Shown: one piece after another, positions 1 through 64,000 of the stretch | Layout: the number at the start of each line of letters is the position of its first letter | Position numbering within the stretch: the stretch's first letter is position 1 | Source: Chrysemys picta bellii | Lineage: Eukaryota | Length of the DNA stretch: 64,000 nucleotides | Assembly: GCF_011386835.1 (NCBI RefSeq) | Contig: NC_088803.1 | Coordinates: 17,670,001 to 17,734,000 of the forward strand | Direction of reading: 5' to 3' | Made by a program: the position numbers and the translations under genes | Notes under the pieces: generated by a model | Database searches by the model: none | Told to the model about the DNA's origin: nothing | What the model saw: only the letters and a program-made list of their open reading frames with translations

Positions 1-1777
1 AGGGATGGCTCGGCAGCCAGGGCCTCCAGCAGGTCCTCTCGGACCTCGTGATGCACCACGTAACGCTGGCGCACTGAGCGAAATGCCGCTTCCCAGCCGC
101 GCGGCTCCTCAGAGCTGGCCACTGTCAGGAAGGTCAGGATTCCCCAGTGGGGACAGGCCTGGAACCCGTAGCCGGCCTCCTCCAGGCGTCCCTTGAACTC
201 TCGCCGCACGACCGGGCTCTCGTCCACATAGCGAAGGAAAAGGGGGTGTTCTGGCCAGCAGAACCCCACGGCCTCTGTGGGGAGACAGGAAAACGGCTGG
301 GACCTGCCGGTGAGTCGGAGAGCCGGGAGGGGCCTGGCCCTGGGGGTTCGGGCACCCGACTGCCGTGGATTGTACAATGGGGGGGGCCAAGCTACATGGA
401 GGGGTTAGATACCTTTGAGTCCTTCTGAGATACCTCAAATGGCGCTGGGGGGCTCAGCAGATGGCGTTCTCCCCCAACAGTCAGTGCTGGCCCCATTGCA
501 ACACTAGGGGGCGCTGTGCGACAGGGAGCAGGACTTCAGCAGGGGGCGCTCTCCCCCTAGCAGTCAGGGCTCTGGTGGCGATGCAGCATTTCAATATGGC
601 TGGCCCTGGTGATTTGGGGAACTGGGGACACGCCCATCCTCCGGGAACCCAAGCAAGAGGTTGGCAGCTGCTGCCTTTGACGGCTCCCAGCCTGAGTCAC
701 ACAGCTGGTGCTGGGGCACGGCACCCACCCAGCTGCCTTCTGCCTCGGGTGGTGGGAGGCCAGGCGGGCTGCGAGTGGCGGGGGGTCCCCAGCAGGAGGC
801 GTCGCTACTGGGCCTGACAGGGGCGAGGCACAAGGAACCATCGGATTGGCGCTCCAGGACCAGCCCAGGAGGGCAGGCTCTGACCTCCGGCCCAGAGAAT
901 GCTCCCGGGCGGTGGGGAAACTGAGGCAGGGCCATGCATATTACTGTGAGTCTGGCTGTAAGTCAAGAGCACTGGAGCTGGGGGCCTATCAACTGTCACA
1001 GACCCCTGACCGTAACCCCCAGTGCCCCATGGCTGGAGAGACTCAGGGGGGTCGGCACTGCTCCTGGTGGTCCCATTTCTGAGAAGCACTGGGGAGCGGG
1101 GCCTGTGCCGGAGAGGACAAGGGGAGAGACGCTGCTGCAACCCGCTGAGCACAGAGGCCCCAAACCTAGCCACTATGGTGGGTCCAGCAGAGGGCGCCAG
1201 AGGCCGTGGAACGCAAGTAACGGCAAGGGGTCACCGGTATGACACTCAGCGCACCCGGGAGAGTCACGGGCTCTTACCAGCCGGAGTGCTAGGATCTTCA
1301 GCCACCTGCCAGGGAGGGCAAGAAAGGAGTCAGTTTATTTATGAGACACGCCCCTCCCAGAGCCGGGGATAGAACCCAGGAGTCCTGACTCCCAGCCTGC
1401 CCCCACCCCCGAGCTCTAACCATTAGACCCCAATTCCCCCCCTCCAAGGCCAGGGATGGAACCCAGGAGTCCTGCCCTGCAGCCTCCCACCCCTCCCCCA
1501 GGTGACCTGCCCCATTTACCGGGCAAGGAGCCGGCAGCCCCAGCGGGCAGACGATTTCCACCAGTTTCATCCAGGTGTTGGGCTGGTGCTCCAGGAAGCA
1601 GCTGATTTCCTCCAGCATGGCCAGCAGGGTCTGACCGGCCCCCAGCAGCGGGAAGGACACGGACTCCAGGAACGCGCCGTACACAGAACATAGGCAGCTT
1701 CGCACCATCTGGCGCATGACCTGCAGGGACCGAGAACAACGGGGGAATAGATTATGGAAATATGTAGGAAGATTCTC

Positions 1778-1826
<49 letters not shown>

Positions 1827-4737
1827 AGAGAAGTAAGCCGATATTCCTTCAGCGAGGCCTCCAGTTCTGGAAGTGGGAACTCGAGGAGAGAAGAGACAGA
1901 CGGGTGATGTCTGTCCGTTACGCGGCACCTAGCTGGCGACAGAGGCTACGAAACACAAGGTATTTAGGATTCGCTGCTATCTTAGCTTCAAGGATGACCT
2001 AACACCTTTTTTCCCTCGGCTTCATTAACCCGTGAGAACTCCCAGGCTTTTCTCTCCTGGAAGTCTCTATGGATGCCAGGGAAACAGGGAGCCCACAGGC
2101 AAGTTCTTTTGGTTTTCAAGACATATTTTTGCTTTTCAGAAACTGCCCATAGCAACGGCTTCAGTAAAAAGTTTCATTTTTGGCGGGGAAAAATTAGTTT
2201 TCAGAAACTGCTTCCAGCAAACCGGCTGCTTTTCAGTGACACCTCTGGGGGCTCAGCACAAATGTTCAGTTTACAAAACCTGCTGATGTTAAAACAAAAT
2301 GGTAAAACAATGGCTATTAACCAGGATGTTCAGGGATGGTGTCCCTAGCCTCTGTTTGTCAGGGGCTGGGAATGGGCGACAGGGGATGGATCACTTGATG
2401 ATTTCCTGTTCTGTTCATTCCCTCTGGGGCACCTGGCATTGGCCACTGTCGGAAGACAAGCTACTGGGCTAGATGGATCTTTGGTCTGACCCAGTATGGC
2501 CGTTCTTGTGTTCTTACATTCAGGTTTTCGTCAAAATTTTCAGTTTGGGGGGGGGGGGGGGGGATCCGTTTTGGGGAAAGAAAGACTTTCCGATTTTCCT
2601 AGGACTTAGAGAAAAGGAGGGTGGTGAAGCACTGGAATGGGTTACCTAGGGAAGTGGTGGAATCTCCATCCTTAGAGGTTTTTAAGGCCCGGCTTTACAA
2701 AGCCCTGGCTGGGATGATTTAGTTGGGGTTGTTCCTGCTTTGAGCAGGGGGCTGGACTAGATGACCTCCTGAGGTCCCTTCCAACCCTGATATTCTATGA
2801 TTCTATGAAAAGATTCTGAATTTCCCTAACAAACCAGATATGGTGGAGGGAAAATGTTTGCCACAACTTTACGGTTTATGGGCTTTTCTATGAAAAACTG
2901 AAATACATCAATTTCTCCAGGATGCTGTTTGGTTTGGAACAACGCTGGGTGGAGAACTGCCGACCCGCTCTAGAGAGTGATATTGCTGTACCAAGTGGTT
3001 TAGGAGCCTAAAGACAGAGTGGCGCCTCATTGGCCCTTAGACTTGCTAAGGCCTGTCTAGGCACCTAAACCCCTTGCTACGTCCTGTCCCAGGCATCTAG
3101 TAGAGCTGGGTAGCAGAGGGAGGGGGGGATCCAGGGGCTACAGCAGAGATAGGTGGCGTATGGGGTGGCCCCCCTTTACCTCTGGCGCCCCCTGCTGCTG
3201 CAGTGCCTCGCCATCCAGCTGCACAAGGTACAGCACTTTGCAGTGCAGATCCGGTAGGGCCGTGCCTGGCACCGTCAGCACCTTCCCCGGTTGGAGCTCC
3301 CCGCTGTGGCCTGCAGCTGCCAGCGCCCTCTCGGCCAGGGCCTGGACCTCCTGAGAGCACCACTGCAGCCCATCCGTCTCCAGCACCACCGGCAGCACCA
3401 GCACATCCGTCTGTCCCCAACACAGAGCCAAGGAGCGTGAACAGACGCTCGGACCGGCTCCTTGGGGGCTCACCGCTCCCCCCTCTGGGCCTGGGGACAA
3501 AGGCCCCGGGGGCTCCAAACAAGGTGAGCCCTAGAGAGACCGTCTTCCTACAGACTGGGAGAGAAGGTGCTAGGGATAGAACCCAGGAGTCCTGGCTCCC
3601 AGCCCCCTCCCTGCTCTAACCACTAGACACCACTCCCCTCCCAGTACCAGGGATAGAACCCAGGAGTCCTGGCTCCCAGCCCCCTCCCTGCTCTAACCAC
3701 TAAACCCCGCTCCCCTCCCACAGCCAGGAGAGAACCCAGGAGTCCTGGCTCCCAGCCCCCACTCTAACCAAGGCACTGACCTTCTGGCTGGCGAGGGACC
3801 CACTGACCACCTGGGTGCGGACTCTCTCCTGGGCCCGGAGGACATTCCTCAGCAGCTCCTGCCGGTTCTCGCCAAGCGGCCACCGCTTGGCACATGCCCT
3901 ATGCAAGGTGGCTACCAGGGCCCCATCAGCGGCCACCACGGAGATGCTGCTCAGGGGGGCGGCAGGGCAGCCCCGGGCGAAGGTGTCGATGGCCTCAGCC
4001 ACGGCCTCCACCAGCCACATGCTTTCCGAGTCCACACAGACGGCCACAGAGGTGACCTGCATCCGGGCCGCGGCCTCCAGGGTCAGGAGCACCGCCCCGG
4101 CTGCCAGTCCCCCAGCCCCCGGCGGGGAGCAGACTTCCAGGCAGGCGTGAGGAGCCCCTCGCCGGCTCAACGCCCTCCGGGTCACCACGCTGGCCCCGCT
4201 GTCCGGGCCGGACTCACCACCCAGCCTCACCACGGCGCCCGCCCGGATCCCAGCGCCGTCTCCCTCCCCGAGGCATAGGCTGATCCCTGGGCACGGCCGG
4301 AAGAACCAGCCCACCGAGGGCACTGCCCTGCCCACCAGGATCAGCAGCTCACTGATGGCCACTTTGGCAGCCAGCGCTGCCTCCCGGGGGCCAGAGAGGG
4401 CCAGGGTGCCAGCATCCCCCTGGCAGTGCCCGCTGGCCATCACCTGCCAGAGGGAGGGTGCCAGGACCTCCGAAAGCTGCTCCCACAGGTCCATCTCTGG
4501 CAGTGTAATGAACAAGGTCTCTGTGCATTGGGTTCCCGGGGGGGCTCCCTGTGGGCCCCGGTGGGTGGGTCTCAGCTCTGTCCTTGCCACAGGCCCCTCA
4601 GGGCACAGCATGGCCCTCTCCCCTGCCTTGGTATCGCTGGTGGGGGGCTGGAGGCACCGCCCAGCTCTGCCCCCGAGGGTCACCGGCGCACCAAGCTTGC
4701 TTGAGAGTCGTCCCCAGACGGCCAAGACGGGTCCCAT
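1..4737 (-). CDS. PARP14/PARP9-like macro-KH-WWE-ART gene, left copy, 5' part (runs off the window start). Exons 4737-3781, 3410-3180, 1720-~1515, 274-<1
   Basis: Spliced translation gives a KH-like segment ([22 protein letters not shown]) and two degenerate macro domains ([19 protein letters not shown]...[19 protein letters not shown]; [10 protein letters not shown]|TDVLVLPV...LHCKVLYLV|[10 protein letters not shown]...[10 protein letters not shown]...LEEISCF). These lead into the large exon [23 protein letters not shown] sites flank the exons and no stops are visible. The donor of the third exon is uncertain, and an upstream coding exon cannot be excluded. Confidence 0.7.
1778..1826 (+). 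repeat. (TCTA)n microsatellite; paralogue at ~49024-49076
   Basis: Directly visible tetranucleotide run. Confidence 0.97.
2311..2516 (+). mobile_element. 3' end of a CR1-type LINE or CR1-tailed SINE (turtle type); paralogue at ~49561-49765
   Basis: Ends ...gggctagatggatctttggtctgacccagtatggccgttcttgtgttctta, the 3' tail typical of turtle CR1/Pol III SINEs as I recall it. Confidence 0.75.
2618..2807 (+). mobile_element. CR1 LINE 3' fragment; paralogue at ~49862-50051
   Basis: gtgaagcactggaatgggttacctagggaagtggtggaatctccatccttagaggttttt...gaggtcccttccaaccct followed by the (attctatg)2 tail. Confidence 0.88.
3561..3770 (-). repeat. Tandem array of a ~70-bp tRNA/SINE-head-like unit
   Basis: Three copies of gggatagaacccaggagtcctggctcccagcccc...ctctaaccacta, the reverse complement of tagtggttagag...gggagccaggactcctgggttctatccc. 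Confidence 0.8.
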
Positions 4738-7700
4738 CGTGGCCTGGAGTGCCCAGCAGGTCGACAGCGCAGCCCGCAACAGCGCAGAGGGGCCAGGAAT
4801 GGCTCACGGCCCACGGCCCACGCCTGGTCTTGGAGCTCTGCTAGAGACAGCGCCGGGTGGTGGTTAGAGTGGGCACCAGCAGACTGCACTCCTGGGTTCT
4901 ATCCCTGGCTCTGGGAGGAGAGTGGGGTCCAGTGGTTAGAGTGGGGGGCGGGGGCTGGGCGCACGAGGAGAGATGTCCCCTCCACAGGGTGCTGGCCAGC
5001 CAGTGCCGCCCCTGCCCTGGGCCCAAAATGGGTGGCTGGTGCCAACCCCAGTGCTGTGTCTTGCCCTTGGCTGTGCCAGCAGCCCCGACAGATGATCCAC
5101 TCCTCCATGGTCACCAATCCCCCTCCATCCTGGGCGCTCCCACCTACCTGCTGCACCAGCCTCTGCCCTCACAGCCCCCTCTGCGGGCTCACACTCCTCC
5201 GACACCTCCTTGGCCCAGGCCCAGCTGGGCAGAGGAGCTCCCAGGGCAGATTGAAACCTCCCTGGGCGCCCGGCTGGGAAGTGAAGGTTCCCCTGCCCAG
5301 GTTTCACTTTCCATTCCTCCCCAGTGCCGGTGAGTTTCATGCTCGTGGGTGGGGCAGAGAGGCTTTGGCCCCAGGAGAAGCCACATAGCTGAGGTGGAAC
5401 TGGAGAGGCCAGGGGCTCTGGGAAGCCAATTGGAGGGATTGCCCGCTGGGCTGGGCACATCCAGAGCAAACCTGGGCAATGGGCCCAAGGGTGTAGCTGA
5501 AATCTGTCTGCAGAGCGACTCACAAACGCCAGCCAGATCTCCTTGTGCTCGGGACTGAACGCTGATCTCCGCCACCTCTTCCCCCCAACCCAGGATCAAT
5601 CTGGAGTCACTCCCAATAGCAGTGGGGACAGGGCTGGATTCTGCTCCCAGAACCCTGGGGTCAATCCGGTGTCACGGCCTACCTGCAATGGGGTCACTCC
5701 ATTGGAGTCAATGGGGCCAGGTGCCCAGGTGGTGGACTGTGGCCAGTGCAGCATTGCAGCCAGCAGGGTGATGCTGGTTTGCACCAGCAGCTGGCCAGCC
5801 GCGTGTACTGGGGGCATTTGGGGGGGGTTGCCCTGGGGGTGGGGGACAGAGAAGGAAGCTGGGGCAGCCAGATGGGGGGAAGTCAGCTGGGCAGTTGCAG
5901 GTGGATGGATGTGCCAGAGCTGGACCGGATTTATTGCCCCCAACCTGGGGGCGGGGGTGAAGTGGGGGTCATCCTATCTCTTTGCAGTGTTGTATGCGGC
6001 TGTTCCGCATCCCAGCGCCGGACAAGCTATCCCTGTGCAGTGTTATATGTGGCTGTTCCCCAGGTGCCCCACCCCAGAGCTGGCTGCATCTCAGAGGCAG
6101 GTGCCCCATCCTCTCTCCTGGGCTACATTCGCCATACCCACCGCCCTCCACACCCAGCAGGCAGGACCCAAGGAGGGGGCTATCAGCCAGGCTCAGAGGG
6201 AGAATTTGGGGCCATTGGTGTCACTGGGATCTGGGGCAGCCCTCTAGCATTGCCCCCTCCGGGTATCATGTGTGGACCCACAGCAGCTGGACCCCAATAC
6301 CTTAGAGGCCATCAGCCAGCGCCAGAGATTCATGTGGTATTACTCTAATGCAGGAGAGGAGACCCCATAGGTGTTAGGGGGAAATCAGTCCGTGTGACCT
6401 GCGGAACTCACTGTTTCTTGTGTCTGGGACTGTGGAGGGGCAGGCTGCAGACCGTGTGTGGAAAGGGGCTACGCTGAGCAGGAATCACAGCCCACCAACC
6501 CACCCTGAGTCCCCCGCGCTGTCCCCTTACCTGGGCTTCCTGCGTGCGGGTGGTTCACCCCATGCTGAAATGCAGCTAGCTCTGGGTTGGGGCAGCTGGG
6601 GAACAGCCGCACATAACACTGCACAGGGGTGGCTCACCTGGCACTGAGATGCAGCTAGCTCTGGGTTGGGGCAGCTGGGGAACAGCTGCACATAACACCA
6701 CATGGAGATTCCCCAGGTCAGGAATTGGAAGAGATGGTCTGGCTGGGTTCTGCCCGCTAATTCAACTCCCGCTCCCGGCCACATGGGGCATTTCATTTGC
6801 TTCCCGAAAGCTCTTTGAGCCCCGTCTGAACTGCCCGCTGGGTGCAGCTTACATCTCCCTGGAATAAATCTTCGCCAAGAGCCCCGGGCAGATCTCCGCC
6901 CAGGGGCAGGTTTCAACTTGCAACCTCCATGCCATGGTGGCCCCTGGGAAAAGCTTGGGAATGTAAGAGAAGCTGGTTTGGGGGGCCTGCAGCTCAGGCA
7001 CCGCCAGGACAAATGGCCTCAATTGGGCTCATGCACCAGATCCAGTGTCCTGAGGAGATGCACCAAGGCAATGGGGATTCGAAAGCTGCTCTGAAGTGGA
7101 GCTGGCACCTACCCCAGCCCCATAGGCAGCGATCTGGCTGGGTAGCCAGTGACCCCTCCCTCCAGGGACCCCCACAGCTCAACCCACAGGGAGGCAGATT
7201 GGGGCTCAGTCTGGCTGCCCCGGTCCCCGGGCTCAGCACACCTCAGGCCCAGCGCCGCCTTGGGTCCTGGATTCGGCCTGGGGCACAGCTCTGGTCTCAG
7301 GGAAGCTGGTTTAGCAGGAGGCGCCAGTCCCCTGCACCCATGGCTCGCCCAGCGCCAATCCCTATGTGGGGGAGGGAATTAGGTGGCTCAGTGACCTGGG
7401 GATGCCCTGAACGGCTGGTACTCTCACTGCCCCCAGGTATGGGCACCCTCTCGGCCCTGCTCCTACGTAACCCATGTCCCAGACTCCTCTGCACCTCACC
7501 CTCAAAATCCACTCTAGGCTTTCGGATCCAATGGAAGTTGAGGCTGGGCACCAAGACTCCTGGGTTCTATCTCAGCTCTGGGAGGGGAGTGGGGTCTAAT
7601 GGTTAGAACACGGGGGTTGCTGGGAGTCAGGACTCCTGGGTTCTATCCCGGATCTGGGAGGGGAGTGGTGTCTAGTGGTTAGAGCAGGGGGCTGGGCACC

Positions 7701-8929
7701 AGGAGTCCTGGGTTCTATACTGGCTCAGGGAGGGGTGTGAGGTGTAGTGGTTAGAGTGGGGGGCTGGGAGTGTTGTCCTCTCCCTTCCAGCCCCTGTGCT
7801 GTTACTAAATCCCACCCCCAACCTCCAATGTGAAGAGGGGTGTCCTGGAAAGACATGCCCTAACCCTAATAGGGAAGTGGCCAAGAACTATCACTCCCAG
7901 CATCCCTGCTGCTGGGGGGCTACTCCTCCCAGTATGCCCTGGGTGGGCTAGGCTGGCCATTAACCCTTTGTTCATCGCAGCCCAGAGGGGTATGGTTTGG
8001 ACAATAGGAAGAACTGTGAGTAGTGACTGTCCTGCGCTGCCGTCATCTCCCTGCACACACACCCAGCTCTCCGTAATCTGGAGAGTAAACCTACACGGAG
8101 TTCAGGCCGCCTGGCAGCAGGTCATCCTTTTGCAGAACGCTGAAGCACATCAAATGAAACCTGGCCACAGCAGGAAACACACCGTTAAGGATGCCTGCAT
8201 CACTTTAACTCTGCCCTCATTCCGTGACTCCCCATGCACACAGGTAGTGCAGTGCTCCTCCGCCAACCCCGCGGTGGCTGAGATGCACAAAGCTCTTCCC
8301 CTCCTTTCCCAGCCCCTTCGTACCCCCAGGAGTCCTGGAACATGGTGAAGGGACCAAAAGCTTGCCCGCCCCACCTTCTTCTGGCCCCCTGGAGTGGGCC
8401 GTCACAATGGGGGTTATGTGGCTGCAGTCCAGGCGGTGGGCAGCCCCATGCTAGCGGGTTAGCGGGTGGCAGCAGTTGTTGGTGAGATGAGGATGGTAAA
8501 TTACCCGAAAACCCAGCCGAGCATGGGGACTTCAGGGCCCTTCGACAGGCAGGCTGAGAGGAAAGGGCACTGGGGGGGGGGGCAGAGAGGGGTGAAGGGG
8601 CCCCCTGGATCCCAGCACACACATGTGGGAGGCAGGGAGAGGGGCTTTGTCCCACCTAGGGGCTGGGCCCCTCAGATCTAGGCGCACGCACAAGAGCGGG
8701 GAGCATGTGGGGCTGACAGTTGCCCCTGCTCCTGTTCTCTCCAGTGTCCCACCCCCCAACCTCTCTCCCCTCCCCTGCCACCCATCCCCATTTATTCCCT
8801 TCCCCTTAGCCCCCTCTCCTCGCTGCAGCCCCAAATTTCTCTCCTACTGTTTCCCACCCCCTGCCCCCAATGCCCCTCCCTTCCCAGGAACCACTCACAG
8901 GGTGATTTTTCCCCCAATACTTTGGGGAG

Positions 8930-9500
8930 TGCAGGCGGGGTGTGTGTGTTGGGGTGCAGTGGCAGAGCTGGGGATACAGGGGTGGGGGGTGCATGAGGAG
9001 AGCTGGGGTGCACTTGCAGGGCTGGGATACAGAGTGGCTGGGCATGCAGGGGCAGAGCTGTGAAGTAGGTTGGCGTGTAGCCAGGGGAAGATTTGTGGGT
9101 ACAGGGTCTGGGGGTGCACAGAGAGTTAGGGCTGAAGAGGGGCTGGTGTCCTGGCAGGACTGGGATACAGAGGGGCTGGGGGTGCAGGAGCAGATCTGGG
9201 GTACAAGGTGTGGGGGTACCTGGGGAGAGCTGGGGTGCACTAGCAGGGCTGCGATACTGAGGGGCTGGTGTGCAGGGACAGAGCTGGGGGTACGGGGGTG
9301 CAGGGGATTGGGGTGCACGGGGAGCTGGGGATACAGGGTCTGAGGGTGCATGGGGAGAGCTGGGGGTGCACTGGCAGGGCTGTGATACAGAGGGGCTGGG
9401 GGCGAAGGGGCAGAGCTGGGGTGCATAGGGAGAACTGGGGTACAGAGATGGGGGATGCAGGATATCGGGGTGCACGGGGAGAGCTGGGGGGCAGTGGCAG
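8930..9500 (+). repeat. Degenerate G-rich minisatellite upstream of the ZNF promoter
   Basis: Recurrent ggggtgca(c/t)gggga/gagctggg/gatacagaggg motifs. These explain the long ORFs on both strands here. Confidence 0.7.
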
Positions 9501-9559
9501 GGCTGGCGGTGCAGGGCCATACACCCTCCCCCTCTCCCTGCGCAGGAGCGGGGAGGCCC

Positions 9560-9670
9560 CGCGGGGCATGCTGGGAGCTGCAGTCCCGCGCGGGGCATGC
9601 CGGGAGCGGTAGTCCGGCCCGGGAACACTGGATCCGAGCGGGATCCCGGCGGAGCGCGGCGCCCCCTGCG
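9560..9670. promoter_or_regulatory. CpG-rich promoter with two tandem ZNF143/Staf (SBS) motifs and a probable non-coding first exon of the ZNF gene (donor after 9670)
   Basis: cgcggggcatgctgggagctgcagtc (9560-9585) and cgcggggcatgccgggagcggtagtc (9589-9614) are the reverse complement of ACTACnnnTCCCAGCATGCCCCGCG. Donor is cg|gtaaga. Confidence 0.7.
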
Positions 9671-10073
9671 GTAAGAGCTGGGCCGGGCCAGAGTTGGGGC
9701 GGGGGCGGCTTCGGCTGCTGGGCTCGAAACCCAGGAGTCCGGCCCCCTCCCCCCCAGCCACTAGACCCCCCTCTCCTCCCCACCCTTCCCCGGGCGCAGA
9801 ACCTAGGAGGCTCCCAGGCCCCCAACGCCCCCCCCCCAAGATACTAGTCCCCATTCCCCTCCCAGCGCTTGGCTCGGAAGACAGGAGTCCGGGTCCCCCC
9901 CCTGACACCCCCCCTTCCCTTCGCTTTCCTCCAGGAGCTGGGATAGAACCCAGGAGTCCGGGCTGCCAACTGTCCCACTTAACCCACCCCACCCCGAGTG
10001 GCAACAGGCAGCCTGGGGCGCTGTCCATCTCCCTGGTGTTTCTCCTCCCGCAGGTGCCGGGACGTGGAGCAGG

Positions 10074-11462
10074 ATGGCCCAGGGGACCCCTCCTGTGATG
10101 TTGACCCCGGCTGGGCTGGCGGCCCTAGGATGCCTGCAGCAGGGTGGAGCCAGTGCCCCCCAGCAGGAAGGGGATGGCGACAGCGGGCACCGGGCTAGTG
10201 GAGATGTGGGGCCGGATGTGTGGTGGGAAGAGGTGCAGGGAGACACGGGGATGCTCTCAGATCTAGGTGGCCGAAGGAAGGGGGACCATGGGGGCCAGGC
10301 CATGGGGGCGGGGGAGCAGACAAGAGCCGGGGGACCGGCTGCCCTGGTGCGCCCCCGGCGGTACGGGTGCAGCGTGTGCGGCAAGGCCTTCTCGCAAAGC
10401 TCCACGCTGATTGTGCATCGGCGGTCGCACTCGGGCGAGCGCCCCTACACCTGTGAGGAGTGTGGCCGTGCCTTCGCCCAGAGCTCGGGCCTGGCCAAGC
10501 ACCGGCGGGTGCACACAGGTGAGCGCCCCCACCCCTGCCCCGAGTGCGGCCGGCGCTTTGGCAAACGCTCCAACCTGGCAGTGCACCGGCGGGCCCACAC
10601 TGGTGAGCGCCCCTTCCCCTGCCCCGCCTGCCCCAAGGCCTTCGCCCGGCGCGCCGACCTGGCTGTGCATGGCCGCACCCACACCGGGGAGCGACCCTAC
10701 CACTGCGCCGACTGCGGCAAGGGCTTCAGCACTGGCTCCAACCTGGCGCAGCACCGGCGCACGCACCAGCCTGATCGGCCTTACCGCTGCACCCAGTGTG
10801 GGAAGGGCTTTCCCGGCAGCTCGGAACTGCTGCGCCACTGGCGCTCCCACACCGGGGAGCGGCCCTACCACTGCGGCATCTGCGGCCTGGCCTTCGCCCA
10901 CAGCACGGTGCACCGGCGCCACCAGCGGGCCCACCTGGAGGAGTCGCCCTACCGCTGCAGAGACTGCGGGCGCAGCTTCGCCCAGCGTTCTGACATGGTG
11001 GTGCACGGCCGCACCCACACTGGTGAGCGGCCCTACCGCTGCCCCGACTGCCCCAAGGCCTTCGCCCAAAGCTCCCACCTGGCCACCCACCGGCGCAGCC
11101 ACACCGGCGAGCGCCCCTACCGCTGCCCTGACTGCCCCAAGGCCTTTGCCCAGAGCTCAGCCCTCACCGTGCACCGGCGCACCCACACTGGCGAGCAGCC
11201 CTACGCCTGCGGCGAATGTGGCCGACGCTTCCACCGCAGCTCCAATCTTATCCGTCACCAGCGCACCCATACGGCCGAGCGCCCCTTCGCCTGCCCGCAG
11301 TGCGGCCGACGCTTCCACCGCCGCTCCAACATGGTGGTGCACCAGCGCACCCACTCCCGGGACAAGGGGCTCTGCCCGCCGGCTGCCAGGGACGCTGCCC
11401 GCTGGGGGGCCTTGGAGACAGAGAGCCCTAGCCCTGTGCCCACAGCCACGGGGACTATATAG
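10074..11462 (+). CDS. C2H2 zinc-finger protein, 12 tandem fingers, no KRAB or SCAN domain visible, 462 aa
   Basis: Single ORF after the acceptor at 10053. Twelve CxxC...HxxxH fingers with TGE(R/Q)PY linkers. AATAAA at ~11922. Confidence 0.93.
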   Translation: MAQGTPPVMLTPAGLAALGCLQQGGASAPQQEGDGDSGHRASGDVGPDVWWEEVQGDTGMLSDLGGRRKGDHGGQAMGAGEQTRAGGPAALVRPRRYGCSVCGKAFSQSSTLIVHRRSHSGERPYTCEECGRAFAQSSGLAKHRRVHTGERPHPCPECGRRFGKRSNLAVHRRAHTGERPFPCPACPKAFARRADLAVHGRTHTGERPYHCADCGKGFSTGSNLAQHRRTHQPDRPYRCTQCGKGFPGSSELLRHWRSHTGERPYHCGICGLAFAHSTVHRRHQRAHLEESPYRCRDCGRSFAQRSDMVVHGRTHTGERPYRCPDCPKAFAQSSHLATHRRSHTGERPYRCPDCPKAFAQSSALTVHRRTHTGEQPYACGECGRRFHRSSNLIRHQRTHTAERPFACPQCGRRFHRRSNMVVHQRTHSRDKGLCPPAARDAARWGALETESPSPVPTATGTI

Positions 11463-13319
11463 CCCTGCCCTGGCCTTAGAGCCCCGCTCGTATGCTGTGA
11501 TGTGCTCTCCTCAGCCCGTGCCGGGCGCTGCACCCCCAAAAGGCCCTCAACGAGGCAGGGCGAGCGGAAGGCTGGCAACGACCTGGCAGGGAGAGCGCTT
11601 GGCATGGCCCCTTCGCCCATCCGTGAGGCCCAGCCGCAGCAGCAGCAGCGAGACAAAGTAGGCTGGGAGCTCAGGGGCCGAGTTTGCACCTTGAGAGTGA
11701 TTTGCCGGGGAACTGCCCCTCCATCACTGGGCGCTGTTACAGCCAGACCATGCTGGAAGCCAGGTGCTAGCTCCACCACCAGATAGGGGCTGGCCACTGG
11801 GATCTTCGCCAGCTCCCTGCTCTGGAGTTCAGGGCCCAGCTACCTCTGGAAGGAGGATGAGGATGGTCTGCAGGCTGCATGTGGGGAGGAGGGGAAGCTG
11901 GGGCTGATGCTTCTGTTTTGAAATAAAGCATTTGTACCCTTTTGCAAGACGATCCCCATTTCCTCAGGGGCCCTCATCCCACTGGGAAGCCGCCCTCCCC
12001 AATGGTAGGTGGTGTCCCACCCACCCCTGGGCCATGCCCAGCCTGTCCCAGCATGCACTGTGAGCATAATGCTCTCCCCTGGTCTGTAGCGCCTAGGTGA
12101 GAGGAGGCAAGCTGAAAATCTTGGGGGAGGGGAAGAAAATATTCTGCATGGGGGGGTAGCAGAAGGGCCCATAGCTGGGGCAGTGTATGTGGGGGGGTGG
12201 TCTGTAGGGGCTTTATGGGCCAGCCTGAAATAGTCTGGATTAGCGAAACAGCCCCAGTCCTGGTCTGGATGAGCATAAATAACCAGACTGGGGCCATCTA
12301 TACAGAATCTCGGGGATGGTTTCAGTGATCTGAACTGGGCTAGGAGTCCCTGTGGTCCATATGGGACTACATCGGCCCAAGCAGGGGGCTTCATAGATTC
12401 CAAGGCCAGAAGGGACCATTGTGATCTTCTAGGCTGACCTAGTATCTCACAGGCCAGAGAACCGTCCCAAACAATTCCTGGTGCGGGTCTTAAAACATCT
12501 GAGTGAGATTTAGAAATCATCAGCGATAGTGAATCCACCCGGTCCTTGGGACATTGTTCCTGTGGTTAATTACTCTCCTCATTAAAAAGCTATGCCTGAT
12601 TGCAGGGACCAGATTGGATTGGGATATATGGCCTGGCATATGTCTGTAGGGGTGAGATGGCTTTGTTCTTTAAGAGCCCACAAAGGGGTGCTGGTCAATA
12701 TGGGATTATATGGCCTGTGTGGAGGGAGGTGAGATACAAAAGAGTTTGGAGTAGAATGCTCTGAATTGGTTTGTGAACCCATATAAGGGGTTGGGGGAAG
12801 GGTCCGTATAGAATTACCTCCTGGTCTGTACTAGGATATATGACCTGGGGTAGAACAATCCAAACCTACAAAGCTATATTGCCCTGTTGTAAATATCTGT
12901 CACATCCAAAGGGGGAACAAGTGAAGGTCGCAAGGTCAATCACTGAAAACGTAGCCAGCGGCTCAATGCGGACTGTGTCACCCTACAGCCCTAAGAACAG
13001 TGTCCACACCCCGGGCGCCCTGTCTTGTTCAGTTGCATGGGACAAACAGCAGGTCAATATCTTGGGTTGGCCTCCTTGGTCAGTGGGCGGCCCTGGGCCA
13101 TATTTCACAGACTGGTGAATGGGAACGGGGGGGTTATCCCATCTGACAGGTGGTTTGTATGGCTTTGTGTGGCACCTGCAAGGCCCATACAGGTCTATAT
13201 GGCCTATGGTAGGCTGTGAGGAGGATGCAAGGCCTATACAGGCTGTACTGCTCCTAGCACGAAGCAAGGAGGATGTAGGGCCCATACAGGGCAGCTGTGC
13301 AGAGGGTTGTACAGCCCAG

Positions 13320-13604
13320 GGGCTTGTCTATACTTACCGCGCTGGTTCGGCGGCAGGCAATCGAACTTCTGGGTTCGATTTATCGCGTCTTGTCTGGACG
13401 CGATAAATCGAACTCAGAAGTGCTCCCCGTCGACTCCGGTAATCCTGCTCGCCGCGAGGAGTACGCGGAGTTGACGGGGGAGCCTGCCTGCCGGGTCTGG
13501 ACCGCGGTAAGTTCGAACTAAGGTACGTCGACTTCAGCTACGTTATTCATGTAGCTGAAGTTGCGTACCTTAGTTCGATTTGGGGGTTTAGTGTAGACCA
13601 AGCC
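13320..13604. mobile_element. Harbinger-type non-autonomous MITE, 285 bp, 3-bp TSD CAG
   Basis: Termini gggcttgtctatac...gtgtagaccaagcc, with internal palindromes (tcgatttatcgcgtc..gacgcgataaatcga). CAG at 13317-13319 and 13605-13607. The paralogous site at ~56661 is empty, with a single CAG. Confidence 0.88.
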
Positions 13605-13757
13605 CAGGAGGGCTGAGGGGGAGCAGACAGAGCAGGACCTCTCAGGCTTATCGGCTGTTGGGAGGTTGCAAGCCCTATACAGCCCTGTATGGCTGGGGGG
13701 GAGGGGGGAATAGAAATTGGTTCACTTTTGGAGAGCTAGCAAATGTTTGCCCAGGGG

Positions 13758-13844
13758 ATATATTAGCCTCCAGACACTCTGGTCTTTACAAGTGACGATG
13801 AGCAGGCAATGCAATTCTCGGCATGTGCCGCGGCGTACGCAAAT
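13758..13844 (-). promoter_or_regulatory. Type-3 Pol III (H1/RPPH1-like) promoter, left copy, partly degenerate
   Basis: On the minus strand: ATTTGCGT (octamer variant), an SPH-like cacatgccgagaattgca, TCATCGTCACTTGTAAAG (PSE-like), then TAATATAT, all within ~90 bp and head-to-head with PARP2. Confidence 0.7.
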
Positions 13845-13899
13845 CGCCCCCCTTTCACGTCTTCACGCGAAGTGGGGATCTAGGGGGCTCCCGCCCCCC

Positions 13900-14175
13900 C
13901 ATACTCCCAGCATGCACCGCGCCCGCTATGCAAATGACCCTGCTCCGCCCGCCAATGAGTGTCGCCGAGCGGCGAGCCCCGTGTGTGTCTCACATAGTAC
14001 CATGCGCGCCTACCAGCTAGGGGCGGGGCTCCGGCTCCTCCACGCCCGCGACCGGCCAGGGCAGGGGACGGGGCAAATGCAAAGGAGCGATATGCAAATG
14101 AGGATGGGCTGCGCGAGAGTTTGGTTCCCGGAACGTTGCCTGGAGCGTGGGCGGGTGGGAGCCGCCGCTCCCAGG
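13900..14175 (+). promoter_or_regulatory. Probable PARP2 promoter and first exon (donor ccag|gtgcgg near 14174)
   Basis: CpG-rich. Contains SBS motif actcccagcatgcaccgcg (~13903), octamers ATGCAAAT (~13928, ~14091) and GC boxes. Confidence 0.55.
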
Positions 14176-15229
14176 TGCGGGGAGGAGAACCCTAGGGGGG
14201 GTGCAGTGGGGGAAGGGTGCAGGGAGAGGTTGGGTTGTAAGGGTGTGGGGGAGCAGGGGAGTAGTGAGGGAGGGGTTCAGGGGGCCTCTAGGGGGTGCAA
14301 TGGGGTGGGAAACATTGGAAGAGGTGCAGGCGTGGTTGGGGGGTGCAATGGGGCTGGGGTTGCAGTGGGGGAGGTCGGGGGGGGTGCAATGGGTCGGGGG
14401 GGTTCAATGGGTCAGGGTTACAGTGGGGGGGGGTGCAACAGGGCTGGGGTTGCAGTGGTGGTCTGGGGGCATGCAAGGGGGGACGGGGTGCTCTGGGAGT
14501 CCCCGGAAGTGGGGGTGTTCTGGGAGCAGGGAGTTAGGGTCAAGGGGGGAAAACGCGAAGGGTTAGGATATTGCATTGAGGGCGGGGGGCTGTGGGGAAC
14601 GCAGTGGGGCCTGGAGCTGTTGCAGAGTCCCAGCGGGGGAGGGAACTGGTTCATGGAGTGCTACATAGATCATGGTGGGATGGTCCATATAAGGCTGTGA
14701 GAGTGGGCAGGGAGGAACATGCTCATTCATATAGGGCTGTGTCGCCCTGGGGATCTGCTGGTACATACAGGGCTGTGTGGATCTCTATAGGGTGGTCTGT
14801 ATAGGGTGATCGTGGGGGGGTGCTGATCCATACAAAACTGTATGAATTGCTGTAGGTTGGTCAGTATAGGGTTATATGGCGGGGGGGGGGTAAGAAGCTA
14901 TATGGATTGCAGTAGAATGGCCCATATGGGGTTCTATGACCTGAGGGGGTGGGGTTGTGCTGGTACATACTGGGCTATATGGATCTTGGTAGGATGGTCT
15001 GTATAGGGCTATATGTCCTGGGTGGGTGCTGGTTCTTACACAGCTGTATGGATGGCAGTAGAATGGTCTGTATGGGGCTATATGGCCTGGGATGTGTGTG
15101 TACTGGTCCATACAGGCTGTATGGATTTCAGTAGGATGATCTGTATGGGGCTATATAGCTTGGGGATCACAGTCTGTGGATCCCTGCCTCCCTTCTCTCT
15201 GCTCGCCAGCCCCGCTTGTCACTCCCAGG

Positions 15230-18200
15230 ATGAGGCAGAAGCAGAGGGCAGCCGAGGCGGGGGGTGCGGGCCTGGCACTGGAGCTGCGCTGGGAGTGGCA
15301 GGACTCCGGCGGCACCTGGCATCGCTTCGTGCCTGAGCAGAGCGAGGTGCTGACACAGGCAGCCAGGTGAGTGCCCTGGGGGTGGGGGGGTGTCGTTGCT
15401 CGGGCTATGGTGGGGGAGTCACAGGCTCTGAGCCGTGTCCATCTCCCCCCAGGGCAGGGAAGCCCAGCGTGGCTGTGGGTTCCCGCGTGGATCTGCGGCG
15501 GATGGTGCAGCGGGATGGACAGACGGGGCAGGACAGATGTGTGGCAGCCGCTGTCCAGGACCAGGACTCCTGTGAGTGCCCAGGGCCCCCTGGTGGGGGG
15601 AGCAGTGTCGTCCCGGATGCCTGGGTCCCACGCCCTGTCCTGATCACTCCCCCGAGTATGGGGCACCCTAGGGGTCAGCACCCTGCTGTGCTGCCCAGAC
15701 ACCTGTGTCCTATGCCCACTCGCCGTCACTGCCCCAGAGGCTGGGAGCTGTGGGGCCCCCGGGGGTGAACGCCCTGCTCAGCCACCTGGACACCTGGGTC
15801 CGATGCCCCATCACCATCACTGCCCCAGAGGCTGGGAGCTGCAGGGTTAGCGCTGGCAGGGAGCTAACAGGATGCCCGTGGCCCAGATTTCATGTGGTGC
15901 TGGCAGGGGGACGAAGAGGGGCAGTGGCTGCCCTACCCTGCCGATACCTGCCTGGCGCTGGAGCGAGCGCGGCGCGGCGACGGGGGGCCCAGCCTAGAGG
16001 TGACGTTCAGCCGGACCCGCTACACATTGGACACGGCACAGATGACCCAGACCAACATCAGAACTGGGTACCAGCGCCGGATGGAGCGGAGGGAGTCAGG
16101 TACTCCTGGGTTCTCTCCCTGGCTTTGTGAGGGGAGTGGGGCCTAGTGGGTAAAGCGGGCTCTGTGGGAAGCTGGGGGAAGGGGTTCAGGCTCCCAGGGC
16201 CCAGCTCCGGTTGGTGAGCAGGTCTCGGGCACCTGGGGCGGGGCAGGCCTTGCTGCCAGAGTGTAAGCTCGTTAGTCATTAATCATCCCCCAGGGAGCTC
16301 GGAGGAGAATCTGACGCCAGGCACAGCTGGGTCACAGCGACAACGCACAGGGTGGCTTGCCTGGTGCTGAGATGCGGCCATCTCTGGGGTGTGGCACTCT
16401 CCCCCTCTCACCCATGGCCTCTCTCCACAGACGCTGTGGATGATGATGGGGGATCTGAGCCCAGCTCCGTCCCTGGCTCCTCGTCCCCCCAACGGCCCCC
16501 AGCGCCGAAGAGACCCCGGGATGGGGGGGCCAGCCCCAACCCCGGAGCCGGGGAAGAGAGCACAGGTGAGGGGTGGCGAACTACAGCACCCCTGGTCTGC
16601 CGGCCTCTCTCTGCCAGCTGTTTGTTCCAACCTTGGTTTTCTGGCTCTGCCCCCTTCCAATAGATTACCATCTAAAACAGGGGCGGGCAAACTTTTTGGC
16701 CTGAGGGCCACATCAGGTTTGTAAATTGTATGGAGGGCCGGTTAGGGGAGGGGGTCATGGCCTGGCCCCCACCTCCTATCTGCCCCCCCACCCCCTGGAC
16801 TCCTGCCCCATACAACCCTCCCTGTTCCCTGATGGACCCCCTGGGACCCCTGCCCCATCCATACACCCCTGCTCCCTGTCCCCTGACCGCCCCCAGATCC
16901 CCGCCGCCCCATGCAACCCCTCTTCTCGTTCCTGACGGCCCCCCTGGGACTCCTGCCCCATCCACCTTCTTCCTGTCCCCTTACTGCCCCTGGAACCCCT
17001 GCCCCTGACTGCCTCCGACTACCCCGTGCCGCCCCATCCAGCACCCCCCCCCGACTGCCCCCCTCAGGACCCCGCCCCCATTCAACCCCTTATTCCCCCC
17101 CCACCCCCTGACCACCACCCTGAACTCCCCTGCCCTCTATCCAACCCCCCCTGCCCCCATACCGCGCTGCCTGGAGCATCGGTGGCTGGCGGTGCTACCG
17201 CCACGCCGCCGCCACTGCGCAGCACAGAGACCAGGTCAGGCCAGGCTCTGCAGCTGCGCTGCCCCAGGAGCTCACAGCTCTGCCGCCCAGAGCATTGTGC
17301 TGGTGGCGGAGCGAGCGAGCTGAGGCTTTGGGGGGAGAACAGTGGAGGAGGGGCTGGAGGCTAGCCTCCCCGGGCCAGGAGCTCGGGGGCCAGGCAGGAC
17401 GGTCCCGTGGGCCGGATGTGGCCCGGCGACGATGTGTGCAGATCTACCAGTTAGCCAGTTTTTAATCCGTGTGTCAGGCACTTTGTCACTAGCCCACAGC
17501 GCTCGGTTTTCAGTCGGGTCACACGGTGCCAAGTCGCACAGCATATAAAGTTCCCTGTATCGACGAAACCCGTAACGTCACCAACGGATGAGATCAGCTT
17601 TGTTTGTTTTCCGTGAAGCCTGCCTGGCCTTGCTGAAGTTCCTGGGCTTTAACCTGGGATTGCTTGAATCCCGCATCAGCTTTTGTGTTATTCTTCCCGG
17701 GCTTTTCGTCAGGCTAACTGGCCTAAAGCTACACACTCATCCGCTCTTCAGGAATGTTCCCTCTATCCCGGGTTGATTTCAGATGAATGCCAGCAGGTCA
17801 GAGATAATCTCAGCCAGCTCTTTTGCGACTCGGGGCTGCGAGTTAGGCAGCCAAGCTGATTTGGAAACGGGTGTGATTTATAAGTGCCTCCCCTATCCTG
17901 CGCTAGGAGTGCGTGATGTCGGCCTTGGGCGCTGCTGGTTCCTCGTGGCTGCCTGGGAAGGGGCCCGTGGCGTGGCTGGAGCTCTGTTGTTCCTCGAGCA
18001 CCAGGCCCTACCTTGGCTCAGGTCCCTAGGATCCCTGCACTGATATCTCTTAAATCCTCTCCCCACCCCCATTTCTGTCTGTCACCCCCAGAGGTCATCA
18101 AGACCCTGATTGTGAAGGGGAAGGCGCCGGTGGATCCAGAGTGCTTGGCTAAACTGGGGAAGGTAACGCAAGACCTCCTGCCCCGGGGGTCTCCAGTCCC

Positions 18201-21200
18201 CACCCCCCTAAACCAGCCAATGCCTGCCCTGGGGCGGGATTGGGGCCAGCGCCCCCTAGAGGGGAAAAGCCCCATGCCCCGTTCCCTGTCCCCTGAACCA
18301 GCCAGTCCCTGACCTGGGGTGGGATCAGAGCCAGCCCCCCTAGAGAGGAAAAGCCCCACATCCCTGAGACAGCCAGTCCCCACTGGGGTGGGATTGGGGC
18401 CAATGCCCCTAGAGGGGACTTCCTCACACCCCATCCCTTCCCAGGGCCGGCTGCGGCTCAGGAAGTGCCCATTTCCCCCCAGGCCCACATATACTGTGAA
18501 GGGGACGACGTCTACGACGTGATGCTCAACCAGGTGAGTGTGGTGCTGTGGCACTCCTGGCCGGGAGAGCCACCCGCTCAGGAGCTGGGGGAAGGGGGGC
18601 TGCTGCGGGCAGAGACCCCCCCCAGCCCTGTCCCTGACGCCCAGCCCCCGGTCTGTCCATCCGTCCCGCAGACCAACCTCCAGTTCAACAACAACAAGTT
18701 CTACGTCCTACAGCTACTGGAGGACGATGGGCCGCAGAGCTACAGCGTCTGGACGCGCTGGGGGCGCGGTGAGCAGGGTGGGGGCCATGGAGGGCTGGGT
18801 GAGTGTCGTGGGGCACTCCTGCATGGGGGAGGGAGCTGGATGTGTGTGGCCAGGGGCTAGGGTGTGGCAGGGGGCTGGGTGCATGGCAGGGGTTGGGGGG
18901 GCAGAGCAGTGTCCCCCATCACCACATCTGTCCTGTCCCTGCAGTGGGGCGGCCAGGCCAACACGCGCTGGTGTCCTGCGCTGGGGACCTTGCCCAGGCC
19001 AAGGAGATCTTCACTAAGAAGTGAGTCCCCCCCTCCCCCCAAACCCCTTGGAGCCTGCCCCCTCCTCGCCTCCCTCTCCGGTCTCTCCCCAGGTTCCTAG
19101 ACAAGACCAAAAACCACTGGGCCGAGCGGTGCAACTTCCAGAAAGTGCCTGGCAAGTACGACCTGCTGCACATGGACAGCCGGCCCCCCGTGAGTGTGAC
19201 ACCCCCCCCTTAGAGCCCCCCCATACGACCTGCACAAGGACAGCTGGCCTCATGTCCCCCAACACATAACCCCCTGCCCCATATTACCTGCACATGGATC
19301 CTGAAGCCCACGCAGGCCCCCCAGCTCATGTGGAGAAGCAGTGGGCCCTGTGTCCCACCTCCATGGGAGCATTGCAGGGTGGCAGGATGGGGGTGCTCTG
19401 GGTATGGCTGGGAGACCCAGTAACAACCCCCACCCCCCCCGCCCAGGCCGCAGAGCCGAGCTGCGCGGGGGCCTCCCAGCCCAAACCAGCCTCACGACTG
19501 GACCCCCGAGTGCAGGCGCTGCTGGGGCTGATCTGCGACCTGCAGGCCATGGAGGAGATTGTGCTGGAGATGAAGTATGACACCAAGAAGGCTCCTCTCG
19601 GTGAGCCCCCCATGGGCGTGTAGGGGAGGGATTGGGGGTGGCGGGGGCCGGCAGATCTGGGCTGTGGTTGAGAGGGTTCTGGGGTGCAGGGGATCTGGCG
19701 GGAGTCAGGGGGCTCCTGGGGGGTCCCAGGCGCTGGTGGTTCTGACCCGCTCCCCCCAGGGAAGCTGACGGTGGAGCAGATCCGTGCTGGGTTCCAGTCA
19801 CTGCAGAAGGTGGAGGCGGTTCTGCGGGCCGGGGACACTGGACGGGCCCTGCTGGAAGCCTGCAACGAGTTCTACACCCGTGTGCCCCATGACTTTGGGT
19901 CAGTGCCCCCAAGTGCCCCCCCCCGCACCTCCCCCCGAGTGTCGCTCCCAGCATGCTCCGCCGTGCCGAGTGTCCCCCGCCCGCTCCGAGCACCTCCTGC
20001 CTAGGGTTGCCAACTTTCTAATTGCACAAAACCAAACACCCTTGTTCCACCCCTCCTCTGAGGCCCTGCCTCTGCTCACTCCATCCCCCCTCCCTCTGTT
20101 GCTCACTCTCCCCACCCTCACTCACTTTCACTGGGCTAAGGCAGGGGGTTGGGGTACAGGGGGTGTGAGGGCTCTGGGGCTGGGCCAGGTATGAGGGGTT
20201 TGGAGTGCAGGAGGGGACTCTGGACTGGGGCAGGGGGGTTCGGAGGGCAGGGGGTTGGAGCGTGGGGGGGTGAGGGCTCCAGCTGGGGGTGCGGGCTCTG
20301 GGGCAGAGCTGGGTATTAGGGGTTTGGGGTGCAGGAGGGTGCTCTGGGCTGGGATCGAAGGGTTTGGAGGGTGAGAGGGGGATCAGGGCTGGGGCAGGGG
20401 GTTGGGGCGTGGGGGTGCAGGCTCCGGGTGATGCTCACTTCAGGCAGCTCCCGGAAGCAGTGGCATGTTCCCCCTCTGGCTCCTACGTGGAGGCACAGCC
20501 AGGCGGCTCTATGCACTGCTCTGTCTGCAGGCGTTGCTCCCGCAGCTCCCATTGGTCGGGAACCACAGTGCTTGGGGCGGGAGCAGCGTGTAGAGCCCCC
20601 TGGCTGCCCCAATGCCTAGGAGCTGGACGGGGGACATGCCATTGCCTCCGGGAACCGCGTGGAGCCTGCCTTAGCTTCGCTGTGCCGCCAGCCGGACTTT
20701 TAATGGCCCTTCCAGCAGTGGTAACTGGAGCTGCCAGGGTCCCTTTTCGACTGGGTGTTCCGGTCAACAACCGGACACCTGGCAACCCTACCCCTGCCCC
20801 TCCAAGCACCCCCTACCCTGCCCTGCTCTGCGTCCTCGCTGGGGCTCTAGGTCCCCCCCACTCCCCCTAGGCCTGGCTCACTCTGCTTCTCTCCCCCCCA
20901 CACACACACCCAGGCTTCGGACACCCCCATTGATCCGGACGTGGCAGGAGCTTCAGGAGAAGGTGCAGCTGCTGGAGGTGAGCGGGGGGAGGTGGGAAAT
21001 CTGTCCCTCCATCTCTCTGTCTGTCCATCCCCCTCTGACTCCTCCCACCCCCCAGGCCCTGGGTGAGATCCAGATCGCCATCAAGCTGGCACGCTTGGAG
21101 CTGCATGGCCAGGAGCACCCGCTGGACCGAAGCTACCGCACGCTGGGCTGTGAGCTCCACCCCCTGGAGCGGGACTCTGCCCACTTCCAGGTCGGGGGGC

Positions 21201-23481
21201 TGCGAGGGGCCAGCAGTGGGGAAGCTGGGGGGCAGGGTGGGTTGGGGAGTAGTGGGGAGCAGTGTAGGTTAGGGGGGCGGGCAAGGGGGACAGTGTGGGG
21301 CTGGGGAGGCCAGGTGAGGGGGCAGTGACCAGGGGCATGTGGCGGGGGGGAGCGGGGGCTGAAAAAGGCCAGGCGGGTGGGGAGGGGGGCAGGGCTGGGG
21401 TTAGCTCACGCCCCACAGCTCCCTCCAGGTGCTGGAGCGGTACCTGCTCTCCACCCATGCGCCCACCCACCGTGACTACTCCATGGAGCTGCTGGAGGCT
21501 TTCACCCTGCGCCGGGCCGGCGAGCCCCCCTTCCGCGCCAGCCTGTCCAACCGGTGAGGGGCTGGGGGGAGTGATCTAGGGGCCTGGGGGGCATCCTGGG
21601 GGCAGGAGCAGCTGGGGGGGCCCAGGGATGGGAACAGGTGGGTTTGTCCTGCACCTGGTGGGTTACATCTGTGCAACCAGACTGCCCCCCCTCCTCCCGG
21701 CTCTGTCAGCTCCCTCCCAGCATTGCCCCCCCCACACTCCTCCGAGCTAAGTGAACCCTTCTGCTTCAGTGCCAGGCACAGGGGAAACTAAGGCACACAG
21801 CGGCAGAGTAAAAGTGTTAGACAATTCACGCTTGGTCACAGAAGGAGAGTCCGGTGGGGTGGGGGTTGGATCCCAGCCAGTAAAGGGGCTGGGTACTGCG
21901 GGGAACGGGGGAGGCTGGGCATGGGGCTCACCCTCTCCCTTTTTCCCCCCAGGACGTTGCTGTGGCATGGCTCCCGGCTGGGCAACTGGGTGGGGATCCT
22001 GAGCCAGGGGCTGCGAGTGGCACCCCCTGAGGCCCCCGTCACCGGCTACATGGTGAGACACCCCCCCCCCCTTGTCCGCAGCTGCCTGCCTTTTCCTCCT
22101 CGACCCTTTCCCAGCTCCCTCCCCCTCAGCCAGTCTAATCCCTCACCACCCCCCATCTCTCACCCCCAGTTTGGGAAGGGCATTTACTTCGCAGACATGT
22201 CGTCCAAGAGCGCCAATTACTGCTTCGCCTCACGCCAGCGCGACGTGGGCCTGCTGCTGCTGTGTGAGGTGAGTGCCACCCCAGAGCCAACTGCATCTCG
22301 GAGAGCGATCCTGGCCCAGAGCACCTGGCTTCATGTCTGGCTCTGGAAGGGGAGTCGGGTCCTGGGGTTAGAACAGGACGGGGCTGGGTTCTCTTCCCGC
22401 TCTGGGCAGGACGCACAGGCAGCTGTGGACTTGGTGCCCCTCTCCTGTTGCAGGTGGCCCTGGGTGAGTGCCAGGAGCTGCTGGAGGCGAATGCCGAGGC
22501 CGGGAAGCTGCCGCCCGGGAAGCACAGCACCAAGGGGCTGGGGAAGCTGGCACCCGCTCCCACCAATAGCATCATGCTGTGAGTACTGGAGAGGGGGCAG
22601 GGCTGGCAGCCCATGGTGCTTGCCCTGAGTGACGGAGGCCCCGGGGGGGACAGCATGAGGGGAAAGCTCTGCCCCCTGGCACGATGCCACAGTCCGTCCC
22701 CCCCCCAGCCCCTTCGCAGCTGCTCAGTGGAGACTCGCTTGGCCCCAGGAGAGGCTGGTTTGTGGGACTCTCCTGGGACCCCCCCAGTTTTTCATGCCCT
22801 CAGGCAAGACACTTGGAGCCAGCGTGGACCTTCAGGGTAGGCAGAGCTGCCCCCCCTCTGCCCCCAGGGAAATCTGTGCCTGCTCCAGCCCCCCCCCCCC
22901 CCCGGTACCGCCCAACAGGCCGGTCCTGCAGCCCCCCCACCGTGGTTTGGTTCCAGGCCCAGAGGAGAAATAGCCGTGTCGCGTTTGAACAGCCCGGCGC
23001 CAACCCAGCTGCCAGCTCAGGGCAGGGGGTGAAGGCCGGCAAGGGGAGAACCCGGCCTGTGGGTGCAGATCCTGCCCGCCCACTGCAGCGCGTCAAGCAG
23101 AGCTAGGTGCTCGGCCCCCAGGGTGCCCCTCCCCAGCCCGTCGCGGCTGCTGCTCGGTGCCAGCCGGCTGGGGGGGGGAGGGGGGGCTCCGGGAAAAGAG
23201 CAGCAAATCTATGCAGCCCAGGAGCCATGCGTGCCTGGCGCTGCCCCCCAGAATGAGAGAGAACCAGGCATCTGGGGGGTTGAGCTACCCTCGCCCTGAC
23301 CTCCGCCTCGTCTCCCCCCAGGGATGGGGCTGCAGTGCCGCTGGGCCCAGCCGTGGAGACGGGCGTGACGAACCCCCACGGCTACACCCTCAACTACAAC
23401 GAGTTCGTCGTCTACGACCCGGGCCAGGTGCGGATGCGCTACCTGCTCCAAGTGCGCTTCAGCTTCGCCCCGCTGTGGTGA
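15230..23481 (+). CDS. PARP2: PARP2 with N-terminal tandem WWE domains (WWE-WWE-linker/NLS-WGR-regulatory-catalytic), 18 coding exons, 698 aa. Exons: 15230-15366, 15453-15571, 15887-16099, 16431-16565, 18092-18162, 18483-18533, 18672-18768, 18945-19020, 19093-19189, 19447-19600, 19760-19898, 20914-20977, 21056-21190, 21429-21553, 21953-22052, 22170-22268, 22454-22578, 23322-23481
   Basis: Exons translate to PARP2-like sequence: [64 protein letters not shown]; [14 protein letters not shown]; [19 protein letters not shown]; [18 protein letters not shown]; [10 protein letters not shown]. The H-Y-E triad is intact. All splice phases are compatible (total 2097 nt). Linkage of the four WWE/linker exons to the rest is inferred from phase and order. 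Confidence 0.92.
16678..17418. mobile_element. hAT-type MITE whose right end is deleted in this copy; complete paralogue at 58770-59540
   Basis: Left terminus caggggcgggcaaac. The paralogue ends gtttgcccacctctg and has an 8-bp TSD, ATCTAAAA. Confidence 0.75.
17440..17560 (-). mobile_element. Old CR1 ORF2 (reverse transcriptase) remnant; paralogue at ~59770-59880
   Basis: Minus-strand translation DLAPCD...[10 protein letters not shown] resembles the CR1 RT segment DLVPHD...WIKNWLT.RSQ. Confidence 0.45.
20002..20790. mobile_element. hAT-type non-autonomous DNA transposon in a PARP2 intron; paralogue at 62254-63043
   Basis: TIRs tagggttgcca...tggcaacccta. Flanks ctcctgcc and cccctgcc (7/8, an 8-bp TSD). 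Confidence 0.85.
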
Positions 23482-24278
23482 CAGGCCACCCGGTCGAGAG
23501 ACACCCCCTTCCCCCCTCCGGGATTCCTGTGGAAATGTTTCTCTGGCTGCTTTCTACAGCAATACATTTGGTACCAGCCCTGATTGCGCCCTGCTGCATT
23601 TCTGGCTGCAGCGTGCTGGAAATGGGGGGCAGGGCTGCTGAGTCAGGAGCCTGGCTGCCCCCTACAGGGGGGTGTTTTCCCCCAATTAGGCTAGGGCATG
23701 GGGGCTTGAGATACAATGTCGCGACTCTCTCGCCCTCATCCAGCCCCATGGACAACCCAGAAGCAGTAACACAAGGGTGGGGGCCTGGGGCCTGATAGAT
23801 CCCAAGGGACGGGGTAGGGGGGACGGGGTAGGGGGGACGTGTCTCTGGCCTCTTAGCCCCCCCTCGCTCTGGGGGAGGGGCTGGGCCGGGACCTGCTGGG
23901 ACAGGAAAGGCCTTGTTCTTTGCAGCTCAGCAGGCGGCTTTATTGTGTCATCTCCGCTCATATGGGTCAGGGTTCAGCCTTGTCCCCCCGCAGACAGGCC
24001 CACTCCAGGAAATAGACGTTGCCCAGGATGTCGCCCACGGCCAAGAGCAGCTGGGAGGCAGGAGACAGGAGCAGCGCAATGGAACTGCCCCAGCTGCAGA
24101 GAGAGAACCAGGGATCAGAGAGCCTGGGGCTGCGGGTGGGGAGTGAGGGGCACTGGAAGAGCTGGGGGAGCCCAGGGCTGGGTTGGCAGGGGGCTGTGGG
24201 TTGGAGTGAGGAGCATCGTTTCACGCCACCCACCAGTCTCCCCGTGGCGTGCTTCCAGATCTTGAGGTCTCCATCCAG

Positions 24279-24399
24279 TGTTGTACTCAAAGTACTGCAC
24301 AGGATCTTTTCAGGGGGAATAAGGCAAAACACCACATTTATTAGTAATACATGTATTTATTAACACTGTGTTATATGCATATAATATATTACACTTACA

Positions 24400-24441
<42 letters not shown>

Positions 24442-27400
24442 ATTGTTGTTACCAATTAGTTGCTCCCCTTTACTTCACTGGGCAGGTGAGTTAGATGGGG
24501 GAGGGGGTGGAGCCGGGCTTCTGCCGATCCGGATCGATGCTCCCATGTTGACAAGACGAGACCTGGGGTCCTCTGCAAGACACCTCACTTTTATAGCAGC
24601 TTTCCTCTTATGCAAATCTATACCAGATTCAAACTCTGTGTCTGTGTCCATTGGTCCTTTGTGCTGCTTTCTTCTGAGTGTTGTCCCAATGCTGCAAAGA
24701 GGGTGTTTCCAAAAGAAGGTGCTTGCTTCTAACCCCCGAGGCTGTCAGTATGTCTGCTTGTCTTTAATGAGCCCACTTGACACGTTTTATTGTCCTTGGG
24801 TCTGGCTCCCAGCCCCTCTTCAACAGTTAGGCTGTCTGGAGGTGCTGCCTTCCATGCCTTACTCATCCACACCTCATTCATTCAACAGGGCAATTGATTA
24901 AGAGTGGGGGGAGGGGGGGAGAGCTCTTGTTCTACTGCTAGCAAAAAGAAATTTTTCTTCTATATTATTCTATCCTTAGGGGCTATAATATTATACCAAG
25001 GGCAATGCAAAGTTTCCAAATGAGGCTTTGATACAAAGTCCCATGAAACAGAGGTCACACGTGGGTAGACCCACCACAAGGTTATATGAAGAGGCACAAT
25101 GTAGAGTTATGTGAAAATTATCAGAGATTGATCTACATTGTCCCCCTTTTGACCTCTCAAGAACAATTCTTGAGTGGTCACCATATAAATCTTTTGTATT
25201 TGTTGCAAACAAACCAAACAATTATAACCAGGTGAATATAACTAAAACCATTACAATTGACTAAACACCAGATATAACATAAACACAAATGCAAACAATT
25301 ATAATTATAATAATTGGAAATACAACAAAACCATTACCATTACAATAATTGGGTACATTGACAAACAAAATGAGGCCCAAGTTTGATGCTGCAATAGCCA
25401 TCAAACAATAAAAGTCACTGAGGTCAGGACCTTCTTAAGCACACACAACAAATAAGATTTTGTAGGAGTACCACAGTTGTTATGCAAGGTTAAGCTGATT
25501 TGGACTTAAACTAACATTCAGTTGCTAAAATGTTGTAGAATTCCCTATTTTTAACAGTTGTTCTCAGAGGTTTTTGGGGACCTGAAAGATGGGGCCATAC
25601 AATTATGGGCCAAGGTCTTACAGGTTATGGGGGCCCAAGAACTACCCTTCAGGGCTTGGGGAAATAGAACCAGAGTGCATAGAGGAAAGTGTGGAATTAA
25701 TAATAATACAAGCAAATGTAACTAACAATACAAATGTATTAAGAACAAAAATCAACACCAAAATGATTATTAGAGAACCTAACAAAACAAAATAACCTGA
25801 TGCACTGGGGACCAAAGTCTTTTGGACACAAGGGGTGATTGATAAGTTGGAGGGAGATGGGGGAAGTAGAGAGAGGAAAAGACATTTGCCCTGTCTAGTG
25901 TAGTATCCCCTCTTTTTCTAGACCCAATGCTAGCACAGGACACCACTAGAGACAGACACAGAACATGCAACACAGAACACTGAACACAGACTTTGTCATG
26001 ACACTATAACCATGGTATTTTATAACTCTTGCTGGTAGCAGCTCTTCTGATGTTCCGGTTCAGAGCCTGAAAGATAGAAGCTTGGAAACAAATTAGCACA
26101 GTGCTTCCACCATGGCAGAACCTGCTTGGTCTCTGCCACAGTGTGTTTGGTACTTGGGGCTGAACAAATGCTAATTAAGTGGTGCATTTTTTTGAGAGTG
26201 TAAATCCTCCCTTTTTCCCAGTAAAAGGGCGTTAACACTCCATCTAGAAAAAAAAATTCTGTTTTAAAATCTCCAGCCATTTTGCCATGGCCTGGAGATC
26301 TGAGGCAGAAGCAGGCACTGTTAACTGTTTCAATGGCATTTTGGCCCAGGGAGGAGGAATTTACCCAAATATCCCCCTTCCCAATCTCCAGAGGGGTCCC
26401 AAACGTCTGCCCCCTTCTGGGGTCTCAAATGTTTTTTCTCCTGATGTTACTGCTGCTGTAAGATTTGAGAGTGCTGTTTTAACTCTCTGTACCCAACCTG
26501 TTTTTCAGTTTCTTTATCTGTTGCTTGCCTGGGCCCGATCCTGCTTTTTTCAATAAACAGTTCCTTTCCATGGGCACAAGCCTTGTTCCACTACCAATTT
26601 AGCAAGGAGGGTGGGCTTTCCAACTAGCCCCCACCCTTCCTGGTCCCATTCCTTAAACATTTTCTTCAAAATTGTGAAATTACCACAATATTACTTACAA
26701 AAAAACTAAACAAACATAAACCACACTACACTGTCCAAACTCCTATATCCTTCAGAGTTTGGTTTAACAGAATAAGATCTGTATCTTATGTTTTTAACCC
26801 ACTCTGGGCCAGAGGGAGAGACGCTAAGCCTCCCTCTGTATTGCTCGGCCTGCTACCACCGAGGGTTCATACACCAATTATACAAATCCTTCCCCGGATC
26901 AGAGTGAGAAACACTAAGTTCTCCTCTTTAGCTCAGTCTTGCTACGGCTGAGAGTGTATGTGCCTTTATAACACAATTTAAACCTAAACTCCTATATCCT
27001 TCAGAGTTTGGTTAATCCTTCCCCGGATCAGAGTGAGAAACACTAAGTTCTCCTCTTTAGCTCAGTCATGAACACAATTTAAACCTAAACTCCTATATCC
27101 TTCAGAGTTTGGTTAATTAACTGAAAGTTTATGCTCTTTTTCCTATAGTGCCAGGCTTGCTAAAGCTGGCGGTGTGCACACCAATTTTATAATAACTGTG
27201 GATTCTATGCTTGCTCCCGCTTTCGCATTCTCCACCAAAATGTTATACTCAAAGTACTGCACAGGATCTTTTCAGGGGGAATAAGGCAAAACACCACATT
27301 TATTAGTAATACATGTATTTATTAACACTGTGTTATATGCATATAATATATTACACTTACACTCATACACACACAAACACACTCCGTCTTGTTGTTACCA

Positions 27401-28080
27401 ATTAGTTGCTCCCCTTAACTTCACTGGGCAGGTGAGTTAGATGGGGGAGGGGGTGGAGCCGGGCTTCTGCCGATCCGGATCGATGCTCCCATGTTGACAA
27501 GACGAGACCCAGGGTCCTCTGCAAGACACCTCACTTTTATAGCAGCTTTCCACTTATGCAAATCTATACCAGATTCAAACTCTGTGTCTGTGTCCATTGG
27601 TCCTTTGTGCTGCTTTCTTTTGAGTGTTGTCCCAATGCTGCAAAGAGGGTGTTTCCAAAAGAAGGTGCTTGCTTCTAACCCCCGAGGCTGTCAGTATGTC
27701 TGCTTGTCTTTAATGAGCCCACTTGACACGTTTTATTTTCCTTGGGTCTGGCTCCCAGCCCCTCTTCAACAGTTAGGCTGTCTGGAGGTGCTGCCTTCCA
27801 TGCCTTGCTCATCCACACCTCATTCATTCAACAGGGCAATTGATTAAGAGTGGGGGGGGGGAGAGCTCTTGTTCTACTGCTAGCAAAAAGAAATTTTTCT
27901 TCTATATTATTCTATCCTTAGGGGCTATAATATTATACCAAGGGCAATGCAAAGTTTCTAAATGAGGCTTTGATACAAAGTCCCATGAAAACAGAGGTCA
28001 CACGTGGGTAGACCCACCACAAGGTTATATGAAGAGGCACAATGTAGAGTTATGTGAAAATTATCAGAGATTAATCTACA
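24279..28080 (-). mobile_element. Non-autonomous LTR retroelement (ERV-like), 3.8 kb. LTRs 24279-25137 and 27241-28080; 4-bp TSD CCAG
   Basis: Near-identical ~850-bp direct repeats with TG...CA ends. Minus-strand PBS TGGTGGAGAATGCG at ~27224-27237 (complementary to the tRNA-Ala 3' end, from recall). PPT aaaagggggacaa next to 25138. CCAG at 24275-24278 and 28081-28084. Internal region is ~2.1 kb with no long ORF and a hydrophobic env-TM-like remnant at ~25200-25380. Confidence 0.92.
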
Positions 28081-29079
28081 CCAGCGCTGCCGTCACTAGC
28101 ACATCCCCGCAGCTGTGCAGCGCAGTGACCTTGGAACTGTGGATCTGAGGGGCACAGGCCGTGAAGGGGTTAACGTGTAGGAACAGGAGGCCCCTGCCCC
28201 AGCCCAAAGGGGTTGCGGGATCGGCTGACCTGAGGGTTCACCCCAGCCTCAGTGCTTCCAGGGAAGAGAACGAACCCTCCGACCCCCGGAAGCTGACCTG
28301 AGGCTGCGGCCAGCCCGCACCGAGCTCAGCAGGGGCCAAGCCCCTCACAAGGATGGGGATAACTCTCTGTCATTCGTTGCGCTGGGTGTTAACCCTGAAC
28401 CCTGCTGACCACGCCGATGACACGCAAGGAGGGAAACATCCGCACCCCACCCAGTGCAGCAGACTGGGCTGCTGCCAGCAGGGAAGGAGGGATGGGCCCT
28501 GCCGGGACAGGGTCCCCAACAGAGACAGGCCCAGCCAGGGCGTGCTCACCCACTGCTCCAGGACTCGGCTGCATCATCCTCCTCACTCCACAGAGCCTGA
28601 GTCCAGAGCATCCCGTCAGAGCGGGTGAGGAGCAGGGATGAGTCTGCGAAGGGACAGAGCTGAACCTCCCGACTGCCCCTCATGCCCAACCCAAAGCCCC
28701 TGCTAGCCCTGCCCCCATACACTCCCGACCCGCAGCCCCCTGCTAGCCCCCCTCATTCCTGACCCGCAGCTCTGTGCCAGGACTCACCTGGGCTGAGCCA
28801 GGCCCTGCTGAACCAGCTGGAATCGGCGTCCTCATCCCGCTCCCAGAGGCGGATCTTGGCCTCCCGGGATTTCTCCAGTTCCTCCGACTCCCCCACCCTC
28901 TACAGAGCAAACAACACTGGTGTGGGCACCTGGATTCCTGGGTTCTCTGCCGGCTCGGGGAGAGGAGGGGCCTAGTGGGGGGGGGGGGAAGGGGACTGGG
29001 CGCCCGGACTCCTGGGTTCTCTGCTGTGGGGCCTAGTGTGCTGGAGGGAGGAGGGGGTGGGGGTGGGGCTGGGCACCAG

Positions 29080-29497
29080 TGTTGAGTCTGAACTTTTGAT
29101 GAGCTTAAACTTAACCCAGACTTGATGTCTCTGTCTGAACTTTTACCCAAAGCTCTGACCTGCGAACTACTCATGACACCCCCCTCCCCTTAAGTAGCCA
29201 TCTCCCCTTTTCTCTTTCTGAATTTACATTTTAACCTGTTTTATCCTGTAGAATCTTGATTGATTATACATGACCATTATGATCTGTTAATCACTTTGTT
29301 TACTTCTGTGTATAAATATTGATGCTCACCCCTAATAAACTTGCCACACTTACTCTGAAGCTTTTCAAGCTAAGGATAGTGTGAGCCCATTGATCAACGA
29401 ATTGGTGTCTGGTCTCTGACAGATTGTGAGCCCCATACTAACTCCGCACGAACTCGGGTGCTGGAGAGGTGAGTAAGGACTTGCTTTTTACCTAACA
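29080..29497 (+). mobile_element. Solo LTR, 418 bp, 4-bp TSD CCAG
   Basis: AT-rich insert tgttgag...cctaaca with tataaata and aataaa. CCAG at 29076-29079 and 29498-29501. Removing it restores the common gggcaccaggacgcctgggttct motif. Confidence 0.8.
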
Positions 29498-31399
29498 CCA
29501 GGACGCCTGGGTTCTCTGCCAGCTCTGGGAGGGAGTGGGGCCTGGCGCATTGGGGAGAGGGGGACAGGGCTCGGTGCCCAGATTCTGGGGTTCTCTGCCC
29601 AGTCACTCACCAGTTCGTACAGGGTGGGTTCTTTCACCCCCTTCCACAGAAGAAGCCGCCCATCTGGGGTCACAGCCACATCAAACAGGTACTCAGGGGG
29701 GTCTGGAACCCAGGCGTCCGGGCTGACTAAGCTACAGGGGCAGAGACGAGAGTCAAACCCAGGAACGTAGGGGGCTGCCCCCCCCAATCCCCCATTCACC
29801 AGAGGAGCTGCAGGGCCCCCCAACCTCCCCCATTCACCAAGGGAACTGCAGGGACCCCCCCTGAACCCCTCACTCACCGAAGGAGCCACAGGCGCACACA
29901 CACACCCCACCTCCCGACTCACCAGAGGGGCTTCAGCACCTCCCTCCTGCTCCCCATCTCGCCCACTCCATCTGTCTTCCCCTCTCTCCTCCCCTGCCTC
30001 CCACCACACCCCCCAGCCTCAGGGAGCAGCCCCATCTCTCCACCACCACCCCCCGCAACATACCTGCACCGTGGCCAGGGACTTGGCCTCCCCCCACACA
30101 ATCAGCTCCCCACACTCCCCGCCTGACACCGCCAGTGTCCCGTCGGGAGACCAGGCAAGAGCAGAGATGGCCCCACGGTGCCAGCCGGGACCCTTGACAC
30201 ATCCTGCCAGGAGAGAGACAGGCTGGGAGCCAGGACTCCTGGGTTCTCTCCCCTGCTCTGGGAGGGGAGTGGGATCTGGTGGGTTAGAGCAGGGGACACT
30301 GGGAGCCAGGACTCCTGGGTTCTCTCCCAACTCCGGGAGGGCAGTGGGGTCTAGTGGTTAGAGCAGGGCTGGGAGCCAGGACTTCTCTGGCTTCAGGAGG
30401 GAAGGGGTATCCGGTGAAGCAGTCTCTTACCCATTTGCCAGGGCGCTGCCCACACGTGCACAGCACCATCTCCTGACACTGTCAGGACGCGGGCAGCAGC
30501 CGGGCTCACGGCAGCACCACACACCGGGGCACTGTGCCCCACCAATGCCCGCGGGCGGCCGAACTGCAGGCAGGAGAGAGAAGTTAGTGGGGGAGGGGCA
30601 GCCAGTGCCCTGGGGCAGGGTCCCCATGGGGGGGGGGAGGGGAATAGCCCCCGGGTCCCATCTCACTTCCAGGGGGCTCCAGAGCTGCACCCGCCCGTCG
30701 CATCCAGCCGTGGCCACCACAAAATCGCCGTATGCAGGAGAAGAGCGACACGGAGAGATGGGCACTGGGGGAGAGCAGGGGGCACTGGGGGTCAGACCCG
30801 CACCGGGGGAGTGGGGGAGCGGCAGTGCCTGCTCACTGGCTCCCACAAAACCAGCGCCCTGGTTCACCAGCCCGGGGTGCGCCGGGAAGCGGGTCAGCTC
30901 CACGCCCAGCATGTCCCATGCTGCCAGCGTCCCATCGCAGACCACCGCCAGCACGCGCCCAGCCTGCGCTGAGGAGGGGGTGAGGGATGGTGCCAGTGCC
31001 CAAGGTGCTCCCCCATGCCTGGCACCGTGCCCCCCCCCTCAGGTATGTACCATGGCCAAGACAGCACTGACAGGGCCGCAGTGGGGTAGGAACTCGCGGA
31101 GCCGCTGGCCGGTTGCCGGGTCCCAGAGCCGCACAGTGCCATTGCTGGAGCAGGACAGCTGCGGGGGCAGAGGAAGGGGACAAGTCAGGGAGGAGCTGCC
31201 CCCCCCGCCTCCCTCCCAACTACCCCCCCACTCACCAGCAGGGGCCCGACCCAAACGCAGCCGCTGAGCTAGTCGCGGTGGCAGAAGGGGAGCGAGCGCC
31301 AGAGGGGGGAGGCTCCCGCTGTGGGGCCCCCCACGTCCCAGCACAACAGGGTCTGCGGGGAAACGGGCTGGTTAGACGAGCAGATACAGCAGGTCTGCT

Positions 31400-33185
31400 C
31401 CCCCCACCTCCCAATGCCCATCTCACAGCATGGCTGCCCCACGCCTGCCCCACACCGCCCCCTAGTGCCCATTTCACAGCACAGCCGACCCACGCCTGCC
31501 CTACACCGCCCCCTAGTGCCCAACACACCACACCGCCCCCTAGTGCCCATCTCACAGCACGGCCGGCCCACACTTCCCCCTAGTGCCCATCTCACAGCAC
31601 AGCCGCCCCACACCGCCCTCTAGTGCCCAACACACCGCACTGCCGCCCCACACTGCCCCCTAGTGCCCAACACACCGCACTGCTGCCCCACACCATCCCC
31701 TAGTGCCCATCTCCCAGCATGGCTGCCCCACGCCTGCCCCACACTGCCCCCTAGTGCCCATCTCACAGCGCAGCCGGCCCACACCGCCCCCTAGTGCCCA
31801 TCTCACCGCATTGCTGCCCCACAACCACCCCTAGTGCCCATCTCACAGCATGGCTGCCCCACGCCTGCCCCACACTGCCCCCTAGTGCCCATCTCACAGC
31901 ATGGCTGCCCCACGCCTGCCCCACACTGCCCCCTAGTGCCCATCTCACAGCGCGGCCGGCCCACACCGCCCCCTAGTGCCCAACACACCGCACTGCCGCC
32001 CCACACCACCCGCTAGTGCCCAACACACCGCACTGCTGCCCCACACCATCCCCTAGTGCCCATCTCCCTGCATGGCTGCCCCACGCCTGCCCCACACTGC
32101 CCCCTAGTGCCCATCTCACAGCACGGCCGGCCCACACTTCCCCCTAGTGCCCATCTCACAGCACAGCCGCCCCACACCGCCCTCTAGTGCCCAACACACC
32201 GCACTGCCGCCCCACACTGCCCCCTAGTGCCCAACACACCGCACTGCTGCCCCACACCATCCCCTAGTGCCCATCTCCCAGCATGGCTGCCCCACGCCTG
32301 CCCCACACTGCCCCCTAGTGCCCATCTCACAGCACGGCCGGCCCACACTTCCCCCTAGTGCCCATCTCACAGCACAGCCGCCCCACACCGCCCTCTAGTG
32401 CCCAACACACCGCACTGCCGCCCCACACTGCCCCCTAGTACCCAACACACCGCACTGCTGCCCCACACCATCCCCTAGTGCCCATCTCCCAGCATGGCTG
32501 CCCCACGCCTGCCCCACACTGCCCCCTAGTGCCCATCTCACAGCATGGCTGCCCCACGCCTGCCCCGCATGGCCCCCTAGTGCCCATCTCACAGCGCGGC
32601 CGGCCCACACCGCCCCCTAGTGCCCATCTCACCGCATTGCTGCCCCACAACCACCCCTAGTGCCCATCTCACAGCATGGCTGCCCCACGCCTGCCCCACA
32701 CTGCCCCCTAGTGCCCATCTCACAGCATGGCTGCCCCACGCCTGCCCCACACTGCCCCGTAGTGCCCATCTCACAGCGCGGCCGGCCCACACCGCCCCCT
32801 AGTGCCCAACACACCGCACTGCCGCCCCACACCACCCGCTAGTGCCCATCTCACAGCACAGCCACCCCTCACCGCCCCCTAGTGCCCAACACACCGCAAT
32901 GCCGCCCCACACTGCCCCCTAGTGCCCATCTCACAGCATGGCTGCCCCACACCACCCCCTAGTGCCCATCTCACAGCACAGCCGCCCCACACAGCCACCT
33001 AGTGCCCAACACACCGCACGCCTGCCCCACACCGCCCCCTAGTGCCCAACACACCGCACTGCCGCCCCACACTACCCCCTAGTGCCCATCTCACAGCACA
33101 GCCACCCCACACCGCCCCCTAGTGCCCAACACACCGCACGGCTGCCCAACACTGCCCCCTAGTGCCCATCTCACAGCACACACAC
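31400..33185 (+). repeat. ~1.8-kb GC-rich minisatellite (~38-41-bp units) in a TEP1 intron
   Basis: Dozens of units anchored on cccctagtgccca(tct/aca)ca. Larger blocks recur, for example 31763-31966 and 32589-32792 (826-bp offset). Confidence 0.97.
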
Positions 33186-36100
33186 CCCTCACCTTGTTCC
33201 TGCCCCCCATGGCAAGGTGCCGGCCGTTGGGGCTGAAGGCGCAGCAGGTGACAGCGGCCGCGTGGCCCTGCAGGACGGCCAGGGGGGCTGGGGAAGGGTC
33301 TGGGAGGGCCCGTCTCAGTGTCTCGGCCAGCCACAGACAGATGGTGAAATCCTCTGGAGGCAGGAGGAAGGCTCAGACTATGGGCTCCAAGACCCCGCCC
33401 CCGCCCACCCCATCCTGCCCCCACCCCATAGTCCTTGGGCACCCCTAGCCTCACCAATGACCCCCAAATCTCCCCCCCACAGATCTGGAAACACCCTGCC
33501 TCCAGCCCCTCCCCACATCCTGCAAGCGGCCCCCGCTCCCGCCATCCGTCCTCCCTGCCCCCAGCCTTACCTGAGGCAGACGCCAGCAGCTGGGACGAGG
33601 CGGCCAGGCCCAGCACGGCCCGCTTGTGCCCCCGCAGCTCCCACAGGGGGCAGGCCATGGTGCTCGCCAGTGCCCAGCCACGCAGGGTCCCGTCCCTGCT
33701 GCCTCCAGCCAGCACAGCATCCCCGAGCCAAGCCAGGCTGGGCACCGCCACACCCCCTACTGGGCAGCGCCACCCGGCCGAGCCTGCGGGGAGAGCGAAG
33801 AGTGACGGGGGCCAACCCCACAGGGAACCCAGGAGTCCTGGCTCTCAACCCCCACCCAACCACAGAACCCAAGACTCCTGGCTGCCCAGAATGGAGGAGT
33901 CCTGGCTCCCAGCACCGCCCACCCCCACCCATTAGATCTAATTTTCCCCCATAAGCTGGGACAGAACCCAGGTGTCTGGGCGCTTACCCCAGGGGGTGCC
34001 ATAGACCCAAACATCATCTGAATGGTGCCCCACAGCGAGTAGGGTGCCGGCGGGGCTGGGGGCCATGCAGAGGGCTGGAGAAAGCGGCCCTGAGCCCAGA
34101 GCGCCCTGGGCACGGCGCAGGTGCCCTGGCCAGAGCTGGACCTGGGCTACAAATCAGGGGTTAGTGCTGTGCTCCCCCCACCTCCACCAGTGCCCCTCAC
34201 TCCCGACCCGCAGCCCCTGCTAGCCCAGCCCCCGTCCCCGCCGGTGCCCCTCATTTCCGACCCGCAGCCCCTTCTAGACAAGCCCTGCCCTCCAGACCTG
34301 CCAGTGCCCCTCAATCCTGACCCACAGCACCTTTGAGTCCTCGCGCGCCGTGAGGAGGACCTGGTCCCCGGAGAGAAACTTGACTTCGGAGACGAAGCCC
34401 TGGTGTGCTGGGAACGTGGCCAGGCTCACGACCTCCCACCAGGACTAAAGATGCACTGTCCCGGACAGGGAGCCGGACGCCAGCATGGTGCCCGCAGGGG
34501 AGAAGGACACGGCGCGGACGGAAGTGTCATGGCCTGAGAGAACCTGCAGGGGGAGCCAGAGTCACAGCCCAGCCTGCCCCATCGGTGCCCCTCACTCCCA
34601 ATCTGCAGCCCCTGCCAGCCCAGCCCTTGGCCCTCAGCCCTGCAAGTGCCCCTCACTCCCGACCCATAGCCCCTCCTAGCACATCCCTGCCCCTCCTGAC
34701 CCATACCGAGCTCACACTCCGGTTCTGCAGGCCCAGGGTGGTCACAGTGCCGTCCCAGCCCCCGGTGGCCACCAGCTGCCCGTCGGGGTGGAAGGCAGCA
34801 CAGTTCAAGGGGCAGGAGAGATCCAGCTCCCAGGTCAGGTGCCCCTGGGCAGAATCCCACAGCTGGGAGGGACAGGAACAGCGGGTCAGAACAGGGGCCA
34901 GGCGCCCGACACCTGGATTCTCTCCTCGCTGGGGGAGGGGAGTGGGGGCTAGTGATTAAAGCGGGGGGGGGGGAGGGGCAGTGACTACAGCCGGTACCTT
35001 CAGGTGCCCATCCAGGGAGACGCTGGCCAGCTGTCTGCGATCAGGGCTGACGCAGCAGCCTGTGACCTAGCCCTGGTGAGCATCAGTAGCCAGGAGCCTG
35101 GAAGGGAGAGAGATTCATGTGGTGTCCCCACCGTTGCCCCCAAAGCCAGCTCCCCCGCTGCCCCCCGGGCCGGACCACAGCCAGCGCCCCCAGAGGGGCA
35201 GCCCCCCTGGCAGTACCTGCTGCCCTCATGCAGGCCCCAGGTCTCCAGTCCCCCAGCGGAGGTGCCCAGGCAGACGGTCCCATCAGCCAGGAAAACGCAG
35301 GCCGAGATTCCAGCGCCACCGCTCAGCAGGGTCTTCAGCTCCTGGGGGAAGGGCGGGGGTGAGACTGCAGAGCCCCCTGCCGGTCCACCAGCTTCCCCTG
35401 CCCCCCAGCTTGTCCAGCCCCCAGCTTGCCCCCGGCCTGTCCCCAGCTCCCCACCTCCCCATCCTGCCCGCCCGCCTCCCCATCCTGCCCCTGCCCCCAA
35501 ACCAACCAGCCCCACAGTGTCCTCCCATGGCAAGAGATCCCCTGAATCTGCCGTGCCCTCTCCCCCGGTACCTAGCCATTCTGCATGTTCAGCAGGTGCA
35601 GGGTCCCATCGGTGCTGCCCACAGCAATCTGGCGCCTGCAGGGGGAGATGGCCACACAGGTGGGGGACGTGGGCAGAGCCAGGGCGACGCTGGGGGTTGG
35701 GGGAGGAGATCAGGGGGGAACGAGGCCCAGGAGCGGACAGGAACCCAGTGCTGCCCACCCCCAGAGCTCGGAGACAGGCAGCACCCCCACCCAGGACACC
35801 GTGCCCCCCAGCTGTCTGGCCATCTCCCCTCCCCCAGTGAAGCCCCCCAGTCCCACAGGGACCCAGCCCCTCCCCTCCCCCAGGGTAGAGATACGCAGCC
35901 CCCCCGACAGGCTCCCAGCCCTGCAGCCCCTCCCACCCAGTCCATGGGACCCACACACCCCATCCCCCCCCAGGTCACAGGAGGGTCCCCCCTAACCAGC
36001 ACAGGCGCCCCAGGCCGTGGACCAACTCAGCTGGGAGCAGGGCCGGAGCCCAGCTGAGTGGGAGCCCTAGAGGGCAGGCGCCCGGGGCCCATGGTGAGGC

Positions 36101-36252
36101 CTGGTGATGAGGCCCAGGTGCTGGGCGGGAGGGGTGATGGGGAGGGGGTCATGGGGAGGAGCAGGTGGACACCTGGGAGGAGGGGCAGGCATACAGAGGC
36201 GGGAGGAAGGGCAGGGGACCTTCCAACCACGGCGGCCCCGTTACCTGTCAGG

Positions 36253-37668
36253 TAGGGCTACCATATCCAGCAAATAAAAAAAGAGGACCCTCCACGGGCC
36301 CTGGCCCTGCCCATTTCCCACCACAGCCCCGCCCCAACTCCACCCCCTCCCCACCCTAACTCCGCCCCCTCCTCCCTCCCACTCCCAGCCACGAGGAAAG
36401 GGCTGCCCCAGCGCTACCGGCTTCACGGTTTGCCGGGCAGCCCCCAGACCCTACGCCCCCGGCCGGCGCTTTCCCAGTGCAGCTGGAGCCCGGGAGGGGA
36501 AGCGCCCAGCCGGGGGCGCAGGGTCTGGAGGTTGCCCGGCAAACCGTGAAGCCGGTAGCGCTTGGGCTTCAGGCAGCTCCCTTGCCTCCGGACCCTGCGC
36601 CCCCAGCCGGGCACTTTCCCTCCCGGGCTCCGGCAGCGCAGGGTCCGGAGGCATGGGGGCTGCCCGAAGCCGGTAGCGCTCGGGCAGCTCGGCTCTTAAA
36701 CAGAGCCGAAGAGTCAGGGGAGGAGCAGAGCCTCCAGCCGCCGGGGCTCTGTGTAACTGACACAGTGTCAGTTACACAGAGCCGCAGCCGCTGGAGGCTC
36801 TGTTTAAGAGCCGGGTTGCCCGAGAGCTACTGGCTTCGGGCAGCCCCCTTGCCTCCGGACCCTGCGCCCCCAGCCGGGCACTTCCCCTCCCGGGCTCCGG
36901 CGGCGAAGGGTCCGGAGGCACGGGGGCTGCCCGAAGCCGGTAGCGCTGGGGCAGCCCGGCTCTTAAACAGAGCCTAAGAGGAGCAGAGCCTCCAGCTGCG
37001 GGGGCTCTGCTCCTCTTCGGCTCTGTGTAACTTATACAGTGTAAGTTACGCAGAGCCGCCGGCGCCCCGGAGGGGAAGTGCCCGGCTGGGGGCGCAGGGT
37101 CCGGAGGCATAGGGGCTGCCCAAAGCCCGAGCGCTACCGGCTTCACAGTTTGTTGGGCAGCCTCCAGACCCTGCGCCCCCGGCTGGGCGCTTCCCCTCCC
37201 GGGCTCCAGCTGCGCTGGGGAAGCGCCGTCTGGGGGCGCAGGGTCTGGGGGCTGCCCGGGAAACCGTGAAGCTGGTAGCACTGGGGCAGCCCTTTCCCCC
37301 TGGCTGGGAGTGGGAGGGAGGAGGGGGCGGAGTTAGGGTGGGGAAGGGGTGGAGTTGGGGCGGGGCTAGGGGTGGGGAAATGGGCGGGGCCAGGGCCCGT
37401 GGAGGGTCCTCTTTTTTTATTTATGAGATATGGTAACCCTACCGGGAGGGGAAGTGCCCGCCGGCGGCTGGGGTCCGGAGGCAAGGGGTCTGCCCGAAGC
37501 TGGTAGCGCTCGAGCAGCTCGGCTCTTAAACAGAGCCGAAGAGTCAGGGGAGGAGCAGAGCCGCCATTTTCCCGGACATGTTTGGCTTTTTGCAAATTCC
37601 CCCCAGATGGGGGTTTGAGTGCCAAAAGCCGGACATGTCTGGGAAAAAGAGGACGTATGGTAACCCTA
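36253..37668. mobile_element. hAT-type non-autonomous element(s), probably nested or rearranged
   Basis: tagggctaccata at 36253; tatggtaacccta ending at 37441 and 37668. Internal repeated ccggagg/ctcttaaacagagcc motifs. No matching TSD found. Confidence 0.55.
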
Positions 37669-38360
37669 TACAGTGTAGTTGCTGAGGGGGGGTTACGGTG
37701 TGTGTGTGTGTGTAGTTGCTGAGGGGGGATGGGTTGCGGTGTGTGTGTTTAGTTCCTGTCTGTGTTGTGTGTGTGTGTGTGTGTAGTTCCTGTCTGCTGT
37801 GTGTGTGTGTAGTTGCTGGGGGGGGTTGTGCTCTGTGTGTAGTTGCTATATCTGTGTGTCTGCATTTGCTGTGGGGCGTGTAGGCTTGACGCACACCCTC
37901 ACCCTGTCCTTCTCCCCCTTCCAGTCCCAGAGTTCCTGCCCCGCAGCCTCTCCCCATCCCCCAGCCCTGTCCCTTACCTGCTGGGGCCCGCTGAGAGGTG
38001 GGCTGTGGGACGACCCTTCCCGAGGCCTGGAGACGGGGTAGCCACAGGGGAGCATTGGCCCCAATCCCAGGGGTTAATTATAGCCGGGTCTGGGCAGGCC
38101 GGGCTCCCTGCCAGCCCTCCGCGTGTCCTGGGCCCCATACTGCCCTCCTCTTGGACTGCAGCCCTGCGGCCAGGAGCTTCTGGCCAGGAGCCCTAAGCCT
38201 GGAGGCCCCTGGCTGTGGGGAGTGGGTGGGATTTCTGGGGGCAGGGAGGGATGTCCTAGCCTTTTTATTGCCCCCCTCCCCAGGTGGGGATTCGCCAGTA
38301 GGGAAGGACAGAAGTTCGCAGACACTGGTGTCTAGGAGTCCAAAGCACAGGGGCTTCAGG

Positions 38361-38660
38361 GGGTAGATGGGGAGTGGGGTCTAGTGGTTAGAGCAGGAGG
38401 ACTGGGAGCCAGGACTCCTGGGTTCTGTCTCTGGAGGGGAGTGGGGCCTAGTGGTTAGAGTGGGCAGCTGGGAGCCAGGATTCCTGGGTTTTGTCTCTGG
38501 GAGGGGAGTGTGGCCTAGTGGTTAAAGCGAGGGGCTGGGAGCCAGGATTCCTGGGTTCTGTCTCTGGAGGGGAATGGGGCCTAGTCATTAGAGCCGGAGA
38601 CTGGGAGCCAGGATTCCTGGGTTTTGTCTCTGGGAGGAGAGTGGGGTCTAGTGGTTAGAC
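38361..38660 (+). repeat. Tandem array of ~4 tRNA/SINE-head-like units (also at 7541-7760, 30221-30385 and 41101-41305)
   Basis: Repeats of ggggagtggggtctagtggttagagc...ctgggagccaggactcctgggttctgtctctgg. Confidence 0.85.
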
Positions 38661-39809
38661 CCCCATTGGAGCATGATCCCCCCCACCCCCATGGGGGCTG
38701 GGCAGCGCCAGGGGATAAAGGCGCTTTTCCCAGCTGGGGTCGGAAAAGTTTGTTCAAATTAGTTTTTCCATCAGAGTGTAAAGAGCCGGAATAGAACAAA
38801 GGGGGGCGGGGAGGGGAGGAGTGGTGGGGGAGGGGGAGGGGGAGGGGGAGTTCAGAATGATAGACAGGTTGGAGTGGATGGAGGGGTGGATGTGGGAGGA
38901 CAGTTGTGTGGCGGGTGCGAGGTGAAATGGAGTGGGAGAGGGGGTACTGGATGGCTGGATGGGGTTTATGGGATGGGGAGATGGGATGTTTGGGTGGGGG
39001 GTGGGTGATGGGGTGGGTGGATGGGATGGCTGGGTGGGGGATGGGGTGTATGGGGTGGAGGGTACAGGATGGGTGGGGGATGAGCTGGCTGGGTGGGGTG
39101 ATGGGATTTGTGGGTAGGGTGCTCCTAAATTCTTGCCCCACCTGCTGTCTCTGCTGGGGTTCCCCACCCTCCTGCGATCCCCTGGGACTAGTTTCCATCT
39201 GAGCGCCTAGAGGCATTTTGGGGAGGGGGTAAGAATATTTGCTGGACACAAACCTACCTCATTGTCAAAGGTGCCTGTGGGGCTTGCGCCATGGGTCTGT
39301 ACAGGCCTGGCACTCTGCTTGGCCTGCCCGCAGAGCAGCGTGTACCGAGGAGAATCCCCCTCGGCAGTATGGGGCAAGGACAAACACACACCCCAAGCAG
39401 GGCCCGTCCCCTCCATCAGGGGTGCACGGACACACAAGCCCTGCTCGGGGTGAATTTGTGCTGCCCCACACACCACCCCCTACCCATCCCCCCACGGCTC
39501 CTATCCCCCACACAGCTCCCTCCCGGTGGCGATTCCCCTGGGCCTCCAGCCCAGCCCTAACTGCCCCCCACCATGCACGGGGGCGGGGGTGTCCTCTGGC
39601 CCCCTGCCCTGTCCCGTGCCCCTGCCCCAAGCAGAGCTGGGCGGAGTGGGCCCCAGTGGAAAGAACGCGGGACTGATAAGCAGAGCGAACAGGGGGGCCG
39701 GGGCTGATGGAAAGTCTCCATGTTTGAAGAGGGTGTGAGGGGGGGATTAGGGGCAGGGCGGTGGGGCCGGCCGGGGGCTGCCTGGGCCGGTTCTGGAGGG
39801 CCCGGCCTG

Positions 39810-40954
39810 TAGGGTTACCATTCGTCCGGATTTACCCGGACATGTCCTCCTTTTTGTTTTAAAAATAGCGTCCGGGGGGGGGGAAATTTGTAAATCACTC
39901 AAAATGTCCGGGATTCCCCCCCAGGCAGAACGAGGTGCGGCTGGGAGGACTGCAGGAAAGTCAGCCTCTCACCTGGGGCTCTGGCAGCCAGAGCCCTTCC
40001 CCCTGCAGCTTGCAGGGCTAGATTCCGGAGCAGCTGTAGAGCTCCTCCTTCCCCCCCCCCCGCCCCCGCATTCTGAGCCGGCCAGCCTGCCGGGCCCTTT
40101 GCATCGGCCTCGGCAGCCCCTCCTCCCCGGCAGCCCAGCGCCCCGCTCCCGCAGCACTGTGCAGGGGCAGGGACCGGGTTGTGTGTTGTGCTGGGGAGCA
40201 CAGCCACGTGTCCGGCTCCGCACAGAGCCCAACACCATGTTCTGAGCGGCGGGGTAAGGGGGCCAGGGGGCAGGAGAAGGGGCAGGGAGGTTCTGGAGGG
40301 GGCAGTCAAGAGACGGGGGGGTCGGGAGTTCGGGGGGGGGCTTTTTGGGGGGAGTGGAGAAGGTTTTGGGCAGTCAGGGTACAGGTAGGGGGTAGGGTCC
40401 TGGGGGGCAGTTCGGGGGGGGGTCTTAGGAGGGGGCAGTTAGGGGACAAGGAACAGGGAGGCTTAGGTAGGGGGTGGGGTTCTGGAGGGCAGTTAGGAGC
40501 AGGGGTCCCAGGAGGGGACAGTCAGGGGACAAGGAGCGGGGGGGTGGGGGGTTGGGAGTTCTGGGGGGGAGCTGTCAGGGGGCAGGGGTGGGGAGAGGGA
40601 TCGGAGCAGTCAGGGGACAGGGAGCAGAGGGGTTTAGATGGGTTGGGAGTTCTGGGGGGGGGAGCTGTCAGGGGGTGGAGAGTGGTTGGATGGGGCGTGG
40701 GAGTCCCAGGGGTCTGTGTGGGGTTGTGGGGGTGTGGATAAGGGTTGGGGCAGTCAGGGGACAAGAGGCAGGGAGGCTTAGGTAGGGGGGTGGAGTCCTG
40801 GGGGGTAGTTAGGGGCAGGGGTCCCAGGAGGGGGCAGTCAGGGGACAAGGAACGGGGGGGAGGGTTGGGGGTTCTGAGGGGGTCGGGAAGTGGGAGGGGC
40901 TAGGGTGGGGCTCCTCCCATCCTCTTTTTTGCTTGCTGAAATATGGTAACCCTA
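39810..40954. mobile_element. hAT-type non-autonomous DNA transposon
   Basis: TIRs tagggttacca...tggtaacccta. Flanks ccggcctg and ctggcctg (7/8). Confidence 0.82.
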
Positions 40955-41330
40955 CTGGCCTGGCCTCTCAGCCTGGGCCCTTTATAAGGCAAGGAGGGGC
41001 TGGGGAGAGGGGCACAGGATTGAACTCAGGGCCAGCGGAAAGGTAGCAGGTACTGGGGGGCGGGAGGGCGGGATTTTCTGTCCATCTGCATCTTCTGCCA
41101 CCCTGAGGAAAGGGAACCCAGGAGTTCTGGCTCCCAGCTCCCCAGGCCTGGGAGGGGAGTGGGGTCTAGTGGTTAGAACGAGGTGGTGATGTGGGACTGG
41201 GAGGCAAGACTCCTGGGTTCTCTCCTAGCTCTGGGAGGGGAGTGGGGTCTAGTGCTTAGAGCAGGGGGAGGGGCTGGGAGCCAGGACTCCTGGGTTCTAT
41301 CCCCAGTTTCACAATCTCTAAAATGGAAAG

Positions 41331-41334
<4 letters not shown>

Positions 41335-41415
<81 letters not shown>
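41335..41415 (+). repeat. Compound (GA)n(GT)n microsatellite
   Basis: Directly visible. Confidence 0.97.
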
Positions 41416-41420
<5 letters not shown>

Positions 41421-41537
41421 GCTACCTCCTGCTGGCAGGGACAGGCCCTGCTCAGTGAGTGGGGTGGGGTGAGTTTAACCCTTTCCTGCCCAGAGTACTG
41501 GATTCCCCCCTCACCCCCAGGTGGACCTGGCACCCCC

Positions 41538-41811
41538 ATGGACTCCCCGGTCTACAAGACGGTTCTGGCCTTGGGCCGGTTCAAGGTGCGGAAGCTCCAG
41601 AGGGGCCCTGCCCTGGACAAAGGCAAGGAGGGGGCAAGCCCCCTGCCGTGCCCCCCGTCCCCATCCATGGAGGGCTCTGGCCAGGCAGATGAGGGGGGGC
41701 TCCCTCTCGGCTCCCCCAGACTACGTGACCACAATGGACGTCAGTCCCTGCTACGAGTTCCCTGGGCGGGCCCGCAAGAGTCGCCCCTCGCTGGAGGTGC
41801 TGCGCAACGTG
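41538..41811 (+). other. Two exon-like segments (41538-41622 and 41720-41811) of an unidentified gene, joined by a putative GC-AG intron
   Basis: Acceptor at 41520, ATG at 41538, aag|gcaagg donor, phase-compatible ctcccccag| acceptor, and gtg|gtgagc donor. The joined peptide is MDSPVYKTVLALGRFKVRKLQRGPALDKDYVTTMDVSPCYEFPGRARKSRPSLEVLRNV, with coding-like GC3-rich codons. Confidence 0.4.
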
Positions 41812-41829
41812 GTGAGCACTGGGGGCACT

Positions 41830-42700
41830 GTGTGGAGTGGGGAGAGGGGAAGCCCAGCCAGGGGTGCTGTGCTGCAGGGAGTGGGGGCGGGGCTCGGCAG
41901 GGGGCGCCATGCTGCAGGGAGCTCGGAAGGGAGCGCTGTGCTGCAGGGAGCAGGGGGCTCGGCAGGAAGCATTGTGCTGCAGGGAGCGGGGGGCTCAGCA
42001 GGGGGTGCTGTGCTGCAGGGAGTGGGGGCTTGGCAGGGGGCGCTGTGCTGCAGGGAGTGGGGGGCTCGGCAGGGGGCATTGTGCTGCAGGGGACTCGGCA
42101 GGGAGCATTGTGCTGCAGGGAGCAGGGGGCTCGGCAGGGGGCGCTGTGCTGCAGGGGACTCGGCAGGGAGCATTGTGCTGCAGGGAGCGGGGGCTCGGCA
42201 GGGGGCGCTGTGCTGCAGGGAGCGGGGGGCTCGGCAGGGGGCGCTGTGCTGCAGGGCGCGCTGGGCTGCAGGGAGCGGGGGGCTCGGCAGGGGGCGCTGT
42301 GCTGCAGGGAGCAGGGGGCTTGGCAAGGAGCACTGCTGCAGTGAGCAGGGGACATTGTGCTGCAGGGAGCGGGGGCTCGGCAGGGAGCATTGTGCTGCAG
42401 GGAGCAGGGAGCTCGGCAGGGGGCGCTGTGCTGCAGGGAGCAGGGGGCTCGGCAGAGGGCATTGTGCTGCAGGGAGCAGGCAGCTCGGCAGGGAGCATTG
42501 TGCTGCAGGGAGCGGGGGGCTCGGCAGGGGGCGCTGTGCTGCAGGGAGCAGGGAGCTCGGCAGGGGGCGCTGTGCTGTATGGAGTGGGGGCTCGGCAGGG
42601 GGCGCCGTGCTGCAGGGAGCTCGACACAGGGCTCTGTGCGGCAGGGAGCTCTGGGCTGCAGGGAGTGGGGGCTCAGCATGGGTCATTGTGCTGCAGGGTG
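41830..42700 (+). repeat. ~36-bp GC-rich minisatellite
   Basis: Units gtgctgcagggag(c/t)gggggctcggcagggggcgct. These account for the multi-frame ORFs at 41373-42833. Confidence 0.96.
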
Positions 42701-42709
42701 TGGGGGGCT

Positions 42710-42845
42710 TAGGGTGACCAGACAGCAAGTGTGAAAAATCGGGACAGGTGGTGTGTGTGTGGGGGGGGGGTAATAGAAACCTATATAAGAAAAAGACCCA
42801 AAAATCGGGACTGTCCCTATAAAATCGGGACATCTGGTCACCCTA
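42710..42845. mobile_element. hAT-type MITE, 136 bp, perfect 8-bp TSD GGGGGGCT
   Basis: TIRs tagggtgacca...tggtcacccta. GGGGGGCT at 42702-42709 and 42846-42853. Confidence 0.9.
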
Positions 42846-43599
42846 GGGGGGCTCCGGGCTGCAGGGAGCAGGGGGTGCCGTGCTGCAGGGTGCGGGGGCT
42901 CAGCAGGGGGTGCCGTATTGCTGGGAGGAGGGGGGCCGGCAGGGGGTGCCGGGAACAGGAGCACGGCTTGGAAGGGGGCGCCGTGCACACCAGACCTGCC
43001 TGACACTTTGATTCAGGGTTCAGTTTTCTAAAGTCAACCCTAATTTCAGCTGCCTGTGATTTTTGGACTCAACTTTAGATTACATGGACATGGCTATAAA
43101 ACAAGCTGAGTACCCCATCATGGAAGATAAAAAGTCAATGAGAGCTGAGTGTGCTTTTCCTCCCTTAAAAATATAACAAGACTTAGGTTCTCAAAGCTGC
43201 CCCAGGGATCTTGGTACCTCATGGGGGCAAAAATAGGAGCTCTGTCTATCTCTCCCACTTTGTTCCCACTCAAATTTACAGGCTGCAATTTTCAAAGCGA
43301 ACCAAGGGAGTTGGACCCACACAATTCCTGTTGAATAGAATGGGAGAATTGCCTAGCACTTTAGGGACCCACTCTTGACTGGCTCTTAGGCACTTCTGAA
43401 ATAAACATGTTAACTACAAATATGGGAGGCTTTGAAAATCCTGGCCAAGGTGACTACAACTGTTCATCCTAAAATTAAGGCCCCCCACAAAAAAAATAAA
43501 TTAAATGATCAGAATGTATTTTTGAAAAGTTTGTGCTTATTGGGCTAGATCAGGGGTAATCAATTATTCTTTGTCAAGGTCCAAGTTTCTTGACAAGAG

Positions 43600-44210
43600 T
43601 ATAGTCAAGGTCCAGAGTCCAGAGAAAAGAATACAAAAATAATAACAATAATAAGAATTATAATAACTAAACACCCCAAAAGTCTCTGTCCCTGGTCAGT
43701 GCAGCCCCAGAGTTCAAAAGTTTATCTGCAGAGTCTTACCCCCCCTTCCCCCAGCCTGGGTGGAAATGGGGGGGGGGGAAGAGAAAGGGGAACACGGGGT
43801 ATCAAGGGGAATCTTACATGGTCCAAGGCCAACTGCCCTGCCGCTTCATGGGGTTCTGCTGCAGCCTTCACCGTGAGCCGCTCCTCCAGCTGTCCCGCAA
43901 AGTGCTCCGCTCGCCATCCCGTGGGCCGCACCAACCGTCCCACAAACTGCTCTGCCAGCCACTTAGCAATAAATCTTCAGGCTCCCCCACTAGTTAACAC
44001 ACCACTCAGTGATCTCAGCTCACAATAGGGGGAGCCCCAGTGCTGGTGCACCATTGGCTCAAAGTGAATTCAGTATAGCAGCCTGTAACTAGACTCTTAA
44101 TAGAATCAAAATTAACTCTGCTATTTAACAGTGGAGAGAGGAAGTGGTGCAACTAGTATTCCTGGCCCTGAAAAGGGGCCCATACCATCATGTACAAATA
44201 CCTGTCCCCC
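43600..44210. mobile_element. Probable interspersed-repeat (LTR-like) insert at the 3' truncation of the PARP14-like copy
   Basis: Abrupt AT-richer segment with no coding signal. Ends and TSD were not resolved. Confidence 0.3.
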
Positions 44211-44462
44211 AGACTGGCTGGTGCTGGGGGGTGAGGAGTGGGATAAGGGGTCTTTCCCCTCTAGGGGGCTCTGGGTCCCATCTGGCCCCAGGGCAGGGAC
44301 TGCCTGGCTCAGAGGGGTGGGGAATGGGACATGGGGCCTGTCCCGTCTAGGGGGCCCTGGTTCCCATCCGGGCCCAGGGCAGGACTGGGTGGCCCAGGGG
44401 GCGGGGATGGCATACAGTCCTGGTGCCCCAAGCCCCGGGGACCCCCGGGGGCCCAGCCCCAC

Positions 44463-47400
44463 TCTTGCGGCAGGTGTTCCTGAGGCCGATCTCCTGGATG
44501 GAGCGCCAGTTCTCGGGCCGCGTGCCGTGGTAGAGGAGACGCTCGTTGAGCTCGCCCGGCGGGTTCTTTTCCTCCATCCAGCAGCGCTGCCAGCAGTAGG
44601 AGACCCACAGGACCCGGTTCTGGACCTTCTGGATCTGCAGGGGGCAGGGCAGGGACCGTGGGCATGGCCAGGAGCTGCTAAGGGCACCCCCATGTGGGGT
44701 GGGGGGGCACCCAGCCTTTCAGGTTCTTCCCATCCCATCTTGGCCAGAGCTTCAGTCCCAGGTCCCCAATCCCCTGCAGCTCTGTCAGGGGACACCCCCC
44801 AGTGGCCACGGACATCTGGCCTTCCTGCCCCATGGACAGCCCTACAAGGACCTCCTTCTTCCCTGCAGGCAGGGCCAGGGAAGCTCCCCGTCACTGAGCC
44901 CCACCCGCAGCTGGGGCTAGGAGAGATTCCCTCCTCCCCCTGACTGGGCTTTGGGACCCACAGGGGGTGTCTCTCAGCCCCAGCCCCAGAGCCCCCCAGC
45001 CTCTCACACTCACGTGGAGGATGCAGTAGCCCGGGGCCGTCTGCTTGAACCCCTTGGCCACCTCCTGGTACTCCTCTGAGCCCTCCGCCAGCTCCACCAG
45101 CCTCACCAGGCTCTCACCCATGGGCTCCCAGTGTGGGGCAAGGCACCTGTCTGCAACGAGAGATGGGGTCAGTCAGTGGGGAGCCGCCACAGGCCCAGTC
45201 CCTGCCCTAAGGCTGGATGGGAGCTGGCGCCCCTGTGAGAGGAAAGGCCCCGTGCCCCATTCCCTGCCCCCGTCCCAGTCCCCCGAGGTTGGATGGCAGC
45301 TGGCACCCCCTGGAGAGGAAAGGTGCCATTGCCCATTCCCTGCCCCCAAGGCAGTCAGTCCCACACTGGTGCCCTCCTGTCCAGCAGTGGGGCAGCGGTG
45401 GGGGGGTCTTTGGAAGGGGGTCGGTTCCTCTCACCCCACAGGCAAATCTCCCGGCGGAGGCGGATGGGGGCCCCAGTGCCCGGCGCAACACCCACTGCCT
45501 TGAGAAGGTCGATCTCTGCCCGCTGCCCGTCCCACTCGATCTCCGCCCGGCGCTCCCCGCTGGCGTACGCCGTCTCCAGCCACTGGTTGGTGGCCACATT
45601 GAAGGGATGCCAGCCGGCCAGGGCCAGGTGCTGCCACTTGACCAGCCCATACAGCACCTCGGCCTCCACCCGCTGGTGCTGAGCAGCCTGGATCCTGGTG
45701 TGGACAGCAGCCACGGCCTTGGCCACATCCTCCCAGGCGCCCCGCACCCGCAGCACATTGCCCAGTAGGCGCCGGAGGCTGACAGGGAAATGGTACAGCA
45801 AGGCCTGGCCGAGCTCCCGCAGGGCCTGGGCGCCAACGGCCACCAGCTCCGCATTGCAGACGCTTTCATCGTGGAACTGGGCCACGAAGCCAGCCACGGC
45901 TGCCTTCACCCGTCCCATGTCAGGCTCTCGGCCCACCATGCGGAGCTCCAGCCCCTTGGGGGCCCCTGGGAATGCAGAGAGGGGTCCTGAATAGATGGGT
46001 CAGCACCAGTGGGGCTCGGTTAGCAGGGGCAGTGGGTCAGAAGCAAGGGGTACTGGCAGAGCTGGAGGGGGCCCAGGGCTAGGGTAGCAGGGGGCTATGG
46101 ACTGGGAGTGCGGCCCAGCCCTCCAGGTCCTTGCATTGCTCTTACCTGCCTGCACCTTTGGGGGCTTCCTTGGGGCATTGGGAGCCTCCAGAGCTGCACC
46201 CTGCAGAGGAGGACAGAGCTGGGTGAAGAGGGCACAGGGAACACTGCCAACTCCATGCAGCCCATGGCCGTGCTGCTCCCCCGAACCCCCGTGCCCGGCC
46301 TCAGGTGCCCTGTCCTGCCCAGGGGACCCAGACACCTGGCCGGGGGGATGGGCCACTCACCAGGTTCGCAGACCCAGAAACTGAGGCACAAAGAGGGGGA
46401 GGGAGGCAGGAAGTCAGGGGCAAAGCAGAGAATAGAACCCAGGAACCCCCACACACCGCCCCAGCTCCCGCTCTAACCACTAGACCCCACTCCCCTCCCA
46501 GAGCCAGCAGAAAACCCAGGAGTCCTAGCACCCAGCCCCCCTGCTCCACCCACTGGATCCCACTGCCCTCTCAGACCTGAGACGGACCCACTGCCCTCTC
46601 AGCCCAGACCGCCCCTCCCCAGTTCTTGTAGTGCCAGCTCCCATGTCTCTGACTCTGACAAACCCGGCGACCCTGGGCGACCTGCCCGCCCTCAGGCTGC
46701 CACCCACAGCTCTCACCTGCCCACAGGTGCTGGAGGGGCCATTTGTAGGGGGGTCTCCTCGCAGGCTCACCACGCAGCAGAGCTGCTGAGCCAGGTCCTG
46801 CAGGAGGGTCGCCCCCTCCCCACAGAGGTACTCGCCCAAGGCTCGGCCCCTGATGGGCACCGTGCCCAACACCAGGGAGTCCAGGTCAGCCTTGATGGCC
46901 CTTCTGGCCAGCCGCAGGTGACGCAGGAGGCCCCGCAGCCCCAGGGACAGCACCCGAGTGTTGGGGTGCAGCTGAACGGTGACCTGGAGGTGCTCCCAGT
47001 TCATCAAGCGCAGCAGCTTTGCCCCAGCTTCTGCCAGCTCTGGCGGGGGGACGTCCAGCCGCTCCTCGGCTGGTGAGTTATTCTGCAGATACTCCCGGAC
47101 AGCCGCCTCCGCCTCGGCCACGTAGGGCTGGAAGCCCACCACCACCAGCTGCTCCCGGCTCGCGGCACAATGCAGGGCCACGTCCCACTGGGCGCCCAGC
47201 CCAGCCAGCAGCTCGCCCCACTCCTGACCCTGTGTGGCCCAGTGCAACCCCTCCTCGATTGGCACCGTCTGGCAGCCCACCAGGCCACCCAGCAGCTCCG
47301 CCGCATGCTGCACCTTCTCCTGCTCCACCCCAGCCACCGTGACGCCCTCAGAGGGCGCCAGCCCAGCATGGAGGTCCCAGGCCAGCTCAGTCCCTGAGTC

Positions 47401-49023
47401 ATCGGCGGGGAGCTCCGGCTCGGCAAGAAGATCCCAGGCTAGCTCGGTTCCCAAGACAGCAGTGGGGAGCTCTAGGATGGCGGCGATGCCCCGGTCCAGG
47501 AAGAAGCTGGGGGTGAAGACATCCTCTCGGTGCTCCTGGATGAAGCGAACCTGGAGAGGCGAGACGGGCACCGACAGGACCCAGAATGCCCTGAGCAGCT
47601 GCTGGCACCGGCTCTCCACCTCGGCCACCTGCCGGCAGGGCCCCGGAAGATGATGATAGCTGGGGCGCCCTGTCGAAGCTCCATGCTGACGTGGGGTCAA
47701 GGAGCTCCTTCACCACGTCCTTGACGATGACCCACCTGGGCAGAGGCTCGGCCGAGTACTCCCGGCTCACCAGCTGCCTCTGGAAGGCCCTCACAGCCAG
47801 GTGCTGGAGGAATGGTGCCATCTCCCCTGCCAAGCCGACAAAGCCCACCCCTTCATAGACCCGGATGAACCCGAACTCCTCCACCAGGGATGGCTCGGCA
47901 GCCAGGGCCTCCAGCAGGTCCTCTCGGCCCTCGTGATGCACCACGTAACGCTGGCACACTGAGCGAAATGCCGCTTCCCAGCCGCGCGGCTCCTCAGGGC
48001 TGGCCACTGTCAGGAAGGTCAGGATTCCCCAGTGGGGACAGGCCTGGAACCCGTAGCCGGCCTCCTCCAGGCGTCCCTTGAACTCTCGCCGCACGACCGG
48101 GCTCTCGTCCACATAGCGAAGGAAGAGGCCAGCAGAACCCCACGGCCTCTGCGGGGAGAGAGGAGAATGTCTGGGACCCGCCGGTGAGTCGGAGAGCCGG
48201 GAGGGGCCTGGCCCTGGGGGTTCGGGCACCCGACTGCCGTGGATTGTACAATGCGGGGGGGGGGGGGGTCAAGCTACATGGAGGGGTTAGATACCCTTGA
48301 GTCCTTCTGAGATACCTCAAATGGCGCTGGGCGGCTCAGCAGATGGCGTTCTCCCCCAACAGTCAGTGCTGGCCCCATTGCAACACCAGGGGGCGCTGTG
48401 CGACAGGGAGCAGGACTTCAGCAGGGGGCGCTCTCCCCCTAGCAGTCAGGGCTCTGGTGGCGATGCAGCATTTCAATATGGCTGGCCCTGGTGATTTGGG
48501 GAACTGGGGACACGCCCACCCCCCAGGAACCCAAGCAAGAGGTTGGCAGCTGCTGCCTTTGATGGCTCCCAGCCTGAGTCACACAGCTGGTGCTGGGGCA
48601 CGGCACCCACCCAGCTGCCTTCTGCCTGGGGTGGTGGGAGGCCAAGGGGGCTGCGAGTGTGGGGGGTCCCCAGCAGCAGGCGTCGCTGCTGGGCCTGACA
48701 GGGGCGAGGCACAAGGAACCATCGGATTGGCGCTCCAGGATCAGCCCAGGAGGTCAGTGGGGAAACTGAGGCAGGGCCATGCGTATTACTGTCAGTCTGG
48801 CTGTAAGTCAAGAGCACTGGAGTTGGGGCCGCATCAACTGTCACAGACCCCTGACCGTAACCCCCAGTGCCCCATGGCTGGAGAGACTCGGGGGGGTTAT
48901 CACTGCTCATGGGGGTCCCATTTCTGAGAAGCACTGGGGAGCGGGGCCTGTGCCGGAGAGGCCAAGGGGAGAGACGCTGCTGCAACCCACTGAACACAGA
49001 GGCCCCAGGTGCGAGCCCCAAAC

Positions 49024-49077
<54 letters not shown>

Positions 49078-51891
49078 GAGAAGTAAGCCGATATTCCTTC
49101 AGCGAGGCCTCCAGTTCTGGAAGTGGGAACTCGAGGAGAGAAGAGACAGACGGGTGATGTCTGTCCGTTACGCGGCACCTAGCTGGCGACAGAGGCTACG
49201 AAACACAAGGTATTTAGGATTCGCTGCTATCTTAGCTTCAAGGATGACCTAACACCTTTTTTCACTCGGCTTCATTAACCCGTGAGAACTCCCAGGCTTT
49301 TCTCTCCTGGAAGTCTCTATGGATGCCAGGGAAACAGGGAGCACACAGGTAAGTTCGTTTGGTTTTCAAGACATATTTTTGCTTTTCAGAAACTGCCCAT
49401 GGCAACGGCTTCAGTAAAAAGTTTCATTTTTGGCGGGGAAAAATTAGTTTTCAGAAACTGCTTCCAGCAAACCGGCTGCTTTTCAGTGACACCTCTGGAG
49501 GCTCAGCACAAATGTTCAGTTTACAAAACCTGCTGATGTTAAAACAAAATGGTAAAACAATGGCTATTAACCAGGATGTTCAGGGATGGTGTCCCTAGCC
49601 TCTGTTTGTCAGGGGCTGGGAATGGGCGACGGGATGGATCACTGGATGATTACCTGTTCTGTTCATTCCCTCTGGGGCACCTGGCATTGGCCACTGTCGG
49701 AAGACAAGCTACTGGGCTAGATGGACCTTTGGTCTGACCCAGTATGGCCGTTCTTGTGTTCTTACGTTCAGGTTTTGGTCAAAATTTTCAGTTTGGGGGG
49801 GGGGGGAATCCGTTTTGGGGAAAGAAAGACTTTCCGATTTTCCTAGGACTTAGAGAAAAGGAGGGTGGTGAAGCACTGGAATCGGTTACCTAGGGAAGTG
49901 GTGGAATCTCCATCCTTAGAGGTTTTTAAGGCCCGGCTTTACAAAGCCCTGGCTGGGATGATTTAGTTGGGGTTGTTCCTGCTTTGAGCAGGGGGCTGGA
50001 CTAGATGACCTCCTGAGGTCCCTTCCAACCCTGATAGTCTATGATTCTATGAAAAGATTCTGAATTTCCCTAACAAACCAGATATGATGGAGGGAAAATG
50101 TTTGCCACAATTTTATGGTTTATGGGCTTTTCTATGAAAAACTGAAATACATCAATTTCTCCAGGATGCTGTTCGGTTTGGAACAACTCTGGGTGGAGAA
50201 CTGCCGACCCGCTCTAGAGAGTGATATTGCTGTACCAAGTGGTTTAGGAGCCTAAAGACAGAGTGGCGCCTCATTGGCTTAGACTTGCTAAGGCCTGTCT
50301 AGGCACCTAAACCCCTTGCTACGTTCTGTCCCAGGCATCTAGTAGAGCTGGGTAGCAGAGGGAGGGGGGGATCCAGGGGCTACAGCAGAGATCCGTGGAG
50401 TATGAGGTGGCCCCCCCTTTACCTCTGGCGCCCCCTGCTGCTGCAGTGCCTCGCCATCCAGCTGCACAAGGTACAGCACTTTGCAGTGGAGATCCGGTAG
50501 GGCCGTGCCTGGCACCGTCAGCACCTTCCCCGGTTGGAGCTCCCCGCTGTGGCCTGCAGCTGCCAGCGCCCTCTCTGCCAGGGCCTGGACCTCCTGAGAG
50601 CACCACTCCAGCCCATCCGTCTCCAGCACCACCGGCAGCACCAGCACATCCATCTGTCCCCAACACAGAGCCAAGGAGCGTGAATAGACGCTCGGACCGG
50701 CTCCTTGGGGGCTCATCGCTCCCCCCCTCTGGGCCTGGGGGGCTCCAAACAAGTTGAGCCCTAGATAGACCGTCTTCCTACAGAGCAGCTGGGAGAGAAG
50801 GTGCTAAGGATAGAACCCAGGAGTCCTGGCTCCCAGCCCCCTCCCTGCTCTAACCACTAGACCCCACTCCCCTCCCACAGTCGGGAGAGAACCCAGGAGT
50901 CCTGGCTCCCAGCCCCCACTCTAACCAAGGCACTGACCTTCTGGCTGGTGAGGGACCCGCTGACCACCTGGGTGCGGACTCTCTCCTGGGCCCGGAGGAC
51001 ATTCCCCAGCAGCTCCTGCCGGTTCTTGCCAAGCGGCCACCGCTTGGCACATGCCCTATGGAAGGTGGCCACCAGGGCCCCATCAGCGGCCACCACAGAG
51101 ATACTGCTCACGGGGGCGGCAGGGCAGCCCCGGGCGAAGGTGTCGATGGCTTCAGCCATGGCCTCCACCAGCCACATGCTTTCCGAGTTCACACAGACGG
51201 CCACAGAGGTGACCTGCATCTGGGCTGCAGCCTCCAGGGTCAGCAGCACCGCCCCGGCTGCCAGTCCCTCGGCAGGGAGCAGACTTCCAGGCAGGCGTGA
51301 GGAGCCCCTCGCCGGCTCAACGCCCTCCGGGTCACCACGCTGGCCCCGCTGTCCGGGCCGGACTCACCACCCAGCCTCACCACGGCGCCCGCCCGGATCC
51401 CAGCGCCGTCTCCCTCCCCGAGGCATAGGCTGATCCCTGGGCACGGCCGGAAGAACCAGCCCACCGAGGGCACTGCCCTGCCCACCAGGATCAGCAGCTC
51501 ACTGATGGCCACTTTGGCAGCCAGCGCTGCCTCCCGGGGGCCAGAGAGGGCCAGGGTGCCAGCATCCCCCTGGCAGTGCCTGCTGGCCATCACCTGCCAG
51601 AGGGAGGGTGCCAGGACCTCCGAAAGCTGCTCCCACAGGTCCATCTCTGGCAGTGTAATGAACAAGGTCTCTGTGCATCAGGCTCCCGGGGCGGGGGGCT
51701 CCTTGTGGGCCCCGGTGGGTGGGTCTCAGCTCTGTCCTTGCCACAGGCCCCTCAGAGCACAGCTTGGCCCTCTCCCCTGCCTTGGCATCGCTGGTGGGGG
51801 GCAGGAGGCACCGCCCAGCTCTGCCCCCGAGGGCCACCGGCACACCAAGCTTGCTTGAGAGTCATCCCCAGATGGCCAAGACGGGTCCCAT
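44463..51891 (-). pseudogene. PARP14/PARP9-like macro-KH-WWE-ART gene, right copy, disabled. Exons ~51891-50939, ~50652-50419, 48148-46717, 46200-46146, 45965-45435, 45150-45014, 44634-44463
   Basis: KH-like array (GEYLCGEGATLLQDLAQQLCCVVSL), WWE (VKWQHLALAGWHPFNVATNQWLETAY...AEIDL) and ART start (PHWEPM...LAEGSEEYQEVAKGF; IQKVQNRVLW.SY...NERLLYHGT). Lesions: TGA at 51862-51864; indels near 51690 and 51270; loss of the second macro exon; 11-bp deletion near 48125; two 1-bp homopolymer deletions (~47695, ~47640); final catalytic exon not found. Confidence 0.85.
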
Positions 51892-54027
51892 CGTGGCCCG
51901 GAGTGCCCAGCAGGTCGACAGCGCAACCCGCAACAGCGCAGAGGGGCCAGGAACGGCTCACGGCCCATGCCTGGTCTTGGAGCTCTGCTAGAGACAGCGC
52001 CGGGTGGTGGTTAGAGTGGGCACCAGCAGACTGGACTCCTGGGTTCTATCCCTGGCTCTGGGAGGAGAGTGGGGTCTAGTGGTTAGAGCGGGGGGGCACT
52101 GGGCACACGAGGAGAGATGTCCCCTCCACAGTGTGCTGGCCAGCCAGTGCCGCCCCTGCGCGGGGCCCAAAATGGGTGGCTGGTGCCAACCCCAGTGCTG
52201 TGTCTGGCCCTTGGCTGTGCCAGCAGCCCCAACAGATGATCCACTGCTCCATGGCCACCAATCCCCCTCCATCCCGGGCGCTCCCACCTACCTGCTGCAC
52301 CAGCCTCTGCCCTCACAGCCCCCTCTGCGGGCTCACACTCCTCCGACACCTCCTTGGCTCAGGCCCAGCTGGGCAGAGGAGCTGCCAGGGCAGATTGAAA
52401 CCTCCCTGGATGCCCGGCTGGGGAGTGAAGGTTCCCCCGCCCGGGTTTCACTTTCCATTCCTCCCCAGTGCCAGTGAGTTTCATGCTCGTAGGTGGGGCA
52501 GAGTGGCTTTGGCCCCAGGAGAAGCCACACAGCTGAGGTGGAGCTGGAGAGGCCAGGGGCTCTGGGAAGCCAAGTGGAGGGATTGCCCGCTGGGCTGGGC
52601 ACATCCAGAGCAAACCTGGGCAACGGGCCCAATGGTGTAACTGAAATCTGTCTGCAGAGCGACTCACAAACGCCAGCCAGATCTCCTTGTGCTCGGGACT
52701 GAACGCTGATCTCCGCGCCCCCTTCCCCTCAACCCAGGGTCAATCTGGAGTCACTCCCAATAGCAGTGGGGACAGGGCTGGATTCTGCTCCCAGAACCCT
52801 GGGGTCAAGCCGGTGTCACGCCCTACCTGCAATGGGATTACTCCATTGGAGTCAATGGGGCCAGGTGCCCAGGTGTGGACTGTGGCCAGTGCAGCATTGC
52901 AGCCAGCAGGGTGATGCTGGTTTGCACCAGCAGCTGGCCAGCCGCGCGTACTGGGGGCTTTGGGGGGGGGGTTGCTCTGGGGGTGGGGGCAGAGAAGGAA
53001 GCTGGGGCAGCCAGATGGGGGGAAGTCAGCTGGGCAGTTGCAGGTGGATTGATGTGCCAGAGCTGGACCGGATTTATTGCCCCCAACCTGGGGGGGGGGT
53101 GAAGTGGGGGTCATCCTATCTCTTTGCAGTGTTGTATGCGGCTGTTCCGCATCCCAGCGCCGGACAAGCTATCCCTATGCAGTGTTATATGTGGCTGTCC
53201 CGCAGGGGCCCCATCCCAGAGCTGGCTGCATCTCAGAGGCAGGTGCCCCATCCTCTCTCCTGGGCTACATTCGCCATACCCACCACCCTCCACACCCAGC
53301 AGGCAGGACCCAAGGAGGGGGCTATCAGCCAGGCTCAGAGGGAGAATTTGGGGCCATTGGTGTCACTGGGATCTGGGGCAGCCCTCTAGCATTGCCCCCT
53401 CCTGGTATCATGTGTGGACCCACAGCAGCTGGACCCCAATACCTTAGAGGCCATCAGCCAGCGCCAGAGATTCATGTGGTATTACTCTAATGCAGGAGAG
53501 GAGAGCCCGTAGGTGTTAGGGGGAAATCAGTCCGTGTGGCCTGCGGAACTCACTGCTTCTTGTGTCTGGGATGGTGGAGGGGCAGGCTGCAGACCGTGTG
53601 TGGAAAGGGGCTACATTGAGCAGGAATCACAGCCCACCAACCCACCCTGAGTCCCCCACGCTGTCCCCTTACCTGGGCTTCCTGCGTGAGGGTGGTTCAC
53701 CCCATGCTGAAATGCAGCTAGCTCTGGGTTGGGGCAGCTGGGGAACAGCCGCACATAACACTGCACAGGGTGGCTCACCTGGCACTGAGATGCAGCTAGC
53801 TCTGGGTTGGGGCAGCTGGGGAACAGCTGCACATAACACCACATGGAGATTCCCCAGGTCAGGAATTGGAAGAGATGGTCTGGCTGGGTTCTGCCCGCTA
53901 ATTCAACTCCCGCTCCCTGCCACATGGGGCATTTCATTTGCTTCCCGAAAGCTCTTTGAGCCCTGTCTGAACTGCCCGCTGGGTGCAGCTTACATCTCCC
54001 TGGAATAAAGCTTCGCCAAGAGCCCCG

Positions 54028-54790
54028 CACTGGTGAGCGACCCTACCGCTGCGCCGACTGCGGCAAGGGCTTCAGCACTGGCTCCAACCTGGCGCAGCAC
54101 CGGCGCACGCACCAGCCTGATCGGCCTTACCTCTGCGCCCAATGGGAAGGGCTTTCCCGGCAGCTCGGAGCTGCTGCACCACTAGCGCTCCTACACCGGG
54201 GAGTGGCCCTGCCATTGCGGCATCTGCGGCCTGGCCTTCGCCCACAGCACGGTGCACCGGCGCCACCAGCGGGCCCCACCTGGAGGAGTCGCCCTACCGC
54301 TGCGGAGACTGCGGGCGCAGCTTCGCCCAGCGTTCTGACATGGTGGTGCACAGCCGCACCCACACTGGCGAGCGGCCCTACCGCTGCCCCGACTGCCCCA
54401 AGGTCTTCGCCCAAAGCTCCCACCTGGCCACCCACCGGCGCAGCCACACCAGCGAGCGCCCCTACCGCTGCCCTGACTGCCCCAAGGCCTTTGCCCAGAG
54501 CTCGGTCCTCACCGTGCACCGGCGCACCCACACTGACGAGCAGCCCTACGCCTGCGGCGAATGCAGCCGACGCTTCCACCGCAGCTCCAATCTTATCCGT
54601 CACCAGCGCACCCATACAGCCGAGTGCCCCTTCGCCTGCCCGCAGTGCGGCCGACGCTTCCATCGCCGCTCCAACATGGTGGTGCACCAGCACACCCACT
54701 CCCGGGACAAGGGGCTCTGCCCGCCGGCTGCCAGGGACGCTGCCCGCTGCGGGTCTTGGAGACAGAGAGCCCTAGCCCTGTGCCCACAGC
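54028..54790 (+). pseudogene. 5'-deleted, disabled copy of the C2H2 ZNF gene
   Basis: Matches 10680-11462 only. TGG>TAG at 54183-54185, frameshifts near 54140 and 54275, and finger residue changes (H.H>HTH, TGE>TDE/TSE). Confidence 0.9.
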
Positions 54791-56819
54791 CACAGGGACT
54801 ATATAGCCCTGCCCTGGCCTTAGAGCCCCGCTCGGATGCTGTGCTGTGCTCTCCTCTGCCCGTGCCAGGCGCTGCACCCCCAAAAGGCCCTCAATGAGGC
54901 AGGGCGAGCGGAAGGCTGGCAACGACCTGGCAGGGAGAGCGCTTGGCATGGCCCCTTCGCCCATCCGTGAGGCCCAGCCGCAGCAGCAGCAGCGAGACAA
55001 AGTAGGCTGGGAGCTCAGGGGCCGCGTTTGCACCTTGAGAGTGATTTGCCGGGGAACTGCCCCCTCCATCACTGGGCGCTGTTACAGCCAGACCATGCTG
55101 GAAGCCAGGTGCTAGCTCCACCACCAGATAGGGGCTGGCCACTGGGATCTTCGCCAGCTCCCTGCTCTGGAGTTCAGGGCCCAGCTACTGCTGGAAGGAG
55201 GATGAGGATGGTCTGCAGGCTGCATGTGGGGAGGAGGGGAAGCTGGGGCTGATGCTTCTGTTTTGAAATAAAGCATTTGTACCCTTTTGCAAGACAATCC
55301 CCATTTCCTCAGGGGCCCTCATCCCGCTGGGAAGCCGCCCTCCCCAATGGTAGGTGGTGTCCCACCCACACCTGGGCCATGCCCAGCCTGTCCCAGCATG
55401 CACTGTGAGCATAATGCTCTCCCCTGGTCTGTAGCGCCTAGGTGAGAGGAGGCAAGCTGAAAATCTTGGGGGAGGGGAAGAAAATAATCTGCGTGGGGGG
55501 GTAGCAGAAGGGCCCAGAGCTGGGGCAGTGTATGTGGGGGGGTGGTCTGTAGGGGCTTTATGGGCCAGCCTGAAATAGGCTGGATTAGCGAAACAGCCCC
55601 AGTCCTGATCTGGAGGAGCATAAATAACCAGACTGGGGCCATCTATACAGAATCTCGGGGACGGTTTCAGTGATCTGAACTGGGCTAGGAGTCCCTGTGG
55701 TCCATATGGGACTACATCGGCCCAAGCAGGGGGCTTTATAGATTCCAAGGCCAGAAGGGACCATTGTGATCTTCTAGGCTGACCTAGTATCTCACAGGCC
55801 AGAGAACCGTCCCAAACAATTCCTGGAGCGGGTCTTAAAACATCTGAGCGAGATTTAGAAATCATCAGCGATAGCGAATCCACCCGGTCCTTGGGACATT
55901 GTTCCTGTGGTTAATTACTCTCCTCATTAAAAAGCTACGCCTGATTGCATGGACCAGATTGGATTGGGATATATGGCCTGGCATATGTCCGTAGGGGTGA
56001 GATGGCTTTGTTCTGTAAGAGCCCACAAAGGGGTGCTGGTCAATATGGGATTATATGTCCTGTGTGGAGGGAGGTCAGATACAATAGGGTTTGGACTAGA
56101 ATGCTCTGAATTGGTTTGTGAACCCATATAAGGGGTTGGGGGGGAAGGATCCATATAGAATTACCTCCTGGTCTGTACTGGGATATATGACCTGGGGTAG
56201 AACAATCCAAACCTACAAAGCTATATTGCCCTGTTGTAAATATCTGTCACATCCAAAGGGGGAACAAGTGAAGGTCGCAAGGTCAATCACTGAAAACGTA
56301 GCCAGCGGCTCAATGCGGACTGTGTCACCCTACAGCCCTAAGAACAATGTCCACACCCCGGGCGCCCTGCCTTGTTCAGTTGCACGGGACAAACAGCAGG
56401 TCAATATCTTGGGTTGGCCTCCTTGGTCAGTGGGCGGCCCTGGGCCATATTCACAGACTGGTGAATGGGAACGGGGGGGTTATCCCATCTGACAGGTGGT
56501 TTGCATGGCTTTGTGGGGCAGCTGCAGGGTCCATACAGGTCTATATGGCCTATGGCAGGCTGTGAGGAGGATGCAAGGCCTATACAGGCTGTACTGCTCC
56601 TAGCAGGAAGCAAGGAGGATGCAGGGCCCATACAGGGCAGCTGTGCAGAGGGTTGTACAGCCCAGGAGGGCTGAGGGGGAGCAGACAGAGCAGGACCTCT
56701 CAGGCCCATCAGCTATTGGGAGGTTGCAAGCCCTATACAGCCCTGTATGGCTGGGGGGAGGGTGGGGGAGGATAGGAATTGGCTCACTTTTGGAGAGGTA
56801 TGAAATGTTTGCCATGGGG

Positions 56820-56907
56820 ATATATAAGCCTCCCAGACACTCTGGTCTTTACAAGTGACGGTGAGCAGGTGATGCAATTCGCGGCATGTGCCGCGGCGTA
56901 TGCAAAT
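56820..56907 (-). promoter_or_regulatory. Type-3 Pol III (H1/RPPH1-like) promoter, right copy, consensus-like
   Basis: On the minus strand: ATTTGCAT (56907-56900), an SPH-like motif, TCACCGTCACTTGTAAAG (56864-56847), a 19-bp spacer, then TTATATAT (56827-56820). Confidence 0.8.
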
Positions 56908-57328
56908 CGCAACCCTTCCACGTCTTCACGCAAAGTGGGGATCTAGGGGACGCGCGGCCGGCTCTATGACCTGGGGGGGTGGGGTTGTGCTGGTACATAC
57001 TGGGCTATATGGATCTTGGTAGGATGGTCTGTATAGGGCTATATGTCCTGGGTGGGTGCTGGTTCTTACACAGCTGTATGGATGGCAGTAGAATGGTCTG
57101 TATGGGGCTATATGGCCTCGGATGTGTGTGTACTGGTCCATACAGGCTGTATGGATTTCAGTAGGATGATCTGTATAGGGTTCTATAGCCTGGAGCGATG
57201 CTGGTCCATACAAGGCTGTATGGATGGCAGTAGAATGATCTATTTGGGGCTATATAGCTTGGGGATCACAGTCTGTGGATCCCTGCCTCCCTTCTCTCTG
57301 CTTGCCAGCCCCGCTTGTCACTCCCAGG

Positions 57329-60300
57329 GTGAGGCGGAAACAGAGGGCAGCCGAGGCGGGGGGCGCGGGCCTGACACTGGAGCTGCGCTGGGAGTGGCAG
57401 GACTCCGGCGGCACCTGGCATCGCTTCGTGCCTGAGCAGAGCGAGGTGCTGACACAGGCGGCCAGGTGAGTGCCCTGGGGGCGGGGGGAGTGTCGTGGCT
57501 CGGGCTATGGTGGGGGAGTCACAGGCTCTGAGCCGTGTCCATCTACCCCCAGGGCAGGGAAGCCCAGCGTGGCTGTGGGTTCCCGCGTGGACCTGCGGCG
57601 GATGGTGCAGTGGGATGGACAGATGGGGCAGGACAGATGTGTGGCAGCCGCTTTCCAGGACCAGGACTCCTGTGAGTGCCCAGGGGGGAGCAGTGTCGTC
57701 CTGGATGCCTGGGTCCCACCCCTGTCTTGATCACTCCCCCGAATTATGGGGCCCCCTAGGGGTCAGCACCCTGCTGTGCTGCTCGGACACCTGTGTCCTA
57801 TGCCCAGTCGCCGTCACTGCCCCAGAGGCTGGGAGCTGTGGGGCCCCCGGGGGTGAACGCCCTGCTCAGCCACCTGGACACCTGGGTCCGATGCCCCATC
57901 ACCATCACTGCCCCAGAGGCTGGGAGCTGCAGGGTTAGCGCTGGCAGGGAGCTAACAGGATGCCCGCGGCCCAGATTTTGTGTGGTGCTGGCAGGGGGAC
58001 GAAGAGGGGCAGTGGCTGCCCTACCCTGCCGATACCTGCCTGGCGCTGGAGCGAGCGTGGCGTGGCGACGGGGGTCCCAGCCTAGAGGTGACGTTCAGCC
58101 GGACCCGCTACATATTGGACACGGCACAGATGACCCAGACCAACATCAGAACTGGGTACCAGCGCCGGATGGAGCGGAGGGAGTCAGGTACTCCTGGATT
58201 CTCTCCCTGGCTTTGTGAGGGGAGTGGGGCCTAGTGCGTAAAGCGGGCTCTGTGGGAAGCTGGGGGAAGGGGTTCAGGCTCCCAGGGCCCAGCTCCGGTT
58301 GGTGAGCAGGTCTCGGGCACCTGGGGCGGGGCAGGCCTTGCTGCCAGAGTGTAAGCTCGTTAGTCATTAATCATCCCCCAGGGAGCTGGGAGGAGAATCG
58401 GACGCCAGGCACAGCTGGGTCACAGCGACCACGCACAGGGTGGCTTGCCTGGTGCTGAGATGCGGCCATCTCTGGGGTGTGGCACCCTCCCCTCCCCCTC
58501 TGACCCGTGGCCTCTCTCCACAGACGCTGTGGATGATGATGGGGGATCTGAGCCCAGCTCCATCCCTGGCTCCTCGTCCCCCCAACGGCCCCAGCGCCGA
58601 AGAGACCCCGGGATGCGGGGGCCAGCCCCAACCCCAGAGCCAGGGGAGAGACCACAGGTGAGGGGTGGCGAACTACAGCACCCGTGGTCTGCCGGCCTCT
58701 CTCTGCCAGCTGTTTGTTCCAGCCCTGGTTTTCTGGCTCTGCCCCCTTCCAATAGATTAGTATCTAAAACAGGGGCGGGCAAACTTTTTGGCCTGAGGGC
58801 CACATCAGGTTTGTAAATTGTATGGAGGGCCGGTTAGGGGAAGGGGTCATGGCCTGGCCCCCACCTCCTATCTGCCCCCCCACCCCCCAGACTCCTGCCC
58901 CATCCAACCTCCCCTGTTCCCTGACGGACCCCCTGGAACCCCTGCCCCATCCATACACCCCTGTCCCCTGACCGCCCCCAGACCCCCGCTGCCTCATGCA
59001 ACCCCTCCTCTCATTCCTGATGGCCCCCCTGGGACTCCTGCCCCATCCACCCACCCCTTCTTCCTGTCCCCTTACTGCCCCTGGAACGCCTGCCACTGAC
59101 TGCCTCCGACTACCCCCTGCCGCCCCATCCAGCACCCCTCCCTGACTGCCCCCCTCAGGACCCCGCCCCCATTCAACCCCCTATTCCCCCCCCACCCCCT
59201 GACCACCACCCTGAACTCCTCTGCCCTCTATCCAACTTCACCTGCCCCCATACCGCGCTGCCTGGAGCATCGGTGGCTGGCGGTGCTACAGCCACGCCGC
59301 CGCCACTGCGCAGCACAGAGACCAGGTCAGGCCAGGCTCTGCAGCTGCGCTGCCCCAGGAGCTCACAGCTCTGCCGCCCAGAGCATTGTGCTGGTGGCGG
59401 AGCGAGCGAGCTGAGGCTTTGGGGGGAGAACAGTGGAGGAGGGGCTGGAGGCTAGCCTCCCCGGGCCAGGAGCTCGGGGGCCAGGCAGGACGGTCCCGTG
59501 GGCCGGATGTGGCCCGCGGGCCATAGTTTGCCCACCTCTGATCTAAAAGGTGTGCCCAGGAATCCTAGCTGCCCCTCCCCACCACACCACCCGCCTTGCT
59601 GCTCCTAGAGGAGTCACTTCACATTGGCTCGTGCTCAGCCTTATTCTGTGCAGCCGCCGAGCGATCCAGGGTGCCAGGCGCCACCTTGGCATCACTTCCG
59701 CCTCCGCCAGCCGGCGTCGCCGACAAAAACATCCTGGCTACAACGATTCCCCAGCGGCGACGATGTGTGGGGATCTATCAGTTAGCCAGTTTTTAATCCG
59801 TGTGTCAGGCACTTTGTCACTAGCCCACAGCACTCGGTTTTCAGTCGGGTCACACGGTGCCAAGTGGCACAGCATATAAAGTTCCCTGTATCAACGAAAC
59901 CCATAACGTCACCAACAGATGAGATCAGCTTTGTTTGTTTTCCGTGAAGCCTGCCTGGCCTTGCTGAAGTTCCTGTGCTTTAACCTGGGATTGCTTGAAT
60001 CTCGCGTCAGCTTTTGTGTTGTTCTTCCCGGGCTTTTCGTCAGGCTAACTGGCCTAAAGCTACACACTTGCGCCGCACTCATCCGCTCTTCAGAAATGTT
60101 CCCTCTATCCCGGGGTTGATTTCAGATGAATGCCAGCAGGTCAGAGATAATCTCAGCCAGCTCTTTTGCGACTCGGGGCTGCGAGTTAGGCAGCCAAGCT
60201 GATTTGGAAACGGGTGTGATTTATAAGCGCCTTCCCTATCCTGCGCTAGGAGTGCGTGACGTCGGCCTTGGACGCTGCTGGCTCCTCGTGGCTGCCTGAG

Positions 60301-63300
60301 AAGGGGCCCGTGGCGTGGCTGGAGCTCTGTTGTTCCTCGAGCACCAGGCCCTACCTTGGCTCAGGTCCCTAGGATCCCTGCACTGATATCTCTTAAATCC
60401 TCTCCCCACCCCCATTTCTGTCTGTCACCCCCAGAGGTCATCAAGACCCTGATTGTGAAGGGGAAGGCGCCGGTGGATCCCGAGTGCTTGGCTAAACTGG
60501 GGAAGGTAACACAAGACCTCCTGCCCCGGGGGTCTCCAGTCCCCACCCCCCTGAACCAGCCAATGCCTGCCCTGGGGCGGGATTGGGGCCAGCGCCCCCT
60601 AGAGGGGAAAAGGCCCACATCCCTGAGACAGCCAGTCCCCACTGGGGTGGGATTGGGGCCAATGCCCCTAGAGGGGACTTCCTCACATCCCATCCCTTCC
60701 CAGGGCCGGCTGCGGCTCAGGAAGTGCCCATTTCCCCCCAGGCCCACATTTACTGTGAAGGGGACGACGTCTACGACGTGATGCTCAACCAGGTGAGTGT
60801 GGCGCTGTGGCACTCCTGGCCGGGAGAGCCACCCGCTCAGGAGCTGGGGGAAGTGGGGCTGCTGCGGGCAGAGACCCCCCAACCCTGTCCCTGGCGCCCA
60901 GCCCCCCGTCTGTCCATCCGTCCCGCAGACCAACCTCCAGTTCAACAACAACAAGTTCTACGTCCTACAGCTCCTGGAGGATGATGGGCCGCGGAGCTAC
61001 AGCGTCTGGACGCGCTGGGGGCGCGGTGAGCAGGGTGGGGGCCATGGGGGGCTGGGTGAGTGTCGTGGGGCACTCCTGCATGGGGGAGGGAGCTGGATGT
61101 GTGTGGCCAGGGGCTAGGGTGTGGCAGGGGGCTGGGTGCATGGCAGGGGTTGGGGGGGCAGAGCAGTGTCCCCCATCACCACATCTGTCCTGTCCCTGCA
61201 GTGGGGCGGCCAGGCCAGCACGCGCTGGTGTCCTGCGCTGGGGACCTTGCCCAGGCCAAGGAGATCTTCACTAAGAAGTGAGTCCCCCTCTCCCCCCAAA
61301 CCCCTTGGAGCCTGCCCCCTCCTCGCCTCCCTCTCCGGTCTCTCCCCAGATTCCTAGACAAGACCAAAAACCACTGGGCCGAGCGGTGCAACTTCCAGAA
61401 AGTGCCTGGCAAGTACGACCTGCTGCACATGGACAGCTGGCCCCCCGTGAGTGTGACACCCCCCCTTACAGCCCCCCCATACGACCTGCACAAGGACAGC
61501 TGGCCTCGTGACCCCCTACACATAGCCCCCTGCCCCATATTACCTGCACATGGATCCTGAAGCCCACGCAGGCCCCCCAGCTCATGTGGAGAAGCAGTGG
61601 GCCCTGTGTCCCACCTCCATGGGAGCATTGCAGGGTGGCAGAATGGGGGTGCTCTGGGTACGGCTGGGAGATCCAGTAACAACCCCCCCCCCCCCCCGCC
61701 CAGGCCGCAGAGCTGCGCGGGGGCCTCCCAGCCCAAACCAGCCTCACGACTGGACCCCCGAGTGCAGGCGCTGCTGGGGCTGATCTGCGACCTGCAGGCC
61801 ATGGAGGAGATTGTGCTGGAGATGAAGTATGACACCAAGAAGGCTCCTCTCGGTGAGCCCCCCATGGGCGTGTAGGGGAGGGATTGGGGGTGGCGGGGGC
61901 CGGCAGATCTGGGCTGTGGTTGAGAGGGTTCTGGGGTGCAGGGGATCTGGCGGGAGTCAGGGGGCTCCTGGGGGGTCCCAGGCGCTGGTGGTTCTGACCC
62001 GCTCCCCCCAGGGAAGCTGACGGTGGAGCAGATCCGTGCTGGGTTCCAGTCACTGCAGAAGGTGGAGGCGGTTCTGCGGGCCGGGGACACTGGACGGGCC
62101 CTGCTGGAAGCCTGCAACGAGTTCTACACTCGTGTGCCCCATGACTTTGGGTCAGTGCCCCCAAGTGCCCCCCCCCGCTCCTCCCCCCGAGTGTCGCTCC
62201 CAGCATGCTCCGCCGTGCCGAGTGTCCCCCGCCCGCTCCGAGCGCCTCCTGCCTAGGGTTGCCAACTTTCTACTTGCACAAAACCAAACACCCTTGTCCC
62301 ACCCCTCCTCTGAGGCCCTGCCCCTGCTCACTCCATCCCCCCCTCCCTCTGTTGCTCACTCTCCCCACCCTCACTCACTTTCACTAGGCTAAGGCAGGGG
62401 GTTGGGGTACAGGGGGTGTGAGGGCTCTGGGGCTGGGCCAGGTATGAGGGGTTTGGAGTGCAGGAGGGGACTCTGGACTGGGGCACGGGGGTTCGGAGGG
62501 CAGGGGGTTGGAGCGTGGGGGGGTGAGGGCTCCAGCTGGGGGTGCGGGCTCTGGGGCAGAGCTGGGTATTAGGGGTTTGGGGTGCAGGAGGGTGCTCTGG
62601 GCTGGGATCGAAGGGTTTGGAGGGTGAGAGGGGGATCAGGGCTGGGGCAGGGGGTTGGGGCGTGGGGGTGCAGGCTCCGGGTGATGCTCACTTCAAGCAG
62701 CTCCCGGAAGCAGTGGCATGTTCCCCCTCTGGCTCCTACGTGGAGGCGCAGCCAGGCGGCTCTATGCACTGCCCTGTCTGCAGGCGTTGCTCCCGCAGCT
62801 CCCATTGGTCGGGAACCACAGTGCTTGGGGCGGGAGCAGCGTACAGAGCCCCCTGGCTGCCCCAATGCCTAGGAGCTGGACGGGGGACATGCCACTGCCT
62901 CCGGGAACCGCGTGAAGCCTGCCTTAGCTTCGCTGTGCCGCCAGCCGGACTTTTAATGGCCCTTCCAGCAGTGGTAACTGGAGCTGCCAGGGTCCCTTTT
63001 CGACTGGGTGTTCCGGTCAACAACCGGACACCTGGCAACCCTACCCCTGCCCCTCCAAGCACCCCCTACCCTGCCCTGCTCTGCGTCCTCGCTGGGGCTC
63101 TAGGTCCCCCCCCACTCCCCCTAGGCCTGGCTCACTCTGCTTCTCTCCCCCCCACACACACACCCAGGCTTTGGACACCCCCATTGATCTGGACGTGGCA
63201 GGAGCTTCAGGAGAAGGTGCAGCTGCTGGAGGTGAGCGGGGGGAGGTGGGAAATCTGTCCCTCCATCTCTCTGTCTGTCCATCCCACTCTGACCCCTGAC

Positions 63301-63813
63301 TCCCCCCACCCCCCAGGCCCTGGGCGAGATCCAGCTCGCCATCAAGCTGGTGCGCTTGGAGCTGCATGGCCAGGAGCACCCGCTGGACCGGAGCTACCGC
63401 ACGCTGGGCTGTGAGCTCCACCCCCTGGAGCGGGACTCTGCCCACTTCCAGTTTGGGGGGCTGCGAGGGGCCAGCAGTGGGGAAGCTGGGGAGCAGGGTG
63501 GGTTGGGGAGTGGTGGGGAGCAGTGTAGGCTAGTGGGGTGGGCAAGGGGGACAATGTGGGGCTGGGGAGGCCAGGTGAGGGGGCAGTGACCAGGGGCATG
63601 TGGGGTGGGGGAGCGGGGGCTGAAAAAGGCCAGGCGGGTGGGGAGGGGGGCAGGGCTGGGGTTGGCTCACGCCCCACAGCTCCCCCCAGGTGCTGGAGCG
63701 GTACCTGCTCTCCACCCATGCGCCCACCCACTGTGACTACTCCATGGAGCTGCTGGAGGTTTCACCCTGAGCCGGGCCGGCGAGCCCCCCTTCCGCGCCA
63801 GCCTGTCCAACCG
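57329..63813 (+). pseudogene. PARP2: Disabled copy of WWE-PARP2, interrupted by an LTR at the window end
   Basis: ATG>GTG at 57329; 1-bp deletion near 58590; 5-bp deletion near 61710; donor GT>TT at 63452; 1-bp deletion near 63758; promoter and first exon deleted; LTR begins at 63818. Confidence 0.92.
58770..59540. mobile_element. Complete hAT-type MITE with 8-bp TSD ATCTAAAA
   Basis: caggggcgggcaaac...gtttgcccacctctg flanked by atctaaaa on both sides. Confidence 0.88.
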
Positions 63814-63817
63814 GTGA

Positions 63818-64000
63818 TGTAGATAAATCACTGATAATTTTCATATGACTTTACATTGGTGCCTCTTCATATAACCTTGTGGTGCGTCTACCCACGTGTG
63901 ACCTCTGTTTTCATGGGACTTTGTATCAAAGCCTCATTTAGAAACTTTGCATTGCCCTTGGTATCATATTATAGCCCCTAAGGATAGAATAAGATAGAAG
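63818..64000 (+). mobile_element. Start of an LTR of the same family as 24279-28080, in the opposite orientation (runs off the window)
   Basis: tgtagataaatc...gatagaag is the reverse complement, with some substitutions, of the LTR ends at ~24955-25137 and ~27897-28080. Confidence 0.92.

Follow-up and report, generated by a model that had tools for sequence, protein, structure and literature searches.

The window, a stretch of 64,000 nucleotides from Chrysemys picta bellii, contains two copies of one gene, both on the minus strand (Table 1). Copy 1 starts at 4737, runs down to position 1, and continues leftwards beyond the window edge. Copy 2 extends from its start codon at 51891 to the end of its last kept exon at 44463. 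Very probably, copy 1 belongs to an intact gene that encodes an unnamed clade-3 macro-PARP, of which four exons and the beginning of a fifth lie inside the window, and copy 2 is a duplicated, unprocessed pseudogene of that gene. A first-pass annotation had already reported both copies, and its end points were exact. The window does not contain a single N.

Table 1. Positions of the features of both copies within the window
Feature	Position	Strand	Remarks
ISRE-like element GAAAGTGAAAC	5301..5311	-	about 565 bp upstream of the copy 1 start codon
Copy 1 exon 1	3781..4737	-	957 nt from the ATG at 4737; encodes the disordered N-terminus, the small KH-like domain, and the first, degenerate macro domain
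Copy 1 exon 2	3180..3410	-	231 nt, first half of macro domain 2; AG/GT borders, phase 0, tblastn with orthologues
Copy 1 exon 3	1520..1720	-	201 nt, second half of macro domain 2; splice sites present
Copy 1 micro-exon	1278..1305	-	28 nt, VAEDPSTPA plus 1 nt; traced via P0044 on the locus
Copy 1 KH-array exon (start only)	1..274	-	1448 nt in full; the rest lies beyond the window edge
Copy 2 exon 1 remnant	50938..51891	-	stop at codon 10, 4-bp insertion near 51695, 7-bp deletion near 51270
Copy 2 exon 2 remnant	50423..50653	-	98.7% identity with copy 1
Copy 2 deletion site	49007..49028	.	about 615 bp lost (copy 1 positions 1163-1777): exon 3 and micro-exon
Copy 2 KH-array exon	46717..48148	-	11-bp deletion near 48128, in-frame 3-bp deletion, two 1-bp deletions near 47700-47640
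Copy 2 linker exon	46146..46200	-	55 nt; encodes some of the disordered loop interrupting KH unit g
Copy 2 KH8-like and WWE exon	45435..45965	-	531 nt in copy 1; Pfam WWE, E 7.2e-6
Copy 2 ART exon 1	45014..45150	-	137 nt in copy 1
Copy 2 ART exon 2	44463..44634	-	bears the H of the triad; last kept exon
End of close homology between the copies	44212	.	in the last intron, about 190 bp short of the expected final ART exon

The rest of copy 1 was recovered by extending the locus to the left: contig L002, from the same chromosome, is 100% identical to window positions 11717-1 and holds the remaining exons intact (1448, 55, 531, 137, 172, and 293 nt). Across the window and this left-hand sequence, 1351 codons are open and the splice sites are canonical throughout; the joins of exons 1, 2, and 3 are all phase 0. 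Exon 1, with a GT donor directly past 3781, has an open frame and 86% identity to residues 1-324 of Mauremys LOC123348363. Exon 2 matches macro domain 2 (MD2) of both PARP9 and PARP14 in profile comparisons, and the annotated Chrysemys product P0044 contains the exon 3 sequence at 100% identity. In contigs from RNA runs X1 and X2, 28 letters separate the two sides of the joint 1518|272, and the micro-exon accounts for them. For these searches, the queries were single exons or database proteins. The 55-nt linker exon and the 531-nt KH-WWE exon of the first-pass annotation are both present, but it had missed the micro-exon, and just two of the three ART exons lie inside the window. The domain order that it obtained by combining the two copies is borne out, but the composite merged an intact gene with a pseudogene that supplied the KH, WWE, and ART exons.

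Copy 2 has accumulated a premature stop, five frameshifting indels (including the 11-bp and both 1-bp deletions in the KH-array exon), and the deletion of two exons, and its last ART exon is absent. Because it keeps introns and splice sites alongside these disabling mutations, while its parent is intact, it qualifies as an unprocessed pseudogene. Neither exon 3 nor the 28-nt micro-exon was found in copy 2, and the deletion that removed them is seen as a jump in the offset between the duplicated blocks. These blocks are 94-97% identical. Probably, a segment of at least 20 kb, including a zinc-finger gene and PARP2, was duplicated in tandem to give copy 2; one contig resembled a third copy.

At 44212, the alignment ends for both the copy 1 locus (L002:15386) and Trachemys (L001:11682). 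No remnant of the final ART exon of copy 2 was found in the 64-kb window by low-stringency tblastn with six C-termini. We rejected the idea that the ART domain of copy 2 is cut at 44463 with remnants downstream: the seeming extension to 44242 is a low-complexity artefact. Our first reading of 44212 was as the duplication breakpoint, but this was dropped. Weak colinear homology returns about 3 kb further on (40954-39809), so a later replacement or deletion at 44212 is equally possible.

We considered whether copy 1 might have an open frame yet be unconstrained, with the whole locus heading for loss in emydid turtles. Since the duplication, the lineage-specific dN/dS has been about 0.8 in both copies, although from few changes (14 nonsynonymous to 6 synonymous on the copy 1 branch). 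In addition, exon 1 of Trachemys has frameshifting indels of 1, 11, and 4 nt in its assembly, and the turtle macro domain 2 has lost 8 residues from a loop. However, 1351 stop-free codons at 62% G+C, in a gene that is about 4% diverged from its broken duplicate, would be unlikely without constraint. Relative to the Mauremys gene, which is likewise intact, the dN/dS of copy 1 is 0.46 (dN/dS was calculated exon by exon). Spliced RNA contigs are also present, and the Trachemys assembly, with 5.4 kb of N in the locus, may be poor here. Thus, decay of copy 1 seems unlikely, and we favor an intact gene.

Contigs from RNA-type runs show spliced joins from exon 3 through the micro-exon to exon 4 (the KH-array exon) of copy 1; no exon 1-2 or exon 2-3 joins were seen among the contigs of four RNA runs. 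The exon 1 region is covered by RNA-run contigs (3833-4775), some RNA-run contigs cover introns, and exon 2 lies within an unspliced contig. Logan protein fragments fall within the large exon and are uninformative on splicing. NCBI's annotation divides the gene into models of 434 and 954 amino acids in Chrysemys and into short models in Trachemys. The Chrysemys split and the pattern of junctions might indicate two adjacent genes, one short and made up of macro exons alone (exons 1-2), the other a KH-WWE-ART gene whose start codon would be the Met in exon 3. We consider this very unlikely because single models of 1293-1754 amino acids span both parts in Mauremys, Alligator, squamates, marsupials, and a caecilian, with the junction conserved colinearly. 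Also, exons 2 and 3 each encode half of macro domain 2, which folds as one domain, and the phase-0 joins of exons 1-3 have canonical sites. We therefore treat copy 1 as a single gene.

The protein, about 1351 residues long, starts with a disordered N-terminus and a small KH-like domain; two degenerate macro domains and eight type-I KH folds come next, and a WWE domain and then a complete ART domain with the triad H-Y-I form the C-terminal part. The small N-terminal domain may be KH-like, as suggested by a weak profile match and the order of its secondary-structure elements; the AF2 model of the N-terminus is moderate (pLDDT 65). No macro domain scored above the Pfam threshold (best 14.3 bits, cut-off 22), and none was detected when single exons were compared with the PDB by phmmer or with Pfam. 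Nevertheless, the profile of the family (the gene and its orthologues) matches PARP14 MD1-MD2 (E 1.8e-7) and PARP9 MD2 (2e-5), and in Foldseek the AF2 model is matched best by the tandem MD1-MD2 of PARP14 (E 1.5e-13, 384 columns). Profile and fold thus agree on the two macro domains that had been read from the sequence, and on the arrangement of clade-3 macro-PARPs, with at least one macro domain N-terminal to the ART. In alignments to the macro domains of PARP14 and PARP9, the GTG-type loop past the "SIAFP" strand and the first-strand Asn are replaced in both domains; the further 8-residue deletion in turtles lies in that loop of macro domain 2. Without the conserved ADP-ribose-binding glycine loops, the macro domains are predicted from their sequences to have lost binding and hydrolysis.

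The KH-like repeats that had been noted in the large exon (1448 nt in copy 1) are supported by both AF2 and VIA. The array was modeled with a pLDDT of 82 as eight beta-alpha-alpha-beta-beta-alpha units, which match the KH domains of Nova-2, vigilin, and FUBP1 (VIA, Z 8-10). The KH8-like unit of the copy 1 model matches Nova-2 KH3 with a VIA Z of 9.8 and an rmsd of 1.8 over 70 residues. The seventh KH (unit g) is interrupted by a disordered linker at the exact point of the macro insertion in PARP14 KH7. We numbered the KH domains using hhalign instead of Pfam (KH_PARP14_2/4/6/8), whose numbering varied between species. The ART domain matches Pfam's PARP family (E 3e-22 on Mauremys P0038) and is nearest by score to human PARP15/14/12. 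The H, Y, and I of the triad are aligned in every intact member, including the copy 1 product P0044, in keeping with the mono-ART triad H-Y-[I/L] of clade-3 macro-PARPs; copy 2 retains the H alone.

We compared the family with known macro-PARPs, among them the antiviral enzymes PARP14 and PARP9. In hhalign, family residues 99-469 align to eel PARP14 708-1188 (KH6/7a, MD1, and MD2), residues 581-923 to 443-783 (KH2/3 to KH7a), and residues 981-1325 to 1463-1817 (KH8-WWE-ART), so the first two blocks are swapped relative to eel PARP14. Measured against both PARP14 and the teleost PARP14-like genes, the block order is permuted, with profile-profile probabilities of 95-100%. Like PARP14 (BAL2/ARTD8), the family has a type-I KH array, macro domains, a KH8 with a long helix, a WWE domain, and a C-terminal mono-ART; KH units c-g are colinear with PARP14 KH3-KH7a (98%), as is KH8-WWE-ART (100%). 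However, family proteins lack an RRM (no Pfam matches) and have two degenerate macro domains instead of three. Their macro block precedes the KH array; in PARP14 it lies inside KH7, a site occupied in the family by about 30 disordered linker residues. Other differences are the triad, H-Y-I in place of H-Y-L, and the neighboring gene, PARP2 in place of PARP9/DTX3L.

PARP9 (BAL1) also begins with a small KH-like piece and two macro domains, and family macro domain 2 resembles the solved MD2 of PARP9 (profile E 2e-5; TM 0.6 normalised to the target). The ART of PARP9 lacks the canonical triad. Between its macro domains and ART, PARP9 has one more KH domain and no WWE, whereas the family has eight KH domains and a WWE, followed by an H-Y-I ART; upstream of the family gene are a zinc-finger gene and PARP2, instead of DTX3L in the head-to-head arrangement of PARP9. 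PARP15, which is confined to mammals, has two macro domains and the best-scoring solved ART (153 bits, 192 residues aligned), but it has no KH or WWE domains, and its macro domains correspond to PARP14 MD2-MD3, whereas the best register for the family's is MD1-MD2. The teleost "PARP14-like" proteins (about 1370 amino acids, such as Hypomesus P0060) are colinear with the family from the KH array through the ART (probability 100%), but the fish proteins keep an N-terminal RRM and have Pfam-detectable macro domains past the KH array, where the family has the linker.

In a tree of ART domains that was built without tetrapod PARP14, PARP9, or PARP15, the family forms a clade with 100/99 support that follows the species tree, and its sister is the teleost PARP14-like clade (96/92), not eel PARP14. 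Against human PARP15/14, the family ART scores 153/122 bits, while a fish PARP14 scores 226/214. It is extremely improbable that the gene is a plain turtle orthologue of PARP14 or PARP9 whose domain order was misread, as might be suggested by one Crotalus and one Chelonia record that submitters named PARP14, by the PARP14-like C-terminal KH8-WWE-ART, or by the PARP9-like N-terminal KH-macro-macro: the profile alignment to PARP14 is non-colinear, there is no RRM, the macro domains number two instead of three and are outside KH7, the WWE and H-Y-I triad are unlike PARP9, the same species have other macro-PARP accessions, fish PARP14 is much nearer to human PARP14/15 than the family is, and the genomic neighborhood is different.

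Thus, the data support a separate paralogue that fits neither the PARP14 nor the PARP9 order. The first-pass annotation had reached this view of the order, and the non-colinear alignment agrees. Its proposal of an undescribed, exon-shuffled paralogue is supported, with qualifications: the clade, the bit scores, and the separate census accessions support a paralogue, while exon shuffling is a suggested mechanism. In published work on PARP evolution, we found no description of the family, nor did keyword searches of the literature find one. Since the proteins are already in NCBI and UniProt as uncharacterized proteins, "undescribed" applies to the searchable literature only. In a published census of macro-PARPs, family accessions are absent for Crocodylus, Gavialis, Trachemys, Crotalus tigris, and Geotrypetes, which all have other macro-PARP accessions there.

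Turtles, crocodilians, squamates, marsupials, and a caecilian have orthologues, which are colinear across more than 25 species and in nearly every case carry the label "uncharacterized LOC." Within tetrapods, inheritance has probably been vertical. Database searches found no orthologue in birds, eutherians, monotremes, or frogs, and the gene appears to have been lost from placental mammals and apparently also from birds. The first-pass annotation had located the gene beside PARP2; in turtle and alligator (Mauremys and Alligator), it is head-to-head with a C2H2 zinc-finger gene, and PARP2 lies beyond. Neither PARP2 nor the zinc-finger gene is within 10 kb in the Rhineura flanks.

Upstream of copy 1 is a putative interferon-stimulated response element. 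GAAAGTGAAAC has two matches in the 64 kb, versus 0.26 expected by chance, and the second is the duplicate upstream of copy 2. In Trachemys, Mauremys, Alligator, and Rhineura, the region upstream of the orthologue carries the block AATGGAAAGTGAAAC unchanged, while its flanks align poorly among turtles, alligator, and Rhineura. The ISRE of an interferon-stimulated gene is thus present in the upstream region and invariant in five species, and the gene is putatively induced by interferon.

The protein would then be an interferon-induced mono-ADP-ribosyltransferase, with activity predicted from its triad. As has been suggested for PARP14, its KH array may be what recruits it to partner proteins or single-stranded nucleic acid, and the two macro domains would have lost the ability to read or erase ADP-ribose. 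The permuted order would best be explained by a PARP14-like ancestor in which a KH-macro segment was duplicated internally, with differential loss afterwards. We give roughly even chances to a broader reading, in which the family is an eighteenth, unnamed lineage of vertebrate PARPs: an interferon-driven macro-PARP that was permuted from a PARP14-like gene in or before the tetrapod ancestor, with an active ART, a nine-KH nucleic-acid-binding scaffold, and pseudo-reader macro domains; it was lost in placentals and apparently birds, and may work with a DTX3L-like paralogue, as PARP9 does with DTX3L.

Macro-PARPs are central to the host-virus conflict over ADP-ribosylation, and the architectures recognized in current accounts are PARP9-, PARP14-, and PARP15-like, three in all. 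A fourth one with a permuted order, conserved between caecilians and marsupials and equipped with a conserved interferon element, would be a natural experiment on a KH-WWE-ART engine whose macro readers were moved and inactivated. It would also identify an immune gene that was lost from placental mammals. Censuses that need a detectable macro domain miss such members. As for annotation, the split Chrysemys models should become one, and the second copy should be marked as a pseudogene.

The window contains a tandem segmental duplication: in a self-comparison, block A (1-21557) and block B (47886-63817) are 94-97% identical, with additional sequence in block A at 1163-1777, 6886-10678, and 13886-14930. 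The stretches 1-4737 and 44463-51891 are two copies of a single minus-strand gene. The first-pass annotation had described a rearranged macro-PARP that might be an undescribed, exon-shuffled paralogue. Its observation is confirmed and its interpretation is supported, with corrections: of the two copies, one is dead, the family has annotations but no name, and its macro domains (MD) are, judging from their sequences, degenerate.

We located the exons of copy 1 by protein tracing: P0044, the annotated Chrysemys product (954 aa), was traced onto the locus that holds copy 1 beyond the window edge (L002, from assembly GCA_011386835.2; 100% identical to window 11717-1), and P0038, the Mauremys orthologue, was traced onto the window. 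Copy 1 has ten coding exons with AG/GT borders throughout, 1351 codons, and zero stops, and its dN/dS relative to Mauremys is 0.46. P0044 begins at a methionine in exon 3 and extends left of the window. The leftward extension proposed earlier supplied the intact 3' exons, including those for the complete ADP-ribosyltransferase domain (ART). The large exon (claimed as 1.43 kb), the 55-nt linker exon, and the KH-WWE exon had been described correctly, but the micro-exon had been overlooked.

Exons of copy 1 and blocks aligned by hhalign between the family and PARP14
Feature	Position	Strand	Basis
Exon 1	4737-3781	-	protein tracing, ATG at 4737
Exon 2	3410-3180	-	protein tracing
Exon 3	1720-1520	-	protein tracing
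Micro-exon, 28 nt	1305-1278	-	protein tracing
Exon 4, 1448 nt	274 leftwards, past window edge	-	protein tracing on L002
Remaining exons (55, 531, 137, 172, 293 nt)	left of window	-	P0044 tracing on L002
PARP14 708-1188 (KH-array end + MD1-MD2)	family 99-469		hhalign, probability 96.9%
PARP14 443-783 (KH2/3 to first part of KH7)	family 581-923		hhalign, probability 98.1%
PARP14 1463-1817 (KH8-WWE-ART)	family 981-1325		hhalign, probability 100%

Public runs, presumed to be RNA, contain about one-third of the words of 1-4800, which is near the exon share. Their contigs cover exon 1 (over 3833-4775), and contigs from two runs pass from exon 3 into exon 4 through the micro-exon, whose 28 letters are all that separates the two. 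This part of the RNA check succeeded, but neither an exon 1-2 nor an exon 2-3 joint was seen in the run contigs. Because of this, we infer the unity of the gene from single models in other species, and from the second macro domain being split over exons 2 and 3, rather than from a turtle RNA joint. Some contigs cover introns. At intronic 2241-2880, 1281-1440, and 3521-3840, contig depth in RNA-type runs is thousands to a hundred thousand, with many loose ends; these are probably highly transcribed interspersed repeats outside the gene's exons. Also, a 449-nt contig from run X1 over 246-693 has 19 differences from copy 1; of 15 listed variants it has only 8 in common with copy 2, and 7 of the copy-2 differences are absent from it. 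Since it fits neither copy, it may come from a further, third copy or from a highly divergent allele.

Only WWE and PARP are above the Pfam threshold. A macro profile built from the first ~480 residues of 11 orthologues and the three turtle exons matched the solved PARP14 MD1-MD2 (E = 1.8e-7, two stretches), PARP9 MD2 (E = 2e-5), and PARP14 MD2; its first domain matched a PARP15 macro domain and macroH2A. We also modeled Mauremys residues 1-480 with AlphaFold2 as a proxy (86-91% identity to the turtle exons; pLDDT 65), and the top Foldseek match was the PARP14 MD1-MD2 tandem (E = 1.5e-13, 384 columns), followed by single macro domains. Given these profile and structural matches, the N-terminal region contains two macro folds, as had been claimed. 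In the alignment, the loops that hold the phosphates of ADP-ribose are unconserved in both domains, and ADP-ribose binding and hydrolysis have presumably been lost. The claimed N-terminal KH-like fold corresponds to a small beta-alpha-beta-beta-alpha domain (residues 70-138) preceding the macro domains, but its assignment as KH is tentative.

Fold prediction supports the claimed exon of KH-like repeats. A model of P0044 60-680, which follows macro domain 2, from a 21-sequence alignment (pLDDT 82) has eight beta-alpha-alpha-beta-beta-alpha units, the type-I KH topology. With VIA-align, units d to h matched type-I KH domains (Nova-2 KH3, vigilin, FUBP1, IMP1, FMRP; Z 8-10); units a to c are putative KH domains by topology alone. 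Unit g is split by a ~30-residue disordered stretch encoded around the 55-nt exon. The ART of copy 1 is complete, with H, Y, and I present.

In an AF2-based annotation, PARP14 comprises RRMs, KH1-6, KH7 split by three macro domains, KH8, WWE, and ART, while PARP9 has a split KH enclosing two macro domains, one further KH, and ART, without WWE (PMC10450202). The family fits neither order, as first proposed: it has a WWE domain, unlike PARP9, and hhalign against four fish PARP14 sequences gave three strong blocks that are mutually non-colinear (see table). Teleost PARP14-like proteins (~1370 aa) are colinear with the family from the array to the ART (probability 100%), but where the family has a linker they carry inserted macro domains, which align with the N-terminal module of the family. 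The former KH7 macro insertion site survives as the linker. If a KH-macro segment was duplicated internally and complementary parts were then lost, the permuted order would result; we infer this origin, the exon-shuffling mechanism, and the gene's function.

Only 16 proteins came up when the KH-WWE exon was searched exhaustively with HMMER, with full-length relatives among the top ten. The relatives are annotated as "uncharacterized protein LOC..." and come from turtles, crocodilians, squamates, a marsupial, and a caecilian; by tblastn, the turtle exons are colinear with the full-length ones. Word searches gave further orthologues from Mauremys (P0038, an intact protein of 1332 aa), Alligator, five additional marsupials, and numerous lizards and snakes. 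The squamate proteins (P0008, P0039, P0045-P0050, P0052, P0058) are ~1720-1750 aa because the KH array contains an internal duplication of ~400 residues: in each protein, the turtle array aligns to two successive stretches. In Trachemys scripta, exon 1 (L001 ~1901-2860) differs from Chrysemys copy 1 by deletions of 1 and 11 nt and insertions of 1 and 4 nt, N runs are long at this locus (5.4 kb in total), and the NCBI model is two short proteins. This may reflect either a broken gene or a poor assembly of the locus.

In an ART tree (without tetrapod PARP14, PARP9, or PARP15, and ignoring row P0016, which has no ART), 18 family members form one clade (support 100/99), within which the branching order matches the species tree. 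Its sister group is the teleost PARP14-like clade (96/92), and eel PARP14, PARP10, and PARP12 fall apart from it. The family ART scores 153 bits to human PARP15, 122 to PARP12/14, and 81 to PARP10, whereas the ART of eel PARP14 reaches 226 bits to human PARP15 and 214 to PARP14. The macro-PARP census of Delgado-Rodriguez et al. (PMC10221186) includes Crocodylus porosus, Gavialis, Trachemys, Crotalus tigris, and Geotrypetes, but under other accessions; the family's were not found in it. That census took only proteins with a detectable macro domain, but the family's macro domains go undetected at standard thresholds. The clade, the bit scores, and the census accessions of other macro-PARPs support a separate macro-PARP paralogue. 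As for "undescribed," no description turned up in keyword searches or in the papers on PARP evolution that were consulted, but the family is already in databases, unnamed.

Comparison with copy 1 shows copy 2 to be a pseudogene: codon 10 is a stop, 4 bp are inserted near 51695, and 7 bp are deleted near 51270. A ~615-bp deletion has taken out exon 3 together with the micro-exon, and exon 4 has an 11-bp deletion near 48128 (20 nt into the exon) and two 1-bp deletions near 47700-47640. Polarised substitutions after the duplication are about twice as numerous in copy 2 (43) as in copy 1 (20). The last ART exon is missing, and no remnant was found across the whole window. At 44212, within the last intron, the close homology with copy 1 and Trachemys breaks off, exactly at a minisatellite of ~90-nt period (window 44212-44407; L002 15188-15458). 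Because weak colinear homology between the copies resumes at 40954-39809, the loss of this exon may have occurred either at the breakpoint of the duplication or through later replacement.

The claimed location beside PARP2 was borne out, with a C2H2 zinc-finger gene in between: upstream of the macro-PARP, on the opposite strand, lie the zinc-finger gene (10074-11462, +) and then PARP2, and the order is the same in Mauremys and Alligator. Neither neighbor was found within 10 kb of the Rhineura orthologue. The zinc-finger gene is a single exon encoding 462 aa, with eleven matched zinc-finger stretches (an 84-bp repeat family) and 86% identity to the Alligator protein. Its block B copy (54024-55061) is partial: the 5' part is gone because block B lacks an equivalent of 6886-10678.

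The ISRE core GAAANNGAAAS occurs twice in the 64 kb (0.26 expected), both times ~565 bp upstream of the respective start codon and on the gene's strand. The block AATGGAAAGTGAAAC is unchanged upstream of the Trachemys, Mauremys, Alligator, and Rhineura orthologues while the flanks have diverged, which supports predicted interferon control of the macro-PARP gene.

The window has ~62% G+C and zero N, with an A+T-rich island at 24-28 kb (44% G+C). Its non-duplicated middle contains a ~1.8-kb satellite with a 40-bp period and strong C-over-G skew (31445-33200), a 36-bp-period repeat array (41896-42655), and a 320-nt inverted repeat (36325-37367; 91% complementary, arms 403 nt apart).

Follow-up and report, generated by a model that had tools for sequence, protein, structure and literature searches.

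A probable relic of the RPPH1 promoter beside turtle PARP2, at a place where no RNase P RNA gene is found

The window analysed here is a stretch of 64,000 nucleotides from Chrysemys picta bellii, and it contains a tandem segmental duplication. Positions 1-21557 match 47886-63817 at 94-97% identity, with a period of about 47.9 kb. The duplicated segment contains a zinc-finger exon, most of PARP2 and the compact block of promoter motifs that is the subject of this report. Both copies are collinear with the single locus of Chelonia, so that the duplication, as judged from this alignment, seems to be confined to emydids or to the Chrysemys lineage. Copy 2 is without about 1 kb that is present in copy 1 (13887-14930), including a distal promoter element and an alternative first exon of PARP2, exon 1a. 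To the left, copy 1 has a C2H2 zinc-finger gene, of which the last exon (10074-11462, plus strand) is an open reading frame with tandem HTGERPY linkers. Its AATAAA polyadenylation signal lies at 11921-11926, and the corresponding RNA contigs end at 11898-11953. PARP2 follows on the plus strand. Its first coding exon (15229-15362, ATG at 15230) encodes the first WWE domain; two WWE exons follow the ATG, and catalytic exons continue to a stop codon near 23480. The promoter block faces away from PARP2, and the stretch behind it is a 1.8-kb intergenic spacer.

Repeats are abundant in this spacer and elsewhere in the window. Copy 1 alone carries a palindromic, high-copy, MITE-like insertion of 280 bp (13321-13600), which reaches a depth of 10^3-10^5 in all sequencing runs; the insertion-free form is seen in run X14. 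The insertion gives a sub-threshold Rfam match to the mir-2574 hairpin (42.5 bits, against a gathering score of 90). A very high-copy repeat at 12390-12550, with depth up to 3x10^4, is conserved in position in Chelonia and Emydura. An old minisatellite with units of 66-81 nt, CCATACAG...TATGGGCC, occurs on both sides of the promoter in all three turtle lineages (window 14897-15164; Emydura L003 11383-11784 and 12561-12746; Chelonia L004 9606-9939). Large tandem arrays at 31395-33180 and 41860-42698 give many shifted self-matches of 77-87% identity, and the former array is common to Chelonia (L004 22023-22967). Sub-threshold miRNA-like hairpin matches on both strands at 36409-37265 are probably palindromic repeats. 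Two adjacent Staf/ZNF143-like sites on the minus strand at 9560-9606, each with two mismatches, lie about 500 bp upstream of the zinc-finger exon and may belong to another promoter.

The promoter block is present on the minus strand of both copies, at 13844-13758 and 56907-56820. Direct reading finds an octamer, a proximal sequence element (PSE) and a TATA box in each. In copy 1 these are the proximal octamer ATTTGCGT (13837-13844, one mismatch, at about -100 from the predicted start), the PSE TCATCGTCACTTGTAAAGAC (13782-13801, 5' half TCATCGTCACTT..., one mismatch) and the TATA box TAATATAT (13758-13765). All three motifs are at consensus in copy 2, where the block is bordered on both sides by the minisatellite: the octamer ATTTGCAT is exact (56907-56900), the PSE TCACCGTCACTT starts at 56864 with no mismatches in its 5' half (TCACCGTCACT), and the TATA box is TTATATAT (56827-56820). 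An earlier note on this DNA, made from the letters alone, had listed these three motifs in both copies together with an 'SPH-like' motif. The three are confirmed; the fourth misses the Staf consensus within three mismatches. A genuine Staf/ZNF143 site does exist in copy 1, 60-90 bp upstream of the block, as part of a distal element at 13890-13935. The site itself (13904-13921, plus orientation, one mismatch) is the best Staf site of the window, and it is accompanied by an exact octamer on the minus strand (13928-13935).

The spacing of the motifs is that of a type-3 promoter. From the start of the PSE to the start of the TATA-like A/T run is 36-37 nt in the composite scan (36 in copy 1), and a manual count places the TATA box proper about 38 nt after the PSE start. 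The corresponding distance is 36 in U6 and 38 in H1. Motif spacing puts the predicted Pol III start of copy 1 at about 13737-13735 and that of copy 2 at about 56797. The PSE lies some 55-65 nt before that start and agrees with TCACCNTNAST at 9/9 positions in copy 2 and 8/9 in copy 1; the TATA box stands at the fixed distance from the PSE, about 25-30 nt before the start. A distal octamer with a Staf/SPH site is found in copy 1, in addition to the proximal octamer, while copy 2 has the proximal octamer only. The short transcribed gene with a T4-5 end that would complete such a unit is missing. By its motifs the block is a predicted type-3 promoter, and occupancy by SNAPc, TBP/BRF2 and Pol III is predicted at most. 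The arrangement was sought with a composite scan that combines a PSE 5' half with no more than one mismatch, an A/T-only heptamer that includes TATA and lies 34-40 nt further on, and an octamer within 120 nt. It matches these two sites only in the 64-kb window. Simulated Markov windows of the same dinucleotide make-up give 0.013 matches per window when the octamer is left out of the pattern, and none in 150 simulations when it is included. Three of the five exact octamers of the window fall here, against 0.61 expected across the whole window.

The DNA behind the TATA box contains no recognizable Pol III gene. Rfam at gathering score returns no match in the entire 64-kb window, and models of RNase P, MRP, U6, 7SK, Y and vault RNA give nothing at E<=10 between 11500 and 14500, nor at E<=1 in the whole window. 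The nuclear RNase P RNA model RF00009, which embodies conserved regions CR-I to CR-V and the fold, is likewise silent at E<=10 and, window-wide, at E<=1. The earlier statement that no RNase P RNA lies downstream stands, since the covariance-model match named there as its refutation is not obtained. Permissive Rfam searches of the window and of the Chelonia downstream region yield miRNA and lncRNA matches only, at chance level. An nhmmer profile of five tetrapod RNase P RNAs finds nothing significant. The first T4 on the minus strand after the predicted start is reached only after 787 nt in copy 1 and 501 nt in copy 2, and the first 136-139 nt past the start fold no better than shuffled sequences (z = -0.40 and +0.49). 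What does follow the TATA box is degenerate minisatellite, of the kind also found on the other side of the promoter. It begins within 30-70 nt of the TATA box in all three turtle lineages, and in copy 1 the MITE-like insertion interrupts the region about 136 nt after the predicted start.

PARP2 loci of other vertebrates provide the context for this absence. They were reached by a search of representative proteins, with the last PARP2 coding exon alone as query and then full-length snake PARP2 from its results; loci were fetched from named PARP2 proteins with 10-kb flanks and searched with Rfam at gathering score. Nuclear RNase P RNA adjoins PARP2 on its upstream side in each of the six non-turtle vertebrates sampled and at none of five turtle loci. 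It is encoded on the minus strand in elephant (L001 9431-9760, 251 bits), Tasmanian devil (L007 9403-9747, 248.8 bits), Crocodylus porosus (L002 9170-9481, 134.5 bits), Anolis sagrei (L005 4907-5230, 198 bits) and Xenopus tropicalis (L006 8952-9364, 175.7 bits), and on the plus strand, in tandem orientation, in the sterlet sturgeon (L009 7427-7740, 216.4 bits). RPPH1 and PARP2 are an opposite-strand pair, separated by at most a few hundred bases, in elephant, Tasmanian devil, crocodile and Xenopus; the distance is 4.8 kb in Anolis, and no turtle locus has such a pair. All five tetrapod RNase P RNA genes are preceded by a PSE of the TC(A/G/T)CCCT type and, some 30 nt from the RNA, by a TATA box, and a T-run directly follows each RNA. 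This combination serves to recognize Pol III-type RNase P RNA genes in PMC4287351. The sturgeon RNA, in the same orientation as PARP2, lies within the range of a METTL17-like (Rsm22) gene. On these sequences, the RPPH1-PARP2 neighbourhood appears to predate the head-to-head arrangement. Bird PARP2 does not occur among the best 120 relatives in the protein search, which include reptiles, amphibians, fishes and mammals. This is in keeping with PARP2 not being known from birds.

The five turtle loci without an Rfam match to RNase P RNA are those of the side-necked turtle Emydura macquarii (L003), Chelonia mydas (L004) and Emys orbicularis (L008, a PARP2-like paralogue), and both Chrysemys copies. 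There are no runs of N upstream of PARP2 in L003, L004 and L008. Window positions 5730-36031 are collinear with the PARP2-KLHL33-TEP1 locus of Chelonia, and the same zinc-finger exon is found upstream of crocodile RPPH1 (L002 7123-8119). The collinearity and the shared neighbour show that orthologous places are being compared. The proposal of the earlier note that RPPH1 has moved or been lost from the two Chrysemys copies agrees with the counts of six in six and none in five, and it can be widened: the absence of RPPH1 from its ancestral place beside PARP2 is supported, at the sequence level, for turtles generally. Upstream of the main PARP2 gene of Emydura, beside a plus-strand TEP1, PARP2 exons occur a second time as a partial, inverted copy (L003 1086-1923); the PARP2 locus of side-necked turtles has been rearranged independently.

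The link between the turtle block and a true RPPH1 promoter is provided by the distal element. Crocodile L002 9658-9702 aligns with window positions 13890-13935 at 76% identity over 46 nt (E=0.001), the sole significant crocodile-turtle match in the intergenic region. The element is 177-221 nt from the start of the crocodile RNase P RNA and 154-199 nt from the predicted turtle start. Because the distal octamer and Staf site align with the crocodile promoter at a similar distance from the start, the block is best read as a relic of the RPPH1 promoter. The turtle PSE resembles those that precede the five real tetrapod RNase P RNA genes; it reads TCACCCTACCC in crocodile and TCACCCTCTG in Tasmanian devil. 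Other turtles retain the motifs to different degrees. Chelonia has the exact octamer ATTTGCAT, the PSE TCACCCTCACC and the TATA box TTATATAG, the last placed 37 nt after the PSE start by manual count. Emydura keeps the octamer-like ATTTACAT and the TATA box TTTATATAG but has lost the PSE-bearing segment. The earlier note had named the lack of such conservation, together with a lack of SNAPc/Pol III occupancy, as grounds for giving up the promoter reading; with the motifs kept in Chelonia and partly in Emydura, that refutation was not obtained.

Conservation of the block is uneven. When copy 2 is compared with Chelonia, 23/25 motif positions and 43/63 spacer positions are conserved (one-sided Fisher p=0.016). 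This modest excess hints that PSE and TATA may have had some function during cryptodire history. The octamer-to-TATA block as a whole is 75% identical to that of Chelonia (66/88); block and CpG island stretch together align at 72-73%, against 84.6% in the flank, and past the TATA box the alignment of Chrysemys with Chelonia is poor. At the block, identity between the two Chrysemys copies is 90.7%, compared with 96-97% in the flanks. With Chelonia as outgroup, every one of the three motifs shows a single substitution in copy 1 that arose after the duplication. A manual count from the alignments gives six changes in total for copy 1 and one for copy 2. Intergenic DNA of Chrysemys and Emydura retains about 72% alignable identity, which makes survival of the relic plausible even without selection.

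RNA contigs place copy 1 of the block within transcribed PARP2 sequence. Two contigs come from RNA-derived runs of different studies, X17 and X7; they are unstranded, library types are unrecorded, and both represent copy 1 only. The X17 contig, of 2645 nt, covers 13727-14167 and then 15229-15362, 15449-15571 and 15887-16096 with GT..AG joints, while the X7 contig covers 13697-14170 spliced to 15210. They define an alternative non-coding first exon of PARP2, exon 1a (13697-14174, plus strand), which holds the whole relic block. The donor, cag|gtgcgg at 14174/14175, is joined to both exon 2 acceptors, 15210 and 15229; donor and both acceptors are confirmed on the sequence. A proximal alternative PARP2 start is seen near 14881, reading straight into the exon. 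The block lies inside exon 1a or contiguous with it, the 5' limit being provisional with unstranded contigs. The earlier description of the promoter as head-to-head with PARP2 holds only loosely, as PARP2-spliced contigs cross the block. The contigs extend 10-40 nt beyond the predicted Pol III start. Behind that start no high-depth contig occurs in X7 or X17, in which small non-polyadenylated RNAs are possibly under-represented; depth in bins at 12669-13169 is 3.9-6.4 in X7 and 0 in X17. Contigs from runs of three organism labels lie on or beside the block, and none spans the whole stretch.

One short feature of the spacer may derive from the missing gene itself. Weak minus-strand matches of the nhmmer profile recur at orthologous positions in all the turtle sequences: window 12782-12750 and 56127-56098, Chelonia L004 7834-7800 and Emydura L003 10908-10877. 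They all fall within the last 35 positions of the profile, which comprise CR-V and the P1 3' strand. Scores range from 3.1 to 6.8 bits (4.1 in copy 1, at profile positions 295-327, and 6.8 in L004), and the matches lie about 0.7-1 kb downstream of the promoter. Compared with dinucleotide shuffles of their own downstream regions of 1.5-2 kb, they beat 300 of 300 in each case except copy 2, where the figure is 299. In copy 1 the putative vestige (12741-12782, minus strand) consists of the CR-V-like ACCAATTCAGA, the P1 3' strand and then TTTT; this T4, at 12741, and its counterpart in Chelonia stand at the distance found in real genes. A trace of the RNase P RNA 3' end may tentatively be said to survive about 1 kb downstream. 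A full RNase P pseudogene is not claimed: when the full-length RNAs of crocodile, Anolis and Tasmanian devil are fitted to the DNA downstream of the turtle promoters, the alignment is not significant (z -0.8 to 2.6), and Rfam is silent. The minisatellite was also considered as a derivative of the 3' part of RNase P RNA. One nhmmer match falls inside a satellite unit (L003 12648-12616); the likeness, of one unit type, is one seen by eye, the scores are too low, and this derivation is not claimed.

Probably, then, the block is the surviving promoter of RPPH1, the RNA gene was lost from the locus in the turtle stem lineage, and the promoter now has, most likely, no Pol III product. The course of events can be proposed as follows. 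In the tetrapod ancestor RPPH1 would have stood back-to-back with PARP2 and shared with it the distal octamer/Staf element. We infer that the RNA-coding part was then lost from the side of PARP2 in the turtle stem lineage. The loss is common to Chrysemys, Chelonia and Emydura, and so would predate both the split of side-necked from hidden-necked turtles and the duplication in Chrysemys. The likelier route is loss in place through growth of the minisatellite and decay. If the 3'-end vestige is real, the gene decayed where it stood and was stretched by repeats. A functional RPPH1 elsewhere in the turtle genome is assumed. The distal element may still be useful for transcription of PARP2, and a regulatory role for this octamer/Staf part, one of the possibilities raised in the earlier note, is plausible. 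PSE and TATA would persist through the slow sequence change of turtles, perhaps with some residual constraint. Today the block would be within or contiguous with exon 1a, and would most likely give rise to no Pol III product.

Other explanations were weighed against this one. The promoter could still be active and drive a turtle-specific, undescribed Pol III transcript from about 13736 in copy 1 or 56797 in copy 2. Such activity would suit the consensus PSE and TATA with correct spacing in copy 2 and Chelonia, the higher conservation of motifs than of spacers, and the RNA contigs that pass the predicted start. The idea that a different Pol III RNA is made here, also put forward in the earlier note, nevertheless finds no support in the DNA that would have to encode it: a terminator is lacking within 500 nt, no Rfam family matches, no fold signal emerges, and the TATA box is followed by degenerate minisatellite that in copy 1 is broken by the insertion. 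The poor alignment of this region between Chrysemys and Chelonia, the deletion of the PSE in Emydura and the lack of an abundant contig in the two RNA runs point the same way, and continued activity of this kind is improbable. Chance, or an assembly artefact that hides an intact RPPH1, might be suspected in a GC-rich, repetitive window with a duplicated locus. The simulated frequencies of the composite motif, its orthologous place and its homologous distal element speak against chance. Three independent turtle assemblies, each gap-free at this place, and the two Chrysemys copies agree, and contigs of three organism labels lie on or beside the block, though none crosses the whole stretch; either explanation is barely credible.

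A further alternative is that selection maintains the whole block, PSE and TATA included, because it helps to control PARP2; it might, for instance, belong to a bidirectional Pol II promoter and be bound by Oct-1, SNAPc and TBP. In human cells, expression of PARP2 and of RPPH1 alike depends on the one Staf site between the two genes (PMC3082894). The enrichment of octamers, the modest excess of conservation at motif positions and the position of the block in or next to exon 1a are all in keeping with such a role. Copy 2, however, keeps the block even though some 1 kb is gone there, with the distal element and exon 1a, which indicates that the block is not tied to that PARP2 promoter. The PSE is lost in Emydura, identity with Chelonia in the block, alone or with the CpG island stretch, is below that of the flank, and copy 1 has accumulated six changes since the duplication to the single change of copy 2. 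Selection on the entire block is unlikely on this evidence. Similarly unlikely, in our estimate, is continued recruitment of SNAPc and Pol III by the consensus-grade cryptodire copy (56820-56907, with its equivalent in Chelonia), whether this yields a non-coding RNA peculiar to the lineage or lets the element, with Pol III bound to it, influence how PARP2 is expressed.

The preferred reading, a promoter relic left by a lost gene, has several implications. RNase P RNA is encoded by an essential gene that is usually present in one copy. At the loci examined this gene lies beside PARP2 from sturgeon to mammals, and turtles appear to be a whole order in which this linkage is broken and the promoter left behind. 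The locus would offer a dated natural experiment in the relocation of an essential Pol III gene, and would show a type-3 promoter in decay, or put to new use, within the 5' exon of a Pol II gene. Were the relic alive, a promoter would have persisted for over 100 million years after the loss of its essential gene by taking on a second job. Annotation pipelines that place RPPH1 by synteny should take the case as a caution. The question raised is where turtle RPPH1 resides and what promoter it uses, and the site of bird RPPH1 would be informative. Our literature search found no paper on RPPH1 at the PARP2 locus outside mammals, or on RPPH1 in turtles.

The closest known system is the mammalian H1 (RPPH1) promoter, a bidirectional promoter shared with PARP2 (Ame et al. 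2001, as cited in PMC2871058; Anno et al. 2011, PMC3082894). The turtle block occupies the same place and orientation relative to PARP2. In both, an octamer roughly 100 nt ahead of the start is followed by a PSE and a TATA box, and a Staf/ZNF143 site is held in common with PARP2; the elephant and Tasmanian devil loci have the same order of elements as the turtle block. The turtle TATA box has neither RNase P RNA nor a nearby terminator behind it, and the turtle block is overlapped by PARP2-spliced RNA contigs. The gap between octamer and PSE is 35 nt in the turtle (manual count) and about 21 in elephant and Tasmanian devil. The second, distal octamer/Staf element of the turtle, at -154 to -199, is crocodile-like and unlike mammalian H1. 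The crocodile RPPH1 gene with its promoter (L002 9170-9702) resembles the turtle locus in further respects: a C2H2 zinc-finger exon stands on one side and PARP2 on the other, the distal octamer and Staf-like element can be aligned, and a TCACCCT-type PSE precedes the TATA box, which begins about 37 nt after the PSE start by manual count. The crocodile promoter is followed by an intact RNase P RNA of 312 nt with a T5 end, whereas in turtles minisatellite, repeats and at most a 35-nt vestige of the 3' end take its place. Other type-3 Pol III promoters, such as those of U6 and 7SK, share with the turtle block the distal octamer and Staf site, the PSE, the TATA box and the fixed spacing. Unlike them, the turtle promoter has no recognizable transcribed gene and is a promoter without a product. 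A clade-wide change in the context of this essential RNA gene has a precedent in insects and crustaceans, where RNase P RNA genes have lost their Pol III signals and lie in introns of Pol II genes (PMC4287351). The two cases are opposite in outcome: in insects and crustaceans the RNA stayed and the promoter is gone, whereas in turtles the promoter stayed and the RNA is gone.

Follow-up and report, generated by a model that had tools for sequence, protein, structure and literature searches.

The gene for PARP2 in Chrysemys picta bellii most likely encodes a functional enzyme in the ancestral metazoan architecture, in which two WWE domains (WWE1 and WWE2) and a linker with a nuclear localisation signal (NLS) precede the WGR, regulatory helical, and ADP-ribosyltransferase domains, and in which WWE2 is expected to bind PAR; we put the probability of this reading at roughly 0.85. 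The gene lies in a stretch of 64,000 nucleotides, which was analysed as a whole and is called the window here, and a single mRNA encodes the tandem WWE domains, the NLS linker, and the complete PARP2 core. PARP2 with WWE domains is already known: it is the ordinary ancestral form, annotated in RefSeq for the same species and published in 2014. Our additions are modest and concern the timing of the loss of the WWE pair, which is restricted to placental mammals, the derivation of the placental N-terminus from a tip and a linker, the states of the individual pocket residues, and a pseudogene copy.

Exons 1 to 4 have canonical AG/GT splice sites, and the open reading frame from the ATG at 15230 runs in frame into the exon that starts at 18092, as an earlier sequence-only reading of this DNA had proposed for the splicing of the WWE exons onto the WGR region. 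The canonical product (from this ATG to 23481) has 698 amino acid residues and 18 coding exons (Table 1). In this product, Pfam placed two WWE domains at residues 21-153, WGR at 236-315 (86.2 bits), PARP_reg at 348-478 (135.2 bits), and PARP at 492-692 (232 bits), in the order found in PARP2. The H-Y-E motifs are legible in the translation (His in L-W-H-G-S-R, Tyr in G-I-Y-F-A-D, and Glu in Y-N-E-F-V-V-Y); we take them to be the catalytic triad, which was placed by motif and not by structural alignment. The RefSeq isoforms X6, X8, and X14 of Chrysemys picta bellii poly [ADP-ribose] polymerase 2, and one further RefSeq model named LOC101947346, share 100% identity with the spliced N-terminus. 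Isoforms X6, X7, and X8 have 88 extra N-terminal residues, which were mapped to 13912-14175 by tblastn. Among the 120 listed matches of the WGR-to-catalytic region, those named by their source were all PARP2 or generic 'poly [ADP-ribose] polymerase', and no entry was named PARP1 or PARP3; the identity to placental and marsupial PARP2 was 62-70%. Judged by its sequence, the turtle gene is an orthologue of PARP2, a clade 1 DNA-repair PARP.

Table 1. Features of the PARP2 gene and of its duplicated copy (window coordinates)
Feature	Position	Strand	Evidence
5' exon, non-coding or alternative N-terminal	13700..14174	+	GT..AG joint 14174/15210, one RNA contig, one run
Coding exon 1: ATG and first half of WWE1 (W-E-W motif, helix)	15230..15366	+	WWE 22.3 bits alone
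Coding exon 2: second half of WWE1	15453..15571	+	joint 15366/15453, 4/4 runs
Coding exon 3: entire WWE2, 213 nt, symmetric phase	15887..16099	+	WWE 54.8 bits; joints 4/4 runs
Coding exon 4: acidic/Pro-rich disordered linker with K-R-P-R nuclear localisation motif, 135 nt	16431..16565	+	
Coding exon 5: conserved lead-in to WGR, acceptor of 16565/18092	18092..18162	+	GT..AG, 4/4 runs
Remaining PARP2 coding exons, product end 23481	18484..23481	+	exact-match exon blocks; Pfam domains
Duplicated PARP2 copy (block B), unprocessed pseudogene	57329..63814	+	lost start, frameshifts

The lengths of exons 3 and 4 are both divisible by 3. In the databases, exon 3 is left out of isoforms of Chelonoidis and Eretmochelys (627 aa in both), and exon 4 is left out of Chrysemys X9; no joint skipping either exon was seen in the four RNA runs described below. 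The mammalian RPPH1 and PARP2 genes are head-to-head neighbours. The Rfam scan of the whole window gave no RNA family at the gathering score, and therefore no RNase P RNA lies beside PARP2 here.

The WWE domains were called with Pfam PF02825 (gathering cut-off, 21.1 bits). WWE2, from exon 3 alone, scored 54.8 bits (E 1.2e-14, profile positions 2-67 of 67), WWE1, from the spliced exons 1 and 2, scored 40.6 bits (E 3.4e-10, positions 3-65 of 67), and the full protein contained two WWE stretches with 84.8 bits in total; thus, the assignment of both domains to these three exons stands. Exon 4 matched no Pfam family. In an AlphaFold2 model built from an alignment of 20 sequences, residues 21-160 were predicted with pLDDT of 91-98, and most of the linker (residues 164-205) was below 50. 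The description of exon 4 as an acidic, Pro-containing linker with an NLS-like motif agrees with this predicted disorder and with the K-R-P-R present in it. Both WWE domains have a strand-helix-strand topology in the predicted model, which fits the WWE fold of a six-strand half beta-barrel and one helix. As single domains, they fitted HUWE1 (6MIW) with a TM score of 0.84 and an rmsd of 1.7 A, the former figure being 0.83 for TRIP12 and 0.73 for RNF146; the superposition on HUWE1 is that of the predicted WWE2. The top ranks in Foldseek were the DTX1 tandem WWE (8R5N and 8R6A), Drosophila Deltex (2A90), and ZAP. Superposition of the whole tandem on DTX1 gave a TM score of only 0.37-0.45 and an rmsd of about 9 A; therefore, we do not claim a DTX1-like inter-domain geometry. 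In the profile search against PDB sequences, DTX1 was matched with E 9e-21, TRIP12 and HUWE1 with about 1e-10, and RNF146 with 7e-6.

As a competent WWE domain we regarded one with an adenine-stacking Trp or Tyr, an adenine-pairing Gln, and a phosphate-contacting Tyr, Asn, and Arg. The roles of the corresponding HUWE1 residues in adenine stacking, adenine pairing, and phosphate contact are known from crystal structures (PMC11269756). In the HMMER alignment, W91, Y131, Q140, N142, and R149 of WWE2 correspond to W1619, Y1658, Q1667, N1669, and R1676 of HUWE1, so the binding-competent pattern attributed to WWE2 holds at all five contacts. These contacts are kept in 18-20 of the 20 species, from oyster to turtle, and the WWE2 pocket, as aligned, shows long-term constraint. 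The loop after the second Trp of WWE2 is acidic (G-D-E-E), like the loops of HUWE1 and TRIP12, which disfavour the distal phosphate of iso-ADP-ribose (PMC11269756). Because of this resemblance, the affinity of WWE2 for iso-ADPr may be modest, and binding of ADPr or PAR in the manner of HUWE1 or DTX1 is likelier than RNF146-like binding of iso-ADPr.

The sequence-only reading had described WWE1 as degenerate, which is correct only in part. WWE1 has three of the five contacts (W23, Q65, and R74); D67 replaces Asn, and the Tyr is absent. Across the 20 species the Trp is kept in 18, the Gln in 19, and the Arg mostly, and the Tyr is absent in every species, with Leu or Ile in its place in non-sauropsids. 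All sauropsids sampled have in common a 7-residue deletion that removes the Tyr position, and in turtles, the crocodile, and several lepidosaurs the pocket Asn is replaced by Asp. On the other side stand the clear profile score, the predicted pLDDT above 90, and the retained Trp, Gln, and Arg.

Comparison with known WWE proteins places the turtle pair nearest to Deltex/DTX1 (2A90, 8R5N, and 8R6A), which gave both the best profile match and the best fold match. Both have two WWE domains with a short linker between them, and the second domain of each retains the Trp, Gln, Tyr, and Arg of the pocket. In Deltex/DTX1, however, the WWE domains are carried on a RING-DTC ubiquitin ligase and not on a PARP, the predicted inter-domain orientation differs, and the turtle WWE1 is without the Tyr contact. 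HUWE1 has the same five ADPr-contact residues as WWE2. RNF146 holds the distal ribose-phosphate of iso-ADPr with Tyr107 and a basic loop, whereas the turtle WWE2 has a Trp at the equivalent position and an acidic loop; for this reason, nanomolar binding of iso-ADPr as in RNF146 is not expected for WWE2. PARP13/ZAP (7KZH and 7SZ2) also has a tandem WWE within a PARP-family protein, and only its second domain is ligand-competent, but it belongs to another PARP clade, an inactive catalytic domain follows, and the similarity is low (E 0.003-0.009).

The likeness to Deltex also bears on another role of the pair, namely, that it is mainly a module for protein-protein interaction or autoregulation and does not recruit the enzyme. 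It might bind a partner, or it might bind the automodification of PARP2 itself, leading to release or inhibition (negative feedback). The tandem WWE of Deltex binds Notch ankyrin repeats, the nearest solved relatives of the turtle pair are those of Deltex/DTX1, and WWE1 is strongly conserved although no species keeps its Tyr contact, which suggests a constraint other than ligand binding. We consider this explanation rather unlikely, as WWE2 keeps five nucleotide contacts over the distance from oyster to vertebrates, and the WWE domains of DTX1 themselves bind PAR and ADP.

If the turtle PARP2 does carry a PAR-binding WWE2, it could act as follows. WWE2, and perhaps WWE1 more weakly, would bind the ADP-ribose units of PAR in the manner of HUWE1 and DTX1. 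PAR at DNA lesions, laid mainly by PARP1, would tether PARP2 through the WWE domains, and the tethered PARP2 would be a secondary PARP whose role is to lengthen chains already present. In placental mammals the WWE pair is lost, and of the N-terminus only the Arg-rich tip and the basic linker are left. The tandem WWE of DTX1 binds an 11-mer PAR with a Kd of 340 nM. In human PARP2, which is without WWE domains, the N-terminal region still binds PAR and mediates a recruitment that needs the catalytic activity of PARP1 (PMC6089979). PAR-dependent recruitment through the WWE domains is plausible for the turtle PARP2. The feed-forward loop suggested in the sequence-only reading would not be a new property conferred by WWE domains, because such behaviour of the WWE-less human PARP2 has already been described. 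A canonical PAR reader in the ancestral PARP2 would give a simple structural rationale for the way in which PARP2 is led to lesions by the PAR that PARP1 has made. The placental enzyme, on which nearly all of the biochemistry of PARP2 and all pharmacology of PARP inhibitors have been done, is the derived, truncated form; marsupial or turtle PARP2 and human PARP2 make a natural comparison set for PAR reading, recruitment, and chain branching.

We surveyed the distribution of the architecture by a full HMMER scan with WWE2, two word-indexed searches, Pfam scans, and name look-ups. The layout WWE-WWE-WGR-PARP_reg-PARP, annotated as PARP2, was found in more than 60 species. These include many turtles, Crocodylus, Alligator, the tuatara, and more than 25 squamates, as well as the frogs Ascaphus and Leptobrachium, the coelacanth, the whale shark, an electric ray, and the oyster Crassostrea gigas. 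The platypus, the echidna, and eight marsupials also carry the WWE pair, and every placental PARP2 among the matches listed (about 500-590 residues) has WGR, PARP_reg, and PARP only. Since the pair persists in monotremes and in the eight marsupials, its loss is confined to placental mammals. The scan of orthologues that the sequence-only reading had suggested thus gave a pair kept from oyster to marsupials and absent in the placentals listed, and its statement that mammalian PARP2 has a short basic N-terminus is true of placentals but not of monotremes and marsupials. That reading had offered the architecture as possibly new unless it was the documented norm outside mammals; it is the annotated norm outside placentals, and the novelty falls.

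Perina et al. (2014, DNA Repair 23:4; PMC4245714) described the N-terminal WWE domain(s) of non-mammalian PARP2 homologues; the survey of Citarelli et al. (2010) placed WWE in PARP clades 2 and 3 only. In our literature search for PARP2, WWE, and marsupials, we found no paper that noted WWE-PARP2 in marsupials or monotremes; the literature searched speaks only of 'non-mammalian' PARP2. Compared with non-placental PARP2 (RefSeq/UniProt; PMC4245714), the turtle protein has an identical architecture, WWE-WWE-linker-WGR-PARP_reg-PARP, and no essential difference, and it agrees at 100% with the Chrysemys picta bellii PARP2 isoforms in RefSeq; its particular features are the sauropsid deletion in WWE1 and the Asp noted above. 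A Latimeria 'PARP2 isoform X4' and a Protopterus protein combine a PARP2-like WWE with a Myb/SANT-like DNA-binding domain (PF13837) and have no PARP core. They may represent a fusion with a domesticated transposase or a mis-joined gene model.

The placental PARP2 (human and mouse) has orthologous WGR, regulatory, and catalytic domains, together with a homologous Arg-rich tip and an NLS-bearing basic linker, and differs in that both WWE domains are missing. In the alignment of the N-termini, the first placental residues, M-A-A-R-R-R, correspond to the beginning of the platypus and marsupial proteins, and the rest of the placental sequence before the WGR lead-in pairs with the linker encoded by exon 4. 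About 140 residues, those of the WWE pair, are missing from the placental N-terminus, which aligns as an N-terminal tip plus a linker with the WWE pair gone. The placental A-K-K-T-R-R, which aligns with the turtle P-K-R-P-R, contains the mapped nuclear localisation signal of PARP2. On balance, we favour a single loss of the pair on the placental stem after the marsupial split, by a clean internal excision that would have fused the Arg-rich tip to the NLS linker, with the PAR binding of the human N-terminus either left over from the ancestral WWE reader or compensating for its loss. If this is true, non-placental PARP2 should differ from or exceed human PARP2 in PAR-dependent recruitment and branching.

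The transcript evidence consisted of contigs from four public runs, from four studies and with three organism labels, mapped to 13700-18800. The four runs were taken as RNA by guess only; the contigs are spliced at GT..AG joints and are without introns, and therefore cDNA is implied. The joints 15366/15453, 15571/15887, 16099/16431, 16565/18092, 18162/18484, and 18535/18669 were each found in all four runs. The joint between exons 4 and 5 (16565/18092), which the sequence-only reading had singled out for a check in RNA, was present in spliced contigs of every run, at contig depths of 105-500. One contig of 963 nt covers exons 1-4 and 30 nt past the exon 4 junction, and another of 764 nt joins exon 3, exon 4, and the WGR exons (exons 3-7). 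The 5' ends were of two types: the upstream exon (13700-14174) spliced to 15210 in one run, and unspliced sequence from 14678/14898 into the ATG exon in three runs.

An alternative joint, 17796/18092, was seen in one contig of one run at a depth of 7.7, compared with 105 for 16565/18092 in the same run. It would allow the main functional turtle PARP2 to start from a first exon in intron 4 and to be without WWE domains, the mRNA with WWE domains being minor or read-through; from the ATG at 17785 in intron 4, the product would be without the WWE domains and the linker and would start three codons before the exon 5 junction. This is very unlikely, given the difference in depth and the absence of the joint from the other three runs, and we rejected the intron 4 first exon (window 17424-17796) as the main form because of its single low-depth contig. 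The turtle database entries without WWE were likewise rejected as alternative isoforms, being fragments that lack an initial Met. The proposal that the WWE exons are a separate upstream gene, joined to PARP2 by prediction alone, can practically be dismissed, as nothing but the long (1.5 kb), repeat-rich intron 4 speaks for it, whereas spliced contigs span the WWE2, linker, and WGR exons in four runs and the same fusion occurs in the more than 60 species, including the oyster. Within intron 4, the segment 16607-16777 had contig depths of 1700-3300 in all four runs, compared with about 100-500 on the exons, and resembles an interspersed repeat that is either highly transcribed or present in many copies; the contigs break at 17424.

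The window contains a direct segmental duplication, in which positions 1-21557 match 47886-63817 with 94-97% identity; it includes the upstream macro-PARP region and PARP2. In the duplicated PARP2 (copy B), the start ATG is changed to GTG, and deletions of 1, 5, and 1 bp shift the reading frame in the counterparts of exon 4, the exon 19447-19602, and the exon 21432-21554, respectively. The divergence of copy B from the first copy is 2.56% in exons compared with 2.50% in introns, with 16 non-synonymous and 15 synonymous changes, and copy B runs into a repeat near the end of the window. By these sequence features, copy B is an unprocessed pseudogene. The first copy is intact, including the WWE exons, and this is the contrast expected under selection.

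Position 15237 is G in all four RNA runs and A in the window, which gives Arg instead of Gln at codon 3. Arg is likewise found in copy B, Trachemys, and Chelydra, so the A of the window looks like a derived allele or a variant of the individual. We considered contamination of the RNA by the pseudogene copy and judge it unlikely, with 21 further differences lying outside the list: among the differences listed for the runs of one organism label, exon 1 shows 15237 A>G alone, and the other exon 1 changes specific to copy B, including the lost ATG, are absent among the differences listed. Elsewhere in the window, 31400-33180 and 41860-42700 are long, internally repetitive arrays, very GC-rich and strongly skewed, with many offset self-matches of 77-87% identity.
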